In this document: piece by piece, positions 1 through 64,000 of the stretch | How the letters are laid out: every line of letters begins with the position of its first letter | Position numbering within the stretch: position 1 is the first letter of the stretch | NCBI GenBank assembly: GCA_964554805.1 | Contig: CAZKPX010000001.1 | Location: 381,798 to 445,797, forward strand | DNA length: 64,000 nt | Direction: 5' to 3' | Origin: an uncultured Candidatus Saccharibacteria bacterium | GTDB taxonomy: Bacteria; Patescibacteriota; CAZHWT01 | Notes under the pieces: generated by a model | The model's input: only the letters and a program-made list of their open reading frames with translations | Told to the model about the DNA's origin: nothing | The model's database searches: none | Translations under genes and position numbers: made by a program

Positions 1-147
1 AATTCGTCGATGGAGCCTGATCGTCCGTCTGCTTCTGAGGCCCAGTAGGGCAACTGTTGCCAGATTTCTTGCTGGGATTGGCTGTAAGCCTGGATTCGTT
101 CAACAAGCTCTGCAATGTCGCGCGACAGGGTTGTGGCGGTGTCCATG
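1..147 (-). CDS. N-terminal end of an unidentified protein; the rest of the gene lies upstream of the window
   Basis: Reverse complement of 1-147 reads MDTATTLSRDIAELVERIQAYSQSQQEIWQQLPYW... with ATG at complement of 145-147 and an AAGGAG ribosome-binding site at about 153-160; product not recognised. Confidence 0.45.
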
Positions 148-337
148 TCCGATCTCCTTGAGTATGGCTCCCCAATGGATGCCGATAGTAGTATACAGTG
201 AGAAGTGAGAAGAGAGAAGAAAGAAGATTTAAAAACTTAAAGCTAAGTACTAGCCTTGCAGAGAGAAAAACTCTTCTGTCGTCATTGCTGAGCTATCAAT
301 AGTAGACACAAGACTCAAGACAGTAGACAATAGAGCC

Positions 338-613
338 ATGTTGATATTGATGGAATGGCCTTGGTTGTGGGTATTGTTGGGGGTAGGGTTGATGGTGTGG
401 GGGAATGGGTTGATGGGGTTTGGGTGGCGGGATTGGGTGGAGTTTTGGATCAGCTGGCCGATGACTTTGTTCAGCGAAGATACGGTTAAGGAGAAAAAAG
501 AGCTACGGGAGAAGAGTATGGAGGAGGCGGTGACGGCTAATCCGGGGTGCTTTTTTGTGTTGATTGGGTTTGGGTTGGTGGTGTTTGGAGTGGTGCGGTG
601 GCTAGCTTCTTAG
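338..613 (+). CDS. small Trp/Gly-rich hydrophobic protein, possibly a membrane protein
   Basis: ORF track 91 aa with two hydrophobic segments; a perfect palindromic hairpin follows at 601-639. Confidence 0.4.
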   Translation: MLILMEWPWLWVLLGVGLMVWGNGLMGFGWRDWVEFWISWPMTLFSEDTVKEKKELREKSMEEAVTANPGCFFVLIGFGLVVFGVVRWLAS

Positions 614-639
614 CAGCGAAAAGCTGCTAAGAAGCTAGC
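601..639. terminator. perfect palindromic hairpin (gctagcttcttagcagc gaaaa gctgctaagaagctagc)
   Basis: 17-bp perfect stem read directly; no clear T-tract, so it may act in either orientation. Confidence 0.4.
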
Positions 640-848
640 GAGACACGAGCTTCTGTCTTTGTCATCCTGGAGTGAAACGATAGGATCTTTGTTATAGTAT
701 TAAGCCAATAAGATCCTATACTTCGTGGCGAAAGGCTAGCGCCCATGGTTTTGCAAATAGCTAGCGGGATTGACGTGGGGCTGATTTTTGATATTCCATA
801 TCTGCTGCCAAGCAGGTATACTGAAATTGTGCGGGAAATGTAACGGGA

Positions 849-990
849 AGGCAAAAGGTAAAGGGTAAAGGGTAAAGGGCAAAGGGCAAAGGGCAAAGGT
901 TGCATAAATGGTAAAAGGCTTGCCATGTGCTCCACTTAGATTTTTAATTTCGTATTTTCATTTTTGCTTTTTGCCTTTTGGTTTTTGATT
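849..990. repeat. Family A palindromic element, copy A1: tandem GGCAAAG/GGTAAAG heptamers, an AT-rich loop, then reverse-complement CTTTGCC heptamers
   Basis: Inverted repeat read directly; same architecture at 2040-2193, 47071-47178 and 52496-52958. Confidence 0.8.
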
Positions 991-2039
991 TAACTTCTAT
1001 GTTTGAACCTAAGTATTCTATTAGCTTGAAAATGATGAAGGATGTGGCGGCTATCGAGGCGGCACGGGAGATGATTGCCAATGCGTCACTGGTGCCGGCC
1101 TGGGAGAGGCAGTTTCGGGAAGAGGCTGCTATGCGGCAAGTATTTCACTCGACTCATATTGAGGGCAATGAGTTGAGTTTTACGGAGGCCAGTCGGGTAT
1201 ATCGGCAGGGGGAAGATGCAGAGGTGTCGGCCCGGGATCGGGATGTGCAGGAAGTTATAAATTATAGGCAGGTTATTGACTATATCAATGCATATCAGAC
1301 TATATCTATAGATGTCGAAACATTGCTTCTGATTCATGCGATGGTGGTGGCTAAGTTGTTGCCGGATAATCAGGCTGGGCATTTGCGGAATGAAGGGGTG
1401 GCGATTATTAGCAATCAAACCAGGCAGGCTGTTTTTACTCCTCCGACCGCCAATGAGGTGCCGAGTCTGGTGGATGAGCTGTTTGACTGGCTAGGTAGTC
1501 AGGAGATGGAGCAGATTCCGGCGCCACTGGTGGCGGGGATTTTGCATTATGAGTTGGTGCGGATTCATCCGTTTGTAGATGGTAACGGACGGACATCGAG
1601 GATAATGGCTTTGCTGGTTTTGTATAGTCAGGGTTATGATATGAAGCAGTTTTTCTGTTTGGATGAGTATTATGACCGTGACCCGGCAAGCTATTATGCG
1701 GCTTTGCAAAAAACGAATGAGACGGGGGATATGACGGAGTGGCTGGAGTATTTTGTAGAGGGCTTGTCGATTGAGTTTAGCCGGGTTAAGAATCGGGTGA
1801 TTGAGTTGAGCCGAGATCATGCCTTGAGGCTGAAGAGAGGGCAGATACGGCTGAATGACCGGCAGATTAAACTGTTGAGCTATTTGGAGCAGTATGAGGT
1901 GGTGGCGAATCCTGAGTTTAAGGATATCTTCCCGGGAGTGTCGGATGATACGGTGTTGCGGGATATTAAGGATTTGATGGAGAAAAGACTGGTGAAGAAG
2001 CGGGGGAAGACTAAGGCGGCTTATTATGTGCTGAGTTAG
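978..2039 (+). CDS. Fic (filamentation induced by cAMP) family protein, class II, with an N-terminal inhibitory motif and a C-terminal winged-helix-like region
   Basis: Fic catalytic motif HPFVDGNGRTSR (consensus HxFx[DE]GNGRxxR); upstream STHIEGN matches the [ST]xxxE[GN] inhibitory helix; the first ATG lies inside the repeat arm, so the start could be the ATG at about 1009. Confidence 0.85.
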   Translation: MVFDLTSMFEPKYSISLKMMKDVAAIEAAREMIANASLVPAWERQFREEAAMRQVFHSTHIEGNELSFTEASRVYRQGEDAEVSARDRDVQEVINYRQVIDYINAYQTISIDVETLLLIHAMVVAKLLPDNQAGHLRNEGVAIISNQTRQAVFTPPTANEVPSLVDELFDWLGSQEMEQIPAPLVAGILHYELVRIHPFVDGNGRTSRIMALLVLYSQGYDMKQFFCLDEYYDRDPASYYAALQKTNETGDMTEWLEYFVEGLSIEFSRVKNRVIELSRDHALRLKRGQIRLNDRQIKLLSYLEQYEVVANPEFKDIFPGVSDDTVLRDIKDLMEKRLVKKRGKTKAAYYVLS

Positions 2040-2193
2040 GGGGAAAGGGAAAGGGAAAGGGAAAGGCAAAGGGCAAGGGAAAGGCAAAGGGCAAAGGGCA
2101 AAAGGCAAAAATTAAAGTAGAAAATCAAAATGCCTGCCAATACTTTTGACCTTAAATTTTAATTTTTGCCTTTTGCCCTTTGCCTTTTGATTT
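2040..2193. repeat. Family A palindromic element, copy A2: GGGAAAG/GGCAAAG heptamers, an AT-rich loop, then inverted CTTTGCC arm
   Basis: Read directly; arms are reverse complements (ggcaaaaattaaagt ... ttaatttttgcc). Confidence 0.8.
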
Positions 2194-2256
2194 ATCAGTA
2201 CCTTTTTATGCGATAATAGGGTTAAGATGTGGTGGAGCTATTGTTTATATCAGAGA

Positions 2257-4012
2257 GGTAGACTGCATGTTGTTTAGAGATTTTACGCAGAAACTGGAAA
2301 TTATTGAGCAGACCAGCAAAAGGAATGAATTGGTGGTGCTGTTGTCGGAGTTATTTACTCAGGCGGGTGCTGAGGAGATACAGCAGTTGGTCTATATGTG
2401 TCAGGGGCGGCTGGTGCCGTTTTTTGAGCCGCTGGAGATTGGGATGGGGGAAAGACTGGTGGCGGCGGCGATTGCGCTGGCTGATGGTGGGACTCAGGAG
2501 GCGGTTTTGAAGCGACTGGGGGAGTTGGGGGATATGGGGTTGACGGCGCAAGAGCGACGAGCGACGAGCGACGAGCGACGAGATCTGACTTTGCTGGAGG
2601 TGTATCGGGGGTTGAGGGATATTGCTGAGACGAGCGGGGTGGGGTCGACTGAGGCTAAGATTGGGGGGTTGGCGGAGTTGTTGAAACAGATGGATCCGGT
2701 TAGTGCCAAGCATTTGGCTCGTATTCCGTTGGGGACCTTGCGGTTGGGGATTGGAGATCCGACTATTTTGGATGGATTTTCTTTTGCTAAGGCTGGAGAC
2801 AAGAGTTTGCGGAAGCCGTTGGAGCGAGCATATAACGAAACCAGCGATTTGGGCATGATTGGTAAGGTGCTGTGGGGGGAGGGAATTGAGGGAGTGGATG
2901 GGTTGAGAGTGTCGGTGGGGCGGCCTTTGCGGTCTCAGTTGCCGGAACGTTTGCCGACGCCGATTAAGGTGCTGGAGAAGATGGGGCCGGTGTTAACTCA
3001 GACTAAGTTTGATGGTTTTAGGACTCAAATTCACAAAATCGGTGACAAGGTGGAGATTTTCTCGCGTAATTTGGAAGATATGACGGGGATGTTCCCTGAG
3101 ATAACTGAAGCTGTTAGTAAGTATGTTAAGGCTGAGACAGCTATTTTGGATGGGGAAGCGTTGGCTTTTAATGGAGAGAGTGGGGAATTTTATCCATTTC
3201 AAGAAACCACTAAGCGGCGTCGGAAGCATAATATTGAGGCTGCTGCTGCTGCCTTACCGCTGAAAGCCTTTTTATTTGATCTGCTGTATGTTGATGGTCA
3301 GCCGATGATTGATAAACCGTTGTTGGAACGACTGGACAGACTAAAGGAGGTTGTAGAAGATCCGACAGATACGTTGTTGATTGCTGAGAGTAAGGTTTAT
3401 GATGAGTCTGAGGAGTTGCAGTTGAGGCTGAGTGAGGCGATTACGGCTGGTCTGGAGGGATTGGTGGTTAAGAGGCCTGATTCTGTGTATACGGCGGGAG
3501 CTCGTAACTTTAATTGGGTTAAGTTGAAGCGACACTCGAATGGTGAGCTGCATGACACGATTGATTGTGTGGTATTGGGCTATATTTATGGTCGGGGTAA
3601 GCGGACTTCGTTTGGAGCGGGGGCGTTGTTGGTGGGGATTTATGATGCTGAGGCGGATGAGTTTAAGAGTGTTAGCAAGATAGGGACTGGTTTGAGTGAT
3701 ATTGAGTGGCAGGAGATTCGTGAGCGTTGCGACAAGATTACTTCTGAAGTTAAGCCGGCTCGGATTGATTCGCAGATTACTCCTTCGGTGTGGGTGGAGC
3801 CTGAGGTGGTAATTGAGGTATTGGCTGATGAGATTACTCGATCGCCGATGCATACGGCTGGCAAGGATGGAACTGAGCCTGGTTATGCCTTGAGATTTCC
3901 TCGATTGGTGAGTTTTAGGGATGACGACAAGCAAGCTGAGGATGCCACGACGGTAGAGGAATTAAAGAAGATGTATACTCAACAGGTAATTGATTCTGGG
4001 TCCATTGCTTGA
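2257..4012 (+). CDS. lig: ATP-dependent DNA ligase of the Lig1-like type with an N-terminal DNA-binding domain
   Basis: Adenylation motif I KFDGFR (KxDGxR), EGLVVK motif and WVKLK motif V; the track ORF starts at 2180 inside the repeat, so the likely start is the ATG at 2257 (MLFRDFTQKLE). Confidence 0.85.
2552..2583 (+). repeat. (GCGACGA)x4 heptamer microsatellite inside the ligase coding sequence
   Basis: agagcgacgagcgacgagcgacgagcgacgag read directly; 28 nt, so it is frame-neutral only as a set of three units; encodes ERRATSDERRD. Confidence 0.85.
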
Positions 4013-4239
4013 TTTTAAAGCTAATAGTGCTGAGTATATTATGTATGCTAAAAGTGGATTATTTTGATTATATATTATACTCAATTTGGAGTTCTGGCAC
4101 TTTTGAGCAAAATCTTAAGCGATAACAGTGTGCGACTGCTAGTCTCCTATGTAAATAAAAAATTTCGTTCAATAACTACATAGAATACATGCTATACTTC
4201 TTCCGTGAACCTGCAGTTGCTTCAAGGAAAGGGATAGGT

Positions 4240-4611
4240 ATGGGCGATTCACGACAAAGTAGGGACGAGAGGGTCTGGCGAGATCTTGCGGCAATGTCTG
4301 CTGAAGACCGGGAAAAGCTTTTTTCTTCTTTGGTGGAGGCTAGGGAACTTATCGAACATTGGGGCGGGGCGATTCAGTTCCTGGGTGCTGGAATAGACCG
4401 GTTGCTCTGGCCGGACATGAGCTCTGACTTGGAGTTTTGCGAGGTGATTGCCCAGACGACTAGAGAGACTCCAGAAGAAGTGCGAGATCGTCTACTGGAT
4501 GCCATTCCAGAAGAGCAGCTCGAGCGAGGAGTATCAGAGAGTTGGGCCATCAGGGAGGCTGGATATCCTGAGTACGTATGGAGCAGAACAGAAATCTCCC
4601 TTTCTCGGTGA
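4240..4611 (+). CDS. hypothetical protein; segment is richer in GC than its surroundings
   Basis: ORF track 4189-4611; an AGGAAAGGGA ribosome-binding-site-like stretch precedes the ATG at 4240 (MGDSRQSRDE...); no recognisable motif. Confidence 0.35.
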   Translation: MGDSRQSRDERVWRDLAAMSAEDREKLFSSLVEARELIEHWGGAIQFLGAGIDRLLWPDMSSDLEFCEVIAQTTRETPEEVRDRLLDAIPEEQLERGVSESWAIREAGYPEYVWSRTEISLSR

Positions 4612-4689
4612 AGGGTTGCGCTTCCATCGTCAAACTGAGGCCGTGAAGAGTGCCCCGCTGATATGTTTATTGGCGGGGCTTTCGTTTTA

Positions 4690-4870
4690 TTGTATTGGGG
4701 CTAACCTGTATCCGATATCCGATATCCTATATCCGTGTCTCTATATCCGCCACCGGAAGGTGGTTGGGGTGGGTGGTATCCTGGGGGTCATGGGTATCCG
4801 ATATTCGATATCCCATATCCCATATCCCATATTCGCCACCAGCGGCGGCCTAGCCTTCCGGTACTATTTT
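4690..4870. repeat. cluster of Family B repeats (GATATCCGATATCC units plus gccaccggaaggtgg hairpin)
   Basis: tatccgatatccgatatcctatatccg ... ccgccaccggaaggtgg ... ggtatccgatattcgatatcccatatcccatat read directly; related copies at 9575-9690, 19243-19318, 25596-25651 and 37570-37712. Confidence 0.75.
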
Positions 4871-5269
4871 GGGTGGATTGGGGTGTTGACATGGGAGGTG
4901 ATTTGGGTTATTATCCAGAAGCTTGTTTAACGGCAATGTCTCTGTTAGCCGATCCGGTTAGTTGGGGATTATCCAAAAGCAAGTTTGATTGCGACAATTC
5001 TGTATAAAACTTTGGTTATATATAAGAAGTCGCAGTTTTTCATTAGTAGGTCTTTGTTTAGCTGGTGCTAACTCAGAGAGTGAAGTCCTTTTACAACAAC
5101 ATAACGACAGGAATGCAAGCAAATCTGACGTAATCTAAACGTTCAGATGCATTTCTGAACATGAAATTACGTCAATTTCAAGAGTTAATTACTCCTAAAT
5201 TTAATTTAGGACATGAAACTTCCGATTATTCATGTAACCTTTCGAGGTTTATGGATAACGTACACATTT

Positions 5270-6750
<1,481 letters not shown>

Positions 6751-8038
6751 AAGGAGAAATCTATGTGATTTTCATATCACATGGCAGCTGCATTAACCCC
6801 TCTCACGCGGGGGCAGCATGGTCAACTACTACGTTTTAAGTAATTAGAATATGTAGAACGTTTAAGGTGAAAATCTTAAACTATGGTCTCTAAATTCACC
6901 ATACTCCAAAGAATTTAGGCCACTTCCTGTCGTTATGTTGTTGATAAAGGTTCAATAACAGCCCGTTTGACTCTGTCAGCGGGCTGTGTTGTTGTTATCG
7001 TTGGCTGATTTGAGAATTCAGAGCCTTGTAGGGCTGGTGGTAGCTCGATACGTATGGGCGGTTAATTGTTTGGGCAGTCGGTTAAGGGTAGGCAAGAGGG
7101 TTTGTGCATTGTATTGAATAACCAGGCTACTTGTCGATTATTCAAATGGACTGCATGCTGGGTGATTTCTAAAAACTGTTAATGAATTGAGTTTACTTTC
7201 GTTGTATTTATCAGTTGATAATCAAATCTAGACTCTTGCTATCCCTTTTGATCAATATATTTATACATATAGCGGCTGTGTTAGTATTTCCTTATTGCAG
7301 ATCACTTTTGAGGCTAATACTATTCCTTGTTATTTTATATTAAACACTTATTTGTATATTATTTTTAGTTTATTGTGCTAATTCTTTCTATTTTACTCTT
7401 TGCTGATAGTATATTCTAATGTTATCATGTAACATCTATGATTACTTGATTTTTGTATTATTTAAAATATACTAGTTATTTGTAATCTATAGGGTATGCT
7501 GTTCTTTGTATTGTTGAATATTCTATAGACAATTTTATATCCTGTAATGATTGATACTCTATATATCATTTCTATTATTCTAGACTAATTTCAATAAGTT
7601 CTTAATATTGTTCTATTAGATATATTTGTTTATTTATCGTATTTCGTCTATGATTGCTAGATATTTATCTCTGTATGTTTTCTAATGTGCTGTCTAGCTC
7701 TATTTATTATATGTAAACTCAGAATGATATTTATCAATAATTAGCTTTTATTGAGTAATGCATCGGATATCTTTTGTATCATATTTTGATATTCTATAGT
7801 TTGTTGTTATTGTAACATTATAATGGCTTTAGTATCTTTATCAGTATAATTATATTTTTAATGTTTTAATATTTTGATTGTTTGATCGACTGGCATGATG
7901 TTGTAGAATTGTGTTTAAAGTGACTGTTGCTAGAGAAGATAGATTCTGGTATAGTACGCCATGTCTTTAGGCTTTAGATGACCATCTATTGTTACGCATG
8001 GCGTGTGTTTGATACATATTAAGTAACAGTTACATAGT

Positions 8039-8112
8039 GGCCTCTTGGCCGAGTAGTTAGGCAGCGGTCTGCAAAACCGCGTACAGCGGTGCAAATCCGC
8101 TAGAGGCCTCCA
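8039..8112 (+). tRNA. tRNA-Cys (anticodon GCA), 74 nt with encoded CCA
   Basis: Cloverleaf folded by hand: acceptor ggcctct/agaggcc, anticodon stem gcggt/accgc, loop ctGCAaa, T-arm agcgg-tgcaaat-ccgct, discriminator U73 as expected for Cys. Confidence 0.75.
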
Positions 8113-8311
8113 AAAAATTTGCAGAGCAAATTTTTGAAGTGACGAGTACGAGCGACGAGCACAAAACAATATGATCTAAATAGAATAGTTGCTCAGCTGC
8201 ATAGGTCATGACAATGACCGGTAAATAATAATAAACGAGCGCTTGCGCTCTGGCCAGCAGAGTAGCGGCTTCATTGATAGTTAGTGGTAGCAGTTGAATA
8301 TATCCTTTCGA

Positions 8312-8388
8312 GGGCGATTAGCTCAGCTGGTTAGAGCGCAGATCTGATAAGTCTGAGGTCCATGGTTCGAGTCCATGATCGCCCACCA
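8312..8388 (+). tRNA. tRNA-Ile (anticodon GAT)
   Basis: gggcgattagctcagctggttagagcgcag-atctGATaagtct...ggttcgagtcc...atcgcccacca; typical rRNA-spacer tRNA. Confidence 0.9.
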
Positions 8389-8557
8389 TTTAAGATTTAT
8401 GATTAGTTGCCGTACGTAGTTAATTGTCAGAGCAATGCAATATATAGTCATTTGTTTGATATGGAAGCCATTTTGAGGCTTGACATAGGGGTAGCGAGGT
8501 GTTATATTTGGTTTCGCGTTAGTTGAGCCTTGCACTCCAGATAATTTAATACTATTT

Positions 8558-8633
8558 GGGGCTGTAGCTCAGTTGGTAGAGCGCCACATTTGCAATGTGG
8601 ATGTCTGGAGTTCGAATCTCCACAGCTCCACCA
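8558..8633 (+). tRNA. tRNA-Ala (anticodon TGC)
   Basis: ggggctgtagctcagttggtagagcgcc...ttTGCaa...ggttcgaatcc...cagctccacca; G3:U70 alanine identity pair present. Confidence 0.9.
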
Positions 8634-8952
8634 GAAAAATTGCCTGGCAATTTTTAGTGAAAAGAGAACAGTAGAAGTGAGAAGTTTAGAAGCGAGAAGT
8701 TTGTTCAGCGTTGGATTGGTTTCGTTAGCCCACCCTAACGGAACCTATCTAGGTCTGAATAAGACTTAGCCGATTCAATGCTTTTAGCTGCGGATTGAGT
8801 ACTTTAACAACCGAAAAACAGATTAAATTTGATTTCTATATTTACGAGCCGTAAATATAGAACCAACGTCTTTTTGTTCTTGGTGTAATCGCGAGATTAC
8901 GCTGGGAAACAATGTAGGAAAACGTCAAATAAATCGATCATCTTAGTAAAAC

Positions 8953-12025
<3,073 letters not shown>

Positions 12026-12198
12026 TTGAGTTTTTCTGTCAATTTATTGATAGAAAACGCTAAGGTGATCAAGAATTTGATTTCTTCTCACTAAGAATAT
12101 TGACGTCGTGTATATCAAATTTAGTGTCTCGCACTCGCGTGACCGCTTCTGTTTTTCGGTTGTTAGGGTATTCACCCTAAGAAATGCTTTGACAATAA

Positions 12199-12321
12199 TG
12201 TCTTGGTGATTGATAGCGCTGGTGTCCCACCTCTTCCCATGCCGAACAGAGTCGTGAAAGCTGGCAGCGCCGATGATACTTGGATCGCAAGGCCCTGGGA
12301 AAATAGGTCATCGCCAGGACA
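12199..12321 (+). rRNA. rrf: 5S ribosomal RNA
   Basis: gtcttggtgattgatagcgctggtgtcccacctcttcccatgccgaacagagtcgtgaaagctggcagcgccgatgatacttgg...catcgccaggac matches the 5S consensus; the two ends pair. Confidence 0.85.
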
Positions 12322-12350
12322 TTGAGGTTAAAGCCGAAAAATACCACTCG

Positions 12351-12378
12351 AAAGGGTGGTATTTTTGTTACTGGTATA
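12351..12378 (+). terminator. rho-independent terminator of the rRNA operon
   Basis: ataccac-tcgaaagg-gtggtat followed by ttttt, read directly after 5S. Confidence 0.75.
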
Positions 12379-12387
12379 ATTAAATCT

Positions 12388-12765
12388 ATGGCATTTCCTG
12401 TTACTCACATTATGGTGGCTCAAAAATTGAAGACTAGAGATTTAATGAATGTCAATGAGAGGGATTTAATTTTAGGTACAAGCTTTCCTGATATACGCTA
12501 TCTGGGGTTAGTGGCAAGGGAGCAAACTCATGTTGAAAGCAGTCTGAGTTATATAGAAGCCTGTCAGACCTTGCCAACTTTTGAGTTGGGGGTATGGTTA
12601 CATATCAGACTTGATCGAGTGCGAGAAGATTTTTATGAGAAGCGAGGCATTTATGATAAGGTTTCTAAAGAGCAGGCAATTTTTAATGCTACGAAGTTAA
12701 TTGAAGATGAACTGTCATTTAATATTATTGGTGATATGAATAAATACGGAATCAATTTTCTCTGA
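12388..12765 (+). CDS. hypothetical protein; the reading frame appears to continue in the +1 frame to 13018, so this may be a frameshifted gene
   Basis: ATG at 12388 (MAFPVTHIMVAQKLK...) preceded by an extended -10 element tggtataat; after the stop at 12763-12765 the +1 frame reads SEVLAQEIVGELTSKDVDRWHGYLSSYVKSSPSVKSYALFARKLGMPESLIMQQAVYYKQIKTDPELFNLVKMFVGQADELVRQS with no stop until 13018. Confidence 0.5.
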   Translation: MAFPVTHIMVAQKLKTRDLMNVNERDLILGTSFPDIRYLGLVAREQTHVESSLSYIEACQTLPTFELGVWLHIRLDRVREDFYEKRGIYDKVSKEQAIFNATKLIEDELSFNIIGDMNKYGINFL

Positions 12766-13101
12766 GGTATTAGCTCAAGAGATTGTTGGCGAATTAACCT
12801 CTAAAGATGTAGACAGATGGCACGGTTATTTAAGTTCTTATGTTAAATCCAGTCCTTCCGTTAAGTCTTATGCATTATTTGCTAGGAAGCTTGGCATGCC
12901 AGAATCTTTAATAATGCAGCAGGCTGTGTATTATAAGCAAATTAAAACTGATCCTGAGCTATTTAACTTGGTGAAGATGTTTGTCGGGCAGGCAGATGAG
13001 CTTGTTCGTCAGAGTTAGAAAAGGTGTAGGATTTTGTAGGACTTTCGGAATGTGAATTGAGCTAACTTTCGGGGAATGATGCAATCTGATAGAGTGGACG
13101 C

Positions 13102-13674
13102 ATGATTACTTTTCGTTTGGTTCATGAAGCTGATTTGCCGATTTTGGCTGACTGGTACAAAGATCGGTTAATTATTGATTGGTACAACAGTGGGGACGAA
13201 TTAGGAGGGCTGGCTTCAGTGGATAGATATGCCAACGAATTTGGACAAGCTTTGGTAATTGAGCTGGATGGTCGGGCTGTTGGTTTGATGGATGTGGAGT
13301 TTGCCGAAGATGGTGTGGTTCATATTGCCTATTTTATTGGGGCAGCTGAGAAGCGAGGGCATGGATGGGGTGAGCAGATTATTGAAGCTTTTAAGATTTA
13401 TGCTGCCAATCGGGACTGGACTACCATCTATGCTAAGGTATGTGTCGTTAATTATCCAAGCTGGCGAAGCCTGGAAGAAGCTGATTTTGTCCTGGTGGAT
13501 CGGAAACCGGCAGTCTATATCTTCAAAAATGCTCCGGCAATAAAGTTTGATGAGATAGTGTGGGGATGGGGCAGTGTTTTTGATGACAAAGTTTCAAGCC
13601 AATTGAAGGTCCAATTGGATCGAGAATCAGCAGATTTAAAGAATTGGTACAGTAGATTACGTAAAAGCAGTTAA
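13102..13674 (+). CDS. GNAT-family N-acetyltransferase
   Basis: Acetyl-CoA-binding-like region IGAAEKRGHGWGEQIIEAFKIYA in a fold of about 190 aa; family call made from motif only. Confidence 0.55.
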   Translation: MITFRLVHEADLPILADWYKDRLIIDWYNSGDELGGLASVDRYANEFGQALVIELDGRAVGLMDVEFAEDGVVHIAYFIGAAEKRGHGWGEQIIEAFKIYAANRDWTTIYAKVCVVNYPSWRSLEEADFVLVDRKPAVYIFKNAPAIKFDEIVWGWGSVFDDKVSSQLKVQLDRESADLKNWYSRLRKSS

Positions 13675-13897
13675 ATATAAAGCGATTGCCTCCTGCTTGC
13701 CTGTTTTGAGGGGCTGGGAGGGGGTTAGGAGTGATTATTGGGGGTGGGTAATGTCTTTTGTTGTCTATAAATTATGGTCTATCTAGGGTGCTTTGGGGCG
13801 GTCTAGGAATGATTTTGATGCGGGTGGATTTGCTTTGAGAATTTTGGTGGAGGTGTGTATAGTTGGAGATGGGCAGTAAAGAAAATAAGGAGGTTGT

Positions 13898-15094
13898 ATG
13901 GGCTGTGTGGCTGTGGTTGGGTTGCAGTATGGGGATGAGGGTAAGGGTAAGATTGTTGATTATCTGGCGGCTGGGTGTGAGGTGGTGGTGAGGGGGAATG
14001 GTGGGGCCAATGCGGGGCATACGATTGTGCTGGAGGATGGGCAGGCTTTGGCTTTGCATCAGATACCGTCGGGGATTAGTCACGACAAGACTTTGAATAT
14101 TATTGGTAATGGTTGTTTTGTGGATATTGTGAAGCTGGTGGGCGAGATGGAGGCTGCTGGTCAGGTTGGCTTGGATGTATCGCCAGACAGGTTAAAGATT
14201 AGCCGGACAGCTCACCTGGTGCTGCCGATTCATAAACAGAGGGATGCGGAGCGAGAAGGTGGAGACAAAGGGCAGGGTAGCACTAAGGCAGGGATTGCTT
14301 TTGTGGCGGCAGATAAGGCCATGCGAGAAGGGGTGAGGGTGGAAATTTTGGAGCAATGGAGCAGGGATGAATTGGTAGCTTTGGGCGGGCAGGAGTTTGC
14401 TGAGGCAGCAGAGCAGTTGAAGGCGTATGTGTGCGACAGTGTGAGCTTGATTCAGGGCTTGCTGGCGGAAGGGAAGAAGGTGTTGCTGGAGGGGGCTCAG
14501 GCTTTTGGTTTGGATATTAACCATGGCAAGTATCCGTATACGACTTCGTCTGATACGACGGTGGCTGGGTTGATGAGTGGGACGGGGGTTAATTATAAGC
14601 AAATAGATCGGGTGGTGGGAGTGGCCAAGGCTACGCCATCGAAGGTGGGCGGAGGAGTGTTTGTGACGGCTATTACTGAGACGGCGGTGGCGGAGCGGAC
14701 TCGGGGTCAGAAGGGGGCGGTAGATGCTGAGTATGGGGCTACTACTGGTCGAGAGCGAGAGGTGGGCTATCTGGATTTGGTGGCCTTGAGGCGAGCGGTG
14801 CTGGTCAATGGTGTTGATGAGCTGGCTTTGACCAAGTTTGACTGCTTGATTCGCCACGGAGTCACGACTAGGGTGGCGGTGGCCTATGAGGTGGATGGGC
14901 TGAGGGTGACTGATCCGCCGGCTTCTAATAGTGATTTGGCTCGATGTCAGGCGGTTTATGAGGAACTGCCTACCTGGGAGGATGAAGATTCAGTTGAGGC
15001 TAAGGCTTATATTCAGCTGGTGGAGGATTATGTGGGGGTGCCGGTGACGATGATTGGCAATGGGCCGGAGCGGGAGCAGTTGATAGTTCGGTAG
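13898..15094 (+). CDS. purA: adenylosuccinate synthetase
   Basis: N-terminal VVGLQYGDEGKGKIVDYLA (GDEGKGK P-loop) and GNGGANAGHT motif. Confidence 0.85.
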   Translation: MGCVAVVGLQYGDEGKGKIVDYLAAGCEVVVRGNGGANAGHTIVLEDGQALALHQIPSGISHDKTLNIIGNGCFVDIVKLVGEMEAAGQVGLDVSPDRLKISRTAHLVLPIHKQRDAEREGGDKGQGSTKAGIAFVAADKAMREGVRVEILEQWSRDELVALGGQEFAEAAEQLKAYVCDSVSLIQGLLAEGKKVLLEGAQAFGLDINHGKYPYTTSSDTTVAGLMSGTGVNYKQIDRVVGVAKATPSKVGGGVFVTAITETAVAERTRGQKGAVDAEYGATTGREREVGYLDLVALRRAVLVNGVDELALTKFDCLIRHGVTTRVAVAYEVDGLRVTDPPASNSDLARCQAVYEELPTWEDEDSVEAKAYIQLVEDYVGVPVTMIGNGPEREQLIVR

Positions 15095-15182
15095 GGATTT
15101 ATAAAAATATACAAGCTTGCAGCTCTGAGTCGGTTTCAGGTTTCGGGTGTTGGGGTTTCAGTAGCAGGGAGTATGCTGTTTC

Positions 15183-15231
15183 CCTGAAGCCTGAAGCCTG
15201 AAGCCTGAAGCCTGCAATCTGAAACCTGAAC
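15183..15231. repeat. (CCTGAAG)x4 heptamer microsatellite with a degenerate tail
   Basis: cctgaagcctgaagcctgaagcctgaagcctgcaatctgaaacctgaac read directly; a cagggag...tccctg hairpin sits upstream. Confidence 0.85.
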
Positions 15232-15250
15232 GGGTTGGTTTTTTGACTGA

Positions 15251-15282
15251 ATGTACATTTAAGTGTATATTTAAATGTACAT
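15251..15282. promoter_or_regulatory. perfect inverted repeat that abuts the antitoxin start codon and is a likely operator for toxin-antitoxin autoregulation
   Basis: atgtacatttaa-gtgtatat-ttaaatgtacat immediately 5' of the ATG at 15283. Confidence 0.55.
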
Positions 15283-15552
15283 ATGAAATATATTACTAGC
15301 ACTGAATTACGAACTAAATCTAAGGAATTGATCGAAGCCTTGCGAGAGGGGAATTCGGTGGTGCTGATTCATCGGTCGAAGGAAGTGGGGACGATTGCTC
15401 CACCTAAGGCGGAGAAGCCAGCAAAGCTTTTTAATGCTAAAAAGTTTATGGAGGCAGCTAAGGAGCTTGACCTTCCTCAGACAACTAATGAGGAGCGTGA
15501 AGCTAGCTATCGTCAGCATATTGAAAAGAAATATGGCAAGCATCTGGATTGA
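15283..15552 (+). CDS. Phd/YefM-like antitoxin
   Basis: 89 aa; N-terminus ITSTELRTKSKELIEALREGNSVVLI resembles Phd/YefM; overlaps the downstream PIN gene by 20 nt. Confidence 0.6.
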   Translation: MKYITSTELRTKSKELIEALREGNSVVLIHRSKEVGTIAPPKAEKPAKLFNAKKFMEAAKELDLPQTTNEEREASYRQHIEKKYGKHLD

Positions 15553-15910
15553 CGCTAATTATTTTATTGATTTTGCTGAGTTGCGGAGCGATGTGCGTAT
15601 AGCCGACTTTGATGGTCATATACTATGGTTGTCGCCGTTATCTGTCCACATCCTTTGCTATGCTTACAAATATCCTATGCCTGACAGCGCTCCGATTGGT
15701 TTATTAGAGGGGTTTCATTTGCAGCCCTTTGATGAAAATGTTTTGCATCAGTCTATGCTGGGTCCCACTACTGATTTGGACGATAACATTCAGCTTCACA
15801 GTGCTATTCGGGCCGAGGCTGATTATTTTTTAACTAACGATAGAAAGTTGCTTAAGCTGGGTTATTTTGGGGAGATGGAGATTGTCAGTAGTGTGAAAGA
15901 GGTTGGGTAG
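15533..15910 (+). CDS. PIN-domain toxin (VapC-like)
   Basis: ATG at 15533 inside the track ORF 15395-15910; MASIWIDANYFIDF...TNDRKL has the conserved acidic residues of a PIN domain in a protein of about 125 aa; overlaps the antitoxin stop. Confidence 0.65.
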   Translation: MASIWIDANYFIDFAELRSDVRIADFDGHILWLSPLSVHILCYAYKYPMPDSAPIGLLEGFHLQPFDENVLHQSMLGPTTDLDDNIQLHSAIRAEADYFLTNDRKLLKLGYFGEMEIVSSVKEVG

Positions 15911-16221
15911 GTTCATTCTATCTCCGCTCGGGCTTCATGGTCGGGTATTGTGATTTGTGTTCTAACCCACCTTAAAGGTGGTTTACCTAGGCAACCTGCA
16001 AGTAAGCATGTGTAATAACACCCAAGCTTACTTCAGATAAACCGACCTTAAAGCGAGATCAATGTGGCTTTGATATGAGTCGTAAGGTTTAGTGTATGGT
16101 TTGAGGCTGGCTTTGAATTGGATGGCTGAGGGAATAGGGGGATTAGGGTTCATTGTGGTGCTTATTTATTTTAAGGCTAACTCTGTTGAACAAGGTTATG
16201 ACTTAGGCGTATAGTTGATTT

Positions 16222-16857
16222 ATGGATATCAAGCAGAACATAATGATCGAGCCGCTATTTCCTGCTGAAGAATCTTTTCTGCCTAAGGGTTACAGCTTAG
16301 AAGAGGCCCAAGGGCAAGGCGTGTCGTTGGTGGTTAAGGATATGGGCGGGAATGGGCCGGCGGTATGTGTTTGTTTGGCTAATGATGAGGCACGATACTA
16401 CACTATAGATATTTTAAAGACGATTGGCGGTTTGGCTATTATTGTGGTGGGGTTGTTATTTACTCCTGCAGTAGATGCTAATTTTTACAACCAAGCGCAT
16501 GATGGACTGGGGATTTCGATACATCCCATGCTGATTATCGGACTAGGCTTGGTGGCTTTTGCGGTGAGTATTTATTTCAAATCACGCAGGTTGGCAAGCT
16601 GGTATGTGTCGACTGGGCATAGTCGTGAGTGTGCTAAGAGGCGGGGCTTAATTGAATCATTGTCAGTGCAAACAAGGTATGGATATACATTGCGTAGCCC
16701 GGGCAAATCCTATGCAGCTAATTTGAATGACGGGCAAGCATCGGGCAAGCAGCATTTACTGGGTATGTCTGTGTCTCGGACGGTTTGGTATGTGGCTATT
16801 TGTGCTGCGGTAGCGCTGTTGTTTGCACTAGTGGCGGTGGTGACAGTTTTTTATTGA
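16222..16857 (+). CDS. uncharacterised membrane protein; first of a tandem paralog pair
   Basis: Shares with 17314-17925 the motifs D-x-GG-x-G-P/S-x-VC-x-C...ARYY-T/S, G-H-S/A-x-x-C-A-x-RR-x-x-I-x-SL, and hydrophobic segments. Confidence 0.6.
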   Translation: MDIKQNIMIEPLFPAEESFLPKGYSLEEAQGQGVSLVVKDMGGNGPAVCVCLANDEARYYTIDILKTIGGLAIIVVGLLFTPAVDANFYNQAHDGLGISIHPMLIIGLGLVAFAVSIYFKSRRLASWYVSTGHSRECAKRRGLIESLSVQTRYGYTLRSPGKSYAANLNDGQASGKQHLLGMSVSRTVWYVAICAAVALLFALVAVVTVFY

Positions 16858-17313
16858 GTCTCTATGATGGTTGGCACTGTCAACTAAAGCGCTATAGTGG
16901 TCTTATGCCTGAAGTATTGTCTGGGATTTTTGCCAAAAGGGCATAGTTTGGAGGAGCCTGAGAGGCTTTTGGTCTCTGATGGGCCGGGAGGCAGAGGGCC
17001 GAAGGTCTGCTGTTCCTGAGGAGTTCGGGCTTTCCATGCTCGCGCAGTTCTCAGAAATGTAAATTTCCTGCGAGCTGGGCTGTGCGCGGCAACCTCTGCA
17101 CACTAAATGACCGGAGGCCATTGCTGATGGCTAATGGCTGATAGCTTATGCCATGAACTGCTTGAACCGGTTGGTTTTGTAGAGGTTGAGATGCTTCGGA
17201 AGTAAGTTCCTAGCTATACTTCGGGACTTTGAGGAGTAGGATCTGACCATCAGCAATCAGCAATGCTTGTGCTTGTACTTGCTCTCGTCCTGTAGGAGTG
17301 TATACTAGCAAGT

Positions 17314-17925
17314 ATGTCTGAAGAGCCTGTGGGTAATTTTTTACCTAAACAAGATTTTATTGATAGCTTAGAAGATACAGGGCAGATGGTGGTTGACCCA
17401 GGTGGATCGGGGTCGCCGGTGTGCATCTGTGATAAAGGGGAGCTTGCTCGCTACTATAGTGGCGATATGATCGGCATAGGCCTTATTTATAGCCTGTATA
17501 TTTTATTTGGGATTTTCTTAATGTGGTTGTGGCTGGCTGGATCTTCAGGGCTGTGGTGGGGAGGTTTTGTTGTTGTGGGAATTTTTCTCTGTCCAGTGAT
17601 TTTTATATACATGGGATTCTTGTCTCGAAGAGATTGGTATGTACAACAGGGTCATGCGGAGAACTGCGCAGTTCGACGAGCCGTTATTGATTCATTAGCA
17701 TATGGCAGAAGAGGGAGAATATTTCAAACGTCAGGGGATGCAGTATATGGCAGAAGAGGGAAAATAATTCGAACGCCAGGGGATGCATATGATAAGGATT
17801 ATGTAAAAGCTCACCCAGGCGCAGCAACATTGTGGAGTAAGTCGATTGTTAGAATAGGGACGATGGTGGTTTTGTGCTTGATGGCTGCACTTATTATGGT
17901 AGGGGCTACTTTGTGGCTTGGTTGA
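17314..17925 (+). CDS. uncharacterised membrane protein; second of the tandem paralog pair
   Basis: PGGSGSPVCICDKGELARYYS and GHAENCAVRRAVIDSL correspond to MGGNGPAVCVCLANDEARYYT and GHSRECAKRRGLIESL in 16222-16857. Confidence 0.6.
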   Translation: MSEEPVGNFLPKQDFIDSLEDTGQMVVDPGGSGSPVCICDKGELARYYSGDMIGIGLIYSLYILFGIFLMWLWLAGSSGLWWGGFVVVGIFLCPVIFIYMGFLSRRDWYVQQGHAENCAVRRAVIDSLAYGRRGRIFQTSGDAVYGRRGKIIRTPGDAYDKDYVKAHPGAATLWSKSIVRIGTMVVLCLMAALIMVGATLWLG

Positions 17926-18151
17926 AGTCGATTGGTGGCCATTCAGTCGCTATGTTAGTCGTTGAGGGATTAGTATTAATTACATTACCATGGATAGAAT
18001 TAGCCATTGCAAGACAGGGTTGCCCGTTGAAGTAACGGGTTTTTTACGGTATAATGGGCGGGAATTACGTGGGCATGTTTTTGGCGTGTGTACGGTAATA
18101 TCTTATGTAAAGGTGTGCTGAATCTTCGTATTCAGTCAGGTGTTTTATTTT

Positions 18152-19231
18152 ATGGCAGAAACAGCTGCAAAAGAAAAGACAAGCGAAGCTATGACTATGG
18201 AGGAATTGTTGGCCAACGAAAAGCCAATTGTTCAACTACAGCGAGGCGATGTTGTCGAAGGAACCGTTATCGAAAAGATGGGTGGTGAAATTTTGGTTGA
18301 TGTGGGAGCCAAGTCCGAAGGAGTTGTGCCTTCTAGTGAAGTTCGTGAAGAAAAGGAAATGGCTGAAACTCTTAAGACAGGCGACGCTTTGTTGGTATAT
18401 ATCGTATCGACAGAGAATGAGCATGGCCAGGTTCAATTGTCATTGAAGAAGGCAGCTATTGCCCGTAAGTGGATTGCTTTGAAGAAAGCAGCTGAGGATG
18501 ACGAAGTGTTGACCGTTAAGGTTTTGGAATACAACAAGGGTGGTTTGATTGTTGATTACCAGCGTATTCGTGGATTCATTCCATTCTCTCATCTGGTATC
18601 CGGTCCGGCTCGAACTGCTACTCCTCAGGAAGTAACTGATGAGCTGAATGCCTTGGTCGGTCGCGAGTTGTCGGCTATGATCATTGAGGCTGAGCAGAAG
18701 ACAAATCGGTTGATTTTGTCTGAAAAGAAAGCTCGTCAGGATGCTGAGCGTGAAAAGAAGGCTAGTTTGATGGTTAACTATCGCCTTGGTCAGGTGGTTG
18801 AGGGTAGCATTACTCGTATTATGCCTTTTGGCCTGTTGGTAGATATTGGTGGCCTTGATGCGCTGGTTCACGCCACTGAAGTTAGCTGGGATAAGTCTTC
18901 CGACTTTACCACTAAGTATCAGTTGGGTCAGAAGATCGAAGTTAAGGTTATTGAGCTCGATGAAGCTAATGGCAAGGTTAACTTGTCTATTAAGCAATTG
19001 TCTCAAGACCCATGGGAAGATCGTTCCGGCAAGATAAAGACCGGCGACAAGGTTAAAGGTTCTGTGACTAAGATTACCTCTTACGGTATTATCTTGGATA
19101 TTGATGGTATTGAGGGTCTATTGAAGACCGATCAGGCTGACATTAAGACTGGCGATAGCGTTGAAGTCTTCGTAACTGAAGTTGACGCTACATCTCGTCG
19201 ATTGAACGTGTCTAGCGAGAAACCTGAATAA
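18152..19231 (+). CDS. rpsA: 30S ribosomal protein S1, short form with four S1 domains
   Basis: Repeated S1 (OB-fold) domains: [62 protein letters not shown]; start taken at MAETAAKEK. Confidence 0.8.
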
Positions 19232-19242
19232 GCAAAGCTTGT

Positions 19243-19318
19243 TCAGGTTTCGGATATGGAGACACGGATATCGGATATAGTGAGTTTTCTATATTCGATA
19301 TCCTATCTCCAATATCCC
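19243..19318. repeat. Family B palindromic repeat between rpsA and clpC
   Basis: ggtttcggatatggagacacggatatcggatatagtgag...ctatattcgatatcctatctccaatatcccg; homologous to the insertion inside 23S. Confidence 0.8.
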
Positions 19319-19332
19319 GACAAAGGAGGGAT

Positions 19333-21897
19333 ATGAAGCATATAACACAACGATTTAGTCAAAACGCTCGAGAGGCATTGGTTAAATCACAATCTATTGC
19401 CAGAACGGAAGCTCATTCATTTGTGGCCACTCATCATTTATTGTTGGCCTTATTGCAGCTACCTGAGTCTTTGGCTTATAAAATGCTAAAGGATGGTGGG
19501 GCTGATCTGGTTAAAATTACTGAGATCTGCAACCGGGTTATTTTTAAACAACGCCAGGAGCAGCAGACGCAAGGCATTGAGGATGAACTAAAAATAGTTA
19601 TTCAGTATGCTTTTGAGGAAGCCGCTGATCTGGAATCGGTCTATGTGGGGACTGAGCATTTGCTATTGGGGATTATTGGCCTTGATCGTAGCCTAGCAGC
19701 TCAGATATTGACCAGCAATAAGGTGGATCTGGAAGACTTAAGGCTGAAGGTGCATGAATTGAGCTTGTTCTCTGATGCTTCGTATAAATATAGCCGTTCT
19801 GAAACATTTGAAGGCAGCATGCTGGAACAGTTTGGCCGCGATTTGACCAAAGAGGCCGCCATAGGGAAGCTGGATCCAGTTGTTGGTCGAGAGAATGAAA
19901 TAAAGCAATTAATCCAAACGCTGTCACGTCGAACCAAGAATAATCCAATTTTGTTGGGTGAATCCGGTGTAGGTAAAACTGCTATAGTCGAGGGTTTGGC
20001 GCAACAGATTGTTGGTCGCGAGGTTCCGGCCTCGATGCTAGGCAAGAGAGTAGTGTCTCTTAATATCGGCTCATTAGTGGCCGGTACTAAGTTCCGTGGT
20101 GATTTTGAAGAACGGGTTATGAAAGTATTGGCTGAGATTCAGGAAGAAGGCAATATTATCTTGTTTGTTGATGAACTGCACACTCTTCTGGGGGCGGGCT
20201 CGGCTACCGGCAGTTTGGATGCTGCCAATATCCTCAAGCCAATGTTAGCCAAGGGTCTTATTCAGACAATCGGAGCAACTACGCTGGACGAATATCAGGA
20301 GTTTATTGAAGAAGATGCTGCTCTGACTCGTCGCTTTCAGCCTATTATGGTAGAGGAGCCGAGCCCAGAGCAGACTGCGACTATTTTGAAGAGAATTAGC
20401 CCTCTTTACGAAACATTCCATGGAGTTCGTTTTGAGAAGTCTGGTTTGGAATTGGCAGCCCAATTGGCTCATCGCTATATTACTGAGCGGCGTCTGCCTG
20501 ACAGTGCTATTGATGTTATGGATGAGGCTGCTTCTCAGGTTAAAATCGCAAAAGCTAAGCGGTCGATTGTTGAGACTGAGATGCAGCAGCGGATCGAATT
20601 GCTGGCTCGCCAAAAAGAAAAAGCTGTTGAAGAGCAGCGTTATGATCAGGCAATGGAATTGCGCAAGAAAGAGATGGTTATTCAAGCGCGACTGGATAAG
20701 CGTCAGGCTAAGAATAAAAAGCCATCTGTGCGCAGTTTGCCGGTGGTCCATCGTCAGGATATCGCAGCCGTGGTGGCTAATTGGCTAAATATGCCGTTGG
20801 AAGATATTACTCAAGAAGAGACTGCTAAGTTGTTGAGCATGGAAAAGGACTTGCAGCAGAGGATTATTGGCCAGGATGAAGCTATTGCATTGATTAGTCG
20901 GTCATTGAGACGATCACGGGTTGGCTTGGCTAGCCCCAATCGGCCAATTGGATCGTTCTTGTTTATGGGGCCTAGTGGTGTGGGTAAGTCTGAAACAGCC
21001 AAAGCCTTGGCCGAGCTGTTGTTTGGAGATGAATCGGCCTTGATCAAGCTTAATATGTCTGAGTATATGGAGCGCTACAGTGCGTCTACCTTGATTGGCG
21101 CACCAGCAGGCTATGTTGGGTATGAAGAGGGCGGTAAATTGACAGAAATGGTGCGCAGGAAGCCTCATTCGGTGGTGCTGTTTGATGAGATAGAGAAAGC
21201 TCACCCGGATATTTTTAACTTACTACTTCAGGTGTTAGAAGATGGAGAGCTAGTTGATAGTAAGGGGCGCAAAGTTGACTTTAAGAATACTTTGATCATA
21301 TTCACCTCTAATGCTGGCATTGAGATGATGGCCCAAAAAGGCAATATCGGCTTTAGTTTGGCCGGGACTATGGAAGAATTAGAAGAGCAGCGGGTGGCTG
21401 ATGATAAGCATCAGCTTAAGGATCGGATGCTGGAAAACTTAAAGGAAACCTTTAGGCCCGAATTCTTAAATCGATTGGGTGGGATGGTGGTGTTTAATAG
21501 TCTTACCGAGGATCAAGCTGAATTGGTGGCGGCTTTGTTGCTGGACGATTTGAATGACCGGCTGAAGAGTAAGCGGATTAAGCTGAAGATTGATAAAAGT
21601 GTTTATCACTATCTGGCCAAAGAGGGGACCAGTTTGGATATGGGTGTGCGTCCGATGCGTCGCTTGGTAGAGCGGGAGATTGAGGATGTTATTGCCGAAG
21701 GCTTGCTGCAAGACACCTTTGCTCCGGGCAAAACGATCCTGATTAAGTCGGGCAGCAAAGATGGGCAGTCTGCCTTGAAGCTGGGCGTTTGGGAATCAGC
21801 TAAAACCAAAACTAAGAATAAGACTAAATCCATCTCTGATACATCCAAGTCTGCGAGTAAGAAGTCTACTCGATCTACATCCAAAATAACCGCTTAA
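19333..21897 (+). CDS. clpC: Clp protease ATP-binding subunit ClpC-like (two AAA+ modules and a ClpP-binding IGF loop)
   Basis: Clp N-terminal domain; Walker A motifs [15 protein letters not shown] and [15 protein letters not shown]; short middle domain; KGNIGFS loop; low-complexity K/S/T-rich C-terminal tail. Confidence 0.8.
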
Positions 21898-21918
21898 AAC
21901 AATTGAGGTATTAAATTT

Positions 21919-23262
21919 ATGCCAGCTGGGTTCGTGAGTGAATATACATGTCAGCAATGCGGAGCAACCTTTGTTAAATGGCAGGGAAAATGCAGCAATT
22001 GTGGGGCTTGGAATAGTTTGGTTGAGGCTATTGTAAGTAAGAAGGAGAAGAAAGAAGGGAGGAGTAGTGGGGGTAACAAGGGGCGACTTCACCTAGCGGA
22101 GTCACAAGTAACCAGCTTGCTCGATGATATTAAGACTGATCAGTTGCCTCGGATTTCTAGTGGGTTTGAGGAATTGGATCGAGTGTTGGGCGGTGGAATT
22201 GTGCCGGGCTCGGTGGTGCTGATTGGCGGAGAGCCCGGAGTGGGTAAATCAACGCTATTGTTGCAGGTTATTTTGAAAACTGGTGGCTTGTATGTTAGTG
22301 CCGAAGAGTCGCCGCATCAGGTGAAGCTACGAGCTGATCGAATGGATATTCCTTTGGCGGGTCAGGTTAAGCTGCTTAATACTAATAATGTGGATCGGGC
22401 TATTTTGGCCGTCGAGGAGGGCAAGAGCTTGCCTTTGGTTATCATTGACTCCATTCAAACTATGGCTACTGATGACCTGGAGGGAGTTCCTGGTTCGATC
22501 GGGCAGGTTCGAGAGTCGGCTCACCGATTAGTTAATGTGGCTAAAAAAGCTGGCGTGCCGATATTTATTGTTAGCCATGTCACAAAAGAGGGTGCGTTGG
22601 CTGGCCCTAAGGTGTTGGAGCATGTAGTGGATGCGGTTTTGTATGTGGAAGGCGAGGAGATGTCGCTGGTGCGATTGGTTCGAGGAACCAAGAACCGATT
22701 TGGGGCAGTTCATGAGGTCGGTTTGTTTGAGCTGACCGAGACCGGCATGAAGGAAGTCTTGGATGCTGCTCAAGCTTTTGTGTCTGAAGGCGACTTAGCG
22801 TCTGGTTCTGTGCTGACGGTCAGCATGGAGGGTCTGCGGCCGATGTTGTTGGAAATCCAGGCTTTAAGTAGTAAGACTCACTTTGGTTTGCCGCGGCGGA
22901 CGGCTAATGGGATGGACTATAATCGATTGCTGATGTTGCTGGCAGTGCTGAGCAAGAGGACTAAGGTGCGGCTTGATGATCAGGATATTTATACAAATAT
23001 TGCCGGAGGGATGAAAGTTAAAGAAACAGCTGTTGATTTGGCGGTTTGTCTGGCGGTTGTATCTTCAGCCTTGGATATCTCTTTGCCGCCCAAGACGGTG
23101 GTTTTTGGTGAGGTGAGTTTGTCGGGAGCGGTGAAGGCGGTAGTGGGGCAGAAGAAGCGCTTGGATCAAGCCAAGAAGCTTGGTTATAAGTCATTTATCA
23201 CTGCTGATACAGCTAAAACACTTAATCAGGCCTTGAAGCAGGCATTTCCGGATAAATTTTAA
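21919..23262 (+). CDS. radA: DNA repair protein RadA/Sms
   Basis: Zinc ribbon CQQCGATFVKWQGKCSNCGAWNS, Walker A GGEPGVGKSTLLLQ, Lon-like C-terminal domain. Confidence 0.9.
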   Translation: MPAGFVSEYTCQQCGATFVKWQGKCSNCGAWNSLVEAIVSKKEKKEGRSSGGNKGRLHLAESQVTSLLDDIKTDQLPRISSGFEELDRVLGGGIVPGSVVLIGGEPGVGKSTLLLQVILKTGGLYVSAEESPHQVKLRADRMDIPLAGQVKLLNTNNVDRAILAVEEGKSLPLVIIDSIQTMATDDLEGVPGSIGQVRESAHRLVNVAKKAGVPIFIVSHVTKEGALAGPKVLEHVVDAVLYVEGEEMSLVRLVRGTKNRFGAVHEVGLFELTETGMKEVLDAAQAFVSEGDLASGSVLTVSMEGLRPMLLEIQALSSKTHFGLPRRTANGMDYNRLLMLLAVLSKRTKVRLDDQDIYTNIAGGMKVKETAVDLAVCLAVVSSALDISLPPKTVVFGEVSLSGAVKAVVGQKKRLDQAKKLGYKSFITADTAKTLNQALKQAFPDKF

Positions 23263-23286
23263 ATTTTGTGAATTAATGCTGAAAAT

Positions 23287-23310
23287 GGGAGGGGTGCTGC
23301 AGCCCCTCCC
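23287..23310. terminator. GC-rich hairpin between the convergent radA and the minus-strand ORF
   Basis: gggaggggtgctgcagcccctccc read directly; T-rich on the minus side. Confidence 0.5.
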
Positions 23311-23338
23311 TTCTGCGAGATAGGTTTTTACTGGAATC

Positions 23339-23641
23339 TTAGTCAACAACTTTGCAGCATTGAAGACCGAATGCTAGCATTAGGCCATCTGGGATTGGGT
23401 AGCGTGTCTTCCACCAAAGAGCTACATCTTGCCCTTGCTGGTCGCCATTCTCTAAGGCGGTTAATACATCAACTTGATGAACGTTATAGCCACCTTGGTT
23501 TTCGGTGTCTTTGCTTCCCGTCAGAACGCCCCATACCTCTTGGCCCTTCTCTTGCAGCTTTCCTGGTAGGTTAAGACCAACAAAGGCCTGTCTTACCGAT
23601 TCAGGAGCTTCGCCAGTCGGTATCGCTGTAATCTCAATCAC
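23339..23641 (-). CDS. hypothetical small protein with a GTG start
   Basis: ORF track 100 aa; GGAAGAG ribosome-binding-site-like stretch upstream of the GTG; product not recognised. Confidence 0.35.
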   Translation of the reverse strand: MIEITAIPTGEAPESVRQAFVGLNLPGKLQEKGQEVWGVLTGSKDTENQGGYNVHQVDVLTALENGDQQGQDVALWWKTRYPIPDGLMLAFGLQCCKVVD

Positions 23642-24042
23642 ATCTCTTCCTTTCTGACAGTGATTCCACTTTGCCTCAGAGAATGTAAAGCTAGGCGGAT
23701 TATATCAGGAAGGGTTATTAAAAAGTTATCCACATGTCGATGTTATTTAGTTTTATCTGAGATAATTAGTATCGTTTTTACTATAGGTAGTCTATTTATT
23801 GAGCGATATAAAACTATAAGTTTGACAATAGTATTGCAATGTGATATAAACGTCATAAGGGGTTGGTAGGGGCAGTGCCAATCCCTTGCTTGTACCGCCA
23901 AGTTTTCTTGACAGTACAAGCAAGGGGCTGATACGCTTAACCTAACTTAATTACCCTTGTTTTATTTTTGTTCTATTTAATTCCCTCATTTCTAAACTAG
24001 ATACGTATTCGCCTCTATCCCATTTGCGGAGTTTTTTATTGT

Positions 24043-25533
24043 ATGCCAACCTCAAAATCCAAAGACACTGATAGTCAGTCGACTGAACCTGCTGGATCCA
24101 CTACGTCTCCTAAGCAGGCTAAAGAATCGTTGCTACTAAAAAAGACAAAGATTACTAAGGTATCTGAGGCTGTTGAGCCGTCCGTTGCCCAAACTAAGCA
24201 AGCCAAAACTGACTTGCCAATCATCGAACCTGAATTAAAGCCTAAAAAAGAAGCCGCCAAGGATGGGCAATTTGTATCGAGCAAGCCTCAGGGCCGATCG
24301 GGTGGTTTTAAGCCTAAGAATCAAACTCATCAAAGGGTCAAGAATCAGAGCGGTGAGGCTCGTGGGGTAAATTCTGCAGGTCAAGCCCAGACTGGACAGA
24401 AAGAAGCTGAGGCTTTTAAAGATGCGGCTGAAGTACGGGGTGTGTTGGATATCATGAGCGATGGTTATGGGTTTTTGCGCCAATCGGGGCTGGTTTCCAA
24501 TGTCGGTGATGTGTACGTCGCTTCATCGTTTATTCGACGATTGGACCTTCGGGTTGGTGACGAAGTAACTGGTTTAGCCCGTCGACCTAAGGATAATGAG
24601 AAATATTTTGGCTTGCTGAAGGTTGAGGAGATTAACGGTCAGCAGCCTGAATTAGTTAGCAAGAGAACTCGATTTGAACGTTTAACACCGATTTATCCTG
24701 ATAATCAATTTAAACTGGAAACGACCAAAGACGTGTTGTCGACTCGACTACTGGATCTTGTTTCGCCGGTAGGCCGGGGTCAGCGAGGTTTGATTGTGGC
24801 TCAGCCTAAAGCTGGTAAGACATATTTGTTAAAAGATATTGCTAACGGCATTACCAGCAACTACAAAGATGTGAAGCTGATGGTGGTTTTGATTGGAGAA
24901 CGACCTGAAGAGGTGACCGATATTGCTCGGAGTGTTAATGGAGACGTCTATGCTTCCAACTTTGATGAGCCATCGGAGAATCAGGTTAAAGTAGCGGAAT
25001 TGGCCTTGGAGAAAGCTAAGCGATTGGTAGAAATGGGTCAGGATATTGTCATTTTATTGGATAGTATTACTCGTCTGGCCAGGGCTTATAACTTAGCTAT
25101 TCCGCCATCTGGTCGAACTTTGTCAGGTGGATTTGACCCTGCCGCATTGTATCCTCCTAAAAAGTTCTTTGGTGCAGCCCGAAATGTGGAGCATGGTGGA
25201 AGTTTGACTATCATTGCGACAGCTTTGATTGATACCGGGTCGCGAATGGATGATTTGATTTACGAAGAGTTTAAAGGGACTGGCAATATGGAGCTGCATT
25301 TGGATCGACGCTTGGCTGAGCGAAGGATTTATCCATCTATTGATGTGACTCGATCTGGGACTCGTCATGAAGAGCTAATGTTTAATGCCGATGAGCTCAA
25401 AGCTGTTTGGCGCATGCGCCGAATGATTGAAACCCTCGGTCAGGGTCAAGAATCAACGGAATTATTGCTAGATAGGTTGCGTAAAACTGACACGAACAGT
25501 GATTTTTTGTCGACTTTGCACCAGCCGATGTGA
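24043..25533 (+). CDS. rho: transcription termination factor Rho, carrying a K/Q/S-rich N-terminal insertion
   Basis: RNA-binding region RFERLTPIYPDNQFKLETT; P-loop AQPKAGKTYLLKDIANGI; 496 aa versus about 420 typical. Confidence 0.9.
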   Translation: MPTSKSKDTDSQSTEPAGSTTSPKQAKESLLLKKTKITKVSEAVEPSVAQTKQAKTDLPIIEPELKPKKEAAKDGQFVSSKPQGRSGGFKPKNQTHQRVKNQSGEARGVNSAGQAQTGQKEAEAFKDAAEVRGVLDIMSDGYGFLRQSGLVSNVGDVYVASSFIRRLDLRVGDEVTGLARRPKDNEKYFGLLKVEEINGQQPELVSKRTRFERLTPIYPDNQFKLETTKDVLSTRLLDLVSPVGRGQRGLIVAQPKAGKTYLLKDIANGITSNYKDVKLMVVLIGERPEEVTDIARSVNGDVYASNFDEPSENQVKVAELALEKAKRLVEMGQDIVILLDSITRLARAYNLAIPPSGRTLSGGFDPAALYPPKKFFGAARNVEHGGSLTIIATALIDTGSRMDDLIYEEFKGTGNMELHLDRRLAERRIYPSIDVTRSGTRHEELMFNADELKAVWRMRRMIETLGQGQESTELLLDRLRKTDTNSDFLSTLHQPM

Positions 25534-25595
25534 TAGCCGCCTATGGCGGCGCGACACGAGACAAGGGACTCGTAGAATGCAGCGTTTTGCGCTTT

Positions 25596-25651
25596 AAAGC
25601 AGGTGTCTCTATATCCGTGTCTCCATATCCGCCACTGAAGGTGGCTTATTT
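25596..25651 (+). terminator. Family B half-element ending in the hairpin gccactgaaggtggc followed by ttattt, a likely rho terminator
   Basis: ctctatatccgtgtctccatatccgccactgaaggtggcttattt; the same hairpin core as at 4752-4766. Confidence 0.5.
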
Positions 25652-25685
25652 AACAACGCTTTGACTTGATAGAGGTCATGATGTT

Positions 25686-26921
25686 ATGATTAATACCGAC
25701 CTTGCTATGTCTATGACTGTCCCAGAGCCTGATCTACATTCCAAACTGAATATTCCTGGTGTTTCTCCGTTTATTTCAAATATGAATTTGGATATTTTTG
25801 CTGTAGAGCTAGCTTCTTGGGCTGGCTCCAGCTGTGTTTTTATAATGAATAGTAGCCGCAAGTCTGTTTTACGTGGCTTGGGTTTGGTAGAGTCAGCTAA
25901 GAAACAAGTCATGGGTCGTCTGGTTCCTCGAAACAGCTCGTGGGGACGGCCGTTCTCTCCAGTTGGAGTTGGTGGTTTGAGTGCGGTAATTGGGCTTGGA
26001 GGAGCTTTGTTTGGACACAACGGTGTGTTAGATCCGGCTGCAGTGAACCAAGCGACTATGGCTGCGACAACACAGAGTCAGGTGGCTTTTGTGGGTGGTA
26101 ATGTGCTAGCTAGCGATGTGATGGTCGACAGTTCTAGCCTCCAGACAATTATTCCTGAAGGCCGAGCTCGAGATGAAGTTTTGAAACATAAAGTTGAGCC
26201 TGGTGAGACTCTGGAGAGCATCGCCCAAGAATATAATGTGACCTTGTCTTCAATTAAATACGTTAACAATATGGGTGATAGCGATTTGATTAAGCCTGGC
26301 CAGGAATTAACTATTTTGCCAGTATCTGGGGTGTTGCATGAAGTAAAGGATGGAGAGTCTCTGGAAAGCATTTCAGGGAAGTGGAAGGTGGCTGCGCAAG
26401 CTATTGTCGAAATTAACTGGTTGGATGAGCCATATACGGTTAAGGCTGGCGATAAATTGATTATCCCTAACGCTGAAATTCCTGAACCAACCCCAACTCC
26501 TCAGCCAGCTCGAGCTGCCAGTCCATCAACATCGCGTTCTGGTGGAGGGGCAGTGGCTGGTACCGGCAGATTTATGTTCCCTACCAATGGATCTATTACT
26601 CAGTACTACAGTTATTATCACAATGGTATTGATATTGGTACGATGAACTCCACGCCTCCTATCTATGCGGCAGATAGCGGTCGGGTGACCTTTGCTGGTT
26701 GGTGGAGTGGTGGAGGCGGATATAGCGTATGGATCGATCATGGCAATGGATATGTGACTCAATATGCCCACATGAGCCGTATTAGCGTATCGGCAGGGCA
26801 GTCAGTGGGTCGTGGACAGCAAGTTGGCTTAGTAGGCGATACTGGTTTGGCTTTTGGCTATCACCTTCACTTTAATGTGTTGCAGAATGGCCGGACTATT
26901 AATCCGATGAGTGTGTTATAA
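25686..26921 (+). CDS. peptidoglycan hydrolase with two LysM domains and a C-terminal M23 peptidase domain
   Basis: LysM-like HKVEPGETLESIAQEYNVTLSSI and HEVKDGESLESISGKW; M23 region GIDIGT...HGNGYVTQYAHM...GDTGLAFGYHLHF. Confidence 0.8.
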   Translation: MINTDLAMSMTVPEPDLHSKLNIPGVSPFISNMNLDIFAVELASWAGSSCVFIMNSSRKSVLRGLGLVESAKKQVMGRLVPRNSSWGRPFSPVGVGGLSAVIGLGGALFGHNGVLDPAAVNQATMAATTQSQVAFVGGNVLASDVMVDSSSLQTIIPEGRARDEVLKHKVEPGETLESIAQEYNVTLSSIKYVNNMGDSDLIKPGQELTILPVSGVLHEVKDGESLESISGKWKVAAQAIVEINWLDEPYTVKAGDKLIIPNAEIPEPTPTPQPARAASPSTSRSGGGAVAGTGRFMFPTNGSITQYYSYYHNGIDIGTMNSTPPIYAADSGRVTFAGWWSGGGGYSVWIDHGNGYVTQYAHMSRISVSAGQSVGRGQQVGLVGDTGLAFGYHLHFNVLQNGRTINPMSVL

Positions 26922-27166
26922 ATCTGTCCAGCAGATTTATACGTTAGAAGGAGAAGAAAAAAGAAAAAGACAATGAGTTGGTTGAGGCTGCTGAGAGGGT
27001 GGCTATTTTTATGGGCACAGGCTTTGTTTATGGGTTGTTTTGTTGCTCAATTTATTTAAATAACAGGAATAGATTGAATAAGAAAAGGGTGTTGACTAGA
27101 TGATGGGGTAATTGGAGCTTTATTTTATAGGCTTATTGTTATATAATGGTCAGCGGTTAGTTATAA

Positions 27167-28288
<1,122 letters not shown>

Positions 28289-28325
28289 ACATTACAAAGA
28301 CATATTCATATAATGGTACTATTAA

Positions 28326-28355
28326 TTCCGGATAATTATATGTCCGGAATTTTTG
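28326..28355 (+). terminator. rho-independent terminator after obg
   Basis: ttccggataattatatgtccggaa followed by tttttg. Confidence 0.65.
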
Positions 28356-28600
28356 TTGATTTGGCAGCAATTTTTTGTGTATCTATCATTCCTTACCTAT
28401 AGACTGATAGCCTATTTATAAATTGTTGTTATAACAACTAAAATATTATTGCCTGTTGTTTCTCTACCTGTAGTATATATCGGTGTTGTATGCATATTCA
28501 TGATGACAATGACTATTAATAACACCACTGTTAATTGACTTTTGTTGTCAGATTTGGTAAAAATAGCTAGTTTCCTGTACTGCTTAATTAATTTATATTT

Positions 28601-28676
28601 GGGCCCTTAGCTTAGCTGGTAGAGCGCTTCCATGGCATGGAAGAGGTCAGGAGTTCGAATCTCCTAGGGTCCACCA
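28601..28676 (+). tRNA. tRNA-Ala (anticodon GGC)
   Basis: gggcccttagcttagctggtagagcgcttccatGGCatggaag...ggttcgaatcc...agggtccacca; G3:U70 present; the 3' end overlaps the hairpin ccaccaagggtttggtgg. Confidence 0.8.
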
Positions 28677-28790
28677 AGGGTTTGGTGGTGACTTGCTAGT
28701 CGCCGGCAGACCCTTGGTTTGTATATATGTAGATATGTATGCTACGACCATGAAATTGCTAGTTTGATTTAACGAGGATATAATGAAGAT

Positions 28791-31151
28791 ATGAAATATA
28801 ATCCTGAGGTTATTGAGCCTAAATGGCGTGAATTTTGGCAAGACAGAGATATGTACAAGGCATGTGTGTCTGATAAGCCTAAGAAGTATATTCTCAGTAT
28901 GTTCCCCTATCCTTCTGGGGATGGGTTGCACACTGGCCATGTAAAACTGTATACAGCGGTAGATATTTTGAGTCGTTATTATCGAGCCGCAGGCTTTAAT
29001 GTCCTGCAGCCGATGGGATGGGATGCTTTTGGGTTGCCCGCTGAGAATTATGCAATTAAAACTGGGATACAGCCAAAGATAACCACCTCGCGCAATATCG
29101 CAAATTTTAAAGGTGAGATGGAGCGAATCGGATTGTCGTACGATTGGGATAGAGAAGTAAACACAACTGACCCTGACTATTATCGTTGGACGCAGTGGAT
29201 CTTTGTACAGTTATTTCACAAAGGTCTGGCATACGAAGCTGAGGTAGCAATAAACTGGTGCCCTAAGGATAAGACGGGCTTGGCTAATGAAGAAGTGGTT
29301 AATGGATTGTGTGATCGGTGTGGGACTAAGGTTGAGAGCAAAGTTATTCGTCAGTGGATGCTGCGGATCACTGATTATGCTGACAGATTATTGGCTGATT
29401 TGGATCAATTGGATTGGCCAAGCTCAATACTTGAGATGCAGCGAAACTGGATTGGCAGAAGTGAAGGCGCATTGATAACTTTCTCTGTAGATGGAGGAGA
29501 AGATCTTGATATTAAAACCTTTACTACTCGGCCTGACACGCTTTTTGGAGTGACAGCTGTGGTTGTGTCTCCAGAGCATTCTGATCTGGCTCGGTTAACT
29601 AGTGCAGCGCAACAAGTAGCAGTGGCTGAATATAGCAATCTATCGGCTAATGCTAGTGAAATAGAAAGGACAAATGCTGATCGTCCTAAAACCGGCGTTT
29701 TTACTGGCAGCTACGCAATTCATCCCTTGACTGGAGCCAAGATTCCGGTTTGGACTGCTGATTATGTTTTGAGTAATTATGGAACCGGAGCAGTCATGGT
29801 CGTGCCAGCACATGATCAGCGAGACCGCCAATTTGCTCAGCAGTACAATTTGCCAATAATTGAGGTAATTAATGACCAAGGCCTCTTAGTTAACAGTAAT
29901 GAATATGATGGCATGAAGTCTGATGAGGCCAAGCAGGCTATTGTTGAAGCGTTGGCTAAAAAGGGCATGGCTGAGTCCAAGGTGCAGTATAAACTCCGTG
30001 ACTGGGTTTTTTCTCGACAACGATATTGGGGTGAACCTATACCCCTGGTGCATTGCGATGCCTGTGGGGTGGTCGCATTGCCCGAAGATCAACTACCACT
30101 AACTCTTCCAGAAGTGGATAAGTATGAGCCAACTGGCACCGGTGAGTCGCCATTGGCTGGTATAGAAGAGTGGGTTGTGACTACCTGTCCTAGTTGCGGA
30201 GGTCCGGCTAAGCGCGAGACTAATACAATGCCTCAATGGGCGGGTTCATGCTGGTACTATTTGCGTTTTGCAGATCCTCACAACAAAGATGCTGCCTTTA
30301 GTTTGGCTAGCGACGCCTATTGGAATCCGGTGGACTGGTATCTCGGCGGGGCAGAGCATGCTGTTTTACACTTGTTGTATGCCCGATTTTGGCACAAGGT
30401 TTTGTTTGACCTAGGTTTAGTTAGGCGATCAGAGCCATTTATGAAATTATCGAGTATTGGCATGGTTTTGGCTGCAGATGGCAAAAAAATGAGTAAGAGT
30501 TTGGGCAATATTGTGCGCCCAGATGAGGTAATTGAAGACTTTGGGGCTGATACGCTACGATTGTATGAAGTTTTTATGGGTCCGTTTGATCACTCTATTG
30601 CCTGGGACCCTAATAGTATAAACGGTTGTTATCGATTTTTGAGCAGAATTCACGATGTCGTAACTGCTCCCGATGAAGAAATTGGCTCGACTACGATCGA
30701 CGCCTTGCTGTCAGGATTAGTCCAAAAAGTAGGTACCGATATCTCTCAATTGAAACTTAACACGGCTATTGCGGCAATGATGAAGTTTTTAAATCAGGTT
30801 AAAGAGCAGTCATTAAGTAAAGAGCAAAAAGAGATTTTGGTCGTTGTCTTAGCACCATTTGCGCCCTATCTATCTGAAGAACTTTGGCACAACTTAGAGC
30901 ATAGTGATAGCGTTCATGAGCAGTCTTGGCCTAATAGTGCGAACCGAATTCAAGAAGCTGGGGTGTGTAATCTAGCAGTACAGGTTAACGGTAAGACCAG
31001 GGCGATTTTGGAGGTTTCTGCTACCGCCACTGAAGCTGAGGTGGTTGCTGCGGCCAGCTCTGAGGCAGCAGTCGCTAAATTTATTGAAGGTAAAAGCATT
31101 TCTCGAGTCATTTATGTGCCCGGAAAGATAGTAAACCTGGTGGCAAGCTAG
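28791..31151 (+). CDS. leuS: leucyl-tRNA synthetase
   Basis: Class I HIGH motif region PYPSGDGLHTGHV; KMSKSLGN motif; 786 aa. Confidence 0.9.
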   Translation: MKYNPEVIEPKWREFWQDRDMYKACVSDKPKKYILSMFPYPSGDGLHTGHVKLYTAVDILSRYYRAAGFNVLQPMGWDAFGLPAENYAIKTGIQPKITTSRNIANFKGEMERIGLSYDWDREVNTTDPDYYRWTQWIFVQLFHKGLAYEAEVAINWCPKDKTGLANEEVVNGLCDRCGTKVESKVIRQWMLRITDYADRLLADLDQLDWPSSILEMQRNWIGRSEGALITFSVDGGEDLDIKTFTTRPDTLFGVTAVVVSPEHSDLARLTSAAQQVAVAEYSNLSANASEIERTNADRPKTGVFTGSYAIHPLTGAKIPVWTADYVLSNYGTGAVMVVPAHDQRDRQFAQQYNLPIIEVINDQGLLVNSNEYDGMKSDEAKQAIVEALAKKGMAESKVQYKLRDWVFSRQRYWGEPIPLVHCDACGVVALPEDQLPLTLPEVDKYEPTGTGESPLAGIEEWVVTTCPSCGGPAKRETNTMPQWAGSCWYYLRFADPHNKDAAFSLASDAYWNPVDWYLGGAEHAVLHLLYARFWHKVLFDLGLVRRSEPFMKLSSIGMVLAADGKKMSKSLGNIVRPDEVIEDFGADTLRLYEVFMGPFDHSIAWDPNSINGCYRFLSRIHDVVTAPDEEIGSTTIDALLSGLVQKVGTDISQLKLNTAIAAMMKFLNQVKEQSLSKEQKEILVVVLAPFAPYLSEELWHNLEHSDSVHEQSWPNSANRIQEAGVCNLAVQVNGKTRAILEVSATATEAEVVAAASSEAAVAKFIEGKSISRVIYVPGKIVNLVAS

Positions 31152-31179
31152 GACTGACAAAGGTTCGGTGTAAAAACTA

Positions 31180-31605
31180 ATGGAACGTGATAATACATGG
31201 CTAGCTGAACGTCTGGAATATATCTGGAGTAATCATTTTGCAGATGTAGAGCGAGTGACGCCAATCAAGATATCATTTGGCCGACGCTCATATCGCAGAT
31301 TAGGTTCTATTGCTTTGAAGAAAGGCTACTTTGACGGTCAAATAACGGTCTATTCCAATGTAATAATTTCTAGCCTGCTTACGGAGTCTGAAGTGCCAAC
31401 ACAGATTATAGATCAGATCATTGCGCACGAGCTGGTTCATTATGTGCACGGTTTTGGATCTGAGTTGCCCAGAAAATTGCGACATCCTCATCAAGGCGGA
31501 GTGATCATGCGTGAGTTCCAGAAGCGGGGTGTGTGGGAGTTATATAGAGTTTATCAGAGCTGGATGAAGGCATATTGGCCGAGCTTTGCGAGACAGAATT
31601 ATTAA
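31180..31605 (+). CDS. small zinc metallopeptidase-like protein with an HExxH motif (SprT/DUF45-like)
   Basis: IIAHELVHYVHG contains HELVH; 141 aa; family assignment is tentative. Confidence 0.45.
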   Translation: MERDNTWLAERLEYIWSNHFADVERVTPIKISFGRRSYRRLGSIALKKGYFDGQITVYSNVIISSLLTESEVPTQIIDQIIAHELVHYVHGFGSELPRKLRHPHQGGVIMREFQKRGVWELYRVYQSWMKAYWPSFARQNY

Positions 31606-31709
31606 AAATACGTTGCTTACTTGTTGACAGTTAGATTGCTATGCATTAAAAGCTAATTACAAAGCTTTGCTAAATATAGTACCTGCCCAGATAGGTAATT
31701 GGTGTAATA

Positions 31710-32507
31710 ATGCTGCGGATAATCATAATAGCTCGGGAACGATGGGCCGGAGCTAAGGATGTGTTGGCGGGTTGGTTTGGAGTATCGACCACCTTGAAGG
31801 TGGCGGGACTGCTGGTGTTGCCGGGGTTGTTATTGGTTGGTTATATCGGCTGGGAATTGGCTTCTGTCGATGACCAAGGCGCAGTTAAGGTTTTGTCCAG
31901 CCAAGAAGTTTCGCACCAATCAAGTACTAGTGCTAACCCTATTGAGGCTAGATCTGATAAAAAGATCTGGGTTGATGTGTCAGGTGCAGTGATTAATCCT
32001 GGTGTAAAAGCATTGCCTGAGGATGCTCGAGTGGCAACTGCGCTAGAGGCTAGTGGCGGTTTTAGTGCCGAGGCTGATACGACTTATGTAGCGCAGGTGC
32101 TGAATTTTGCTCAGCCATTGGCTGATGGTGATAAGTTATATATCCCAACTGAGGTGCAAGTTAAGGCATCGATGCCTACTCCTGTGCCACTCCTGACCAA
32201 AATCAATACCGAAGTGCCGTTGCTAACCAAAGCTACAGGGCCATCTTCTGGGTCTGAGCCCACGACTCAAGTAAAACCTTCTCCAGCAACAAGCAATCCC
32301 ACATCTAGTCCCCGTCCGACAACTATAGAAGAGCTTATCAATGTTAACACTGCAGCTGTCAGTCTGCTAGAGGAGCTGCCGGGAGTAGGACCTGCCACTG
32401 CAAGCAAAATAGTGGAAGGCAGGCCGTATGCATCGTTGGATCAATTGTGCCAGGCTATTAACAATAGTAGAACCTGCTCAAGTCTTGAAGGATTAGTGGG
32501 ATTTTAG
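31710..32507 (+). CDS. comEA: competence protein ComEA, a DNA receptor with tandem helix-hairpin-helix motifs
   Basis: C-terminal LINVNTAAVSLLEELPGVGPATASKIVEGRPYASLDQL; N-terminal transmembrane segment. Confidence 0.8.
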   Translation: MLRIIIIARERWAGAKDVLAGWFGVSTTLKVAGLLVLPGLLLVGYIGWELASVDDQGAVKVLSSQEVSHQSSTSANPIEARSDKKIWVDVSGAVINPGVKALPEDARVATALEASGGFSAEADTTYVAQVLNFAQPLADGDKLYIPTEVQVKASMPTPVPLLTKINTEVPLLTKATGPSSGSEPTTQVKPSPATSNPTSSPRPTTIEELINVNTAAVSLLEELPGVGPATASKIVEGRPYASLDQLCQAINNSRTCSSLEGLVGF

Positions 32508-33956
32508 TTGGTGGAATACCTGATAAGCATAGCAGGAGTCGTATTATTGGGCTTGGTTGGCAAGCAGGGCTGGATTGATGAGACAGTGTGGTACGTGGCG
32601 GCGACAGGGTTGTTCATTGGGTATGTTCTGTTGAGAAAGATGTCGTCTGCCTGGCGTATACCCTGGATGGCGGTTATTGCAGGTTGCGTCATTGCGGCAA
32701 AAGCTAGTGGGCTGGCTGCTCCAGAATCATTTGTGATTGATAATTTTACCCACAAGTCGCTGGTTGTCAGCGGGGTTGTCCTATCGCAGCCTCATCAGAC
32801 CGTTAAATCCTTGCAAGTAAGACTAGATAACGTGGAAGTTGAAGGAGTGTCCGCAGCCTGGCACGGCGCTCTTCAATTGACAATGCCGGTACATAGTCAG
32901 GTTGTCTATGGGGATCGGTTACAACTAAAGGGCTCGATAAAAGACTTGACTGCGGTAGAGAAAGGTTATAGAGCCTATCTTGAGAACCAGCATATTTATG
33001 GAGTGATGGTCTGGCCGGTTATGGTAGGTCAGGCAAGTGGCTATGGCAATGCTGTGGTGGGATGGGGGATTGCTAATCAGGAGAATCTTGTTGAAGTGAT
33101 GCAGCAGTTGCTGCCGCAAGATTTATCGGCATTTTTGCTTGGCATTGTGCTTGGGTCAGATCAGATGTTATCTGAAGAATTTGATTTGGCACTGAAGAAT
33201 ACAGGCACAAGTCATATTGTGGTGGCCAGTGGCTACAATATCGGCATTTTGATAGTTTTGTGCATGAGTTTTTCGGCTAGGTTTGGTAGGTATTGGCAGA
33301 TTGGGTGTTGTGTCGGAGCAGTGGTGGGGTTCGTACTGGTGTCTGGTTTGGAACCATCACTGATAAGAGCATCGTTTATGGCGGGATTGGCAATGTCTTC
33401 TGTTTTGTGGGGCAGACAGAGACAGGCTCTACATCTTCTCTTTATAGCGGGCTTGGCTATGCTGGTTATTAATCCGTGGTGGTTGTTTGATATAGGATTT
33501 CAACTCTCATTTATGGCAACCTTAAGTCTGATATTGTTCCAGCCGAGCATTGTGAAACGGCTGCCAAATTTTTTGCCAGACTGGTTGCGAGAAATTGTCA
33601 GTTCGACTATGGCAGCTCAGATAATGGTCTATCCTATTTTGCTGGTGTCCTTTTCAAAGGTGTCTGTCGTTAGCCTGTTGACGAATGTATTAGTATTGTG
33701 GCTTATACCTTGGCTGATGGCGGGCGGTGTGTTGGTGCTGCTCTTTAGCTTGATTCATCAGCATCTAGGACAAATTTTGTCGTACATTGTATATCCTTGG
33801 CTGTGGTATGTCAGAGAAATAATTGTACTGACCGCTCAATTGCCATTTGCTTCGGTTACGGTTGGTTTTAATTGGTTTGGAGTCGCTTTGTTGTATGTTT
33901 TAACTTTGGTTATTTATGGCCGGATACATCTGGATAAATATGAGCAATCTCCATAG
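32508..33956 (+). CDS. comEC: competence channel protein ComEC/Rec2 (membrane competence domain)
   Basis: Polytopic membrane protein with the ComEC signature LKNTGTSHIVVASGYNIGIL; TTG start directly after the comEA stop. Confidence 0.75.
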   Translation: MVEYLISIAGVVLLGLVGKQGWIDETVWYVAATGLFIGYVLLRKMSSAWRIPWMAVIAGCVIAAKASGLAAPESFVIDNFTHKSLVVSGVVLSQPHQTVKSLQVRLDNVEVEGVSAAWHGALQLTMPVHSQVVYGDRLQLKGSIKDLTAVEKGYRAYLENQHIYGVMVWPVMVGQASGYGNAVVGWGIANQENLVEVMQQLLPQDLSAFLLGIVLGSDQMLSEEFDLALKNTGTSHIVVASGYNIGILIVLCMSFSARFGRYWQIGCCVGAVVGFVLVSGLEPSLIRASFMAGLAMSSVLWGRQRQALHLLFIAGLAMLVINPWWLFDIGFQLSFMATLSLILFQPSIVKRLPNFLPDWLREIVSSTMAAQIMVYPILLVSFSKVSVVSLLTNVLVLWLIPWLMAGGVLVLLFSLIHQHLGQILSYIVYPWLWYVREIIVLTAQLPFASVTVGFNWFGVALLYVLTLVIYGRIHLDKYEQSP

Positions 33957-34797
33957 AGTAGTGATATACATACTGGTACTAGTGGGTTATTTATCGGTGA
34001 ACTTTGGCAGCTATGGTGGTAGTTTGACAATGTATTTTTTGGACATTGGGCAGGGCGATAGTATACTTATTGTCAGTCCCGGAGGTAGAAGAATTTTAAT
34101 TGACGGAGGCCCATATCAATCAATTGTATCGGAGCTAGATAGGGTGACGCCAGTATGGGACAGACAGCTTGATTTGGTGATGGCGAGTCATGCTGATGAT
34201 GACCATATTAGTGGTTTGGTGTCGGTAGTGGAGCGCTACAAGGTTGGGCGATTGCTAATGAACCAAACAAGCAAGAAGATCCCTTCGGTAGTTGCCTTAT
34301 TGTCTGAGCTTGATGAGCAGTCTATCGGCAGGGATGCTTTTTATAAAGGCCAGATTATGACTATTGAGCCTGGCTTGCAGTTGCGCGGGCTGTGGCCAGA
34401 TGCTAAGCAAACCCTTGGTTCTACTGAAAATGATTTATCGCAAGTTGTGGTGCTAGAGTTTGGCCATTTTACGGCTTTGATGACAGGTGACGCAGAATCT
34501 TCGGTGTTGAATCAGGCTTTGAGCGATCAGGTGCTCGGTTTTGACCTGCTGAAGGTTCCTCATCATGGGTCGGCGGGTGGTTTGAATGACGATTTATTAC
34601 AGAAGATGTCGCCAAATGTAGCAATAATTAGCTCAGGATTGGGTAACAGATATGGTCATCCACATCCCGAAACCTTGCAATTACTAGAGGATAATGGTAC
34701 ACAGATATACCGAACTGATTTGCAAGGAACACTCAGAGTTGTGGTTGATGGATCGGGTTTTAGCGTTTATTCTGAGAAAACGTTGTATAATAGATAG
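33916..34797 (+). CDS. ComEC-type metallo-beta-lactamase-domain protein, encoded as a separate ORF overlapping the comEC 3' end
   Basis: HADDDHISG (HxHxDH) and DIGQGDSILIVSPGGRRILIDGG motifs; start overlaps the 32508-33956 stop. Confidence 0.7.
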   Translation: MAGYIWINMSNLHRVVIYILVLVGYLSVNFGSYGGSLTMYFLDIGQGDSILIVSPGGRRILIDGGPYQSIVSELDRVTPVWDRQLDLVMASHADDDHISGLVSVVERYKVGRLLMNQTSKKIPSVVALLSELDEQSIGRDAFYKGQIMTIEPGLQLRGLWPDAKQTLGSTENDLSQVVVLEFGHFTALMTGDAESSVLNQALSDQVLGFDLLKVPHHGSAGGLNDDLLQKMSPNVAIISSGLGNRYGHPHPETLQLLEDNGTQIYRTDLQGTLRVVVDGSGFSVYSEKTLYNR

Positions 34798-34865
34798 AAG
34801 GAGAAGGAGGAGAAGAAGTAAGAAGGAGAAGTAGAAGTAGAAGTTTAAATCTAGAATTATTTTTT

Positions 34866-36617
34866 ATGATTAAAGAGTTGTTGGGCTTGGAAATTAAAGA
34901 TATTGTCTTGAGATTGTATCCCAGCTGGAGTGGGGAAGTTGTGGTAGAAGAGCCTCGAGGTGGTGGGTTTGGTGATTATGCTACCACTGTGGCCATGTCG
35001 CTAGCCAAGGAGGCTAAAACCTCTCCGCGATCCGTGGCTGAGACTGTGGTTGGCGAGCTAATGCAAGTTGATAAGCTGAAGAACCTTGTTGACGATATTA
35101 GTATTGATGGTCCGGGCTTTATAAACTTTCGATTGACTAGTAATTGTTTATGGTCTGAAGTTAACGAGTATTTATCGGGGCAGGGTATACTCGACAAGCC
35201 CGCCCGACACGAAACTGTAATGGTGGAGTTTTCCTCGCCTAATATTGCAAAGCCATTTAACGTGGGACACCTACGATCAACCATTATTGGCGATAGTTTA
35301 TCGAGGATGTTTGGCTATCTAGGCTATCAAGTGCTAAAGGACAATCATCTTGGGGATTGGGGGACACAGTATGGCAAGCTGGCCTATGCGGTTGATGCTT
35401 GGGGTGATTGGTCAAAAATAGAGGCCGATCCTATCCCTGAGTTATTTCAGTTGTATGTACGCTTCCATCGTGAAGAAGTAGATGATAGCGATCTGGCAGA
35501 TAAAGGACGACAGTATTTTAAACGCCTAGAGGATAAAGATCCAGAAGTGACTGCCAGTTGGAAGAAATTGGTGGATTTGAGCTTATTGGACTTTGGGCAG
35601 CTGTATGATCAACTGGGAGTGACGTTTGATATGCAGCTGGGCGAGTCATTTTATGAGCCGATGCTAAAGGATATTATTGACGAGTGTAAAGAGCGGGGCA
35701 TAGCCAGAGAGAGTCAAGGCGCCTGGTTAATTTTCTTTGATGATGATCCGGAGTTAAAAGAAGCCCCGTTGATGATTGAGAAGAGTAATGGGACTTCAAC
35801 GTACGGTACTCGAGATTTGGCTGGTATTAAGTACCGATTTAATGAATTTGGGCTGGATAGGTTGGTTATTGAGATCGGTAACGAGCAGCGACTTTACTTT
35901 AGGCAGATAATTGCTGCCGCTGAGATGCTGGGTTGGGTTAGACCAGGCCAATTGCTTCATATCGGTCACGGACTATTTATTTTACCAACCGGTAAAATGT
36001 CGACACGACGAGGCGAGACAGTGTGGGTTCGGGAGCTGATTGAAGAGTTAGAAAAAAGAGCTACTCAGATAGTTGCCGAGAAGTCTCCGGAGTTGACTTC
36101 TGAAGAGCAAGTTGGCGTAGCTAAGATGGTAACGCTGGGGGCACTGAAGTACAATGACCTATCTCAAAATCGATTGAGTAATGTGGTATTCGATAAAGAA
36201 AAATCGCTGTCTTTGGACGGCAATAGTGCGCCATATTTACAGTACTGTGTTGCTCGTGGTCGCAAGGTTCTTAAGCTGGCCGATTTATCAGAAAGAGATA
36301 TCAGTCACGTTGAGGAACTGCTAGATGAGGCGACTCTGGAGCAGGCTGTTTTAACCGAACATGAGAGAGGTTTGCTGTTTCATTTAGGGAAGTTTGATGA
36401 ATCAGTTCAGCAGGCAGTTGCAGGTTATTTGCCAAATCTTTTAGCTAACTACTTGTTTCAACTGGGGCAAAAGTATAGCGCATTTTATCAGAATGATCCG
36501 ATTTTACAGGCCGAGCCTTCGGTTAGAGCTCGTCGATTATTGCTGGATATTTTGAGCGTCAGAGTTATGGTGAAAGGGTTGGATTTGCTGGGAATTGAAT
36601 CTCCTGAGCGCATGTAA
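34866..36617 (+). CDS. argS: arginyl-tRNA synthetase
   Basis: SSPNIAKPFNVGHLRSTIIGD (ArgS HIGH-like region); size and domain order typical of ArgS. Confidence 0.85.
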   Translation: MIKELLGLEIKDIVLRLYPSWSGEVVVEEPRGGGFGDYATTVAMSLAKEAKTSPRSVAETVVGELMQVDKLKNLVDDISIDGPGFINFRLTSNCLWSEVNEYLSGQGILDKPARHETVMVEFSSPNIAKPFNVGHLRSTIIGDSLSRMFGYLGYQVLKDNHLGDWGTQYGKLAYAVDAWGDWSKIEADPIPELFQLYVRFHREEVDDSDLADKGRQYFKRLEDKDPEVTASWKKLVDLSLLDFGQLYDQLGVTFDMQLGESFYEPMLKDIIDECKERGIARESQGAWLIFFDDDPELKEAPLMIEKSNGTSTYGTRDLAGIKYRFNEFGLDRLVIEIGNEQRLYFRQIIAAAEMLGWVRPGQLLHIGHGLFILPTGKMSTRRGETVWVRELIEELEKRATQIVAEKSPELTSEEQVGVAKMVTLGALKYNDLSQNRLSNVVFDKEKSLSLDGNSAPYLQYCVARGRKVLKLADLSERDISHVEELLDEATLEQAVLTEHERGLLFHLGKFDESVQQAVAGYLPNLLANYLFQLGQKYSAFYQNDPILQAEPSVRARRLLLDILSVRVMVKGLDLLGIESPERM

Positions 36618-36640
36618 TAGCTTGAATTGATAGGATTGGG

Positions 36641-37582
36641 GTGAGCGAATATATGTCTAAAAAGAAAAAAGGCGGCGGCAAAGGATGCTTGTTTGTTGTT
36701 ACTTTATTGATAATGGCCGTGATTGGTGGACTGGCCTATTTATGGTGGCCTACAAAGAGCTGGGAAGGCCTTAAAACTGAGATAAATAGTCTGTCTCGGA
36801 CTGTGCAATCAATTGTTAAATCATCGACAGAGAAGCTGGCAGAGCCTTCTAAGGCAGATAAGAAAGTTGCGTATCGCTTTGCTATCTTGTCTGATTCCCA
36901 TGAAGACACGACCGTATTTCCTAAGATTGTCGGTCAAATCGCGGCTCGGCAAGATTTGTCATTTGTAGCTTTCCTGGGTGATGCAAGTAATGCTGGTGAA
37001 TTGTCCAAGTTGCGCGAGGCCAAGGCATATTTAGACAATATAGAAATCCCAGTTCATGTTATACCTGGAGATCATGATAGAAATTGGCTTCCACAAAGAG
37101 ATTTACGCAACTACAAGCAGACATTCGGGGTGACTGCTACCTCCTTTTCTTTCAGTAAAGGTGATGAGTCATTTATCTTTATTGATAATAGCGATTCGAC
37201 TAATGGAATTGATGCAGCTAGCTGGGCATGGTTGGAGGGTGAGCTGGAAAAGCGAAAAGAAACTAACATGTATGTTTTTATGTCAACGCCACTGTATAAT
37301 CCATATTTATCGTTTAAAACAATGGGATCTCAGAACGAAGCAGTTAAGGACCAGGCGGGACAGCTGGCAGACTTGTTGTCTGGCTACCCGGTACAGGTTA
37401 TATTTGCTGGGGATACTCACACCTATTCTCAGTACAAGGATGAGGAGCATAAGTTATCAGTGGTGACGGTCGGGTCTGCTGGCACTAACAAGAACTTTCT
37501 GCCATTGTATGTGGAGGTTGAAATTTACAGTGACGGAAGCTACAATGCAACGAGCATTCCGTACAAAGAAGATGGAAGATAG
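36641..37582 (+). CDS. membrane-anchored calcineurin-like metallophosphoesterase
   Basis: Metallophosphatase motifs SDSHED, LGDASN, PGDHDRN and AGDTHTY; N-terminal transmembrane segment. Confidence 0.7.
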   Translation: MSEYMSKKKKGGGKGCLFVVTLLIMAVIGGLAYLWWPTKSWEGLKTEINSLSRTVQSIVKSSTEKLAEPSKADKKVAYRFAILSDSHEDTTVFPKIVGQIAARQDLSFVAFLGDASNAGELSKLREAKAYLDNIEIPVHVIPGDHDRNWLPQRDLRNYKQTFGVTATSFSFSKGDESFIFIDNSDSTNGIDAASWAWLEGELEKRKETNMYVFMSTPLYNPYLSFKTMGSQNEAVKDQAGQLADLLSGYPVQVIFAGDTHTYSQYKDEEHKLSVVTVGSAGTNKNFLPLYVEVEIYSDGSYNATSIPYKEDGR

Positions 37583-37712
37583 GATATTGGATATAGTTTA
37601 AGCTGGAGACATGCGGCTAGCGACGAGTAAATAACAACTACATAATCGCACAGCTCAGCCCGAAGTTATGTTATATCCCATATCCTATACCCTATATTCA
37701 ATTTAACGTATT
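37570..37712. repeat. Family B palindromic repeat with a 90-nt insert carrying a GCGACGAG motif
   Basis: ggatattggatatag ... gctagcgacgagtaa ... ttatatcccatatcctataccctatattc. Confidence 0.7.
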
Positions 37713-37725
37713 AAGGAGTTTAGCT

Positions 37726-38259
37726 ATGGATAAGCCGGAATTAGAACAGACATTGGTTATTTTTAAACCAGACACTATTCAGCGGGCCTTGGTGGGCGAG
37801 ATTATTACTCGATTTGAGCGAGCAGGTTTGCAGATTGTGGCCATGAAGATGATTGCACCTGACGAGCTGCATTTCCACAAGCATTACGAAGGTATTAGTC
37901 ATCTGATTAGCCGTTGGGGAGAAGATATTTATAACATCACGCTGAGTCAAATGACTGAAACTCCAGTTATTGCTTTTGTCTTGGAAGGTGTTGAAGTGGT
38001 GTCTCATGTTCGCAAAATGGTCGGTACTACCGATCCAAAGGACTCAGCGCCTGGAACTATTCGGGGTGATTACACTCACATTACTCGGGCATTCACTAAT
38101 CCACTTGGTGCAACCCTGCCGAATATTTTGCATGCTTCAGGTAATGTAGAAGAAGCTCAGCAAGAGATTGCCTTGTGGTTTAAGGAAGATGAAGTGTATT
38201 CTTACTATGAGACTGCTCATAGTCCAATTGTTCGTGGCCGTATTCCTAACAAGAAGTGA
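37726..38259 (+). CDS. ndk: nucleoside diphosphate kinase, long form
   Basis: QTLVIFKPDTIQRALVGEII matches the [21 protein letters not shown] consensus; catalytic His region NILHASGN; 177 aa. Confidence 0.75.
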   Translation: MDKPELEQTLVIFKPDTIQRALVGEIITRFERAGLQIVAMKMIAPDELHFHKHYEGISHLISRWGEDIYNITLSQMTETPVIAFVLEGVEVVSHVRKMVGTTDPKDSAPGTIRGDYTHITRAFTNPLGATLPNILHASGNVEEAQQEIALWFKEDEVYSYYETAHSPIVRGRIPNKK

Positions 38260-38309
38260 TAGGCTAGGCCTATCTTGGCTTCCCTCTGGCGCGTAAAGGC
38301 CAGAGGCTA

Positions 38310-38384
38310 GCCCCTGTAGCTCAATGGATAGAGCAGGCCCGTCCTAAGGGTAAGATGGGGGTTCGATTCCCTCCGGGGGTACCA
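38310..38384 (+). tRNA. tRNA-Arg (anticodon CCT)
   Basis: Hand-folded: D-arm gctc-aatggata-gagc, anticodon loop gtCCTaa, T-arm ggggg-ttcgatt-ccctc, CCA encoded; acceptor stem has two G:U pairs; immediately preceded by the hairpin cctctggc-gcgtaaag-gccagagg. Confidence 0.7.
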
Positions 38385-38526
38385 GATTTTTGGACATCAC
38401 GAAGTGGTGTGTAAAAATCTGGTACTTCTCAAGTAGAATGAAGCTTCGGGTTCGCTAAAGAGGAAAGCTGCTCTTTTACCAACGAGTAAAAGAGTGAGCG
38501 AACTCTCTATCTGGCTCTAGGAGACA

Positions 38527-38546
38527 GATTCCCTCCGGGGGCACCA
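38527..38546 (+). repeat. direct repeat of the 3' end of tRNA-Arg (gattccctccgggggcacca), 143 nt downstream of the tRNA
   Basis: Matches 19/20 of the tRNA T-arm/acceptor/CCA segment gattccctccgggggtacca; such repeats usually mark integration sites of mobile elements. Confidence 0.6.
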
Positions 38547-38595
38547 GTTACGCAGTATAGGGCAGTTTAATTTTTAAAGGTAAAACTAGGATTTT

Positions 38596-39210
38596 ATGGC
38601 GCAGTCATCAAGTTTACATAATCTCGAGCAATTATTAGAATTTACCAGATTTAACCACTCTTTTCGTGGAGTGAAGCGGCAGGTTTTTTCGGTTGGGACC
38701 AAACAGTTTGAAAATGATGCTGAGCATAGTTATCAATTGGCTCTGACTGCTTGGTATTTAGTTAATACGCTACAGCTTGCCTTGGATATAAACAAAGTTC
38801 TTCGGTACTCTTTGGCGCATGACTTAATAGAAGTTTATGCTGGTGATACTCCGGCATTTAGCAAAGATGCTGCACATAAAAATAGTAAAGTGGTTCGTGA
38901 GGCGGCGGCAATGGCCCGCATTTATGACGAGTTCTCCGGATTTTCTCAACTGCATGAAGCCATAGAATGTTACGAAAGGCAAGTGGACGATGAGGCGCGC
39001 TTTGTCTATGCGCTAGACAAGCTGCTGCCAGTTATCAATGGCTATTTGGATGATGGCGCATCGTGGAAAAAGAGCAGCCTTACTCTGAAACAGGTAATAG
39101 CAGAGAAAGATTTCAAAATTAAAGTAAGTGATCCAGTATACAGGCTCTGGCAAGAGGTGGAGACATTGTTGAAGGCAAATGAAGGCAAGCTATTTAAGCA
39201 GTCAGCGTAG
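38596..39210 (+). CDS. HD-domain phosphohydrolase (YfbR-like 5'-nucleotidase family)
   Basis: HD motif region AEHSYQLALTAWYL...LAHDLIEVYAGDTPAF. Confidence 0.65.
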   Translation: MAQSSSLHNLEQLLEFTRFNHSFRGVKRQVFSVGTKQFENDAEHSYQLALTAWYLVNTLQLALDINKVLRYSLAHDLIEVYAGDTPAFSKDAAHKNSKVVREAAAMARIYDEFSGFSQLHEAIECYERQVDDEARFVYALDKLLPVINGYLDDGASWKKSSLTLKQVIAEKDFKIKVSDPVYRLWQEVETLLKANEGKLFKQSA

Positions 39211-39366
39211 TGCGTAGTATGGAATGTCATTAGTGCAGTGTCTAAGGAAGCTCCGATGGTTGTCTGGACTGAGAGTTGCTTTGGTTGTGTGATGAATGGC
39301 AAGCTAGGACCCCAGATATAGACATGCTTGGGTAGCGGGGGTAGAATTCATGGAAAGGAGCATTTT

Positions 39367-39867
39367 ATGATACGACAGTTTTTTGCACACCGGTATATAG
39401 AAGGAACACATAGCGCTAAGGCAGTTTATGGCATTATCCTTATCACTGCCTCCTTGATTGGATTCCAGCTTCATCCTGAGTCAGCTTTTATTATAGCCCT
39501 GCAGGTTTTTCTAGCCGGTATGGTGATTGTATTGGCTGAAGTCTACGCTGATTTTATTGGTGAGCGGATACAGTACCGTAAGGAGCTCAGTAATGGAGCG
39601 CGTCGGAAAGTTTTGGCAGATGGCTGGGTGATTGGTTCGGTGACTCTTTATCCTACCGTTATTTTTATTTTAAGCGGATTTGGTTGGTGGACAATTGACC
39701 ACGCCTTTACGATTAGCTATGTTGTCAGTTTGCTAGCATTGGCAGGTTTTGGGTATATCTCTTGGCTGGCAGCCGGAGAGTCTCCTCAAACCAGTATTGT
39801 GAAGTCGCTGATCATCACCGCCATTGGTGCAACCGTCATCGTGGCTAAGTACTTGTTTGGACATTAA
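39367..39867 (+). CDS. hypothetical integral membrane protein
   Basis: AAAGGAG ribosome-binding site 7 nt before the ATG at 39367; at least four hydrophobic helices; track ORF starts at 39328. Confidence 0.5.
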   Translation: MIRQFFAHRYIEGTHSAKAVYGIILITASLIGFQLHPESAFIIALQVFLAGMVIVLAEVYADFIGERIQYRKELSNGARRKVLADGWVIGSVTLYPTVIFILSGFGWWTIDHAFTISYVVSLLALAGFGYISWLAAGESPQTSIVKSLIITAIGATVIVAKYLFGH

Positions 39868-39879
39868 CTGGTAGCTCAT

Positions 39880-41403
39880 TTAAAAACAGCTGACTTTGGT
39901 GAAGTCGTTTGCTTGGCTGTAGACAGTCGGAAGTTGGCTCGGATTGTTGATTGTATGGTTGTCCTGGAACGTCAGAATACAGGTTTGAGGGTTAGCTAGG
40001 GGCACTTCTATACTAGTGGGCACTGATTGATTGCCTGTTTTTGCCTGATAGAAGCCCAAGTGAGCAGCGGCGTTGTTGGAATGGTCGGAGATCACAATAC
40101 GCTGTGGTTGCTGGGCTATGGCTTGATCCATGCTTTGGTTAAAGTCATAGCTTTGGAATGCCGCTACAGTCTGGGTTGGGTAGGCAGTAAAATAATTTGT
40201 CAGGTAGAAGGCTCCTTGGATAATCAGAATCAACGACAGAGTGCCAATGGAGGCCCATTTAATGCTCGACTTAGGCAGGTACTCTAGCGCTGCTACCCCA
40301 TAGACTGATAATAAGAGAATGTAGAATCCAAACATAAGGCTGAGCTGAGCATGACTTTGGTCGGTAATAGCTGCGGCCAACGGAGCCGTCAAAGCTCCTA
40401 TAAAAAGTAACCAGCCAAAATATTTGTGATGACTGTCTCTGAGGATAATGACGAAGCTAATGCCTACCACAGCCAGGAGAGCTACGGCTAGGAATAGCTG
40501 ACCCATTGACCCAGTGTGATGTCGAAGATTGCTGTCGCCTGCTATAAGTAAGAATCCAGGATCGAAGTAGGATAGATAATTAACGATTAGAACATTGAGT
40601 TTTTGCAGTAAGGTCAGATCGCTGGCATAGAAGTAGGAGATGAAGCCTAGTTTTTGTTGCAAGCCGGGGTTATTGGCTGAAAAATATAGGTAGGGAATGA
40701 GGCTGACAATGAAGGCTGATAGGAATAGTACGTGTCTCTTCCAATAGTCCTTTGATCGATAGACAATCATTAAGCCGATAATCAAAGCAAATGATAAAAA
40801 GCGACTGGTTGATGAAGTATAAAAAGCAAATCCTGTTAGGAGGCCAGCGGCTAGGCTGTAATATATGGTTGTCTTGGTGGCTGCTTGCTGGTAGGCGGTA
40901 TAGATACAGAGCAGGGCCCATACATATAGAGCTGGCTGAGCTATGTTTTCAAATCCGATGCGAGAGAATGTAAAAAACCAGGGTAGGGTTCCTAAGGCAA
41001 GTAGGCTATAGAGTAGGGTGATAGGATGCTTGGGAAAGACTTTTTTAACCAAAATCATAGTTCCGGTTATTAAGATAAGGAAAAATAGGGCACTTGTCAG
41101 TCGTAGTGATAAATCGCTAATGCCAGTTATCTGGAATACAATAGAAGTAGTGTAAATATAGATAGGGCTTTTAAAATCACCCAAGGCTTCAAAGTAGATT
41201 GGCATGAATTGACCATGCTGATCTTGAAGATTGGCTTTGATGTTGGCTGCGTTTTGACCTATAGAAGCCTCGTCTACATACAAGCCTTTAGGTAATGAAT
41301 CAATATTCCACACGTGGAAGAAAATAACAGCAATACTGAGTACGATGAAGCTAGTTATTAGAGCGTACTTTCTTAGGTTATTTTTTTCTGATAGAGCGGT
41401 CAT
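39880..41403 (-). CDS. GT-C family membrane glycosyltransferase (GT39/ArnT/PMT-like)
   Basis: 507 aa polytopic; N-terminal loop GLYVDEASIG after the first transmembrane helix resembles the catalytic DE motif of ArnT/PMT enzymes. Confidence 0.6.
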   Translation of the reverse strand: MTALSEKNNLRKYALITSFIVLSIAVIFFHVWNIDSLPKGLYVDEASIGQNAANIKANLQDQHGQFMPIYFEALGDFKSPIYIYTTSIVFQITGISDLSLRLTSALFFLILITGTMILVKKVFPKHPITLLYSLLALGTLPWFFTFSRIGFENIAQPALYVWALLCIYTAYQQAATKTTIYYSLAAGLLTGFAFYTSSTSRFLSFALIIGLMIVYRSKDYWKRHVLFLSAFIVSLIPYLYFSANNPGLQQKLGFISYFYASDLTLLQKLNVLIVNYLSYFDPGFLLIAGDSNLRHHTGSMGQLFLAVALLAVVGISFVIILRDSHHKYFGWLLFIGALTAPLAAAITDQSHAQLSLMFGFYILLLSVYGVAALEYLPKSSIKWASIGTLSLILIIQGAFYLTNYFTAYPTQTVAAFQSYDFNQSMDQAIAQQPQRIVISDHSNNAAAHLGFYQAKTGNQSVPTSIEVPLANPQTCILTFQDNHTINNPSQLPTVYSQANDFTKVSCF

Positions 41404-41488
41404 TTGAGTAAAAGTATGACACTATTTTGCTTGCCTGTAAAGAAGCCTGTCTGTTGACTATGCAATACGGCAATGTTACATTCCGGCC

Positions 41489-43309
41489 ATGAAACTTTTT
41501 AACGGCATGTTCGCCGTCATCTTATGTAGTGCAGTGTTGATAGGCGGATTGTTTTGGCCGGAAGTTGTACAGGCAGATATAGGGCTTGAGGGGGATTTCT
41601 TTGTCGTTGAATCCGATAGCCCGTTGGTTGCTGGTTCGCCTAGTAGATTTACGTTTGGCATTTCTGAGCAGCATGGCTATCTGTTGGGGGAGTCTTTGGT
41701 GGGGTGGGCGGTTAGGATTGCGGATTATAATCAAAGTGGTGCTCATAGTCGGATAATTGCTGCGCATGATGGAGTAGGAGCTACTTTCCCAGCCAGCTTG
41801 AATTGGGATGGCTTGGCTGATGATGGGAGGGTGGTAGTAGGTGGAGATATTGAAGTGTCGCTTGGTGTTCATTTTGAAACAGGCAGTATCTTATTTCCGA
41901 TTGAAACTTATTGGACCAGGGCTGTATTTCATGTGCATAATTCAATTGAAGGGGTTACGTCTGGCGATTTAGATAAACGTATTCAGTTTGATTCTGTATC
42001 GGGCACGAGGTTTTTGCCAGCTAATGAGCAGGCTGCAATCAAGATAACAACACCATATATACCGAATAGCCAAGCTGCTGCATGGAAGTTTTATTTAGAA
42101 GACAAGCATGGCAAGAGGCTGGAGCATTCGAAATGGAGTCAGGCAGGTCTCACCTTGTCAGCCGCTGATGACAGGGGATACTTGAGCTTGGAGTGGCAGG
42201 GTCTATCTATGAGTGATAATGAGGCTGAGTCAAAGTTGTTTGAGGAGGGCGAGTACGAAGGAGTATTTTTGTTGTCTACCAGATCGGACTATTTTTTAAA
42301 TTATGCTAGGGAGACGAGATGGCAGATACAGATTGGAGAGAAGGAGAGTGAAGATCTGCCAGACCCTGTTGATGATAATGTGGCTGATTCAGCAGATCCT
42401 GTGGTTGCGCCAGCTCGTTATTGTGTTGATAGAAGTCCAGTATTGCTAATACATGGGTTGAACTCTTATCCTGAGATGTGGCTTGAGTCTAGCACTAATT
42501 ATGTTGAGCTATTGTTGCGCAGCGGTTATAGCCGAGAGTTTATTAATCTGTACTCATATAGCGGCCTGGGTCCTAATAATTCCTATAATAATCAGGGCGG
42601 TGTGGTTGAAGTGGCGCAGGGTATGAGAAAGGCTGTAGTAGACCTGAGTCGAAAGTCTGTTGAATGTGGTGGTAATGGGCTGGTTGATATTGTGGCGCAT
42701 AGTATGGGTGGCTTGGTAGCTCGCCAGTATCAATATGAATATCCGGATCAGCATCTGCTGGGTAAAGTTATTACAGTTGGCACTCCGTATCAGGGGAGTT
42801 GGTTGTTGGAATGGCGGAAGCAAGAGATATTAGCCAGTAGTATCGGGTCTTTTAGTTCTGGTGCTAGCTTCTTTCTAGAGGGAAGCGGGTTTGACAGTAT
42901 AAATTTATTGCAGCAAGCATATATTGATTTAACGCCTAATTCTAACTACCTCTTACAACAGGGCGCATATAATGAGTCTGATGGCGCACAATTAAATTTT
43001 TTGTATGGTGAAATTAGTGTGAATCATCATGTTAGCATTTTTAATATTGAGCTTATCAGTGATGAATGGGATATGGGGGACCTTATTGTTAGTAGTGAAA
43101 GTGCTTCAAATACGGGAAAGACTCAGACTGCAGGCAGAATAGCTTTTAATAGCGGAGAAATGCTTGTCTTCAAGGCCCATCTTTATTTGGGACAATTTAT
43201 GCCACAATATCAGTTAGTTAGCTTCAACCCTCATGCTTTAAAATATATGCACACTAATATCTTAAAACAAATAGAAGTAAAAAATGTTATTTTAAATCTA
43301 TTACTATAA
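41489..43309 (+). CDS. secreted alpha/beta hydrolase with a lipase-like GHSMGG nucleophile elbow
   Basis: Signal-peptide-like N-terminus MKLFNGMFAVILCSAVLIGGLFWPEVVQA; VLLIHGLNS...VDIVAHSMGGLVARQY. Confidence 0.65.
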   Translation: MKLFNGMFAVILCSAVLIGGLFWPEVVQADIGLEGDFFVVESDSPLVAGSPSRFTFGISEQHGYLLGESLVGWAVRIADYNQSGAHSRIIAAHDGVGATFPASLNWDGLADDGRVVVGGDIEVSLGVHFETGSILFPIETYWTRAVFHVHNSIEGVTSGDLDKRIQFDSVSGTRFLPANEQAAIKITTPYIPNSQAAAWKFYLEDKHGKRLEHSKWSQAGLTLSAADDRGYLSLEWQGLSMSDNEAESKLFEEGEYEGVFLLSTRSDYFLNYARETRWQIQIGEKESEDLPDPVDDNVADSADPVVAPARYCVDRSPVLLIHGLNSYPEMWLESSTNYVELLLRSGYSREFINLYSYSGLGPNNSYNNQGGVVEVAQGMRKAVVDLSRKSVECGGNGLVDIVAHSMGGLVARQYQYEYPDQHLLGKVITVGTPYQGSWLLEWRKQEILASSIGSFSSGASFFLEGSGFDSINLLQQAYIDLTPNSNYLLQQGAYNESDGAQLNFLYGEISVNHHVSIFNIELISDEWDMGDLIVSSESASNTGKTQTAGRIAFNSGEMLVFKAHLYLGQFMPQYQLVSFNPHALKYMHTNILKQIEVKNVILNLLL

Positions 43310-43313
43310 TTTT

Positions 43314-43547
43314 ATGAAAACCTTCATTCAATGGCTTGGTTGTTACATAGTCGCTCTAGTGCTATTAATGGTTCTGACGAATATTACCGCCCGCATTTTA
43401 TTTCCTGTAGGAAGCACTACTAGTCTGTTTGGCATCATTTTTATTATCTGGCTACTGGCTAATTTTATAATCGCCATACCGCTAGCTATCTTGGGTATGT
43501 ATTTGGTTAAGAAGCGATGGGTGGGGAAGGGTGGTGGGCGTAAATGA
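43314..43547 (+). CDS. small protein with two transmembrane helices
   Basis: 77 aa, two hydrophobic helices; its stop overlaps the next start (ATGA). Confidence 0.45.
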   Translation: MKTFIQWLGCYIVALVLLMVLTNITARILFPVGSTTSLFGIIFIIWLLANFIIAIPLAILGMYLVKKRWVGKGGGRK

Positions 43548-44104
43548 AGAGCTTGGGTTATAGAAGTGTACTTTTTGTTTTAGTAACGGGTTTAGTGGTA
43601 GCTATTATCAGTCTGTCTTATATGGTGATAGAGAGATTTATCGGGGATGACCTAAATGGTCAAAAAGTTGAAGAGAGGGTAGTAAAGAGCGATGCTGAGT
43701 TTGAAAAAGATGTTGTTTGGCAAGATGATAGTCAACGTCAGAGCAAGGTATTAGGGGTAGATACTCATGGATCACCTATTGAAGAAGTATACGATGTTAA
43801 GAGTCAACAGGCAAGTGCAGTGTTTGATTTAGTTGAGGCTGCAATTGAGGGCAGGCAGCCGCAAAAGTTACATAGTTTATTATCGGTGGATATGGCGACT
43901 ATGTTTGATTTGTCTGCAGTTCAGAAAGGAATGATGGAGGCGCATCCTATACAATTAGAGCGGCAAGGTCGGCTGAGGATTGAAGGGGATTGGGCTTATC
44001 AGGGTTACAGGGCAGTGGCTGACGATCAGGGGTATTTAGAGTACATGGTGGTTCTTAAGCATGAGGAGAGTAGCTGGAAATTGTATGGAACAGTTGAGCC
44101 TTAA
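43544..44104 (+). CDS. membrane-anchored hypothetical protein
   Basis: N-terminal transmembrane helix then a soluble domain; translationally coupled to the upstream small ORF. Confidence 0.5.
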   Translation: MKSLGYRSVLFVLVTGLVVAIISLSYMVIERFIGDDLNGQKVEERVVKSDAEFEKDVVWQDDSQRQSKVLGVDTHGSPIEEVYDVKSQQASAVFDLVEAAIEGRQPQKLHSLLSVDMATMFDLSAVQKGMMEAHPIQLERQGRLRIEGDWAYQGYRAVADDQGYLEYMVVLKHEESSWKLYGTVEP

Positions 44105-44158
44105 AAGAGGCGATAGGTAGTAGCTGTTTGAAAAAGAGTGTTTGAGTAACTTAAATTT

Positions 44159-44779
44159 GTGTATACTTGTGACATGGAAGAATTGAGTACCAAATCTAAA
44201 CAATCTAAAAATTTAACAGAGAAACTAGTCGACAAATACGTGGGGCTGGAAGATGATGAACAGGTTATATTGTTGTGTCGCAAGCACTGGGCAGTCTTTC
44301 GCAATAGCGTTTTGCTAGCCTTATTTGTGCCGTTTGTATTGCTGTTTTTTGTGTACTTTTTTAATGTTTATCCGTTAGATATAACCAGCGATGTTATACA
44401 TTGGATAACCATGGCTCTAGTGGTGGCTAGTGGGGTGGCTTTTGTGGTGGGTACGATTGGATTTTTGTGGCGGCTATATATTTGGCACAATACATTTTAT
44501 GTTATGACTAACAAGAAGTTGGCTATTATTAACCAGCAGTTGCCTTGGGAGTATGATGTGCAGCAGATAAGCCTGCGTAATATTAATGACGTGACTTTGA
44601 AACAAACTGGCTTTCAATCGCTTATCTACGGCTACTCAGATGTGATTGCTGTGACGTACTCCGGCAGTGTATTTACGCTTAAAGGTGTCGGTGAACCTTC
44701 AGTTGTTCAGAAATTAATTATGCAGCAGGTAACCAATCAGAAATCTGGTCCGCTCAGCGCTAGGGCTACTGAAGATTGA
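44159..44779 (+). CDS. membrane protein with a bacterial PH-like domain (DUF304-like topology)
   Basis: Short N-terminus, two transmembrane helices, then a beta-rich C-terminal domain; assignment by architecture only. Confidence 0.4.
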   Translation: MYTCDMEELSTKSKQSKNLTEKLVDKYVGLEDDEQVILLCRKHWAVFRNSVLLALFVPFVLLFFVYFFNVYPLDITSDVIHWITMALVVASGVAFVVGTIGFLWRLYIWHNTFYVMTNKKLAIINQQLPWEYDVQQISLRNINDVTLKQTGFQSLIYGYSDVIAVTYSGSVFTLKGVGEPSVVQKLIMQQVTNQKSGPLSARATED

Positions 44780-45893
44780 TAGCGTACAAATAGTAGGTAG
44801 GCTCTTGCATGTTAAAGCTGCTGAGAATAACCAGCTTAGAGCCATTTAGGTAGGTATACAAGGTGTCGCCAATCAAGGTGCCGCTAAACAATTGATGTTT
44901 ATTGCTACCATCCATAGCGATTGTGTTGACGGAGCCAGATGTAGCCTCAAGGTTATCTTTTTCAAGAATAATGAGGTGTTCGCTATCAGCGTACCAGCGA
45001 ACGGTAGCTAATGATTCTTTGGTATGAGTAAAGGATTGGTAAGACTTTTTTGTTTCCTTATTGTAGACCTGATATTGGTACTTGCCATCCACTTCGGTTT
45101 GATACAGGAATTTGAGATTGTCCGGAGACCATTGAATGGTAGCTTGATTATCCTGAATGGTTTGCTGGATGTCTTTCGGGAAGTTGGCCGTCAGCTCTTT
45201 AAAGTTTGTGTCGGATTCAGTTTGCCACTGAGCTTTGAGATCGTTGACTGTGTCAGGAATATGGCGAACTTGCATGGGGTTATCTATGCTGACGAGATAC
45301 GCGGTAAGAGGATTGGCGGGATCTAGGGTCATCAAGACATCTTTGCTGCTTGGCGACCACTGGAACTGAGCAGTTGAATATGGCAGATCGGTAGAGTCCT
45401 CGGCAACTTGAATTGGTTTGCGGCTAAGGTTGAATGGTTGACTGGATAGATCCAGGACCCATACGCCAGCAGAAGTGCCTGAGTTGACTGTATAGAGTAG
45501 TTTTTGCCCATCTGGCGAGAGTAGGGTGCGTTGAGCAGGAGTAGAGGTAATTGGCGCCAGGCTGGGATTAACAGGAACCATCAATGCTTTGACCGTTAGG
45601 ACTTTTTCTTGCTCAATTTTTACTTGATTAGTCCAATCAAAGTAGCCTTCTTTAGTAATGGTTAAGGAGTAGTCTCCCGGTTTTAAGGCGGATATGGTAG
45701 TGTTGGTTGCCCCTGTGACTTTGTCATCTAGTTTGACGGTAGCTCCATTTGGTGTTGATGTAACCACTAAGATGCCAGTGCCGTATATTTGATTGTTTTG
45801 AAACCGGAAGCCTAGAGCGTAAAAAATTACAACCGAGGCAACCAAAATGAAGGCGCTGAAACTGATAACAGAAATAATAGCTTTTTTGCTCAT
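44766..45893 (-). CDS. membrane-anchored surface protein with a PEGA domain and TolB-like beta-propeller repeats
   Basis: N-terminal transmembrane helix; PEGA-like VVTSTPNGATVKLDDKVTGATNTTISALKPGDYSLTITKEGY; repeated SPDGQKLLY and WSPDNLKFLY. Confidence 0.55.
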   Translation of the reverse strand: MSKKAIISVISFSAFILVASVVIFYALGFRFQNNQIYGTGILVVTSTPNGATVKLDDKVTGATNTTISALKPGDYSLTITKEGYFDWTNQVKIEQEKVLTVKALMVPVNPSLAPITSTPAQRTLLSPDGQKLLYTVNSGTSAGVWVLDLSSQPFNLSRKPIQVAEDSTDLPYSTAQFQWSPSSKDVLMTLDPANPLTAYLVSIDNPMQVRHIPDTVNDLKAQWQTESDTNFKELTANFPKDIQQTIQDNQATIQWSPDNLKFLYQTEVDGKYQYQVYNKETKKSYQSFTHTKESLATVRWYADSEHLIILEKDNLEATSGSVNTIAMDGSNKHQLFSGTLIGDTLYTYLNGSKLVILSSFNMQEPTYYLYAINLQ

Positions 45894-46028
45894 GGGGGTA
45901 TTTTAGCATATATAGGGTAAGAAAGAGATAATAGCTACGGGAGTGCTATAATGAAGCGAGAAAATATAGAAGTAGCAGTGATAGGTAATAATGAGTAGTA
46001 CTCATATACATACTAAAAGGGTTTTTAT

Positions 46029-47069
46029 TTGATATCTTTACCAGGTTTTTCAAAACGTAAGTTCACCGTTAAGCGATTGGCAATTGACTTGGGCACAGCC
46101 AACACTCTGATGTATTTGGAAGGAGTGGGGGTAGTGTTGAATGAGCCGACTGTGGTCGCTTTGTCGGCTGAAGACGGCAAAATAATGGCAATTGGAGCTG
46201 AGGCCAGAGACATGCTGGGTCGAACACCTCAAGATATTGTAGCCTCTCGACCATTGAAGGAAGGGGTGGTGGCGGACTACGAGAGAACCGAGTCAATGAT
46301 TCGCTATTTTATGAAGAAGATAATGGATGAACATCACTTGAGTAAAGTGGAGGTTCTGGCTTGTGTGCCGTCCGGCGCAACTAGTATTGAGCGTCGGGCA
46401 GTCTTGGAAGCTGTGCTTGCTGCCGGAGCCAAGAATGCGTATCTTCTTGAAGAATCGGTAGCCGCCGCAATTGGGGCCAATGTGCCGATAGGAAGCACTG
46501 AAGGAAATATGATTGTTGATCTGGGTGGTGGGACCACAGAAATTGCAGTAATCTGCTTGGGCGGAATTGTGGTCCATGACACGGTCCGGGTGGGTGGTTA
46601 TCATATGGATGAGGCTATTAACTCATTTATTCGTCGAAAGCATAATTTGCTGGTGGGGGAGCGGATGGCTGAAGAGGTTAAATTGCAGTTGGCCGCTGCT
46701 TTGGCTAACAAGCAGAATGATGCGACTTTTGAGGTTAAGGGTCGAAACACGATAGATGGTCTGCCAAATGCAATCACAGTGTCCAGTGATGACATTTTTG
46801 AGTCTATTCGACCACTGCTTGAACAAATTATTACCAGTATAAAGAATGTTCTTGAACAAACGCCTCCGGAATTGGCAAGTGATATTATAGATAGAGGTAT
46901 TGTCCTTTCGGGTGGCGGAGCAGCCTTGCCGTACTTTGATCGACTTATCAGTGTCAAGACTGGTGTGCCAGTTCACGTAGCGGATGAGCCATTATTGTGC
47001 GTGGTTAAGGGGGCCGGCAAAGTGGTTGATCAATTTGCGACGTTTGCTAAGCATCTTAGAAAATATTAG
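46029..47069 (+). CDS. mreB: rod-shape determining protein MreB (actin homolog)
   Basis: AIDLGTANTLMY, EPTVVAL and DLGGGTTEIAV; TTG start as in the track. Confidence 0.9.
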   Translation: MISLPGFSKRKFTVKRLAIDLGTANTLMYLEGVGVVLNEPTVVALSAEDGKIMAIGAEARDMLGRTPQDIVASRPLKEGVVADYERTESMIRYFMKKIMDEHHLSKVEVLACVPSGATSIERRAVLEAVLAAGAKNAYLLEESVAAAIGANVPIGSTEGNMIVDLGGGTTEIAVICLGGIVVHDTVRVGGYHMDEAINSFIRRKHNLLVGERMAEEVKLQLAAALANKQNDATFEVKGRNTIDGLPNAITVSSDDIFESIRPLLEQIITSIKNVLEQTPPELASDIIDRGIVLSGGGAALPYFDRLISVKTGVPVHVADEPLLCVVKGAGKVVDQFATFAKHLRKY

Positions 47070-47070
47070 A

Positions 47071-47178
47071 AATCAAAGGTAAAAAGGCAAAGGGCAAAAA
47101 TTAAAGTGTAAAATCAAAGATAGTATGCATTCCTTTTTACTTTTAACTTTAATTTTTGCCCTTTGCCTTTCGACTTAT
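47071..47178. repeat. Family A palindromic element, copy A3 (short form: arms back to back)
   Basis: aaaggcaaagggcaaaaattaaagtgtaaaatcaaag ... cttttaacttttaatttttgccctttgccttt. Confidence 0.85.
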
Positions 47179-47195
47179 GATTTTGGAGTTCCCCT

Positions 47196-48305
47196 ATGAT
47201 TATTGGATATGACGGTTCTCGGATAAGTGTCGCTCAGCGGACTGGTACCGAGCAGTATTCTTACTTGTTGTTAGAGCAACTGATTAAACTGCCTGGGGAT
47301 GATATATTTCGTGTTTACACGCGGGAGAAGATTGAAGATCCAATCTTTGAGCATCCAAGAGTAGAGCAGCGCGTGATCGGTTGGAAGCGGCTGTGGACTC
47401 AAGGTGGGCTGGCGCTTGAACTATGGAAGAGTCGTCCGGATGTGCTATTTATACCGGCTCACACCTTGCCAGCCTTGAGACCTTTTGGGATAAACAGCGT
47501 GGTGACTATTCATGATCTGGGTTATGAGTACTTGCCGCAGTACCATCAATTCCCCCATAAGCTTTACCTTAATAAATCAACTGAGTATGCAGCATGGCAG
47601 GCCGGTCGTTTAATCGCGGTGTCTGAGTTTACTAAGCTTGATTTGCACAAGAAACTAGGGGCGTCGGTAGATAAGATTCGGGTTGTTTATGAGGGGGTGG
47701 ATACGCAGCGATTTGCCAGAGTTTCTGAAAAGGATGAGCAAGCGGCTCGGCAGAAGTATGGTTTAGCCAAGGATTATATTTTATTTGTGGGAACGGTTCA
47801 GCCTCGTAAAAATTTGGTCAGGCTGATTGAAGCTTTTTCCTGTCTAAAAGATAAAGATATAGAGCTGGTGATTGCCGGCGGCAAGGGGTGGATGAGTGAT
47901 GATATCTATGCTGCGCCTACTCGCTATGGCGTTGAGGAGCGAGTTAAGTTTTTGGGGTATATTGACGAGGAAGACAAGCCGGGCCTGTATGCGGCTGCTA
48001 GAGTGACGGCTTTGGTGTCGTTGTTTGAAGGGTTTGGATTGCCGGCTATAGAATCAATGGCTAGCGGAACACCGGTTGTGGCAGCTAATAATTCGTCATT
48101 ACCCGAAGTAGTCGGCGAGGCTGGTATCTTGGTCGAGGCTGAATCGGTGGATAGTATTCGCCAAGGCTTGCAGACTGCTGCTAGCGATGAGTCTGTGAGG
48201 CAGCGTTTGATTAAGAATGGTTATGAGCAGGCTGGCAAATTCCGCTGGGATCGTGCTGCTGAAGAGACGATGGCTGTTTTTAAAGAATTGGTGGGTGAGG
48301 AGTAG
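47196..48305 (+). CDS. GT4 glycosyltransferase (glycosyl transferases group 1)
   Basis: EGFGLPAIESMASGTPVVAANNSSLPEVVG, a GT4 E-x7-E-type C-terminal domain. Confidence 0.8.
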   Translation: MIIGYDGSRISVAQRTGTEQYSYLLLEQLIKLPGDDIFRVYTREKIEDPIFEHPRVEQRVIGWKRLWTQGGLALELWKSRPDVLFIPAHTLPALRPFGINSVVTIHDLGYEYLPQYHQFPHKLYLNKSTEYAAWQAGRLIAVSEFTKLDLHKKLGASVDKIRVVYEGVDTQRFARVSEKDEQAARQKYGLAKDYILFVGTVQPRKNLVRLIEAFSCLKDKDIELVIAGGKGWMSDDIYAAPTRYGVEERVKFLGYIDEEDKPGLYAAARVTALVSLFEGFGLPAIESMASGTPVVAANNSSLPEVVGEAGILVEAESVDSIRQGLQTAASDESVRQRLIKNGYEQAGKFRWDRAAEETMAVFKELVGEE

Positions 48306-48306
48306 T

Positions 48307-49149
48307 ATGAAACATATTGAATCAATTAGTATCCTTGGCGTGCGTATTGATGTGGTGACACGACAAGAAGCACTGGCTATTATCGATGAGGTTTTGTCTA
48401 GTAAACATGAGCGCTTGGCTATTGCCACGGTAAATCCGGAATTTATTATCGAAGCGAGGCAAAATAAAATGTTTGCTGAGGCTTTGGCCAATAGCGGACT
48501 AGCAGTGGTGGATGGAGTAGGAATACTGTGGGCGGGCAGAGTTGTCAACTATAGAAGTCGACTGCCAAAAGGGGGCTGGCGATTACTGGAAATCTTGGGC
48601 GTGGGGGGCTGGATGGGTCTAACTACTTTATTCAGCAAGAGGAGCAGATTCTCAGCTTTCCCAGAGAAAATAAGCGGATCAGACTTTAGCATTGACTTGT
48701 CTCGATTGCTAGCATCCCGTTCAAAATCATTATTCTTGCTTGGTGAGAAACCAGGCATAGCGGAAAAGGCAGCAGCTGTATTGCAGTCAGAAATATCAGG
48801 CCTGCACATCGCCGGCTATTTTGCAGGGGATGGTAGCGAGGCGGGTGATCAAGAAAATCTCCAGCTACTTAGTCAGCAGCCAAGCGATGCTCTGTTGGTG
48901 GCCTACGGAGCTCCTAAGCAGGATATATGGATCGATCGGAACTTGTCCAAGATTCCAGCTCGGGTGGCCATGGGGGTGGGCGGAACCTTTTTGTTTTTGG
49001 CAGGAGAGGTTAAACGCGCCCCGCGATGGATGCAGGATATCGGTATTGAATGGTTGTATAGATTGATTACTCAACCATGGCGTTGGCGTCGACAAATGGC
49101 TTTGCCGCGGTTTATTTGGGCTGTTTTGTGGGATAAAGCTAAACAATAA
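48307..49149 (+). CDS. WecB/TagA/CpsF-family glycosyltransferase
   Basis: MKHIESISILGVRIDVV...VATVNPEFII...AVVDGVGILWAG; start overlaps the GT4 stop. Confidence 0.75.
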   Translation: MKHIESISILGVRIDVVTRQEALAIIDEVLSSKHERLAIATVNPEFIIEARQNKMFAEALANSGLAVVDGVGILWAGRVVNYRSRLPKGGWRLLEILGVGGWMGLTTLFSKRSRFSAFPEKISGSDFSIDLSRLLASRSKSLFLLGEKPGIAEKAAAVLQSEISGLHIAGYFAGDGSEAGDQENLQLLSQQPSDALLVAYGAPKQDIWIDRNLSKIPARVAMGVGGTFLFLAGEVKRAPRWMQDIGIEWLYRLITQPWRWRRQMALPRFIWAVLWDKAKQ

Positions 49150-49318
49150 CTTAGTCAGAGAAGTAACAGTAAAAGAAAAAGAAGAAGAGTCTGGTTGTAT
49201 AAATTGATTGAGTAATAGTGGGATGGGTTGTTTTTCGGTGCATTTCGTTTGGGCTACTTATATAATTGTTTAGCTATACGCACAGGCAATTTTGAGGCTT
49301 TTCTGTTATAATGCGATT

Positions 49319-50896
49319 ATGGCTAAGAAACGTACTCCCTCAATTCCTCAAGATAAAAAGTTGAAAATTCTATTTGTGTCGCCTGAAGTGGCGCCTTATT
49401 CAAAAGTCGGTGGTTTGGCGGATGTGGTGTGGGCTCTGCCGCGGGCTTTACGAGAAATGGGGCATGATGTGCGGATCTTTTCGCCAAAGTTTGGGGCGAT
49501 AGATGAAAGTAAATATTCACTTGAAACCATCATGACTGACCTAAAAGTATCGGGTGGTGAAGAAGAGATTTTGAATTGTAATGTAAAGTTGGGCTATATT
49601 CCTGATGATATTCCGGTATATCTGTTGGAGAATCAAGAATATTACGAGATTCGGGCCAATGTTTATGGCTACGCAGATGATACTCGTCGCTGGTTCTTGC
49701 TGTGTCGAGGTGCTCTGGAATTTTTGAGACAGTTTGACTGGAAGCCAGATGTTATTCATACCAATGACTGGGCAACTGGCTTTGTGGCCAATGATTTGGC
49801 GACTATATATAAAAATGACGCCAAGATTAATTCTATTGCGACAGTATTTTCTATTCATAATATAGAGCATCAGGGAACGTTTGAACCTCGGTCGGTGCCT
49901 GAGATGGAGAAGGACGATGGCCATAGTCCGTTGCCCAGCTTGATGTCTCATAAGGCTTTGAAATTGAACGGTATGCGGCGGGGCATTATCTACTCTGATG
50001 TGATTACGACGGTATCTGAGACCTATGCTCGAGAGATTTTGACGGTAGAGCACGGTGCTGGATTGGACCGGCTGTTGAGGGAACTGCGGACAAAATTGTT
50101 TGGGGTATTGAATGGTCTGGATGCTCGAGTTTTTGATCCAAACAAAGATCCAGACATTTGGTTTAACTATGATGTAGAGGAGCTGGAAAAGAAAGGTGCT
50201 AACAAGCTGGCTTTTCAGAAAGAGTTTGGTCTAGATCAGGATCTTGATGTGCCGGTAGTTGGCTTTGTGGGGCGATTTTTTGAGCAAAAAGGCTTATCCA
50301 TTCTGATGGAAGCTATTGAGAAATTGCTACCAGTGATGGACTTCCAGTTTATCTTTGTTGGATCAGGAGAGTCGCACACTGAAGCAGCTTTGGAGCGACT
50401 GATGCGGGCTCATCCTGGTCGAGTTGGTGGTCACTTGATGATTTCTAAGATTATAGGCCAACAGATTTATGCAGCTAGTGATATATTTTTGTATCCATCG
50501 AAGTTTGAGCCATGTGGTCTGGCTCAGTTGATTGCTATGCGCTATGGATCTATTCCGATAGTTCGTCGAACAGGGGGCTTGGCTGATACAGTTAGTGCCT
50601 ATGACCCAGAGTCTAATAGTGGTACGGGTTTTATCTTTAACGAATACGACGCCACTAGCTTGATCATTCAAATTGTCAGGGCGATTGAAGCCCATCGACA
50701 TAAGTCTAGCTGGCAAGCTCTGATGCGTCGAGCTATGAAGGAAGACTTTTCCTGGGGACACTCGGCTGAAAAGTACGAGCAGCTGTATCATAAAGCTATT
50801 TTGAAGCGCCGACAGTGGTTGAAGAAGGAGGGCTTGATCATGGCCGATGCGCCGACTGAAGTGCCTGGGCCGCTGACTATCTCGCCTCTCGGTTAA
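49319..50896 (+). CDS. glgA: GT5 glycogen/starch synthase family protein, paralog 1
   Basis: KVGGLADVV (KxGGL motif) near the N-terminus; 526 aa. Confidence 0.75.
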   Translation: MAKKRTPSIPQDKKLKILFVSPEVAPYSKVGGLADVVWALPRALREMGHDVRIFSPKFGAIDESKYSLETIMTDLKVSGGEEEILNCNVKLGYIPDDIPVYLLENQEYYEIRANVYGYADDTRRWFLLCRGALEFLRQFDWKPDVIHTNDWATGFVANDLATIYKNDAKINSIATVFSIHNIEHQGTFEPRSVPEMEKDDGHSPLPSLMSHKALKLNGMRRGIIYSDVITTVSETYAREILTVEHGAGLDRLLRELRTKLFGVLNGLDARVFDPNKDPDIWFNYDVEELEKKGANKLAFQKEFGLDQDLDVPVVGFVGRFFEQKGLSILMEAIEKLLPVMDFQFIFVGSGESHTEAALERLMRAHPGRVGGHLMISKIIGQQIYAASDIFLYPSKFEPCGLAQLIAMRYGSIPIVRRTGGLADTVSAYDPESNSGTGFIFNEYDATSLIIQIVRAIEAHRHKSSWQALMRRAMKEDFSWGHSAEKYEQLYHKAILKRRQWLKKEGLIMADAPTEVPGPLTISPLG

Positions 50897-50900
50897 TTTT

Positions 50901-50948
50901 CCACCAAGGGTGGTAAATTAGCGACGGGCGACGAGCGACGGGCGACGG
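50901..50948 (+). repeat. hairpin ccaccaagggtgg followed by the (GCGACGR)x4 heptamer microsatellite
   Basis: ttttccaccaagggtggtaaattagcgacgggcgacgagcgacgggcgacgggg. Confidence 0.75.
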
Positions 50949-51082
50949 GGACAAATCTAGCTACAGGGACTCTAGCATTATCATAGCTCTGTATGGAGTG
51001 TTTAAAATCTGGTGCTGGCTCGTCGCACTGACTAGAAGGAAGCGAGTGACAGGCAAGCGTTATGTGTGTAGAATTGGATTGT

Positions 51083-52495
51083 ATGAAGATTTTGTTTGTG
51101 GCTTCTGAGGTTACTCCTCTTATTAAATCTGGCGGTTTGGCTGATGTTGTGGGCGGCTTGCCGTTGGCATTGGCAAAACAAGGACACGATGTGCGAGTGG
51201 CGATTCCGGCTTATCACGGCATCGATAAGGAGCAGCTTGGTGTACGATTGGTGGCTGAGAATGATTTTCAGGCGGGGAATCAGGCAGTCTCTAGTAAGGT
51301 GTTTGAAGGCTCATTGGCTGGATCGGTGGGGCTGTATTTGGTTGAGTTTGAGCCAGGCTTGGCCCGGCCAGCCTTGTATCCTAGAGTAGAAGATGGTGAT
51401 CAAGATAGATTTGTCATATTTGGATTGACAGTTTTGGAATGGCTGAGGGAGTCGCAGTGGCAGCCGCATTTAATACACGGCCATGACTGGATGACTGGCT
51501 CGTTGATGGCTGAAATAAAACACAGACGCTTGCCGTACGGGACGGTTTTAACAGTCCATAATGGTGCTTATCAGGGGTTGGTAGCTGGAAGCATATGTCA
51601 GTCGCTAGGCCTGGACTATGATCAAGACGAGTCAGGCATGGTTAATCTTCTGCAGGTGGGTTTGGAGCAGGTTGATCGAATAACAACGGTTAGCCAGACG
51701 TACGCTAGGGAGCTGATTGAGTTGGGTGGAGGGCATGGTCTTGAGGCAACGTATAGAAGTAGGCAGGTCGATACAGTTGGGATTATCAATGGTATCGATA
51801 GCGAGCGCTTTAATCCTTGGCATAATCCGTATGTTCAGCCTGGATATAATGCACGGACTGTCGACAAAGCGAAGCAGCAGCATAAGCATTTGCTTCAGAT
51901 TGAGTTTGGATTGCCAGCCAAGCGCGATTTGCCTTTGTTTGGTATGGTAGGCAGAGCTACTCCTGACAAAGGGTTTGATTTAATTGCTGAGGTGATCTCA
52001 TCCACGCCTTTGCTGGAGCAGGCTCAGGTGGTAATTCTGGCATCGCCTGAGGTTGAAACGGTGGAAAAGGATTTGAAGCATCTGGTTAAAAAGTATCCTC
52101 AGAACTTGCACATCTCGGTTGGCTTTGATGAAGCTATGGCTCATCGGATGTATGCGGCGTGTGATTTTTTTATTATGCCGTCTCGGCGAGAGCCTTGCGG
52201 CCTGGTTCAGCTGATTGCCATGAAGTATGGGGCAATACCGATTGTTCATAAAACCGGGGGGCTGGCTGATACGGTGGTTGATATTCGAGATGGCGATAAA
52301 GGCACAGGTATCGTTTTTAGTGATTATGCAGCGCAAGGTTTGGGGAATGCTCTGGGAAGATCAATGGGTCTATATTACGATCACTTGAGGATGCCTGGTA
52401 TGGTTAAAAGAGTGATGAAGCAGGATTGGTCTTGGGATAGGACAGTAGGGGAATATGAAGCGGTGTATGAGTCTTTGGTGAGAAAAGAGGAGTAG
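51083..52495 (+). CDS. glgA: GT5 glycogen/starch synthase family protein, paralog 2
   Basis: IKSGGLADVV KxGGL motif; 470 aa; in tandem with paralog 1. Confidence 0.75.
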   Translation: MKILFVASEVTPLIKSGGLADVVGGLPLALAKQGHDVRVAIPAYHGIDKEQLGVRLVAENDFQAGNQAVSSKVFEGSLAGSVGLYLVEFEPGLARPALYPRVEDGDQDRFVIFGLTVLEWLRESQWQPHLIHGHDWMTGSLMAEIKHRRLPYGTVLTVHNGAYQGLVAGSICQSLGLDYDQDESGMVNLLQVGLEQVDRITTVSQTYARELIELGGGHGLEATYRSRQVDTVGIINGIDSERFNPWHNPYVQPGYNARTVDKAKQQHKHLLQIEFGLPAKRDLPLFGMVGRATPDKGFDLIAEVISSTPLLEQAQVVILASPEVETVEKDLKHLVKKYPQNLHISVGFDEAMAHRMYAACDFFIMPSRREPCGLVQLIAMKYGAIPIVHKTGGLADTVVDIRDGDKGTGIVFSDYAAQGLGNALGRSMGLYYDHLRMPGMVKRVMKQDWSWDRTVGEYEAVYESLVRKEE

Positions 52496-52958
52496 GGCAA
52501 AAAAGGCAAAAGGCAAAGGGCAAAAAAGGCAAAGGGCAAAGGGCAAAGGGCAAAAATTAAAGTTAAAAATATAAAGTGGTGGAATTGTCTTTTGTCTCTT
52601 GAATTTTGATATATAACCTCGGGATTCATTTGTTTCACATCAAGTGCTGGTCTCTGAATCCCCGCAGCCGAGTTGGCTGCATCAATTGCAGGGGGGGGGT
52701 GTCATTATGTTTGTCCTGGATTGCCACTCCGCCAGTCGGCGGCTCGCAATGACATGGGGGAGGTGTCGCTATGTTTGTCCTGGATTGCCGCTCCGCCAGC
52801 TGGCGGATCGCAATGACATGAGGGGGGGGTGATAGTTGGATTGGGCGTGCGGAGTTTATCCTGATCCAATCGGGGCTCGCCATGACGGCGAGGATTGTAA
52901 GTAATCTTTGATTTTTAACTTTAATTTTTGCCCTTTGCCCTTTACCTTTTGACTTACT
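52496..52958. mobile_element. Family A element, long form: Family A terminal inverted repeats flanking a 330-bp cargo
   Basis: Left arm ggcaaagggcaaagggcaaaaattaaagttaaaaatataaag (52496-52575); right arm ctttgatttttaactttaatttttgccctttgcc (52908-52958); the arms are reverse complements and match copies A1-A3. Confidence 0.7.
52701..52895 (+). repeat. tandem 65-nt units (two intact, one degenerate), each a hairpin-containing module ending in a G-run
   Basis: Unit gtcattatgtttgtcctggattgccactccgccagtcggcggctcgcaatgacatggggg repeats at 52701-52764 and 52765-52830; ccgccag-nn-ggcgg hairpin; G-runs of 9 at 52691-52699 and 8 at 52822-52829. Confidence 0.75.
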
Positions 52959-53076
52959 ATGAAGATATTCATCCGCAAGATCTTTGTGGTATCCGTATCA
53001 TTAAGATAGCCAAAGTCATACATAGATATCTTATGATATAGTTTATTTTCTATAAATATGCTGTCATACTTATGTT

Positions 53077-54036
53077 ATGGAAATACGACTAGATCCGGTG
53101 ACTGGACAACCTGTTTTGTTGGCGACTGAGCGCAGCAAGAGACCTCACTTTGGGAAATCTAAAATTGGTTTGCGGCCGAAGTTGGATAAGCATAGACTGC
53201 AGGATGGAGCTTTGAAAAAGGTTAATCCGTTTGCTCCCGGCAATGAAGAAATCACTGGCTCAGAGGTGTATTCGGTTAGCGATAATCCAAGACATTTGCC
53301 TAATCAGTCGGATTGGAAGATACGGGTCATACCTAATAAATACCCGATCGGCAAGCATCATGAAGTAATCATCCACAGTCCTTCGTCGAACCTAGATTTG
53401 GATAGGTTGAGCATGAAGCAGGTCGAGCGTTTAGTGGGGACGTACGTCATTAGGTCTAAATTTTTATCAGATAAGGGCCAAGTGTTTTTGTTTTGTAATC
53501 ACGGAGATGAGGCGGGTGCGTCTATTGATCACCCTCATAGCCAGATCTTGGCTTTGCCTACGCTGCCACCGGCTATTTTGGCAAAAGTGGAGGCGGTTAA
53601 GAACTACTATGACCAAGAGGGACAATGTCTGTATTGTCAGCTCATTGAGAGGGAGCTGGAAATAGGGCGGCGAGTGGTATGGCAAAATGATGATTTTGTG
53701 TTGATGTGCCCTGAAGCTTCTGGTTGGCCGTATCAACTACAATTATTGCCTAAAATTCACCAATCGCATTTGGTTTCAGTAAATAAAGCTGGGCAGCAGT
53801 CGTCGCTGGCAGAAGCTTTGAGGGTGATGGTTAGGCTTTATAATCGGGTGCTGGATAAGCCTTCGTATAATTTTTGGTTCAATACAGTTAAAGGGCAGTT
53901 TTTTCACTGGCATATTGATATGGTGCCTCGGGCTAAGGTGTTGGCTGGGTTAGAGCTAGGAGCGGGCTTGATGGTCAATGATCGTCTTAGTCCTGAGGAG
54001 GCAGCCAAGGTATTTCGACTTAGTCTAAACGCTTAG
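53077..54036 (+). CDS. galT: galactose-1-phosphate uridylyltransferase (GalT) family nucleotidyltransferase
   Basis: N-terminal DPVTGQPVLLATERSKRPH and active-site HPHSQI (H-x-H-x-Q); CLYCQ zinc site. Confidence 0.7.
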   Translation: MEIRLDPVTGQPVLLATERSKRPHFGKSKIGLRPKLDKHRLQDGALKKVNPFAPGNEEITGSEVYSVSDNPRHLPNQSDWKIRVIPNKYPIGKHHEVIIHSPSSNLDLDRLSMKQVERLVGTYVIRSKFLSDKGQVFLFCNHGDEAGASIDHPHSQILALPTLPPAILAKVEAVKNYYDQEGQCLYCQLIERELEIGRRVVWQNDDFVLMCPEASGWPYQLQLLPKIHQSHLVSVNKAGQQSSLAEALRVMVRLYNRVLDKPSYNFWFNTVKGQFFHWHIDMVPRAKVLAGLELGAGLMVNDRLSPEEAAKVFRLSLNA

Positions 54037-54296
54037 TTTTGGGTGTTTGAAGGCGATAAGACAAAAGATGATAGACAGCAGCTGGACTGAAGTGATACAC
54101 TTTTATATAGAATGAGATGGTAATGGGGTTGATTTTAGAGCTTCTGTATTTAAGCGCTCCTGGCCGTTTTGATCCTGTGGTGCGGTCTGGGTGTGAGTTG
54201 CCCTGCGTCAGGATGGTTGGGACTATGTTGGTCAGCAATAATGAATTAATCGCGTACTCGCCGCTTGTGTTTGTGGCGCGACTGAAAGGACTTAGT

Positions 54297-54488
54297 ATGG
54301 CATTGGGTGATGAATTACCAGATTTGTTAACAGTTAGAGAAGCTGCAGAATTTTTGCGAGTGACACCGTTGACAATTAAGCGGTGGGGCAAAAAGGGTAA
54401 GCTGCAGCCGATTAGAATTAACTCGCGAGGGGATCGGCGGTATACCAAGGAACAGGTGCTGTGGTTGGTGGGGAAGAGTCCGGACTAG
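54297..54488 (+). CDS. small helix-turn-helix DNA-binding protein (excisionase/MerR-like)
   Basis: MALGDELPDLLTVREAAEFLRVTPLTIKRWGKKGKLQPIRINSRGDRRYTKEQV has the LT-x-x-E-x-A-x-x-L-x-V-x-x-x-T helix-turn-helix pattern; internal ATG of track ORF 54117-54488. Confidence 0.5.
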   Translation: MALGDELPDLLTVREAAEFLRVTPLTIKRWGKKGKLQPIRINSRGDRRYTKEQVLWLVGKSPD

Positions 54489-54500
54489 ATGTGTATAGGG

Positions 54501-54577
54501 GCAGTCCTGGGTGCTATTTTTTAAGAATTTGAGGCCCCGTTGGAAATAAATTCATAAAAAATAGCATCCAGGACTGC
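54501..54577. promoter_or_regulatory. 21-bp imperfect inverted repeat with a 32-nt spacer
   Basis: gcagtcctgggtgctatttttt ... aaaaaatagcatccaggactgc; sits between the helix-turn-helix gene and the giant gene. Confidence 0.4.
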
Positions 54578-54605
54578 TGGGCAGTAAGGGTTGATATAAG
54601 ATGTT

Positions 54606-54614
54606 GGGGGGGGG
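54606..54614. repeat. poly-G tract of 9 G, 280 bp upstream of the giant-gene start
   Basis: atgttgggggggggtaagag read directly. Confidence 0.8.
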
Positions 54615-54893
54615 TAAGAGTTGAAAATTGAAACTTATATCAAGTCTATGGGGTTATGTTTTTCTTATTCTAGGGTGTCAGTAGGACTAATTTGTTGAGT
54701 TGTTTTTTAATCCTGGGTATTTAAGTTGTTCAATATAGTTGTTTAATGGTTTTTGTGATAATAAATATGCTCATTGTTCCTGACATTGACGCTGTATGCT
54801 TGGTTGCTATAAAATTGTGGTAGTACTTATTAAAGATAGTCTTCTAGCTGGCCATGGGTAGGAGATATTATAGCTTGTAAGTGCCCTGCCCGC

Positions 54894-57800
54894 ATGCTTG
54901 ACTGGAAACGATTACTCCTGATAATTGGTGTTTGTATAACTGCTGCAGTTCTTGCTGTGGCGATTTTGAATTTTGAGCAGGTTCGGTCTCTGATAATGGG
55001 TCGGGCTGACTTGGGCGATGCCAGGACTTTGAATGGCATGACAGCGGATGAGCTGCTGGCCCTGAGTAAGCCTTTGGATGCCCGGACTTTGAATGGTCAG
55101 CCGGGGTTGTATTATGTGACGGCCGAAAACCTGGTCGGCATCATCGCCCCTGAGCGTTTCTCCGCCTATGATTCCCTGGTGGCTCAAGGCAAGATAGATC
55201 CGGATTCCCAACTGATTACTAATAAGAATTTCCCTAGCCTTCCGAAGGCTAGCCTCGAATCGCCTTCCGAAGGCTCGGGGGTTGGGCAGAGTGATTTGGA
55301 GGCTTTGGCTGCGGGTTTGCGGGTGGAGATGAGTCAAACGTATGTGTCTGAGGTGGAGGCTGGATTGGGGTTGAGTGGGGGTGGAGGATCGGGTAAGGTG
55401 GCTTTGAATATTGTACCGGGAGTGGGGATTATCATTCAGAATGGTCAAGTGATAGCTGCTCTGGGAGATTCGGTAGATTTGCTGGCGGAAGTGGCTGGAG
55501 TGCTACAGATCGCTCATGGGGGCATAGGGCTCAGTTCGCTGATTACTGATGGGCAATTGCTGATGGCTAATGGTGGTGGATATGAGGGTGGGATTTTGGC
55601 GGCGGGGGATGGGGTAGAAATTGCACGAACTGGTAATACTTTTACGTATAGCTTGGATGCGACGGTCTGTCGGACTTCAGGGAACTGTTCGGGAGCTGGT
55701 GGCTCAATTGTGGGTGCTGGAACAGCTGGGCAGTTAGCTTTCTTTACTGATGGCAGCACGTTGTCGAGTGAGGCTGGTTTGAGCTGGAACTCGGGTACTG
55801 ACAGCCTGACGGTGGCAGGTCAGTTGAATGGAGCCAGTGTGAGTACCGGCTGGGTGGATGTGACAGGGCAATATCGGGTTAACGGGGTGGCTTTGAATAC
55901 GACTCATGTCTTGGAAGGCACTAATCTGTACTGGACTCAGGGACGATTTGATACGGCCTTAAGTGACAAAACTACTGATGATCTGGCTGAGGGTTCTGCT
56001 AATCTGTTCTGGACCCCGGCCCGCTTTAATGCTGCTCTGGCAGGCAAATCTACGACTGATGTCGTTGAGGGAACTAATCTGTACTGGACTCAGGGGCGGT
56101 TTGATACGGCTTTCCTGGCTAAGGATACTGATGATCTGACTGAAGGCAGCACGGCTCTTTTCTGGACTAATAATCGGTTTGATCTACGGTTGGCTACCAA
56201 GTCGACTTCGGATATTGGCGAGGGGACAAATCTGTATTACACGGCTCAGCGGTTTAATGACGCCTTTGCTGGTAAGTCGACCACTGACTTGGCTGAGGGG
56301 GTTAATCTTTATTACACTGATGGTCGGGTGTCTGGCAATGCTGATGTGGCGGCCAACACACTGGCTCGCCATGTGGCTGCTACCGTCTCGGATAGTTCAA
56401 CGATTGATTTTAGCATCATCGGCCAACAGATCTCAGGTTCAATTATTCAGTCTGGAATTCAGACTTCTTTGATTACTAATGACGCCGGCTTTATCTCGAC
56501 TATCTCGCTGGCCTCGTTTGATACTGATGACCTGGCTGAGGGATCGATTAATAAGTATTTCTCGGATACTTTGTTTGGCGCTTCATTGGCCACTCGGACC
56601 AGCGATGATCTGGCTGAGGGCTCGGTTAATTTGTTCTTTACGACCGGCCGTTTTGATGCAGGATTTGGCGCAAAGACTTCAGATAACTTAGCAGAAGGAT
56701 CGGTCAACCGCTACTATTCGGATGCCTTATTCGGCACTTCGTTGGCTTTGCGGGATAGTGATGAGGTGGCAGAGGGGTCGACTAACCTGTATTACTCGTT
56801 GAGTCGGTTTGATGCGGCATTTGATAGCAAAACAACTGACAATTTGGATGAGGGTACTAACGCTTTGTACTGGACGGATAACCGTTTTGACCTGCGGTTG
56901 GCGACTAAGTCTACTACAGATATTGTCGAGGGGACGAACTTATATTTTACTCAATTACGGGTGTCTGCTAATGCTGATGTAGTGGCTAATGCGGCGGCTC
57001 GGCATGATGCGGCTACGGTGGGTGATAGTGCGACGCTGGATTTGACGATAGCCGGGCAGTATATTACGGGTACGGTGATTCAATCAGGGATACAGACTTC
57101 GCTGATCAATAATGATGCCGGGTTTGTTGCCAATATTTCCAGCTTTGATACGGATAATCTGACTGAGGGATTGCTTAATCTGTATTGGACGGCAGGGCGG
57201 TTTAATGCGGCCTTTGGCGGTAAGTCGACGACTGATTTGGCTGAGGGGACTAATTTGTACTATACCTCGGTGCGGTTTGATGATGATTTTGAAGGCAAGA
57301 CGACTGATGATTTGAGCCAGGGCTCGACTAATCTTTATTCGCAGTGGTTGAATAATAGTTCGAATATTACTTTTGGTAATAGTGTGGCCATTGGCACAGC
57401 TACGGCTCCGGAGGCTACCTTGGATGTGGAGGGGACATTGAGGGCTAGTGGAGCAGTGACGCTGGCTAATTACACCACTAATGGGGGCATTTTGTATGCT
57501 AATGGTTCAGGCGTATTGAGCCAGTTGGGTCTGGGGACGACTGGGCAATGTCTGGTGTCAACAGAGGGTGTGCCGGCCTGGGGTTCTTGTGCGGCGGCCG
57601 GGACGGTGACGGGCAGCGGCTCTGCGGGCCGGTTGGCTTTATTTGATGGGGCGAATAGTCTGACCAGTAGTGCGGCTTTGTCCTGGAATAGTGTGTCGGG
57701 CCTGCTGGCGATTGATGGTGGTATTTCGATAACCGGCGATATCATTCCAACGACTGACAATACTTATAGTCTGGGTTCGCCGGAGATGTCGTGGATGGAT

Positions 57801-60800
57801 GTCTATATCGGACCGGGATCTTTGTATATTAACGGGCAGAAGGTGTTGCAGGAGTCGGGGGAGAGTATTGTGGTGACGGCTGATTCGGGGCAGAATTTGT
57901 CGCTGCAGACGGCTGGTGGGGGAGATCTGGAACTGATGGCTCAGGGGGCGGGTCTGATTCAGCTGAAGGGCAATGTGCAGCTGACTGGCGGCAGTTCGAT
58001 TACAACTTCTGACACATCGGTGGTGTTGCTGCCAAATGGTTTGCGAGCTGGCAATATTCAGGTGTCGGGCAATACGATTAGCACAACTAATGTGAATGGT
58101 GATATTGCCATTACACCGAATGGGGCGGGGGATACGTATATTACATCGGGGAATTTGGGAGTTGGCAATAGTAACCCAAATCCATTATATCGGCTGGATG
58201 TAACGGGTAGTATTAATGCTACGGGTAATTTTTATGTTAATGGGGCGGCTTTGTCGACGACCAATGTGGCTGAGGGGACTGGTTTGTATTGGACATCGGG
58301 GCGGTTTGATACGGCTTTTGGGGGCAAGACGACTGATGACTTGGCTGAAGGCTCATCGGCTTTGTACTGGACTAATAACCGGTTTGATTTGCGGTTGGCG
58401 GCTAAGTCGACTTCAGATATTGCTGAGGGAACGAATTTGTACTATACAGCTGGTCGGTTTGAGGCGGCTTTTGCTGGTAAGTCGACCACTGATTTGGCTG
58501 AGGGAGTGAATCTTTATTACACTGATGGTCGGGTGTCTGGCAATGCTGATGTGGCGGCCAATACGCTGGCCCGGCATGTGGCGGCGACGGTGTCTGATAG
58601 CTCAACGATTGATTTTTCACTTGTGGGGCAGTTGATTTCAGGAAGCGTTATTCAGTCGGGTATTCAAACATCGCTGCTTAATAATGATGCTGGGTTTATC
58701 TCGACTATTTCTCTGACAACTTTTGATACGGATGATTTGACTGAGGGTGGGCTGAATCTGTATTGGACGGCTGATCGATTCAATAGTGCTTTTGGTGGTA
58801 AGTCGACTTCGGATTTGGCTGAGGGAAGTAATCTGTACTATACGACGGTGCGGTTTGATGCTGATTTTGCCACCAAAGATACTGACGATCTATCAGAAGG
58901 CTCGACCAATCAGTACTGGACCAGTGGTCGGTTTGATAGTGCTTTGGCAGGCAAGGATAGTGATGATGTAGCTGAGGGTTCGACTAATCTTTATTCACAG
59001 TGGTTGAATAATAGTTCGAATATTACTTTTGGTAATAGTGTGGGGATTGGTTCAGCCAGTGCGCCGACTGCTACGTTGGATGTGACGGGTACGTTAAAAG
59101 TTAGCGGGGCAGTGACTTTGGCTAATTACACGACTAATGGCGGCCTGCTTTATGCTAATGCTTCAGGTGTTCTATCACAGTTGGCAGCAGGAACGACTGG
59201 ACAATGTTTGCAGGCTAATACGGGAGCTGCAGCGAGCTGGGGGACTTGTTTTGCTGTTGGGGATGACTCTTTGAATTTTGATAAGTTGGCTGATGCCCTA
59301 ACTCTGGATGCTTCGACTTCGATTGCTTTGGGAGCGTTTACTTTGAGTACGTCTGGTACTGGTGGGATTACCTTTGGTCATACGGGAGCTACGACTTTTG
59401 CTGGTACGGTGACTTCGGCTGGACTATTGACGGCTTCGAATGGGTTTACGTTAACTACCGGCTCGTTGTCTTTGCCTAATAATGTGATTACGGATGCTAT
59501 GGTATCTAATACGCTGACTTCGTCAATCTTTATTGGGTCAGGGTCAACTACTAATGCAGTGGATCTGGGCACGGCTGAGGTAGCTGGGACATTAGCGATT
59601 GCTAATGGTGGTACTAACTCAACCGCTACACCGACGCAAGGTGGGATTGCCTATGGAACTGGTAGTGCTTATGCCTTTACTGGGGCTGGAGCTACAGGGC
59701 AGTGTTTGACGAGTGATGGAACCAATACGCCAGTGTGGGCAGCTTGTGAGACTGAGGTGGGGAAGGATTGGGTTCAGCATACCCTGCCTGAAGATAATGG
59801 TTGGACTTCTGTGGCATATGGTAATGGAACCTATGTGGCTGTAGCTAATAATGGAACTAATAGGGTGATGACGAGTACGGATGGCAAGAACTGGAAGGTG
59901 GGTCCTGCAACAGAAGCCAATGTTTGGGATTCGATAACTTATGGAAACGGTATATTTGTGGCAGTGTCTTCTGACGGTACTCATCGCGTTATGACCTCGC
60001 CTGATGGTATCACTTGGACTGCTAGACTGGTGGAAAGTTTGGCTTGGCATTCCGTTGTCTATGGGGACGGAAAGTTTGTAGCAGTGGCTAGCGGCGCTGG
60101 CACTAATCAAGCAATGACTTCTCCAGATGGCATTACCTGGACTACTGGCTCTATATCGACAGAGCCATGGAGGCAGGTTGCCTATGGTAATGGCATGTTT
60201 GTGGCTACAGCAGACAACAATGCTTTAGCAAGCTCTCCTGACGGTATTACCTGGACGAGTAGAACTTCGCCTTTGTCGGGGGGGATTTGGTCTATGGTTT
60301 ACGGTAATGGTCAGTTTGTAGCAGTGGCAATTGGTGGCGCAAATAGGGTCATGACTTCTCCTGACGGTATTGCCTGGACCGCTAGGACTGCAGCCGAGGC
60401 TAATGATTGGTTTGGTGTGACTTATGCCGAAGGCGTATATGTGGCGGTAGCTAGCAATGGTACCAATAAGGTTATGACCTCTCTGGATGGTATAACCTGG
60501 ACGGCTCGAAGTGCCCCTACCAGTGGCCTATGGAAATCTGTAGTTTATGGCAATGGTCAGCTTGTAGCGGTTGGTTGGAATGGTACTAATCGAGTTATGA
60601 CTTCTGGTTCTCCAACTCAAACCATTATCCCTCACAACAACATCTATCAAGGCGGGATGACGGTGAATGATGGGTTGAAGGTGAGTGGGAAGACTACTTT
60701 GACTTCGAATGAGACGGTGAATAAGGGGAGTGAGTGGGTGTCCCATGAGGGGGTGGAAGGTCACTGGCTATCAGTTGCTTACGGTAATGGGCGATATGTA

Positions 60801-63800
60801 GCAGTGGCTAATACTGGCACTAACAGGGTGATGACATCGTCAGATGGTGAGACTTGGACAGCTTATCCAGCAGCTGATCAAAGCTATTGGATTTCTGTGG
60901 CTTATGGCAACGGTACGTTTGTAGCGGTTGCCTATCTTGGCAGTGGTAGTCGGGTTATGACTAGCCCTGATGGTGAGACCTGGACGGCTCAGGCAGCGGC
61001 TCAGGCTAATAGCTGGCAATCTGTAACTTATGGCAATGGCCAGTTTGTAGCAGTAGCTAGTTCGGGCACCAACCGGGTTATGACTAGCCCTGATGGTGAG
61101 ACCTGGACGGCTCAGACAGCGGCCGAGGCTAATTATTGGTACTCTGTGACCTACGGTAATGGTCAATTTGTAGCAGTAGCGGGTATTGGTGCTAACCGTG
61201 TTATGACAAGTCCCGATGGCATCACCTGGACGGCTCAGGCAGCCGCTGAGGCTAATTTCTGGAGGGATATTACCTATGGCAGTGGCCAATTTGTAGCGGT
61301 ATCTACTGATGGCACTAACCGTGTTATGACTAGTCCCGATGGCGCAACCTGGACTGCTCGGGTAGCCGCTGAAGCTAATGGATGGGGCAGCGTCACCTAC
61401 GGCAACGGCCAGTTTGTGGCGGTGGCTGATAGCGGCGCCAACCGCGTTATGACCAGTCCAGATGGTGAAACTTGGACAGCCAGGGCTGCAGCTGAGTCTA
61501 ATAGCTGGATTTCGGTTACCTATGGCAATGACAAGTTTGTAGCCGTGGCTGCTAGTGGCACCAACAGAGTTATGACTAGCGTCAATGTCGGACTATCTGA
61601 GGCCTTGTTGGTTAGTGGCGATACTGCTTTGCTAGGTGATTTACGTCTTAGCTCTCTGGCTAGTGGGTCGAGTGGTCTTTTGACGATTGATCATGCCGGA
61701 CTGGTGTCAAGCACCTCAGTATCTAGCTCTATGGAGGATTGTTTGAGGGGAGGGGGTGTGCTGCAGTGGGCTCCTTGCAAGGCGGAGCCTGGACAAGTAT
61801 GGGTAGTCTCTGAATCGGCTGAGAATAATAATTGGGGATCAATTGCTTATGGTAACGGTGTGTTTGTGGCAACCTCCTATAACGGTAGCAATACTGCTAT
61901 GTACAGTCTTGATGGCAAGGTTTGGCATGCGGCGGATACTCATGGGGCTTACTCTTGGAACTCAGTCACCTACGGCAATGGTCAATTCGTAGTGGTTGGT
62001 GAGAGTGACTATGACCAGGGTGAAGTCATGACCAGTCCAGACGGCATAAATTGGACTCTTCGATCTGGTGTTGAGGATAGTTTGTGGTATTCGGTTACTT
62101 ACGGCAACGGCCAGTTCGTGGCAGTGGCTTATGCTGGAGACGATCGAGTCATGACTTCGCCAGATGGTGAGACTTGGACAGCCCAATCCGCGGCTACGCA
62201 AAGTGACTGGAATTCGGTGGTGCATGGTGGTGGAAAATTTGTAGCTGTTTCATGGAGTGGTCAGGTTATGACTAGCCCAGACGGTGCGACCTGGACAACT
62301 CAATCTGCCGCCGAAGCGAATAGCTGGCAATCGGTTACTTACGGCAACGGCCAGTTTGTGGCAGTGGCTGCTAGTGGCACCAACCGTGTTATGACCTCAC
62401 CTGACGGCGAGATTTGGACAGCCCGATCTGCAGCCGAACAAAATAATTGGGGATCAGTAACGTATGGCAATGGAGTATTTGTAGCAGTTTCTGGATCTGG
62501 TACTCATCAAGTCATGACCTCGCCCGATGGTATCTCTTGGAAGCCTCAGATGGCAGCTGCAAGTAGTAGCTGGGCCGCAGTGACGTATGGTGGCGGTCGT
62601 TTTGTAGCAGTAGCTTGGAGTGGCGGTAGTAGGGTCATGACCTCGACGGTTGATAATTACGATAAGTCATTCTTTGGTACGACAACGATTGGCGATATTG
62701 GTGGGAATGATGGGTTGGTGGTGAATGGGAAGACTACTTTGACATCCCAGGAGACGGTGAATAAGGGGGGTGAGTGGGTGGCTCGGACTGCAGCTGGGTC
62801 CCATCCATGGCAGTCAATTGCCTATGGTAATGGTCAGTTTGTGGCGGTAGCAAGTAGTGGCGCAGTCCGGGTTATGACTTCACCTGACGGTATTACCTGG
62901 GCCGCTAGAACTGCGGCCGAGGCTAATCAATGGGTATCTGTGTCTTACGGAGGCGGTATGTATGTAGCTGTATCCAATACAGGCACAAACCGGGTTATGA
63001 CCTCACCTGACGGCATAACCTGGACTGCTCGAACTGCAGCTGAGCTCAATCTATGGAAGTCAATTGCCTATGGTAATGGTCAGTTTGTGGCAGTGGCCAG
63101 TTTTGGTACTAATAGGGTTATGACTTCACCTGACGGTATTACCTGGACTGCTCGTGCCGCCGCTGAGGCTAATAACTGGAATTCTGTGACCTATGGCAAT
63201 GGGATGTTTGTAGCCGTGGCAGAATTTGGCACCAACCGAGTTATGACCTCACCTGACGGCATAACCTGGACTGCTCGAACTGCAGCTGAGGCGAATAATT
63301 GGTATGCGGTTGCCTATGGCAATGGCCAGTTTGTCGCAGTAGCTTATGACGGTGCCAACCGTGTTATGACTAGCCCCGATGGCATCACCTGGACTGCTCG
63401 TGCCGCAGCTGAGGCTAATAGCTGGCGGTCGGTTACCTATGGCAATGGTCAGTTTGTGGCTGTAGCTAGTTTTGGCACTAATCGGGTCATGACCTCTCCT
63501 GATGGTGAGACTTGGACAGCCAGAGCTGCAGTTGAGGCTAATAGCTGGAGGTCGGTTACCTATGGCAATGGTCAGTTTGTGGCGGTGGCTGATAGCGGCA
63601 CCAACCGGGTTATGACCAGCGGTGATGTTGGTTTGGGTCAGGCCCTCAGGGTTCAGGGAGATTTTGCTTTAGCTGGTGATCTGCGGTTGAGCAGTCTGGA
63701 GGGGGGAGCTGGCGGACTGTTGTCAGTTGATCATGCTGGATTGGTTAAGTCGGTTCCTCATGGTAATAGTGGTGAATGTTTGAGATCCGGAGGGTCTGCG

Positions 63801-64000
63801 CATATCCAATGGGCAGCTTGTGATGGTGAAGCTGCAGAATACTGGACTTCTCAGTCGGCTGCAGCGGCAGGTTGGTGGAGTTCAGTTGCGTACGGCAACG
63901 GTATGTTTGTAGCAGTGGCAGAATCGGGTACTAACCGCGTCATGACTAGTCCTGATGGTGAGACCTGGACCGCCAGGGTTGCCGCGGAAGCTAATAGCTG
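54894..64000 (+). CDS. giant membrane-anchored repetitive surface protein, over 3035 aa and truncated by the window end
   Basis: ATG at 54894 after an in-frame stop at 54846; N-terminal transmembrane helix LLLIIGVCITAAVLAVAIL; frame 0 stays open to 64000 by manual translation; about 25-aa repeats TDDLAEGSTNLYYT-x-x-RFD-x-AF-x-GKS; more than 40 repeats of about 45 aa, NRVMTSPDG-x-TWTARAAAEAN-x-W-x-SVTYGNGQFVAVA, where SPDGxTW matches the Asp-box/BNR motif S-x-D-x-G-x-T-W. Confidence 0.8.
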   Translation, partial: MLDWKRLLLIIGVCITAAVLAVAILNFEQVRSLIMGRADLGDARTLNGMTADELLALSKPLDARTLNGQPGLYYVTAENLVGIIAPERFSAYDSLVAQGKIDPDSQLITNKNFPSLPKASLESPSEGSGVGQSDLEALAAGLRVEMSQTYVSEVEAGLGLSGGGGSGKVALNIVPGVGIIIQNGQVIAALGDSVDLLAEVAGVLQIAHGGIGLSSLITDGQLLMANGGGYEGGILAAGDGVEIARTGNTFTYSLDATVCRTSGNCSGAGGSIVGAGTAGQLAFFTDGSTLSSEAGLSWNSGTDSLTVAGQLNGASVSTGWVDVTGQYRVNGVALNTTHVLEGTNLYWTQGRFDTALSDKTTDDLAEGSANLFWTPARFNAALAGKSTTDVVEGTNLYWTQGRFDTAFLAKDTDDLTEGSTALFWTNNRFDLRLATKSTSDIGEGTNLYYTAQRFNDAFAGKSTTDLAEGVNLYYTDGRVSGNADVAANTLARHVAATVSDSSTIDFSIIGQQISGSIIQSGIQTSLITNDAGFISTISLASFDTDDLAEGSINKYFSDTLFGASLATRTSDDLAEGSVNLFFTTGRFDAGFGAKTSDNLAEGSVNRYYSDALFGTSLALRDSDEVAEGSTNLYYSLSRFDAAFDSKTTDNLDEGTNALYWTDNRFDLRLATKSTTDIVEGTNLYFTQLRVSANADVVANAAARHDAATVGDSATLDLTIAGQYITGTVIQSGIQTSLINNDAGFVANISSFDTDNLTEGLLNLYWTAGRFNAAFGGKSTTDLAEGTNLYYTSVRFDDDFEGKTTDDLSQGSTNLYSQWLNNSSNITFGNSVAIGTATAPEATLDVEGTLRASGAVTLANYTTNGGILYANGSGVLSQLGLGTTGQCLVSTEGVPAWGSCAAAGTVTGSGSAGRLALFDGANSLTSSAALSWNSVSGLLAIDGGISITGDIIPTTDNTYSLGSPEMSWMDVYIGPGSLYINGQKVLQESGESIVVTADSGQNLSLQTAGGGDLELMAQGAGLIQLKGNVQLTGGSSITTSDTSVVLLPNGLRAGNIQVSGNTISTTNVNGDIAITPNGAGDTYITSGNLGVGNSNPNPLYRLDVTGSINATGNFYVNGAALSTTNVAEGTGLYWTSGRFDTAFGGKTTDDLAEGSSALYWTNNRFDLRLAAKSTSDIAEGTNLYYTAGRFEAAFAGKSTTDLAEGVNLYYTDGRVSGNADVAANTLARHVAATVSDSSTIDFSLVGQLISGSVIQSGIQTSLLNNDAGFISTISLTTFDTDDLTEGGLNLYWTADRFNSAFGGKSTSDLAEGSNLYYTTVRFDADFATKDTDDLSEGSTNQYWTSGRFDSALAGKDSDDVAEGSTNLYSQWLNNSSNITFGNSVGIGSASAPTATLDVTGTLKVSGAVTLANYTTNGGLLYANASGVLSQLAAGTTGQCLQANTGAAASWGTCFAVGDDSLNFDKLADALTLDASTSIALGAFTLSTSGTGGITFGHTGATTFAGTVTSAGLLTASNGFTLTTGSLSLPNNVITDAMVSNTLTSSIFIGSGSTTNAVDLGTAEVAGTLAIANGGTNSTATPTQGGIAYGTGSAYAFTGAGATGQCLTSDGTNTPVWAACETEVGKDWVQHTLPEDNGWTSVAYGNGTYVAVANNGTNRVMTSTDGKNWKVGPATEANVWDSITYGNGIFVAVSSDGTHRVMTSPDGITWTARLVESLAWHSVVYGDGKFVAVASGAGTNQAMTSPDGITWTTGSISTEPWRQVAYGNGMFVATADNNALASSPDGITWTSRTSPLSGGIWSMVYGNGQFVAVAIGGANRVMTSPDGIAWTARTAAEANDWFGVTYAEGVYVAVASNGTNKVMTSLDGITWTARSAPTSGLWKSVVYGNGQLVAVGWNGTNRVMTSGSPTQTIIPHNNIYQGGMTVNDGLKVSGKTTLTSNETVNKGSEWVSHEGVEGHWLSVAYGNGRYVAVANTGTNRVMTSSDGETWTAYPAADQSYWISVAYGNGTFVAVAYLGSGSRVMTSPDGETWTAQAAAQANSWQSVTYGNGQFVAVASSGTNRVMTSPDGETWTAQTAAEANYWYSVTYGNGQFVAVAGIGANRVMTSPDGITWTAQAAAEANFWRDITYGSGQFVAVSTDGTNRVMTSPDGATWTARVAAEANGWGSVTYGNGQFVAVADSGANRVMTSPDGETWTARAAAESNSWISVTYGNDKFVAVAASGTNRVMTSVNVGLSEALLVSGDTALLGDLRLSSLASGSSGLLTIDHAGLVSSTSVSSSMEDCLRGGGVLQWAPCKAEPGQVWVVSESAENNNWGSIAYGNGVFVATSYNGSNTAMYSLDGKVWHAADTHGAYSWNSVTYGNGQFVVVGESDYDQGEVMTSPDGINWTLRSGVEDSLWYSVTYGNGQFVAVAYAGDDRVMTSPDGETWTAQSAATQSDWNSVVHGGGKFVAVSWSGQVMTSPDGATWTTQSAAEANSWQSVTYGNGQFVAVAASGTNRVMTSPDGEIWTARSAAEQNNWGSVTYGNGVFVAVSGSGTHQVMTSPDGISWKPQMAAASSSWAAVTYGGGRFVAVAWSGGSRVMTSTVDNYDKSFFGTTTIGDIGGNDGLVVNGKTTLTSQETVNKGGEWVARTAAGSHPWQSIAYGNGQFVAVASSGAVRVMTSPDGITWAARTAAEANQWVSVSYGGGMYVAVSNTGTNRVMTSPDGITWTARTAAELNLWKSIAYGNGQFVAVASFGTNRVMTSPDGITWTARAAAEANNWNSVTYGNGMFVAVAEFGTNRVMTSPDGITWTARTAAEANNWYAVAYGNGQFVAVAYDGANRVMTSPDGITWTARAAAEANSWRSVTYGNGQFVAVASFGTNRVMTSPDGETWTARAAVEANSWRSVTYGNGQFVAVADSGTNRVMTSGDVGLGQALRVQGDFALAGDLRLSSLEGGAGGLLSVDHAGLVKSVPHGNSGECLRSGGSAHIQWAACDGEAAEYWTSQSAAAAGWWSSVAYGNGMFVAVAESGTNRVMTSPDGETWTARVAAEANS

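Follow-up and report, generated by a model that had tools for sequence, protein, structure and literature searches.

A Fic gene in the 64-kb window (the whole stretch of DNA analysed here) lies between two copies of a palindromic repeat. This raises the question of whether the gene belongs to a mobilisable cassette, as the earlier note on this DNA proposed, or whether the repeats belong to a dispersed family with its own history. Our results point to the second answer. We estimate at about 60% the probability that these repeats (family A) represent a non-autonomous palindrome that is specific to this lineage and based on an array of G-rich heptamers, inserted between genes and co-transcribed as RNA hairpins.

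Family A palindromes in the window

An nhmmer arm profile identified eight arms in the window (E 9e-8 to 4e-15), which form four dispersed palindromic elements of 115–460 bp (A1 to A4), all of them inverted pairs built of G-rich 7-base units. Palindromic repeats had been described at essentially these positions, and they are real, but there are four copies and not five (the earlier note itself lists four). The arms had also been described as exact reverse complements, but left and right arms are only 78–93% complementary. The reported G-rich heptamer tracts were confirmed by TRF, with period-7 calls at 850–899 (7.1 copies), 2062–2110 and 52501–52555, and both the arm-profile matches and the RNA folds agree with a dispersed, hairpin-forming repeat family.

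The arm consensus (~45 nt) is AAATCAAAAGGyAAAGGGCAAAGGGCAAAAATTAAAGTtAAAAATCAAAG, and its heptamer units are GGGCAAA and GGTAAAG. A 24-nt arm consensus matched the window six times at ≤3 mismatches (0.00 matches expected). A2, A3 and A4 have ~45 nt of non-trivial arm sequence in common, with a specific unit order and with a stretch, AAATTAAAGTnnAAAATCAAAG, that is not a perfect repeat; the arrays flank a conserved core of ~25 nt, likewise not a perfect repeat. In each copy, three variable positions of one arm are mirrored in the other. Each arm is an A/T-rich array of heptamers and is not palindromic in itself, and the elements end in AAATCAAAAGG / CCTTTTGATTT. The outer end AAATCAAAAGG is common to five of the eight arms (the four right ends and the left end of A3), and in its place the left ends of A1, A2 and A4 have longer, ragged G-rich arrays. 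The symmetry of the palindromes is broken only by G-rich 5′ extensions. The palindromes are given here without strand; we rejected a shared orientation of all copies as a meaningful feature, because both strands of a palindrome read G-arm first.

A1 (847..991) is an old, degraded copy consisting of a G-rich heptamer array (847–902), an interior (903–935) and a T-rich right arm (936–991), and its arms match the profile with E 3e-9 and 9e-8. A2 (2040..2193) has its first base directly after the Fic stop codon and comprises an unpaired G-rich (GGGAAA/GGCAAAG) extension (2040–2079), a left arm (2080–2130), a loop (2131–2143) and a right arm (2144–2193). A3 (47070..47184) separates the stop codon of MreB from the start of GT4 and is the fullest palindrome: both of its outer ends are present (AAATCA...TGATTT), and its arms at 47070–47118 and 47135–47184 enclose a 16-nt loop. 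The left array and arm of A4 (52494..52577) overlap the stop codon (TAG) that ends the starch synthase gene (51062–52495), and the right arm (52904..52955) was recognised by complementarity (93% between the arms) and by an nhmmer arm match. The A4 interior (52578..52903, 326 nt) is occupied by unrelated small hairpins, including two tandem 64-nt 'TGTCATT...AATGACA' palindromic units at 52692–52825. Rfam assigned no family to the elements (sub-threshold matches to generic microRNA-precursor hairpins only) and gave no match in the A4 interior.

Insertion into tightly spaced gene junctions

Relative to the stop codon upstream, A2, A3 and A4 begin at 0 to −2 nt, and the corresponding junctions in relatives lack an element. 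The Fic-to-ligase spacer measures 8, 5 and 6 nt in three relatives. In L022 and L023, respectively, 1 and 2 nt separate MreB from GT4, and 2 and 65 nt separate starch synthase (SS2) from GalT. No family A arm was detected by nhmmer in any syntenic relative locus. The search for empty sites that the earlier note had proposed was therefore positive for A2, A3 and A4, which argues that these copies came in by insertion and do not mark conserved structural sites. Since the proteins of the relatives are only 66–80% identical, insertion is deduced here from the absent state in three relatives and not from a recent polymorphism. As judged from the compared junctions, at least three family A copies were inserted, in this lineage, into the 1–8 nt that once separated co-directional, closely packed or coupled housekeeping genes, namely at the Fic|ligase, MreB|GT4 and starch synthase|GalT junctions, and the element-free operon junctions of the relatives also speak against Fic as a cassette.

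A2 is followed by an extra spacer (2194..2266, + strand; 74 nt up to the ligase ATG at 2267) that is missing in the relatives when the sequences are compared. This spacer contains GATAAT and an AGAGG Shine-Dalgarno-like motif; a promoter scan made no call in it.

Searches beyond the window with a 21-nt family A core pattern gave only 4 single matches among the GTDB representatives and another 8 among JGI metagenomes (the source genome is in neither set), several of which are coding coincidences. Viral contigs yielded 0 matches to family A, and phage and plasmid BLAST found none. Short-read contigs of this organism (Logan, SRR16798008) end exactly inside A2, A3 and A4, indicating that the palindromes fragment metagenome assemblies.

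The Fic gene and its surroundings

The Fic gene (999..2039, + strand) encodes 346 aa with a match to Pfam PF02661 (E 1.9e-18). Class II Fic proteins, in the Engel et al. classification, combine a core HPFx(D/E)GN(G/K)R with an N-terminal inhibitory motif, (S/T)xxxE(G/N). Our translation contains the core HPFVDGNGRTSR with an STHIEG inhibitory-type motif upstream (N-terminal), and together with the Pfam match this upholds the class II label proposed before. The predicted start had been placed inside the element, at TTG 978, which is merely the first possible start; the gene starts at ATG 999, 8 nt beyond the end of A1. Translation from this in-frame ATG (MFEPK...) fits the N-termini and lengths of orthologues (346 vs 347–351 aa) and an independent gene call. 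Relatives carry TTTGCC(TTTT) just upstream of the Fic ATG, which can be compared with the A1 right arm but is too short to decide shared ancestry.

A cassette of composite-transposon or integron-cassette-like type, mobilised by two family A copies, would account for the copies on both sides of Fic. It could also draw on a family-A-like array found 111 nt downstream of a Fic-type gene in an unrelated Saccharibacteria MAG (L006). The bracketing is genuine but not statistically notable: for four random copies in ~45 intergenic gaps, an adjacent pair (two of the four copies) is expected by chance in ~25% of cases (1−C(42,4)/C(45,4)). The remaining copies in the window adjoin mreB and glycogen-metabolism genes. 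A family A–Fic association rests on that one Saccharibacteria MAG and was rejected, and we treat it as coincidence because the other family-A-like matches adjoin murE-like and sufC/sufB genes. Fic orthologues lie directly upstream of the ligase in L015, L017 and L024, and three relatives keep the gene series 90-aa ORF–Fic–ATP-dependent ligase, element-free, within a larger conserved neighbourhood. An integron attC origin was likewise rejected, as gene order around Fic is fixed in three relatives and the element ends AAATCAAAAGG / CCTTTTGATTT contain no attC-type core sites (RYYYAAC...GTTRRRY). Judged by its gene neighbourhood, Fic is an ordinary, positionally conserved chromosomal gene and not a mobile cassette, and the cassette reading of the earlier note can be regarded as refuted for practical purposes.

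Other heptamer families

The 64-kb window contains at least five heptamer-array families, family A among them. Thirteen period-7 arrays were counted in the window vs 1 in ~115 kb of relatives, and periods 4–12 showed no enrichment comparable to that of period 7. Several heptamer-array palindrome families have multiplied in this genome but not in the relatives. Family B, with GGATATC/GAGACAC units, forms a palindrome just after the S1 gene (19242..19318; −36.1 kcal/mol, z −5.7) and another with a ~70-nt interior that starts right after the stop codon of gene 36641–37582 (37583..37700). Its unit order, TATATCC-GATATCC-GTGTCTC-CATATCC, is retained at four loci. A family C palindrome (GGTTTCA / CCTGAAG) follows purA (15132..15230; −55.3 kcal/mol, z −5.2).

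The helix 25 region of the 23S rRNA contains a 109-nt insertion (9571..9679, + strand), between LSU model positions 583/584, with a ~55-bp predicted hairpin (−64.5 kcal/mol, z −8.0) and a family B heptamer palindrome at its centre. Such palindromes thus do enter transcribed RNAs, which tolerate them. Heptamer arrays also occur in frame in proteins, as in the ligase gene, with (GAGCGAC)x4.4, and in TrmD of a Saccharibacteria MAG.

Predicted RNA folding and transcription signals

Predicted hairpins of 33–46 bp with loops of 13–16 nt were obtained for three of the four family A copies. RNA folding gave −54.9 kcal/mol for A2 (z −5.1) and −48.3 kcal/mol for A3 (z −6.7); the predicted fold of the degraded A1 (z −1.9) depends on 10 G.U pairs. 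The + strand RNA folds better through G.U pairs for A1 and for families C, D and E. We rejected this asymmetry as proof of selection at the RNA level because the genome has a very strong strand bias (G>C and T>A; GC skew +0.15 to +0.38), and the G/T excess of the + strand yields the same pattern by mutation.

Rho-independent terminators combine a short GC-rich stem and a small loop with a U-tract immediately behind the stem. A consensus scan for them did not flag the family A elements, whose loops of 13–16 nt are accompanied by stems far longer than typical. Read directly from the sequence, the last GCC of each right arm gives way to a T-rich stretch (5–8 T in 10 nt), but the predicted fold engages this stretch in pairing with the outer, A-rich part of the left arm. 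Downstream of A3, GGAG stands 9 nt ahead of the GT4 ATG. The distance between the hairpin and this ATG is only 12 nt, so that GT4 expression would need read-through; a complete transcription stop at A3 is therefore unlikely, as far as this spacing is a guide.

Origin and possible function

We propose that family A dispersed by a copy-and-insert process without duplication, perhaps via hairpins and single-stranded DNA or through replication template switching. The G-rich arm beside the upstream stop codon would then have grown by slippage after insertion in A1, A2 and A4, and old copies such as A1 may have decayed through C->T changes. Because the copies appear to lie inside operons, they would be co-transcribed. 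The RNA hairpins of 33–46 bp could act as partial terminators or attenuators, as barriers to 3′-exonucleases or as RNase III-type processing sites, and could in this way uncouple the expression of neighbouring genes. The likely effect of family A, based on the predicted folds, would thus be that of an intercistronic RNA hairpin attenuating, processing or stabilising transcripts. The elements may also be neutral or selfish, with no function.

A different origin would be that of a classical MITE, that is, a deletion derivative of an IS with terminal inverted repeats, moved in trans by a transposase (cut- or copy-and-paste) and with no host function. The elements are indeed small, multi-copy and armed with inverted repeats, they have the defined outer end AAATCAAAAGG, their sites are occupied or empty among relatives, and the A4 loop harbours further small palindromes. 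However, a target-site duplication, which the earlier note had named as a mark of mobile elements, is absent at A3, which alone among the copies has both ends intact (flanks ...TATTAG| and |TGGAGT, no direct repeat). The right flanks of the four copies (ATCAG, TGGAG, ACTAT, AACTT) have nothing in common and contain no direct repeat. Each element is a single palindrome and not a pair of terminal repeats around unrelated DNA, and three of the four left termini are ragged arrays without a defined end. No transposase domain, including those of the Y1/HUH type, was found in the ~30 window ORFs scanned (the window has ~45 ORFs), and phage, plasmid and viral collections gave no match. The MITE-like character suggested in the earlier note is therefore hard to maintain, and we consider a MITE origin rather unlikely. 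It is quite improbable that the copies are instead of purely local origin, each a heptamer microsatellite grown by slippage at its own locus and made palindromic by fold-back template switching, with no relation through dispersal. Many different heptamer units in the same genome, asymmetric arm lengths and the in-frame array in the ligase gene would fit such an origin, and polymerase slippage has been given as the cause of heptamer over-representation (PMC4692102). Independent slippage would not, however, recreate the sequence common to A2, A3 and A4 with its non-repeat stretch and its excess of consensus matches (6 vs 0), nor the unit order of family B at four loci. The core was also not pre-existing at these junctions in relatives.

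The repeats might alternatively act at the DNA level, as G-quadruplexes or cruciforms that affect replication, recombination or transcription, with the RNA hairpin being incidental. Canonical G3N3-4 x4 motifs occur on the sense strand of A1 and A2, and the heptamer repeats of Xanthomonas and Nostoc form G4 in vitro (PMC4692102). A3 has no such motif, though, and A4 only non-canonical ones, so a G-quadruplex was rejected as the feature uniting family A. Families B to D are not prone to form G4, the window as a whole has 6 G4 motifs (3.3 expected, given the G-richness of this strand), and we regard a DNA-level role as very improbable. Another reading is a recent burst, in a streamlined CPR genome, from an unrecognised mechanism that generates or disperses repeats in 7-nt steps. 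It would cover the many different heptamers, the palindromic copies without target duplication at the first bases after stop codons, the copies in helix 25 of the 23S rRNA and the arrays that proteins carry in frame. We consider it improbable; if true, the burst would stem from a non-autonomous, hairpin-borne element of a new class or from a novel enzymatic activity, and the hairpins could later have been co-opted as intercistronic RNA processing or termination signals of the lineage.

Our preferred reading, insertion of a non-autonomous, co-transcribed palindrome, suggests that tiny, gene-dense CPR genomes can still show lineage-specific proliferation of structured repeats, which drive apart genes that used to be coupled and reach even into rRNA. 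Our analysis also disposes of a tempting but wrong inference, namely that of a toxin-like Fic gene on a mobile cassette. The occupied and empty operon junctions are compact test cases for whether the hairpins terminate, process or stabilise transcripts.

Comparison with known repeat systems

Known heptamer repeats provide the nearest comparison, and our analysis extends the phenomenon of Xanthomonas, cyanobacteria and Beggiatoaceae to Patescibacteria. By analogy, family A comes closest to the G-rich heptamer repeats that Rehm et al. 2015 described in Xanthomonas (GGGAATC) and in Nostoc PCC7120 (GGGGA(C/T)T) (PMC4692102). Those repeats are 89–93% intergenic, lie on average 28 nt past the upstream ORF, include 70–75 convergent inverted pairs, are mostly transcribed and vary among related species (PMC4692102). 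Family A resembles them in its 7-nt unit opening with a G-run, in its intergenic position nearer the upstream ORF end, and in inverted convergent pairs able to form stem-loops. Both vary among related species, and for neither has a function been established. In contrast, family A has a conserved core of ~25 nt that is no perfect repeat and a defined outer end, its stems are long and nearly continuous, a canonical G4 motif occurs in only two of the four copies, several unrelated heptamer families coexist here, and the host is a Patescibacteria/Microgenomates-like organism. In the Beggiatoaceae, TAACTGA repeats are direct and located just upstream of start codons, with one indirect repeat among 170 sets, so that they almost never form inverted pairs, unlike family A (PMC4679880).

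The heptanucleotide period, the intergenic location and an abundance restricted to particular lineages are common to family A, the TAACTGA repeats and the STRR sequences. STRR are heptanucleotide repeats of heterocystous cyanobacteria (Calothrix PCC7601) and, as in the genome studied here, several unit sequences occur per genome. Among MITEs and long palindromic dispersed repeats (ERIC/IRU, Correia/NEMIS and RUP), co-transcribed hairpins can change mRNA stability or termination. These elements are similar to family A in size (100–150 bp), inverted arms and transcribed intergenic sites, but family A lacks a target-site duplication, its termini are expandable heptamer arrays, and no cognate transposase was found in the window.

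REPs are GC-rich palindromes of ~20–40 nt with a conserved GTAG head, and REPINs consist of two inverted REPs. REP/REPIN-RAYT and IS200/IS605-derived elements share with family A a hairpin-based structure, the absence of target-site duplication and an extragenic location, often just 3′ of genes. A REP/REPIN-RAYT assignment was nevertheless rejected, since the family A arms are A/T-rich and, unlike in REPINs, not palindromic in themselves, and no Y1/HUH transposase was seen among the window ORFs scanned. Finally, intervening sequences at helix 25 of 23S rRNA (Salmonella/Leptospira type) are excised by RNase III. The insertion at 9571..9679 is likewise a long extra hairpin at helix 25, but differs in being made of a heptamer palindrome that is also found between protein genes.

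Family A as a dispersed palindromic repeat

The dispersed palindromic family described in an earlier note proved to be genuine, with palindromes at 847-991 (A1), 2040-2193 (A2) and 47070-47184 (A3), and two arms around a 326-nt interior at 52494-52955 (A4). In the window (46% G+C), a 24-nt arm consensus had six matches at ≤3 mismatches versus 0.00 expected. Searching the window with an arm profile (nhmmer) returned exactly eight arms and no further match, and therefore four elements rather than the five previously counted. The aligned arms yielded the consensus AAATCAAAAGGyAAAGGGCAAAGGGCAAAAATTAAAGTtAAAAATCAAAG, and the outer end AAATCAAAAGG was common to 4/4 right arms and the left arm of A3. 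The left ends of A1, A2 and A4 carried instead longer G-rich 6/7-mer arrays, unpartnered in the right arm, and this G-rich expansion is asymmetric and adjoins the upstream stop codon. Complementarity between the arms, earlier taken to be exact, is 78-93%. At three variable positions, both arms of each copy mirror one another, which indicates that the palindromes have been kept symmetric.

Family A is predicted to form long hairpins, with RNA folds of -54.9 kcal/mol (z -5.1) for A2 and -48.3 kcal/mol (z -6.7) for A3, while A1 (z -1.9) has decayed. The same organism's short-read contigs (SRR16798008, 100% identical) are interrupted inside the elements, with contig ends at 2185 (A2) and 52554 (A4) and a contig start at 47147 (A3). 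The A4 interior is a pile of small hairpins, and its loop (52692-52825) holds two tandem 64-nt units of a second small palindromic repeat ('TGTCATT...GCAATGACA' / 'GTCATTCCTGCG...'). Motifs akin to these units occur at 655-700 and 280-295 of the window and at 3560-3590 of a relative's locus (L021).

Insertion at operon junctions and the Fic gene

Family A is inserted at tight co-directional junctions that are empty in relatives. From Fic stop to ligase start, the window has 227 nt (A2 plus 74 nt) and three relatives have 8, 5 and 6 nt; MreB and GT4 are separated by 126 nt (A3 plus 12 nt) versus 1 and 2 nt, and starch synthase 2 and GalT by 581 nt (A4) versus 2 and 65 nt. For the latter two junctions, relatives were located via the starch synthase gene (66-70% identical). 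The window's ligase has an exact match among NCBI proteins (100% identity), encoded on a 446,789-nt contig, and named homologues indicate a patescibacterium of Microgenomates type (Levyibacteriota, Daviesbacteria). Given these short gaps and the absence of family A from every syntenic relative locus in the arm profile search, we consider A2, A3 and A4 to be lineage-specific insertions into operon junctions. The empty sites that the earlier note had proposed to look for were thus seen for these three copies (gaps of 1-8 nt, and one of 65 nt).

The Fic gene itself is a chromosomal gene with a conserved position, which contradicts its proposed residence in a mobilisable or recombinogenic cassette. 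The order 90-aa ORF, Fic, ligase is kept in three relatives, whose ligases are 69-74% identical to that of the window, and two of four copies would fall in neighbouring gaps by chance in ~25% of cases, given ~45 gaps. The start codon had been placed inside A1. The ORF tool's TTG at 978 is simply the earliest candidate; translation from the in-frame ATG at 999 yields a 346-aa protein (MFEPK...) that fits both its orthologues (347-351 aa, MFEP/MFSP...) and a separate gene prediction made on a Logan contig, so the start codon lies 8 nt outside the element. Apart from copy number, exact complementarity and this placement, the initial observation was largely right. Its class II label is consistent with the core HPFVDGNGRTSR and the STHIEG motif upstream of it; the class is defined by a Fic core plus an N-terminal inhibitory (S/T)xxxE(G/N) motif.

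In this lineage, Fic always follows a conserved hydrophobic ORF of ~90 aa that matches nothing in Pfam (window 338-613; relatives' loci L015 8466-8735, L017 8403-8675, L024 8607-8876), and the two proteins may function together. In L015, the gap corresponding to that of A1 holds short heptamer arrays of other units (8813-8860; CTGAAGA x3, CTAGCGA x2), and TTTGCC, faintly like the A1 right arm, directly precedes the Fic ATG in L015 and L017. An unrelated Saccharibacteria MAG (L006, 3798-4603) has a short Fic-type gene and, 111 nt beyond it and ahead of rpsP, an inverted heptamer pair resembling family A. We judged this association coincidental because other matches flank murE-like and sufC/sufB genes.

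Dispersal and element class

The empty sites and the common ~45-nt arm, with its specific unit order and one stretch that is not perfectly repeated, argue that the copies dispersed from one source. The reading as an insertional palindrome is right, but the hallmarks of a MITE are lacking: no target-site duplication was found at the family A copies (A3 is flanked by TATTAG| and |TGGAGT), the left terminus is ragged in three of them and no transposase domain was found in the ~30 window ORFs scanned, so that membership among classical MITEs fails on a defining feature. REPIN/RAYT elements and integron attC sites were also considered and rejected. Nothing similar to family A appeared in phage, plasmid or viral collections. 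A 21-nt core pattern of the arm was very rare in public data (4 matches among GTDB representatives and 8 among JGI metagenomes, 0 from this genome); some matches were coding coincidences and a few were heptamer hairpins of a similar kind, carried by other CPR-like contigs, e.g., at a sufC|sufB junction.

Other heptamer families in the window

Family A is one among several heptamer families. Tandem arrays are over-represented specifically at period 7: at a strict threshold, the window contained nine period-7 segments, compared with three of period 6 and none of periods 4, 5 or 8-11; a looser threshold gave 13 period-7 arrays versus one in ~115 kb of relatives. Nearly all heptamer arrays are intergenic, and many are inverted pairs directly after stop codons. 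Family B (GGATATC/GAGACAC) lies at 19242-19318, 37583-37700, 25603-25650 and, as half-arrays upstream of the 16S gene, 4705-4836; families C, D and E lie at 15132-15230, 17123-17264 and 50920-50950. The ATP-dependent DNA ligase gene contains an in-frame (GAGCGAC)x4.4 array at 2552-2582, whose product, ERRATSDERRD, occupies a loop that differs from one orthologue to the next. A 109-nt insertion (9571-9679) interrupts the 23S rRNA gene in the helix 25 region, at position 583/584 of the LSU model. It is predicted to fold into a ~55-bp hairpin of -64.5 kcal/mol (z -8.0) centred on a family B palindrome, and may be removed as an intervening sequence, which would leave the 23S rRNA fragmented.

The rRNA operon (5269-12319) has an unusually long 16S-23S spacer (2.2 kb) with tRNA-Cys, tRNA-Ile, tRNA-Ala and ~0.8 kb of very AT-rich sequence (about 7150-7950). 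A family-A-like array in L006 (5860-5914) encodes a Lys-rich insert in TrmD. A giant ORF (54894-63998; >3,000 aa, extending past the window end) consists mostly of 123-nt (41-aa) tandem repeats with the motif W.SV.YGNG.FVAV...G.NRVMTSPDG..W, and of 153-nt repeats near its start.

Possible roles at the RNA level

Judging from their positions, the copies would be co-transcribed and could act as intercistronic RNA hairpins that partly terminate or attenuate transcription, block exonucleases or serve as RNase III-type sites. A3 is unlikely to be a full terminator, since the GT4 start codon follows after just 12 nt, a spacer that includes a GGAG 9 nt upstream of this ATG; a simple terminator scan flagged 0/4 copies. 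The + strand RNA folds better via G.U pairs in A1 (-38.8 vs -17.7 kcal/mol) and in family C (-53.2 vs -32.3 kcal/mol). We did not count this as evidence of selection, as the extreme + strand excess of G and T (GC skew +0.15 to +0.38 in each 4-kb bin) gives the same pattern by mutation. T exceeds A in 15/16 4-kb bins, the exception (8001-12000) being the bin with the 23S rRNA gene, and almost every gene lies on the + strand. Among the four copies, canonical G-quadruplex motifs occur in A1 and A2 only. A separate hairpin, CCACC-N3-6-GGTGG, occurs four times versus 0.11 expected (4750-4763, 15967-15981, 31789-31803, 50901-50913; variant at 25634-25648), and its location, mostly directly after genes or adjoining heptamer arrays, suggests that these may be native terminators.

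Comparison with known heptamer systems

Family A itself is new; the heptamer-repeat phenomenon has already been described. It is of modest interest, and would be of more if the multi-family heptamer burst reflects a new dispersal mechanism. Beggiatoaceae TAACTGA repeats are another heptamer system, in which the repeats are direct and precede start codons (PMC4679880). The closest parallel described so far is found in Xanthomonas (GGGAATC) and Nostoc (GGGGAYT), whose G-rich heptameric repeats number ~185 loci, are 89-93% intergenic and have a mean distance of 28 nt to the upstream ORF versus 160 nt to the downstream ORF (PMC4692102). These form convergent inverted pairs capable of stem-loops in 70-75 cases, are mostly transcribed and differ among related species; their role is unresolved, and their heptamer bias has tentatively been put down to polymerase slippage (PMC4692102). 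Family A differs from them in its conserved core and defined outer end, in occurring alongside several other heptamer families, and in its host, a CPR genome.

Follow-up and report, generated by a model that had tools for sequence, protein, structure and literature searches.

The stretch of DNA considered here most probably carries, at a probability that we place near 70%, a lineage-restricted orphan tandem family in a deep-branching Saccharibacteria genome that has been caught in the course of gaining and losing copies. Two intact and anciently diverged paralogs would encode three-pass membrane proteins. A third copy located between them appears to have been disrupted and truncated, such that its N-terminal domain would account for the GC-rich portion at the 5' end of the spacer. 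The other ~290 nt would then be unassignable debris with a chance inverted repeat built of heptamers and with no demonstrable riboregulator. The relevant features are listed in Table 1, where the coordinates refer to the window, namely the complete stretch of 64,000 nucleotides that was analyzed.

Table 1. Features of the locus and the evidence on which each is based.
Feature	Coordinates	Strand	Details and evidence
ORF of 40 aa containing a single hydrophobic helix, immediately before paralog 1	16092..16214	+	Smith-Waterman; direct repeats D4 and D6
Promoter-like site upstream of paralog 1	16186..16215	+	TTGAAC-18-TATAGT; consensus match only
Paralog 1 (gene 1)	16222..16857	+	211 aa from ATG 16222; three-pass membrane protein; ORF
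Two promoter-like sites	16840..16898	+	GTGACA-17-TATGAT and TTGGCA-16-TATAGT; consensus matches only
ORF of 40 aa with GTG start, covering the remnant frame	16897..17019	+	Translation
Disrupted third paralog, N-terminal domain only	16905..17019	+	Translation, tblastn, Smith-Waterman, DNA alignment
Rest of spacer, 294 nt	17020..17313	+	Alignments, Rfam, fold z-score -1.11
Inverted repeat	17119..17265		Arms 17119-17137 and 17247-17265, 19 nt at 89%, 109 nt between arms; repeat search
Paralog 2 (gene 2)	17314..17925	+	203 aa; architecture and motifs as in paralog 1; ORF
In-frame tandem duplication inside paralog 2	17697..17786	+	45 nt, 89% identical; direct repeat D1, protein alignment
Terminator-like hairpin, ~100 nt after paralog 2	18022..18050	+	8 pairs followed by a T-run; terminator search

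The two open reading frames had been described in the first-pass annotation as tandem genes for proteins of 211 and 203 aa, and both were recovered at these sizes on the plus strand. Their paralogy was likewise borne out, with 28% identity (E 2e-17) by BLASTP and 35% identity in the MAFFT alignment. As can be seen from the alignment, the two signatures that had been proposed, D-x-GG-x-G-[PS]-x-V-C-x-C-x5-ARYY and G-H-[SA]-x-x-C-A-x-RR-x-x-I-[ED]-SL, are present in both proteins exactly as written, and the several transmembrane helices correspond in the hydropathy plots to three hydrophobic segments per protein. In paralog 1 an acidic N-terminal domain bearing D-x-GG-x-G-P-x-V-C-x-C-x5-ARYY is followed by a TM1/TM2 hairpin, a basic loop with G-H-S-x-x-C-A-x-RR-x-x-I-E-SL, and the C-terminal helix TM3. 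The 45-nt duplication in gene 2 doubles the YGRRG-x-I-x-x-T/S-x-GDA unit of its basic cytoplasmic loop, of which paralog 1 has a single diverged version. Paralog 2 is identical to the database protein P0002. Gene 1 contains an alternative start, ATG 16243 (Met8), that would give a protein of 204 aa, the length of the database protein P0001. In a DNA alignment of the three 5' ends this codon falls opposite the start codons of gene 2 and of the third copy, and gene 1 thus probably begins at ATG 16243 rather than at 16222.

The region from 16905 to 17019 is a remnant of a third paralog. A tblastn search against the six-frame translation of the 64-kb window gave 56% identity over 32 aa (E 5.8e-4), and the Smith-Waterman score of 73 was reached by none of 500 shuffles, which averaged 33.7±4.6. 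When the remnant is compared with gene 1, the residue is kept at 18 of the 27 aligned codons, in 13 of these 18 by way of a different codon, with a dN of 0.30 and a saturated dS. The ATG at 16905 opens a frame that begins MPEVLSG. At ~16923-16931, two nucleotides are missing relative to the GGT AAT TTT TTA of gene 2, after which the copy reads FLPKGHSLEEPERLLVSDGPGGRGPKVCCS up to a stop codon, and the ATG is out of frame with the FLPK encoded at 16927. The C-x-C motif is reduced to CC, a TGA stop follows immediately at 17017-17019, and the ARYY block is lost behind it. Beyond the stop no segment resembles the membrane helices. This disruption of the frame is identical in two independent public assemblies. 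The features by which a pseudogene is recognized, namely similarity at the protein level, location on the same strand, a tandem position, and a disrupted reading frame, are all found here. The fragment had been missed in the first-pass annotation of the 5' part of the spacer.

Recoding of the TGA was rejected because read-through past 17017-17019 meets a TAA ~85 nt later and yields no segment like a membrane helix. The two promoter-like sites lie directly upstream of the remnant start codon and may represent the former promoter of the third copy. The small ORF that precedes paralog 1 has been called as a gene in public assemblies. It weakly resembles TM1 of paralog 1, with a score of 44 against 31.4±3.8 for shuffled sequences (2 of 300 reached the score), and on this borderline similarity it may be a further remnant.

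Derivation from a paralog can be demonstrated for only the first ~115 nt of the spacer. In the other 294 nt, alignment scores against the paralogs stay within the shuffle range in every frame, and the segment contains neither an ORF resembling a membrane helix nor a known RNA family. The notion that the whole spacer is a colinear decayed copy was rejected on the basis of these scores, which were obtained with three gap schemes. Also rejected was the assignment of 17042-17052 as an inverted fragment of gene 2. These 11 nt are the reverse complement of 17659-17669, and ~0.6 chance matches are estimated for 2.2 kb. Frame 1 of the spacer contains the string TGGHC*WLMADSL and terminates with a hydrophobic string, AMLVLVLALVL*.

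The spacer itself measures 456 nt, close to the 450 nt first reported, and it is indeed GC-rich, at 0.50 overall and 0.55-0.57 in 16907-17118, where other intergenic regions range from 0.30 to 0.52 and the window averages 0.459. The complementary segments that had been noted also exist, in that 17120-17130 pairs perfectly with 17247-17257 over 11 nt. The arms of this inverted repeat are built of tandem heptamers (GCTGATG GCTAATG GCTGATA and ATCAGCA ATCAGCA), and the left arm, 17120-17137 (18 nt), is repeated without change at 55556-55573, within a large ORF. An insertion between the arms was rejected, as the flanks show no target-site duplication and the 64-kb window contains no second copy of the element.

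The earlier statement that neither protein could be assigned to a family has held. All of the sequence libraries, together with a full HMMER profile scan of 1.84 billion representative proteins, returned only the two proteins themselves, as did a word-indexed search of 5.8 billion proteins with both paralogs. Family membership required a profile HMM hit that reached the curated cut-off, or E<=1e-3, and no profile match places either protein in a characterized family. The orphan status depends upon the threshold, given that a search of so large a library would not reveal relatives that score below ~45 bits. With Pfam there was no match at the curated cut-off or at E<=1e-3, the best being PhoR (E 0.49) and DUF2975 (E 0.98), both of which cover the membrane helices. 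NCBIfam, PHROGs, and PADLOC gave no match for the pair except phrog_37625 at E 0.29, and the PDB gave no significant match, the best being allophycocyanin (E 0.46). Scans with back-translated patterns found no relatives in metagenome and viral contigs. Models calculated with AlphaFold2 for each paralog from the two-sequence alignment reached pLDDT values of 44.8 and 45.5 and are too poor for a discussion of geometry.

The host is a deep-branching Saccharibacteria (TM7) lineage. Its S1 protein is 75% identical to that encoded in a metagenome-assembled genome of an uncultured Candidatus Saccharibacteria bacterium, and its best non-self PurA match shows 71% identity. The nearest sequenced relatives have neither the paralogs nor conserved synteny. 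When the comparison was anchored on rpsA and purA, different neighbors were found at both genes in these relatives, and no "empty site" could be defined. Local hmmsearch and phmmer runs that covered every ORF segment at seven loci of relatives produced self-matches only. Unannotated proteins of ~204 aa near purA in relatives were rejected as homologues, as they are unrelated soluble proteins. A related locus was not found in any collection searched, and the only further copies, L001 and L002, match the window with 100% identity. The read sets SRR16798008 and SRR16798009 contain the locus. The family is thus an orphan that has been seen so far in only one genome.

Both proteins are under purifying selection. 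Synonymous sites between paralogs 1 and 2 are saturated, with a third-position identity of 0.22-0.33, whereas at the amino acid level the N-domain is 42% and the middle block 51% identical, and different codons are used at 42 of the 62 identical residues. Since the motifs persist despite this saturation, both ORFs are taken to be genuine genes under selection at the protein level. That they might instead be spurious or non-functional open frames giving rise to no real proteins is scarcely credible. Such a reading could draw upon the lack of homologues throughout the searches, the low AlphaFold confidence, and the weak codon-usage score of gene 2 (0.08). In the other two frames of gene 2, however, the scores are -0.45 and -0.82, and gene 1, at 0.30, is typical of the genome (0.18-0.57 for the conserved genes of the window). 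More importantly, two frames of ~200 codons have kept their architecture and both motif blocks in spite of the saturated silent sites, a pattern expected only under selection on the protein and one that the third copy displays as well. This same retention at the protein level in the third copy, seen in its dN and in the 13 of 18 conserved residues specified by codons differing from those of gene 1, raises the question of whether the fragment might still be alive, with the 40-aa ORF translated as a small soluble paralog consisting of the N-domain only. Such a product might, for example, modulate the two membrane proteins. The open frame with its GTG start and the two promoter-like sites just upstream are in keeping with this proposal, which we nevertheless regard as unlikely. 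The ATG that aligns with both intact gene starts is out of frame, the C-x-C that is invariant in the intact copies is not preserved, and the ARYY block is gone. In addition, the 40-aa ORF has a codon-usage score close to zero (-0.06), and no gene is called at 16897-17019 in public assemblies. A disrupted third copy remains the preferred reading of this segment.

The first-pass annotation had viewed the spacer as a structured RNA or attenuator controlling paralog 2, which would operate through the long-range helix 17119-17137/17247-17265. The inverted repeat is certainly real, with its 11-nt perfect core, and one of this length arises in only 4 of 300 dinucleotide shuffles of the spacer; the GC content of the spacer exceeds that of most intergenic regions of the window; and gene 2 has no promoter-like site immediately before it, so that transcription probably reads through the spacer. 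For the 171 nt that surround the repeat, the fold z-score is -1.78 against dinucleotide shuffles, with 6 of 200 folding as well. Cis-regulatory leader RNAs do come to mind where an extended, GC-rich, non-coding region precedes a gene and contains a long-range inverted repeat. Unlike riboswitches and attenuators, however, the spacer shows no Rfam family (0 matches in a cmscan of 15500-18500 at E<=1), no terminator/antiterminator pair, and no significant folding excess, and it is in part a gene remnant. The plus-strand z-scores are -1.34 for the full 456 nt and -1.11 for the 294 nt, the minimum-energy folds of both, including that of the whole spacer, lack the helix in question, and the minus strand scores 0.0. 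No terminator-like hairpin with a T-run occurs between 16858 and 17313. Equally long perfect inverted repeats are found in 9 of the 105 tiles of this size taken from the rest of the window (~9%), mostly coding, and the arms consist of short heptamers in tandem, a pattern of low complexity in which self-complementarity arises readily. The GC-rich part is former coding sequence of the third paralog. On the whole, regulation by the spacer RNA is very unlikely. RNase P RNA, tmRNA, and other known RNAs in the spacer were rejected, as neither Rfam at E<=1 nor ARAGORN found anything; at gathering scores Rfam matched only rRNA and tRNA in the whole window. The suspicion of RNase P arose from "GAGGAGTTCGGGCTTTCC", which loosely recalls its P4 region. 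With respect to transcription, the hairpin at 18022 is the only terminator-like site between the 3' end of paralog 1 and rpsA, and we infer that the locus is co-transcribed from ~16186 to this site. The neighboring genes are purA, a Phd/PIN-like pair, rpsA, a clpC-like gene, radA, and rho. Given the weak Phd and PIN matches directly upstream (15283-15910), the paralogs could be imagined as cargo of a mobile or defense island, together with these toxin-antitoxin genes, in which they could serve as membrane immunity or abortive-infection proteins. Synteny with relatives breaks at the locus, and tandem arrays with degenerate copies are typical of immunity-gene clusters. We consider this quite improbable, though, for neither protein has a PADLOC or PHROGs match, viral contigs hold no relatives, the composition and GC skew of both genes match those of the surrounding core genes, and no integrase, tRNA gene, or flanking repeat adjoins the locus.

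The distribution of charged residues suggests a topology for the two intact proteins. The N-terminal segment and the middle loop contain 14-15 Lys/Arg residues, whereas the TM1-TM2 loop and the C-terminal end contain none. By the positive-inside rule, both soluble segments are predicted to be cytoplasmic, with the N-terminus lying inside the cell. The acidic N-domain, in which C-x-C is followed by ARYY at the interface with the membrane, and the basic loop behind TM2, characterized by WYV-x-x-G-H-x3-C-A-x-RR, would then occupy the same membrane-adjacent cytoplasmic face. This arrangement would bring the C-x-C and H-x3-C motifs close to the membrane and both onto its reducing side, and a cytoplasmic metal or redox site is plausible. 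Cys 49, Cys 51, His 133, and Cys 137 (paralog 1 numbering) are invariant in both copies, a comparison of only two sequences. The Cys-Cys-His-Cys set would most likely coordinate a single metal ion, probably Zn2+, and such coordination would clamp the N-domain to the juxtamembrane helix.

A mixed Cys/His set is also employed by the zinc-binding anti-sigma (ZAS) domains, such as those of RsrA and ChrR, which coordinate Zn2+ by H-x3-C-x2-C plus an upstream Cys or His, and many anti-sigma factors are membrane-anchored. The paralogs resemble ZAS domains in having H-x3-C in a basic helix, upstream cysteines, and a membrane anchor. They differ in that the C-x2-C half is missing, the sequences reading GHSRECAKRR and GHAENCAVRR with no cysteine at +3, and in that two membrane helices, arranged as a hairpin, separate the candidate ligands. 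The Pfam matches at E<=1 for the pair include no anti-sigma family, and no sigma-factor gene, including that of a partner ECF sigma factor, adjoins it. The identity as a ZAS domain was rejected on two grounds, the missing contiguous H-x3-C-x2-C and the missing adjacent ECF sigma-factor gene.

PMC10003748 describes taxonomically restricted genes of Bacillus that form clusters of homologues, and PMC11293555 is concerned with species-specific orphan genes of gut bacteria. Like bacterial orphan families that form local clusters, the present locus consists of homologues confined to one lineage, arranged as tandem paralogs with a pseudogenized copy beside the intact ones, and encodes short proteins rich in membrane helices. 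It differs from them in that its paralogs are ancient, as judged from the saturated silent sites, and have kept defined Cys/His motifs; the taxonomic range here is judged from a single genome. The ancient divergence combined with the retained motifs argues for a long-standing function and not for a recently born gene. A far bolder proposal would be a new three-pass family in which a split juxtamembrane metal or redox center of C-x-C and H-x3-C acts as a thiol or zinc switch on the cytoplasmic side of the membrane and might be linked to the episymbiotic way of life, with the preserved N-domain fragment as a trans-acting small paralog and the heptamer-repeat hairpin in an RNA role. We would give this combination little more than an outside chance.

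As it stands, the finding has little importance beyond annotation. It illustrates how nothing more than a ruined neighboring paralog may lie behind an extended "intergenic" region of high GC content that contains an inverted repeat, and it records a protein family known so far from a single genome, in a Saccharibacteria lineage that has been sampled sparsely. Should the conserved Cys/His residues prove to form a metal or redox site close to the membrane, the family would be a minor newcomer among the membrane-anchored zinc or thiol switches and would offer a handle on the lineage-specific biology of these episymbionts.

The first-pass annotation's two tandem paralogous genes, with their coordinates and lengths, were recovered unchanged. 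Their products align over the full length with 28% identity (BLASTP, E 2e-17), and a MAFFT alignment reproduces exactly the two motif blocks described there, namely D-x-GG-x-G-[PS]-x-V-C-x-C-x5-ARYY and G-H-[SA]-x-x-C-A-x-RR-x-x-I-[ED]-SL. The true start of gene 1 is probably its eighth codon, ATG 16243, which shares a DNA-alignment column with the starts of gene 2 and of a disrupted third copy; the public database entry for the gene 1 product is 204 aa long. The basic loop of paralog 2 tolerates expansion, as it carries a recent 45-nt in-frame tandem duplication (89% identical). The N-terminal blocks of the paralogs share 42% of their amino acids and the middle blocks 51%, third-codon-position identity is essentially random (0.22-0.33), and 42 of the 62 identical residues are specified by different codons. 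The retention of architecture and motifs in both ~200-codon frames after silent-site saturation shows that both are under selection as proteins. Codon usage was scored as a log-likelihood, with 21 conserved window genes as the training set: the annotated frame of gene 1 reaches 0.30 (other two frames, -0.80 and -0.79) and that of gene 2 reaches 0.08 (-0.45 and -0.82); annotated frames of the training genes score 0.18-0.57.

Features of the paralog locus and of other sites in the window
Feature	Positions	Strand	Remarks
Region in rRNA operon	6749-8038		~1.3 kb between 16S rRNA gene end and tRNA-Cys
Heptamer array	15120-15250		3' of purA
Phd/YefM-like and PIN-like genes	15283-15910		directly upstream of the paralogs
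40-aa ORF	16092-16214		upstream of gene 1; weak resemblance to first membrane helix of paralog 1
Paralog 1 ORF (gene 1)	16222-16857	+	211 aa
Disrupted third copy	16905-17019	+	
Inverted repeat of spacer	17119-17137 / 17247-17265		
Paralog 2 ORF (gene 2)	17314-17925	+	203 aa
Terminator-like hairpin	18022-18050		3' of gene 2
Intergenic palindromes	2044-2206; 47070-47183; 52501-52955		tandem 6-7-nt units
Tandem ~62-nt units	52571-52910		between arms of third palindrome

The several transmembrane helices originally noted number three per paralog by hydropathy. Two parts of each protein, its N-terminal segment and the loop that follows the second helix, share one side of the membrane and contain 14-15 Lys/Arg residues between them, whereas the loop joining helices one and two and the C-terminal end contain none; given this distribution and the positive-inside rule, the former two regions are predicted to be cytoplasmic. 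The four invariant Cys/His residues are predicted to be juxtamembrane, on the reducing side. The C-x-C pair, with the interfacial ARYY after it, lies ~15 residues ahead of the first helix, and the H-x3-C pair lies ~12 residues past the second helix in a basic WYV-x-x-GH-x3-CA-x-RR helix. The simplest reading of these residues is a joint candidate Cys2-His-Cys metal site, most likely for Zn2+, that would tie the N-domain to the juxtamembrane helix, and the idea is reasonable. This candidate site resembles only in part the H-x3-C-x2-C site of zinc-binding anti-sigma (ZAS) domains: the C-x2-C half is missing, and two membrane helices separate the candidate ligands. There is no anti-sigma family among their Pfam matches and no sigma-factor gene nearby. 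Membership in the ZAS family was therefore rejected.

The protein family is genuinely unassignable, as the first-pass annotation held. Only noise was returned from Pfam, NCBIfam, PHROGs, and PADLOC, and from a profile search of all PDB sequences. In a word-indexed search of 5.8 billion proteins each paralog retrieves itself only, and a profile of both, run in full with HMMER against 1.84 billion cluster representatives, matches only those two proteins. Metagenome and viral contigs, scanned with back-translated patterns, yielded no relatives. Profile searching placed neither paralog in a characterised family; AlphaFold2 models were also obtained, with pLDDT values (44.8 and 45.5) too low for fold comparison.

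The spacer between the two genes is 456 nt long and, as noted originally, GC-rich: its GC content averages 0.50 and reaches 0.55-0.57 in 16907-17118, towards the upper end of the 0.30-0.52 seen in intergenic stretches of the window (whole window, 0.459). It had been proposed to be a structured RNA or attenuator controlling the second copy. The complementary segments behind that proposal do exist, as an inverted repeat with an 11-nt perfect core within 19 nt at 89%, the arms of which are 109 nt apart and consist of tandem heptamers (GCTGATG GCTAATG GCTGATA and ATCAGCA ATCAGCA). Shuffling the spacer seldom produces an 11-nt perfect inverted repeat (4 of 300), and of 105 same-sized tiles from the rest of the window 9 contain one. 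At E<=1, the stretch 15500-18500 has no match in Rfam. The folding energy of the whole spacer has a z-score of -1.34, that of 17020-17313 one of -1.11, and that of the 171 nt around the inverted repeat one of -1.78; the minus strand gives 0.0. The proposed helix is unused in minimum-energy folds of longer spacer stretches. There is no terminator-like hairpin inside the spacer, the only good one lying beyond gene 2. The attenuator reading is therefore unsupported and unlikely.

A simpler account is that the spacer is a disrupted third copy plus unassignable debris. The frame from 16858 reads "...GFLPKGHSLEEPERLLVSDGPGGRGPKVCCS*" where paralog 1 has "SFLPKGYSLEEAQGQGVSLVVKDMGGNGPAVCVC". This remnant is the third-best match of paralog 1 in a six-frame tblastn search of the window (56% identity, 32 residues, E 5.8e-4), and its Smith-Waterman score of 73 compares with 33.7±4.6 (maximum 52) for spacer sequences randomised 500 times under a first-order Markov model matched in dinucleotide frequencies. 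Its ATG at 16905 lines up with both intact genes' start codons (MPEVLSG versus MSEEPVGN in paralog 2); a deficit of 2 nt against GGT AAT TTT TTA of gene 2 puts this ATG out of frame with FLPK. The C-x-C that is invariant in the intact copies is shortened to CC, followed by a TGA stop at 17017-17019. Relative to gene 1, the residue is kept at 18 of 27 aligned codons, 13 of these by a different codon, with a dN of 0.30 and a saturated dS. The third copy was therefore under selection as coding sequence for most of its history, its disruption coming later, and the spacer's GC-rich 5' part is former coding DNA. The remaining 294 nt (17020-17313) do not match the paralogs significantly, whatever the frame or gap scheme, and sequence for the hairpin of membrane helices is missing. 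Colinear decay across the whole spacer was rejected, "TGGHC*WLMADSL" and the terminal "AMLVLVLALVL*" in the remnant's frame not rising above shuffles. The 40-aa ORF may be a further relic, since its score is reached by only 2 of 300 shuffles.

The left arm of the inverted repeat, ATTGCTGATGGCTAATGG (17120-17137), recurs exactly over 18 nt (blastn E 3.7e-4) at 55556-55573, within a very long + strand ORF that runs off the 3' end of the window. LLMANG is encoded over it both in the spacer frame from 16860 and in that ORF's own frame; chance, microhomology, or a tiny transferred fragment could account for it. At no fewer than three intergenic sites there are palindromes of the form (AAAGGGC)n ... 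AAAAATTAAAGT ... (GCCCTTT)n (12 matches versus 0.03 expected), which resemble a family of repeated hairpin elements spread across the genome and may be bidirectional terminators or small mobile elements. Each of the two ~62-nt units (…TGTCATTATGTTTGTCCTGGATTGCCACTCCGCCAGTCGGCGGCTCGCAATGACATGGGGG…) within the third forms a hairpin; that region contains neither an ORF nor, at gathering score, an Rfam match. The array 3' of purA, (CCTGAAG)x4, could base-pair with a segment rich in GTTTCAGG that lies upstream of it, and a T-run comes next; this is another terminator-like hairpin from short tandem repeats in the same style as the spacer's inverted repeat.

The window contains an rRNA operon, a GNAT acetyltransferase gene, purA, a weak Phd/PIN-like pair, the two paralogs, rpsA, a clpC-like gene, radA, and rho, nearly all genes being on the + strand; G-over-C skew of that strand is very strong and uniform in 12000-22000 (0.1-0.6 in every 300-nt window). 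In the Phd/PIN-like pair, a weak Phd/YefM-like antitoxin gene (Pfam E 7e-4, below cut-off) overlaps a PIN-like toxin gene that is also a weak match (E 0.03-0.05); the two probably form a diverged type II toxin-antitoxin system. In the rRNA operon, tRNA-Cys comes before the tRNA-Ile and tRNA-Ala normally present, the 23S match is 3078 nt long against a 2925-position model, and the region before tRNA-Cys has no ORF of at least 50 aa and no Rfam match beyond a chance-level GcvB (E 0.38).

For the S1 protein, identity to its counterpart in a metagenome-assembled uncultured Candidatus Saccharibacteria genome is 75%, and the best non-self PurA, from Saccharimonadales assemblies, is 71% identical; these values place the genome in a deep, poorly sampled Saccharibacteria lineage. 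The neighbours of rpsA and purA are not conserved in the nearest relatives, and a local profile search of every open frame in those loci revealed no paralog homologue. The only other public copies of the locus, in two Logan assemblies, are 100% identical to the window. With a single genome and no usable structure, its importance is limited. The locus is a taxonomically restricted tandem gene family that gains and loses copies, a well-known kind of family for which PMC10003748 and PMC11293555 provide context.

Follow-up and report, generated by a model that had tools for sequence, protein, structure and literature searches.

The Ssn-related motifs (SRMs) and the Neisseria NTS/dRS3 hairpin are cut as single-stranded DNA (ssDNA) by small GIY-YIG nucleases (Chenal et al., Nat Commun 2025, PMC11893778). 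The Neisseria NTS is CGTCATTCCCGCGMAVGCGGGAATCYRG, with the frame CGTCATT...AATCYRG, and dRS3 forms its core (PMC11893778). Cutting depends critically on the GTC that precedes the palindrome, and binding on the C that follows it (PMC11893778). Ssn activity was observed on ssDNA only, and the RNA form was not bound (PMC11893778). Replacement of the NTS palindrome sequence, with the structure kept, abolished the activity of SsnA from N. meningitidis (PMC11893778). An analogy between these targets and the REP/BIME elements was drawn by the authors of that study (PMC11893778). The block at 52496-52958 of the window (the whole 64-kb stretch of DNA that was analysed, from a CPR bacterium) is probably a lineage-specific palindrome holding tandem DNA hairpin repeats of an ATTGC subtype, a variant of the Ssn-motif/dRS3 superfamily. 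It would consist of non-coding repeat DNA in two nested elements (463 bp), which are most likely selfish and represent neither a new RNA gene nor a G-quadruplex switch.

The block is located between two genes that are read in the same direction, and the TAG stop of the upstream gene, glgA2, abuts the repeats.

51062-52495, plus strand: glgA-like glycogen/starch synthase, the second of two tandem genes (NCBIfam TIGR02095, E 8.6e-130; Pfam Glyco_transf_5)
52959-53076, plus strand: native glgA2-galT spacer and galT upstream region, with the motif tagtttatttctgtataaa in common with the 88-nt spacer of the relative L240
53077-54036, plus strand: galT-like hexose-1-phosphate uridylyltransferase, the downstream gene (NCBIfam NF008724, E 1.1e-31; Pfam GalP_UDP_transf)

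The gene order GT4, WecG, glgA, glgA, galT, MerR of the window was also observed in L240, a syntenic CPR relative, where the glgA2-galT spacer is 88 nt long and repeat-free. The block at 52496-52958 is therefore an insertion, and before it the spacer in this Patescibacteria (CPR) genome would have measured about 90-120 nt. Elsewhere in L240 a canonical ATTGC pair was found (32.8 bits with covariance model R1, described below). Two Logan short-read assemblies agreed with the window at every position up to 52554 and again from 52914 on (100% identity), so the outer junctions are reproduced. Both assemblies break within the arms of the palindrome (L001 and L002 end at 52554 and L003 begins at 52914); the repeat breaks short-read assemblies at this locus, and the arm-interior junctions were not reproduced. 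This would fit a local accident, in which a simple repeat had expanded or the assembly had gone wrong across the repeated arms and no repeat family would be involved; the tandem duplication of units 1 and 2, described below, would fit it as well. A mis-join could, however, affect where the interior lies or how it is oriented, but not what it consists of. Many spurious small ORFs are generated by the repeat, for example ORFs of 82 and 62 amino acids in this block, and an exact look-up of the two interior ORFs in public assemblies returned no record.

The outer of the two elements belongs to a local palindrome family, here called Family A. Two further copies in the window are of the short form.

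52494-52556, plus strand: heptamer array GGCAAAA/GGGCAAA, about 8 copies, the outer part of the left arm (TRF period 7, 7.6 copies; period 23, 96% matches)
52526-52576, plus strand: left Family A arm, core GGGCAAAAATTAAAGTTAAAAAT plus AAAG (inverted repeat I1, 45 nt, 93% complementary)
52906-52958, plus strand: right Family A arm with 3-4 heptamers (inverted repeat; start of Logan contig L003 at 52914)
2040-2206, plus strand: short-form Family A copy, beginning at the stop codon of ORF 978-2039, loop of about 13 nt
47067-47183, plus strand: short-form Family A copy, the whole spacer between ORFs 46029-47069 and 47196-48305, loop of about 16 nt

The 45-nt arms (52526-52570 and 52911-52955) are 93% complementary and are separated by 340 nt. 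Additional AAAG/CTTT pairs (52573-52576 and 52906-52909) leave an interior of 329 nt at 52577-52905. The arm core GGCAAAAATTAAAGTTAAAAAT was found five times in the window with up to three mismatches, compared to no occurrence in 100 shuffles. A scan of genome contigs with the AT-rich Family A core GGCAAAAATTAAAGTNNAAA gave 115 single chance matches in AT-rich genomes and no true copy, and no direct repeat that could be a target-site duplication was seen flanking the arms. The first-pass annotation had described Family A arms around an interior of about 330 bp, and had regarded the block as a long form of the local palindrome with tandem hairpin units as its cargo. Both descriptions were borne out, the 329 nt between the arms being counted with the AAAG/CTTT pairs included. 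The loop of 30-60 nt that it gave as usual for Family A had to be corrected to the 13-16 nt measured between the detected arms of the two short forms, which were located at 2068-2206 and 47070-47183. Family A would be a lineage-specific intergenic palindrome composed of a heptamer array and an AT-rich inverted repeat, with a loop normally of 13-16 nt.

The interior starts with a leader, after which come the tandem units, read here on the minus strand.

52577-52690, no strand assigned: interior leader, no detectable relative (fold; no blastn match)
52691-52699, plus strand: G9 run, on the minus strand a C9 at the 3' end of the array, after the tail of unit 1
52700-52763, minus strand: tandem unit 1 (TRF, minus-strand read-out, comparison with canonical pairs)
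52718-52753, minus strand: hairpin core of unit 1, SRM-like, ATTGC subtype, 36 nt (R1 37.0 bits, E 4.2e-10)
52764-52829, minus strand: tandem unit 2, ending in G8 at 52822-52829 (TRF, minus-strand read-out)
52782-52817, minus strand: hairpin core of unit 2, SRM-like, 36 nt (R1 38.9 bits, E 9e-11)
52830-52905, minus strand: decayed unit 3 (20/22 identity to unit 1)

Two local hairpins were observed in the leader, one formed by GGGATTCA (52621-52628) with TGAATCCC (52655-52662) and the other by GCAGCC (52664-52669) with GGCTGC (52675-52680). No match to the leader was obtained by blastn against 3.3 Mb of compared loci and the rest of the window. The left 113 nt (52578-52690) were tried as a fourth unit and rejected, as their similarity was not significant (p = 0.05-0.2). 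A tandem repeat at 52692-52825 was detected by TRF with a period of 64, 2.1 copies, 88% matches and a score of 210. Units 1 and 2 have clearly arisen by local tandem duplication. The two intact tandem units and one degenerate unit of the first-pass annotation could be confirmed, with a period of 64 nt and not the 65 nt that it reported.

On the minus strand unit 1 reads CCTCCCCCA-tGTCATT-GCGAGCCGCCGACTGGCGGAGTGGC-AATCCAGG-ACAAACATAATGACA, and the window sequence of the hairpin unit, 5' to 3' on that strand, is CACCTCCCCCATGTCATTGCGAGCCGCCGACTGGCGGAGTGGCAATCCAGGACAAAC. The inner stem of unit 2, TCCGCCAG/CTGGCGGA, is a perfect palindrome. The two 36-nt cores fold at -13.8 and -16.3 kcal/mol with the structure of the family. 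A closing stem GTCATT...AATGAC had been described for every unit; it is intact in unit 1 only, and unit 2 has GTCGCT at the corresponding place. The GTCATT at 52701-52706 probably remains from a left half that has been lost. The poly-G runs of 5 to 9 G that had been noticed earlier were located as G9 (52691-52699), GGGGGAGG (52756-52763) and G8 (52822-52829). Read as poly-C on the minus strand, the run that belongs to unit 1 lies 3 nt and that of unit 2 (a C8) lies 4 nt upstream of GTCATT, and no recognisable hairpin was found downstream of the C9 at 52691-52699 on that strand. In the decayed unit 3, CCAATCGGGGCTCGCCATGAC (52865-52886) agrees with CCAGTCGGCGGCTCGCAATGAC of unit 1 at 20/22 positions, a value reached in none of 500 shuffles. 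Unit 3 has kept GGATTGG (52838-52844) and CTCGCCATGAC (52876-52886), each altered by a substitution within the conserved frame, and a local hairpin, CTCGCC/GGCGAG (52876-52892), is new in it. It was not detected by model R1.

The inner element would be a small array in which a dispersed DNA hairpin repeat is present as two intact copies and a decayed one, with the minus-strand form Y-GTC-ATTGC-(GAG)-[free GC stem-loop]-(GYG)-GCAAT-CCAG. The unit is no orphan. Its core belongs to a huge repeat family, GGATTGC-[variable GC hairpin]-TCGCAATGAC. The pattern GGATTGCY-N10-30-TCGCAATGAC was found in at least 120 viral contigs, where the copies often formed arrays or inverted pairs, and a 24-base version of the pattern matched 27 JGI metagenome contigs. 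The range of the family includes phage contigs, soil and bog metagenomes, alphaproteobacterial chromids, a cyanobacterial plasmid and the CPR relative. A chromid of Novosphingobium resinovorum carries the ATTGC subtype in at least 40 places, Methylosinus trichosporium is another host with many copies, and Clostridia-like phage contigs are rich in it (11 copies in L042). No ATTGC motif was found in a background set of 0.84 Mb of AT-rich genome contigs. Within its 64 kb the window itself has a single ATTGC-repeat locus (2-3 copies); this part of the genome is therefore not rich in the family. Text searches of the literature with repeat DNA strings and encoded peptides returned primers only, or nothing.

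Covariance model R1 was trained on 88 foreign copies and no window sequence. Run over the 64 kb, it found the two window cores at E of about 1e-10, and the next best match scored 11.8 bits. Both cores show the architecture of the family as defined by R1, in which a 5-bp outer stem and an inner GC stem-loop are separated by an asymmetric internal loop. The core region of unit 1 was in addition identical at 39/42 positions (93%) to a bog-metagenome locus (L244) on a contig of 65% GC. A core recognised by a model trained elsewhere, and so similar to a distant copy, argues against the local accident introduced above; despite the 88% identity of the duplicated units 1 and 2 and the lack of independent confirmation for the arm-interior junctions, that explanation is very improbable.

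The preferred reading, an inserted palindrome with members of a dispersed DNA repeat inside, was also examined from the side of the hairpin. The interiors are distinct in 150 of 158 copies, and a perfect stem of at least 5 bp is present in 43% of them compared to 2.8% of shuffles. Over the 88 foreign copies, all of the seven inner-stem pairs change on both sides (7/7), and G-U was seen in five among about 540 cells. Pairing was found in 89% of the inner-helix cells and in 94% of the whole structure, compared to 29-46% when the partners were slid. Covariation of all seven inner pairs with almost no G-U pairs is characteristic of a DNA palindrome. Covariation among copies, a check that had been recommended for an RNA, was thus obtained, but it is of the DNA type. 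The repeat has a defined polarity: neighbouring copies are arranged as a reverse-complemented copy followed by a copy, less than 40 nt apart, in 38 cases, as same-strand tandems in 21 and in the reverse arrangement in two. The canonical full element is the inverted pair GTCATTGCGAG..GCAATCCAG - loop - CTGGATTGC..CTCGCAATGAC. The window units are not canonical pairs; they comprise the right half only, plus GTCATT (unit 1) or GTCGCT (unit 2), and as same-strand tandems they represent the minority architecture (21 versus 38 cases).

These features also bear on the structured non-coding RNA of a miniature mobile element that had been suggested in the first-pass annotation. The units would then be tandem structured small RNAs or a cis-regulatory RNA inside such an element. 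The region folds well (z-scores of -6.0 for the plus and -8.0 for the minus strand), the hairpin covariation is strong, and some phage copies are found just 5' of ribosome-binding sites. The block is probably transcribed, because its plus strand is in sense between two co-directional genes. Most of the fold z-score is, however, supplied by the 45-bp arms. G-U pairs are almost absent, neither orientation relative to genes is clearly preferred (27 sense versus 24 antisense in a crude count), no promoter or terminator consensus was found in the block, and those relatives that have been characterised work in the ssDNA form, their RNA form not being bound. Rfam 15 gave no match over 51500-54000 at E values up to 10, and in five copy-rich loci no Rfam model covered typical family members; in this respect the earlier remark that the unit resembles no known RNA family was correct. 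An RNA function is quite improbable, and any effect of the strong hairpin, in its 3' UTR or intercistronic position, on glgA2 or galT mRNA would be a by-product. The other function suggested earlier, a G-quadruplex-prone regulatory module, has in its favour the three runs of 5-9 G on the coding strand. No canonical G-quadruplex (G3+ motif with loops of up to 12 nt) was found in 52496-52958, the runs are spaced about 60 nt from each other, and flanks rich in G are seen across the whole family in unrelated contexts. A G-quadruplex module is extremely improbable.

The DNA hairpin reading is strengthened by the frame that the repeat has in common with the Ssn targets. On the minus strand, both window units have tGTCATT...GGCAATCCAGG, with oriented flanks as in the NTS. 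About 14 nt (GTCATT and AATCCAG) are identical between the window units and the NTS, the non-palindromic GTC and the non-palindromic C among them. In 90% of the family copies AATGAC is followed by a purine, which corresponds to the C of the NTS and the H of the SRM. The ATTGC subtype is probably a stem variant of an oriented hairpin superfamily that includes the Neisseria dRS3/NTS and the Ssn-related motifs. Those known elements act as ssDNA, the folded hairpin with its GTC head and C tail being bound by a GIY-YIG nuclease (Ssn) of about 95 amino acids. Ssn cuts them a few nucleotides upstream of the hairpin; at the window locus the corresponding position lies in the poly-C (plus-strand poly-G) tract. 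The family probably spreads in the manner of REP/BIME elements.

Three results speak against full membership of the window units. The published SRM search sequence, HGTCWYN(0-2)YYVSBRHN(0-5)WNVSBRGN(0-2)RNCYNB, was run as a regex that matches NTS consensus controls. It gave no match on either strand of the whole 64-kb window, and the units are therefore not SRMs by the operational definition of its authors. For an SRM/NTS system, many copies per genome in excess of shuffles would be expected, together with a single-domain GIY-YIG (Ssn) protein of the cd10448 type, typically with the motif beside its gene. No Ssn homolog was found in the 64-kb window by phmmer or with an HMM of 27 Ssn proteins at E values up to 10. 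Forty-five ssn loci were examined, 36 viral and 9 annotated plasmid. Their Ssn proteins match Pfam GIY-YIG (E 1e-14), and one of them shares 67% identity with the N. gonorrhoeae homolog. The hairpins that flank these genes have the same GTCAY-stem-RATCC frame with different stems, and some are paired via the same CCAG...CTGG junction, for example in Azospirillum and Planktothrix. The ATTGC subtype directly flanked none of the 45 ssn genes; two contigs (L005 and L081) carry ATTGC pairs and ssn together. Two combined ATTGC-ssn DNA patterns had no match in viral contigs, a weak negative, since the same design recovers only 3 of 36 known cases. A probe based on a Bacteroidota-type Ssn consensus found three loci only, and no ssn was found in the Clostridia-like phage contigs rich in the subtype. 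We infer that the ATTGC subtype may be recognised by an Ssn-type enzyme and that this genome may encode one.

Some of these results can be explained in another way, if the ATTGC hairpins are REP- or MITE-like palindromes of a different enzyme (a RAYT/IS200-type HUH transposase, an IS110-type recombinase or another nuclease) and their likeness to Ssn targets is convergent or very distant. The absence of the subtype beside the 45 ssn genes, the failure of the published SRM pattern in the window, the abundance of the subtype in Clostridia-like phage contigs such as L042 where no ssn was found, and an inner stem that is free while the NTS palindrome is sequence-specific are all consistent with such an enzyme. 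Convergence would, however, have to account for an oriented frame of about 14 nt identical to the NTS, including the GTC and C needed by SsnA, and for a pair design that is the same as in the hairpins flanking ssn. Pfam searches of 148 ORFs beside ATTGC copies found phage structural genes and no enrichment of a nuclease or transposase family, Y1_Tnp (HUH) was absent among the most frequent 25 of 81 Pfam families in these ORFs, and the GTAG-type head reportedly present in REP elements was not seen. The lack of an enriched nuclease counts against the Ssn reading too. Movement or use of the hairpins by some other enzyme is unlikely.

A wider proposal goes beyond membership in the superfamily. The ATTGC hairpin could represent a large unannotated class of recognition elements for Ssn-type or other ssDNA nucleases, in which recognition is confined to the outer frame (GTC-ATTGC ... 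GCAAT-C) and the inner stem can vary freely. This proposal is tentative and on the whole doubtful. Given the loss of SsnA activity upon palindrome replacement, which also weighs against the superfamily reading, a free inner stem would need an enzyme with a different mode of recognition. If the proposal is true, recognition would be unlike that of the sequence-specific Neisseria NTS, such systems would extend to CPR bacteria, Clostridia-like phages and soil lineages unseen by the published search, and the C-run 3-4 nt upstream at the window locus would be a preferred cut site. For this genome the block has little significance, being repeat DNA in a spacer. The ATTGC repeat is nevertheless extremely widespread and has the frame of Ssn targets, yet it was missed by the published motif, Rfam and genome annotation. 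Should an Ssn clade or another enzyme recognise it, the bases that are actually needed could be told from the free inner stem, which is directly relevant to the use of such nucleases as ssDNA tools.

Compared to other known systems, a CRISPR array was ruled out as there are no spacers and the 64-nt units are head-to-tail. A type III toxin-antitoxin (ToxI-like) array was ruled out by the neighbours glgA and galT, an integron attC by tandem copies without cassettes between them, and an intrinsic terminator by the lack of a T-run. For Family A the analogues are MITEs and long palindromes (Correia, Nezha) and the cyanobacterial STRR heptamer arrays. Its 45-nt terminal inverted repeats, 3-4 copies per 64 kb, short and long forms and heptamer arrays at the ends are MITE-like. 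Unlike MITEs, it showed no target-site duplication and no related transposase, and its short forms are bare hairpins that fill intercistronic spacers.

REP/BIME elements with RAYT are, like the window repeats, short GC-rich intergenic palindromes in mosaic arrays, recognised as ssDNA hairpins. REP elements are said to begin with a GTAG-type head, whereas the head in the window is GTCATT, and the conserved ATTGC frame is common across phyla, whereas REP/BIME elements are species-specific. The Neisseria dRS3/NIMEs are likewise intergenic arrays of short units, each bounded by the same small palindrome, with RS units reportedly of 50-150 bp. The window array differs from them in having 2-3 units only and in lying inside another palindrome, and the dRS3 consensus ATTCCC-N8-GGGAAT is replaced by ATTGC...GCAAT with 26 nt in between. 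The closest fit was observed with the SRM/NTS elements. The window stem is two-tier, with ATTGC/GCAAT outside, a 3-nt/2-nt internal loop and a freely varying inner GC stem, the element is 36 nt long compared to about 25-28 nt for SRM/NTS, and the host is a CPR bacterium. In both, the elements are oriented hairpins of 20-50 nt whose stem has ATT...AAT at its base, with GTC as the head three bases ahead of the palindrome and C (CCAG) immediately behind it. The ATTGC subtype and the SRM/NTS elements are also alike in being intergenic, dispersed and clustered, in their DNA-type complementarity, and in forming both inverted pairs and tandem arrays.

The feature between the glgA-like and galT-like genes is nested repeat DNA, in which tandem hairpin units of one family lie inside a long-form copy of Family A, a lineage-specific intergenic palindrome. 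The elements are listed below.

52496-52958: repeat block, between the glgA-like and galT-like genes
51062-52495, plus strand: glgA-like gene, second of a tandem pair
53077-54036, plus strand: galT-like gene
2040-2206 and 47067-47183: short-form Family A copies, plain hairpins with loops of 13-16 nt
52635-52883, minus strand: spurious ORF from the repeat, 82 aa
52644-52832, plus strand: spurious ORF from the repeat, 62 aa

The long-form arms, 45 nt each, were 93% complementary and separated by 340 nt, and the interior measured 329 nt once four additional base pairs were counted into the arms. In each arm a heptamer array (GGCAAAA/GGGCAAA) leads into an AT-rich core. Five occurrences of this core were counted in the window, and none in shuffled sequence. 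Both short-form copies start directly at a stop codon. Two independent short-read assemblies equalled the window sequence through 52554 and from 52914 on, each breaking within the arms. The outer junctions of the block are thus genuine; for the inner, arm-interior junctions the source assembly is the sole support. Mis-assembly could alter only the placement of the interior. Many differing 7-nt tandem arrays were observed in intergenic positions across the window (at 200, 850, 2552, 4709, 4795, 15183, 50921 and 52501), with the units GAGAAGA, GGCAAAG, GAGCGAC, TATCCGA, TATCCCA, CCTGAAG, GCGACGG and AAAAGGC. They resemble the STRR repeats of cyanobacteria, although the host here is a CPR genome. 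A Family-A-like AT-rich hairpin, GGCAAAAGTTAAAAGGCAAAAATTAAAGT ... ACTTTAAATTTTAAACTTTCACTTTTGACTTTTGACTT, was also seen at about 3600-3760 of a Paceibacterota MAG locus (L183, a chance match).

The interior carries a tandem repeat with a period of 64 nt, 2.1 copies and 88% identity. A third, decayed unit follows, the final 22 nt of which match unit 1 at 20 of 22 positions, a score reached by none of 500 shuffles. The unit core of 36 nt (52718-52753 in unit 1, 52782-52817 in unit 2) reads GGATTGCC-N-C-TCCGCC..GGCGG-N-TCGCAATGAC, and the GC content of the units was 62.6%, compared to 45.9% for the window. No resemblance to any other sequence compared was found for the first 113 nt of the interior. 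The G-runs were G9, G5AGG and G8. Re-measurement of arms, interior length, tandem units and G-runs bore out the description given in the first-pass annotation. Its proposal of a G-quadruplex-prone module fell away, as no canonical quadruplex can form in the block. Simple repeat expansion accounts for the duplication of the unit but leaves its identity unexplained. Neither of the two ORFs, with peptides such as LDCHSASRRLAMT and CHCEPPTGGVAIQ, had a Pfam or NCBIfam match or was recorded as a called gene. A separate hairpin with a 30-bp, 93% complementary stem lies at 54501-54577, just past a MerR-like gene; it is followed by a G9 at 54606-54614 (whole feature 54501-54614), with the same G9-then-T pattern as in the block.

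The unit core resembles a sequence common in spurious ORFs, and this resemblance was tested. The loose pattern GGATTGCY-N10-30-TCGCAATGAC was found in at least 120 viral contigs with at least 174 matches, with tandem arrays, reaching 11 copies in 13 kb, and inverted pairs frequent among the matches listed. A 24-base pattern with the window-specific GTCC prefix was present in 27 JGI metagenome contigs with a GC content of 36-71%. A bog contig matched unit 1 at 39 of 42 positions. Canonical copies of this ATTGC family occur at no fewer than 40 places on the chromid of Novosphingobium resinovorum, as well as in annotated records of Methylosinus, Methylocystis, Halomonas and the cyanobacterium Aulosira; no copy in these records was annotated. 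No instance of the motif occurred in 0.84 Mb of unrelated genome DNA, most of it AT-rich. A covariance model trained on 88 foreign copies, with the window sequence left out, gave exactly two significant matches over the 64 kb, namely both unit cores (38.9 and 37.0 bits, E about 1e-10), the next-best score being 11.8 bits. These E-values from a foreign-trained model, together with the wide distribution of the family, rule out the unit as an orphan sequence.

All copies share a common fold, with an unpaired GG, an outer stem ATTGC/GCAAT, an internal loop of 3 and 2 nt (YNC / TC), a GC-rich inner stem-loop of any sequence and a terminal GAC. The interiors were distinct in 150 of 158 copies, and 43% of them contained a perfect stem of at least 5 bp, compared to 2.8% of shuffles. 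In the 88-sequence alignment all seven inner pairs showed changes on both sides; 89% of the inner-helix cells were paired, and 94% for the whole structure against 29-46% with slid partners, percentages somewhat biased by the selection of members for a folded outer stem. The outer stem is fixed by the search pattern and is uninformative on pairing. G-U pairs made up 5 of about 540 cells. Their near-absence is the look of a DNA palindrome complementary on both strands and is unusual for an RNA structure. A structured non-coding RNA, as had been suggested for the units, is unlikely: the covariation is of DNA type, no Rfam match and no promoter or terminator consensus were found, and a crude count of orientation relative to genes gave no clear bias. 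Fold z-scores were strong, though dominated by the 45-bp arms. What the first-pass annotation observed was confirmed, and its interpretation largely gives way to nested repeat DNA.

The full element commonly takes the form of an inverted pair, GTCATTGCGAG..GCAATCCAG - about 18 nt - CTGGATTGC..CTCGCAATGAC. ATTGC copies have polarity: inverted pairs numbered 38, the opposite arrangement 2, and same-strand tandems, the second architecture, 21. The window units are such tandems, whose left half has been reduced to GTCATT in unit 1 and to GTCGCT in unit 2; what was previously described as a closing stem is thus probably the remnant of a full pair's outer stem.

The nearest named relatives of the LeuS of the window were Candidatus Daviesbacteria and other Patescibacteria at 55-57% identity, which places the host, as judged from this protein, among CPR bacteria of a poorly sampled lineage. 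A CPR relative with syntenic gene order (GCA_964597145.1; glgA2 44% identical) has a repeat-free glgA2-galT spacer of 88 nt, sharing a short motif with window positions 52959-53076. The whole 463-bp block is thus extra in the window relative to this relative. Between its rplK and nusG genes this relative has a canonical ATTGC inverted pair (its positions 14476-14544), so the family circulates in this CPR lineage. On the simplest history, the Family A palindrome would have been present in the spacer first; the ATTGC element would then have landed in or next to its loop, and subsequently would have been duplicated in tandem and begun to decay. Within the stretch 14388-14544 of the syntenic relative, a second hairpin of a different stem type, CCCGGATCAAGTCCGGGATGACA, accompanies the ATTGC pair, and a 62-aa ORF was called across both. 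In a closer CPR relative (L271, LeuS 74% identical), the obg-leuS spacer contains another 46-nt palindrome (CACCAAAGGTCTGGTGGCGAT / ATCGCCGGCAGACCTTTGGTG) in three copies, at 8857-8906, 9584-9629 and 9745-9790.

Elsewhere in the window, the 16S-23S spacer of the rRNA operon (5269-12319) is about 2.2 kb long and includes three tRNA genes (8039, 8312, 8558). The 23S match of 3078 nt to a 2925-nt model suggests that some 150 nt have been inserted, perhaps close to a tandem/hairpin at 9592-9660. Two long arrays of 123-nt (41-codon) repeats at 60951-61580 and 62781-63617, 5-7 copies each with 72-77% identity, probably encode a repeat protein. The plus strand holds all 13 G4-type motifs of the window (G3+, loops of up to 12 nt), the minus strand having none, and it also carries nearly all of the large ORFs.

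A sister pattern, GGATTCCCGC-N3-15-GCGGGAATGAC, was just as widespread, being found in at least 120 viral contigs, against a chance expectation that we estimate at about 0.2, and is the Neisseria dRS3 repeat. About half of the dRS3 copies are a longer oriented element, the Neisseria Transformation Sequence (NTS), CGTCATTCCCGCGMAVGCGGGAATCYRG (Chenal et al. 2025, PMC11893778). SsnA, a 94-aa single-domain GIY-YIG protein (cd10448), binds and cuts NTS as ssDNA and is inactive on dsDNA, RNA and the reverse strand; the three bases 5' of the palindrome, GTC, govern cutting and the C directly after it governs binding (PMC11893778). Ssn homologs number in the thousands in many phyla and are flanked by related hairpins, the Ssn-related motifs (SRMs), in an insertion-sequence-like hairpin-ssn-hairpin layout reminiscent of REP/RAYT (PMC11893778). 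In the Ssn-encoding loci inspected here (36 viral and 9 annotated plasmid), the homologs matched Pfam GIY-YIG, one being 67% identical to the gonococcal protein. For each gene, a same-strand hairpin lies some 35-45 nt upstream and an opposite-strand one some 24 nt downstream. All of these hairpins share the frame GTCA(T/C)(T/C)-stem-loop-stem-(A/G)(A/G)TCC with clade-specific stems (CCCGCG, CCCGGG, CTGAG in Planktothrix, CCCGAGG in Spirosoma). The Azospirillum and Planktothrix flanks are inverted pairs with the CCAG...CTGG junction of the ATTGC pairs. On Planktothrix agardhii plasmid p1 (L431, record 18847-19131) an Ssn-type GIY-YIG gene is bordered by arrays of GTCATTCTGAG hairpin pairs. With an MmeI-type restriction-modification gene on one side and drmA, the DISARM helicase gene, on the other, it lies within a defence island.

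The shared GTCA-RATCC frame, the clade-specific stems and the CCAG...CTGG junction make the ATTGC element look like one more stem variant of the NTS/SRM hairpin superfamily. The published degenerate SRM pattern had zero matches anywhere in the window; the two-tier stem exceeds the length it allows and begins with GC instead of YY. An Ssn homolog was sought in the 64 kb and not found, and ATTGC hairpins directly flanked none of the 45 ssn genes; in two cases ATTGC pairs were on the same contig as ssn, 2 kb from it. Among the matches listed for each, ssn was inside the fetched stretch of 2 of 120 ATTGC loci and 2 of 120 dRS3-type loci, and of 0 of 115 random loci. Two combined-pattern scans for ATTGC and ssn, a design that finds only 3 of 36 known cases, returned nothing, and no other enzyme family was found enriched beside ATTGC copies. 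The activity of N. meningitidis SsnA is lost when the NTS palindrome is altered with its structure kept (PMC11893778), and the free inner stem of the ATTGC family would therefore imply a different reading mode. The units are filed as a variant that appears related to SRMs rather than as proven SRMs. The ATTGC subtype is vast, carries no annotation and was missed by the published search, which is the main source of the moderate interest.

On the minus strand the window units read tGTCATT-GCGA(G/T)CCGCC..GGCGGAG(T/C)GGC-AATCCAGG. Across the family, 90% of copies have a pyrimidine before GTCATT (NTS has C there and the SRM pattern H), and on the plus strand the flanks are G-rich. The G-runs appear on the minus strand as C-runs: CCTCCCCC precedes the GTCATT of unit 1 by 3 nt, and C8 precedes the corresponding site of unit 2 by 4 nt; the G9 run ends the array downstream of unit 1 on this strand. 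The cargo is probably a divergent member of the dRS3/NTS/SRM-like hairpin superfamily. The units have GTCATT and AATCCAG in common with NTS, including the functionally critical GTC and C, and the C-runs upstream of GTCATT occupy the region where Ssn cuts.

Follow-up and report, generated by a model that had tools for sequence, protein, structure and literature searches.

A giant gene for a putative membrane-tethered, phage-fibre-like protein with a chain of predicted seven-bladed propellers in a CPR/Patescibacteria-type bacterium

Described fibres, propellers and giant surface proteins

The systems to which the gene reported here, a giant open frame at the 3' end of a 64,000-nucleotide stretch of DNA (the window), can be compared include both phage and cellular proteins. 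In T4-like cyanomyoviruses, a virion protein, the 'YadA domain-containing structural protein' of the family PHROG 697 (Syn19_095, ADO99462.1) is likewise giant and fibrous, with repeat runs broken by variable inserts; it shares a 25-residue repeat, T-x-D-L-x-E-G-x-N-L-Y-Y-T-x-x-R-x-D, and is 35-38% identical over about 480 residues, but it is phage-encoded and has neither a membrane anchor nor a propeller chain. Its gene in Syn19 is located directly 5' of the neck genes gp13/gp14. A T4-like phage contig (JGI 3300046753) encodes P0041, a protein of 1744 residues which unites both main repeat modules in one fibre, the fibre repeats being 64% identical over 53 residues and its seven-bladed propeller 37-43% over about 255 residues. 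This protein, however, lacks a membrane anchor, has one propeller instead of at least five and carries a C-terminal Peptidase_S74 chaperone, and its gene lies beside gp13/gp14/gp15 and terminase. The closest relative is cellular. In this protein, P0001 (1691 residues, Logan SRR31724220), the parts follow in the same order, i.e. an N-terminal anchor, a stem (48% identity), fibre repeats (58-61%), a Cys-loop and a seven-bladed propeller (48-59%), but it is about half as long or less and differs in its single propeller, its long beta-rich middle and its C-terminal domain. Since Peptidase_S74, present in P0041, P0137 and P0155, is absent from P0001, there is no support for trimeric assembly of the phage kind in the P0001 subgroup.

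More distant comparisons concern architecture. YadA-type trimeric autotransporter adhesins also use a repetitive stalk to keep binding heads off the cell, but they are held by a C-terminal outer-membrane barrel, whereas the anchor here is an N-terminal helix; Pfam models of the YadA head, stalk and anchor gave no match in the 3035 residues seen, the C-terminus lying outside the window. Ycf48/HCF136, a photosystem II assembly factor (PDB 5OJR, 2XBG), is similar in being a seven-bladed propeller; Ycf48 itself binds and is not an enzyme. Finally, in the CPR bacterium Vampirococcus lugosii, giant membrane proteins have been proposed to act in host recognition and attachment (PMC8080830). The likeness is in very large size and membrane localization; the domains listed there are other interaction domains, and the words 'propeller', 'fiber' and 'fibre' are absent from the text of that paper.

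Open frame, anchor and fibre repeats

The frame is open from position 54894 to 64000 on the forward (+) strand, on which all parts of the gene are read, and its 3035 codons without a stop, which would occur by chance with a probability of about 1e-68 given the base composition, reach past the window edge. The closest in-frame stop on the 5' side is at 54837, and the ATG at 54894 is the first canonical start after it. An identical start is called on a separate assembly of public reads (Logan contig L002, run SRR16798009), whose last 200 nucleotides, ending at window position 55151, are 100% identical to the window; the repeats are ruled out as the cause of the break in that contig, since its end precedes the first of them. 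In the other frames across the region no open reading frame exceeds 178 codons, and the runner-up in gene size within the window encodes 854 residues. The preliminary description was thus correct in seeing one uninterrupted frame, in calling it the largest gene of the window and, as set out below, in placing a membrane anchor at its N-terminus. Neither an LPxTG motif nor Peptidase_S74 (Pfam) was found in the 3035 residues seen, with the C-terminus outside the window, and a catalytic, toxin or chaperone domain is possible 3' of the window end.

The anchor is a single transmembrane helix of the signal-anchor type (aa 6-27, 54909..54974), in which the 19-residue Kyte-Doolittle mean reaches its maximum of 3.06 and which is preceded by K5 and R6 on its N-terminal side. 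A second segment of comparable hydrophobicity does not occur in the 3035 residues, the sole other 19-residue window above 1.6 starting at aa 186. All 12 other cysteines fall into six close pairs, five of which are within a recurring G-x-C-L...W-x-x-C loop. The single helix together with the paired cysteines fits an extracytoplasmic, disulfide-stabilized protein, and we infer an extracellular topology. The anchor is followed by a stem module (aa 28-335, 54975..55898) with conserved FSAYDSLV and VCRTSGNCS motifs, which is rare: it is common to three relatives only, P0001 (48%), P0393 (62%) and P0394 (48%), and JGI metagenomes yielded no match to the N-terminal module, either with the single sequence or with a four-member profile.

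The first of two repeat types, EG-x(2-4)-[YF][YFWS], occurs 23 times in two blocks (aa 336-815 and 1121-1367). Its spacing of 25-26 residues agrees with the period of about 25 residues given previously, while the 'dozens' of copies amount to about two dozen. Block 1 (55899..57338) consists of 15 repeats with two inserts of about 55 residues between them and follows the consensus T-x-D-L-x-E-G-x-N-L-Y-[YWF]-T-x-x-R-F-x-x-x-F-x-x-K. Block 2 (58254..58994; repeat families D7 and D9-D12), with eight repeats and one insert, duplicates a portion of block 1 from which it has since diverged, with identities of up to 89% in protein and 80% in DNA. The PHROG 697 'structural protein' profile matches the fibre repeat in three stretches (E 1.9e-52, 179 bits), and a tblastn search with it matched 158 phage records, all of them cyanophages and annotated as 'structural protein'; a scan of viral contigs with the fibre block gave three weak loci only. 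Comparison of the fibre regions with PDB sequences returned chance matches only, and a literature search for the repeat strings NLYFT and NLYYT found nothing relevant. An AF2 monomer model of seven fibre repeats was unreliable (pLDDT 46, pTM 0.22), and no fold is claimed. By likeness to the phage proteins, the repeats may form a shaft.

Two middle regions interrupt this putative shaft and separate it from the propellers. The first (aa 816-1120, 57339..58253) comprises a knob that contains the loop C-x12-C (GQCL...W..C), together with a beta-rich stretch that shows weak likeness to a tail spike (phrog_1171, 1.4e-6) and a tail fibre (phrog_15695, 2e-4). The second (aa 1368-1625, 58995..59768) contains another knob and two more Cys-loop mini-motifs and matches no family. 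Matches to DUF285/PARCEL were below threshold and were rejected.

With so repetitive a gene, the question of an assembly artefact arises. The repeat copies, however, are only 55-81% identical in DNA and use different codons at 40-57% of their conserved residues (16% in the short 41-residue linker A between propellers), and exact internal repeats reach at most 53 nucleotides. An artefact is therefore rejected, because the copies have diverged in DNA and yet are conserved as protein; the repeats are under purifying selection.

The propeller chain

The second repeat type is represented by 29 blades with the motif YGNGxFV. Dozens of repeats of about 45 residues had been described here; the period is in fact 41 residues (123 nucleotides), and the blades do not form a uniform array but are gathered in discrete groups of exactly seven. 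Propeller 1 (aa 1626-1905, 59769..60608; median blade identity 0.49) is separated by linker type A (aa 1906-1946, 60609..60731) from propeller 2 (aa 1947-2230, 60732..61583; 0.71), after which linker type B (aa 2231-2302, 61584..61799), with a Cys-loop mini-motif, leads to propeller 3 (aa 2303-2585, 61800..62648; 0.56). A second copy of linker A (aa 2586-2627, 62649..62774), 89% identical to the first at the nucleotide level (repeat family D13), then precedes propeller 4 (aa 2628-2910, 62775..63623; 0.78), and a second copy of linker B (aa 2911-2985, 63624..63848), again with a Cys-loop mini-motif, precedes the start of propeller 5 (aa 2986-3035, 63849..63998), which is cut at the window end. 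The sequence S-P-D-G-x-T-W is carried by 25 of the 29 blades. It is missing only from blade seven of each of the four complete propellers, at the transition to the linker, such that the short box is present in six of seven blades per propeller.

This motif had been taken for the Asp-box or bacterial neuraminidase repeat signature. It is of the Asp-box kind, but in the short form: the canonical BNR signature S-x-D-x-G-x-T-W (S.D.G.[TSK]W) has no match in the 3035 residues and the Pfam models BNR, BNR_2 and PSII_BNR none at E <= 1, whereas the blade motif satisfies the definition S/t-x-D/n-x-x-x-W/f/y of the 's-Asp-box', S-x-D-x-x-x-W, which is one residue shorter than the canonical form (Quistgaard & Thirup 2009, PMC2716378). 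Solved structures usually contain the short box in one or two blades only (PMC2716378). The Pfam families that do match are EPTP (PF03736; E 2.6e-34, 117.5 bits with the cutoff at 21), of whose profile only about half, positions 12-32 of 42, is aligned, and DUF6242 (PF19755; E 3.5e-19, 70 bits, above the Pfam whole-protein threshold); neither accounts for a function. With these and PHROG 697, the earlier statement that no described family corresponds to the gene does not hold: its parts belong to described families, some relatives are already named 'tail fiber domain-containing protein' at NCBI, and the combination alone is unusual. We know of no experimentally established function for PHROG 697, EPTP or DUF6242, so the repeats have not been traced to a characterized family with a known function.

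The expectation that the blades form a beta-propeller was borne out by modelling. AF2 predicts propeller 2 with confidence (pLDDT 95.7, pTM 0.93) as a seven-bladed fold of 7 x 4 strands, in which the Asp-box motif sits in the hairpin that joins strand 3 to strand 4 of the four-stranded blade. Sequence comparison of the propeller region with the PDB gave chance matches only, but the best Foldseek match of the model in the PDB is Ycf48 (TM 0.72-0.74, E 5e-12). In a viral structure library, the model superimposes with a TM of 0.96, at about 50% identity, on a Caudovirales protein with a tail-fibre intramolecular chaperone and on a Hokovirus collagen-repeat protein, and homologous propellers occur in phage records annotated 'host specificity protein' and 'baseplate wedge initiator'.

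Because characterized Asp-box propellers are mostly glycosidases (PMC2716378), the chain could be read as an array of sialidase-like glycoside hydrolases that degrades polysaccharide of a host or of the environment, and a weak Pfam match of the middle region to an endosialidase tail-spike domain (E 0.015) as well as the abundance of sugar-metabolism genes nearby would suit such a role. Yet the FRIP/RIP motif of GH33 sialidases is absent, and membership in the canonical BNR or sialidase families is rejected on the missing signature and the missing Pfam matches. Furthermore, the blades of propellers 2 and 4 are near-identical (median 71-78%), in contrast to the asymmetric active site of the GH33 type, and Ycf48, the closest structural relative, is a non-enzymatic binding protein. 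All this makes a degradative array improbable.

The propeller family as a whole is large, with about 35,000 sequence clusters at 50% identity in many phyla as well as in phage fibres and viruses, often in chains of 2-11 propellers. It is also found in free-living Bacteroidota, Leptospira, Afipia and Paenibacillus, and the module is thus not specific to episymbionts. The occurrence of such strings across unrelated phyla, in numerous free-living bacteria, together with a highly repetitive, low-complexity-like composition as is usual for structural proteins of the surface (46% of the residues are G, A, T or S), would be in line with a general envelope or matrix protein, i.e. an S-layer-like coat, a spacer or an aggregation or biofilm fibre that does not recognize a specific partner. 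We consider this unlikely, since the modules are those of phage host-recognition fibres, the variable blade positions (2, 16-17, 29, 35 and 41) fit diversification of a binding face, and the very rare N-terminal anchor module argues against a conserved envelope component.

Genomic context and proposed role

The giant gene stands in a cellular, chromosomal context and is very probably not a phage-encoded virion component. On its 5' side are genes for MreB, glycosyltransferases, GalT and ArgRS, in a neighbourhood rich in sugar metabolism, and an rRNA operon, with its 16S gene at 5269-6748, is located within the window. The nearest named relatives of the ArgRS are from WWE3, Nealsonbacteria and Patescibacteria (39-45% identity for this one protein), and giant homologues with a named source come from Dojkabacteria, Paceibacterota and Parcubacteria. 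That both repeat modules occur in phage virion proteins, that an excisionase-type HTH_17 gene lies directly 5', that the GC content is slightly raised (0.48-0.53 compared to about 0.45 for the window) and that the 3' side falls outside the window could all suggest the virion- or tail-fibre gene of an integrated prophage or phage-derived element. Such an origin is nevertheless very improbable: a membrane anchor is foreign to virion fibres and is missing from P0041 and the cyanophage proteins, the genes scanned on the 5' side from about 34.9 to 54.5 kb include no phage genes, and neither GC skew nor gene orientation breaks with that of the chromosome. The orthologue P0001, moreover, is followed on its 3' side by housekeeping genes (NusA, IF-2, S15, PNPase), and neither of its flanks has a called phage gene.

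Between the giant gene and the small HTH_17/MerR-type gene (54123..54488, +) is a perfect 24-bp inverted repeat (54500..54578; -47.7 kcal/mol, z -6.96), either a terminator or an operator, and a candidate sigma-70-type promoter, TTGACG-18-TAAAAT (54786..54815, +), is recognized about 80 nucleotides 5' of the ATG by its consensus match of 10 out of 12 positions. As HTH_17 is fused N-terminally to five giant homologues, in the order HTH_17, transmembrane helix and fibre, the HTH_17 gene is possibly associated with the giant gene. The two adjacent, co-oriented genes with the palindrome between them might then represent a split form of these CPR fusions, the giant protein being that part of a contact-signalling system which senses on the outside. 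With only five cytoplasmic residues, however, the giant protein cannot itself signal to DNA; only one genome shows the adjacency, as contig L002 represents the same population; P0001 has no HTH_17 neighbour, and the palindrome may be a plain terminator. A signalling role of this kind seems to us of low probability.

A surface adhesin is plausible, and with a probability of roughly 55% we regard the protein as a cell-anchored, phage-fibre-like adhesin of a bacterium of the CPR/Patescibacteria type. In such an adhesin, the N-terminal helix would reside in the cytoplasmic membrane and all the rest outside the cell, with the rare stem module first and then a shaft of the two blocks of 25-residue repeats, broken by small disulfide-looped knobs. 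At the distal end there would be a chain of at least five seven-bladed short-Asp-box propellers, in which a unit of two propellers is duplicated and the two linker types alternate. These may serve as heads that bind, multivalently, a structure on the surface of the host cell, probably a glycan. The shaft would keep these heads away from the envelope; the principle would be that of the receptor-binding fibre of a phage, with the fibre attached to a cell instead. Ligand binding, a role in host attachment and any oligomeric state are likewise our reading of this architecture. In a passage of PMC12206443, all cultivated Patescibacteria are described as episymbionts.

A wider and tentative idea, which we hold to be possible but doubtful, is that a toolkit for host recognition is common to CPR bacteria and T4-like phages: a phage-type fibre would have been fixed in the membrane, its heads multiplied to at least five and the host captured in the manner of a phage, while the HTH-fused relatives would be contact sensors that report to the DNA.

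To our knowledge, little is known beyond type IV pili about how the ultra-small CPR/Patescibacteria find and hold their hosts. The giant gene is a concrete candidate for such attachment: the fibre that it would tether to the membrane has as its two main modules those of phage virion fibres. Members of the propeller family, with its tens of thousands of clusters, go under differing wrong labels ('photosystem II assembly factor', 'EPTP', 'tail fiber domain'), and the ligand of a single one of these propellers, once established, would make thousands of annotations meaningful.

The open frame and its neighbourhood

The best-supported reading of the giant gene is that it encodes a cell-anchored fibre organized like a phage receptor-binding fibre, in which an anchor and a stem would be followed by a repetitive shaft bearing knobs and then by propeller heads in a multivalent chain. 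The preliminary description had reported a single uninterrupted frame from 54894 to 64000 and the largest gene of the window, and both points hold: the frame that starts at the ATG at 54894 (+ strand) runs through 3035 codons, with 0 stops, until the window ends, and the second-largest gene encodes 854 aa. The closest in-frame upstream stop lies at 54837, with no other canonical start between it and the ATG. Given the base composition of the segment, such a frame would arise by chance with a probability of about 1e-68, and no other frame across the region contains an ORF of more than 178 aa. The final 200 nt of Logan contig L002, which comes from a separate assembly of public reads (run SRR16798009), agree in every base with the window up to position 55151, and there the gene caller chose the same ATG. 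Because repeat copies have diverged to 55-81% DNA identity, use a different codon at 40-57% of amino-acid-conserved positions (16% in linker A, which has just 41 aa) and share exact internal repeats of at most 53 nt, they are old duplications maintained by selection on the protein. Collapsed or mis-joined reads as the origin of the repeats are ruled out on the same three grounds.

The window is a segment of bacterial chromosome with a 16S-tRNA-23S-5S operon, almost all genes on the + strand and a strongly positive GC skew (0.12-0.42) over 1-64000. Within the operon (5269-12319), about 1.3 kb separate the end of the 16S gene (6748) from a tRNA-Cys (8039), which is followed by the customary tRNA-Ile and tRNA-Ala. 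The match to the 23S model (2925 positions) extends over 3078 nt, possibly with insertions. Since the closest named relatives of ArgRS belong to WWE3, Nealsonbacteria and 'Patescibacteria group' (39-45% identity; unnamed sequences reach 62%) and the named homologues of the giant protein to Dojkabacteria, Paceibacterota and Parcubacteria, the organism is treated here as a member of a poorly sampled CPR/Patescibacteria lineage, a placement based on few markers.

The 20 kb upstream of the giant gene hold housekeeping and envelope genes, i.e. ArgRS, MreB, several glycosyltransferases, two starch-synthase-like genes and GalT. A general envelope fibre ranks well below a fibre of the receptor-binding type. 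The two tandem starch/glycogen-synthase-like GT5 genes (49292-52495) and the GalT-like gene (53077-54036) just upstream are preceded by MreB and by transferases of the GT4 and WecG/TagA types, with which they form a sugar/envelope gene cluster. Directly upstream lies a small HTH_17/MerR_1 gene (54123-54488, + strand). The HTH_17 domain is fused N-terminally in five giant homologues (P0045, P0047, P0064, P0065 and P0096; Paceibacterota where named), in the order HTH_17, TM helix at aa 95-240, fibre. Adjacency here and fusion there hint at functional coupling, and the giant protein could then be one half of a split contact sensor with the HTH protein as partner; we rate this, too, well below the receptor-binding-type fibre. 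Between the two genes lies a perfect inverted repeat of 24 bp, its arms 31 nt apart (54500-54578; RNA fold -47.7 kcal/mol, z -6.96), which may act as an operator or as a terminator in both directions.

Anchor, stem and a proposed shaft of phage-type repeats

The N-terminal membrane anchor of the preliminary description is recovered as a hydrophobic helix at aa 6-27 preceded by Lys-Arg (Kyte-Doolittle 19-residue mean 3.06), the sole transmembrane-like segment; one further window, at aa 186, barely exceeds 1.6. The stem module that follows (aa 28-335) has strongly conserved motifs and is known from only four sequences, with 0 found in searches of JGI metagenomes. Next come the fibre repeats (aa 336-815 and 1121-1367; consensus T-x-D-L-x-E-G-x-N-L-Y-[YWF]-T-x-x-R-F-D-x-x-F-x-x-K), whose runs are broken by inserts of about 55 aa. 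Their length of 25-26 aa agrees with the earlier estimate, and the dozens described amount to 23 copies in two blocks. Between and after these blocks lie two 'middle' regions, each starting with a knob with a two-cysteine loop. The corresponding mini-motif, G-x-C-L-x(6-9)-W-x-x-C, occurs five times (aa 886, 1438, 1604, 2283 and 2962; approximate window positions 57549, 59205, 59703, 61740 and 63777), closes knobs and type-B linkers, and stands directly N-terminal to propellers 1, 3 and 5; family searches with it gave no match. All cysteines beyond the membrane helix are in close pairs.

The fibre repeat has no family in Pfam or NCBIfam and matches PHROG 697, 'structural protein', at E 1.9e-52. 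By tblastn it finds 158 phage records, all 158 from cyanophages, with 35-38% identity across about 480 aa; these are annotated as 'structural protein', and the Syn19 record as 'YadA domain-containing structural protein'. The Syn19 protein has 2162 aa, and the neck genes gp13 and gp14 lie directly downstream. As phage T4 carries its short tail fibre and fibritin genes at the corresponding position, the Syn19 protein would by position be a virion fibre. The full-length query retrieved 229 homologues, most with the fibre repeat alone in common, and from their N-termini most look like cyanophage-type phage proteins. An AF2 monomer model of seven fibre repeats is unreliable (pLDDT 46), with only one short helix per repeat.

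A chain of short-Asp-box propellers

From aa 1626 onward, 29 blades are grouped exactly in sevens, giving four complete propellers and the beginning of a fifth. Propeller blades had been expected here, and rightly so, but their period is 41 aa (123 nt) rather than about 45. Two types of linker alternate between propellers (A, B, A, B), so the duplicated unit is a propeller pair of about 680 aa; the median identity among blades alternates as well (0.49, 0.71, 0.56 and 0.78 in propellers 1-4). Structure prediction of one repeat block, propeller 2 (aa 1947-2230; AF2, 20-sequence alignment), yielded a seven-bladed propeller of 7 x 4 strands with pLDDT 95.7 and pTM 0.93. With so confident a model the predicted fold is clear, its lineage less certain. 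In Pfam the 41-aa repeat passes threshold with EPTP (2.6e-34) and DUF6242 (3.5e-19), which, together with PHROG 697 for the shaft, contradicts, at the level of domains, the earlier view that no described family corresponds to the protein. The proposed BNR signature also has to be replaced, since no Pfam BNR model matches the giant protein and the canonical Asp-box S-x-D-x-G-x-T-W occurs 0 times in it. The blade motif S-P-D-G-x-T-W is one residue shorter and matches the 's-Asp-box', S/t-x-D/n-x-x-x-W/f/y, which Quistgaard & Thirup describe as derived, with a shorter hairpin (PMC2716378). This short form is typically found in one or two blades per propeller (PMC2716378), whereas here six of seven blades carry it. 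Because the blades are near-identical copies, no sialidase signature was found in the giant protein and the closest solved relative is a binding protein, we favour binding over catalysis; an array of glycosidases, as Asp-box-like propellers might suggest, falls well below a binding fibre.

When 1.84 billion cluster representatives were searched exhaustively, 35,152 matched the propeller at E <= 1e-3 and 8,509 at E <= 1e-30. Many are giant multi-propeller proteins, and motif counts in the best 150 suggest chains of usually about 2-11 propellers. Among species-representative genomes, the module occurs in Saccharibacteria, other CPR groups, Bacteroidota, Leptospira, Afipia, Arenicella, Planctomycetes, Actinomycetes, Paenibacillus, Lysinibacillus and a Nanoarchaeia MAG. 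At 33-78% identity it is found in this MAG and in cultured free-living bacteria (loci L003-L079), including Leptospira chreensis, L. ognonensis, Afipia massiliensis DSM 17498, Flavobacterium arsenatis, Paenibacillus turicensis and Lysinibacillus capsici, which offer tractable organisms for studying propeller function. Source labels are vague: 'tail fiber domain-containing protein', 'beta strand repeat-containing protein' and 'Ig-like domain-containing protein'. The phage proteins with the module are labelled 'host specificity protein', 'baseplate wedge initiator' or 'Ycf48-like'. In a viral structure library, the propeller model matches a Caudovirales protein with a tail-fibre intramolecular chaperone domain and a Hokovirus collagen-repeat protein (both TM 0.96, about 50% identity).

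Proteins with both modules and the proposed role of the fibre

Of the 154 propeller proteins examined, only three also have three or more fibre repeats. P0041, the fibre of a T4-like phage, has seven fibre repeats and a single propeller, carries Peptidase_S74 at its C-terminus, lacks an anchor, and is encoded next to gp13, gp14, gp15 and terminase. P0155 has a signal peptide, fibre repeats, propellers and S74, and its gene lies in cellular surroundings beside a second propeller-S74 gene. P0001, the closest overall, shares with the giant protein the hydrophobic N-terminus, stem (48%), repeats (58-61%), Cys-loop ahead of its propeller, and propeller (48-59%), but has a single propeller and lacks S74; its gene is followed by NusA, IF-2, S15 and PNPase, and no phage genes were called on either side. 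A prophage fibre, to which P0041 and the cyanophage repeats might point, therefore stands well below a cell-anchored one. At L088 1159-8831 (GCA_040384025.1), two adjoining cellular genes of 891 and 1666 aa, each with propeller and Peptidase_S74, adjoin GAPDH, RpiB, Rpe and a pilin-like gene; there phage-style self-processing fibres appear to be encoded amid ordinary cellular genes.

Both modules already belong to described families, and that CPR bacteria have giant surface proteins is a recognized theme. New is the architecture, in which a rare signal-anchor stem is combined with a shaft of cyanophage type and with five or more short-Asp-box propellers in a duplicated two-propeller unit. The explicit tie to a T4-like phage fibre having both modules (P0041) is new as well. 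By analogy with the lifestyle of cultivated Patescibacteria (PMC12206443) and with what has been proposed for the giant membrane proteins of Vampirococcus (PMC8080830), we infer that the cell-anchored fibre may attach to a partner cell. The giant gene is mainly a way into the question of host binding by CPR bacteria and into a very large uncharacterized family of propellers.
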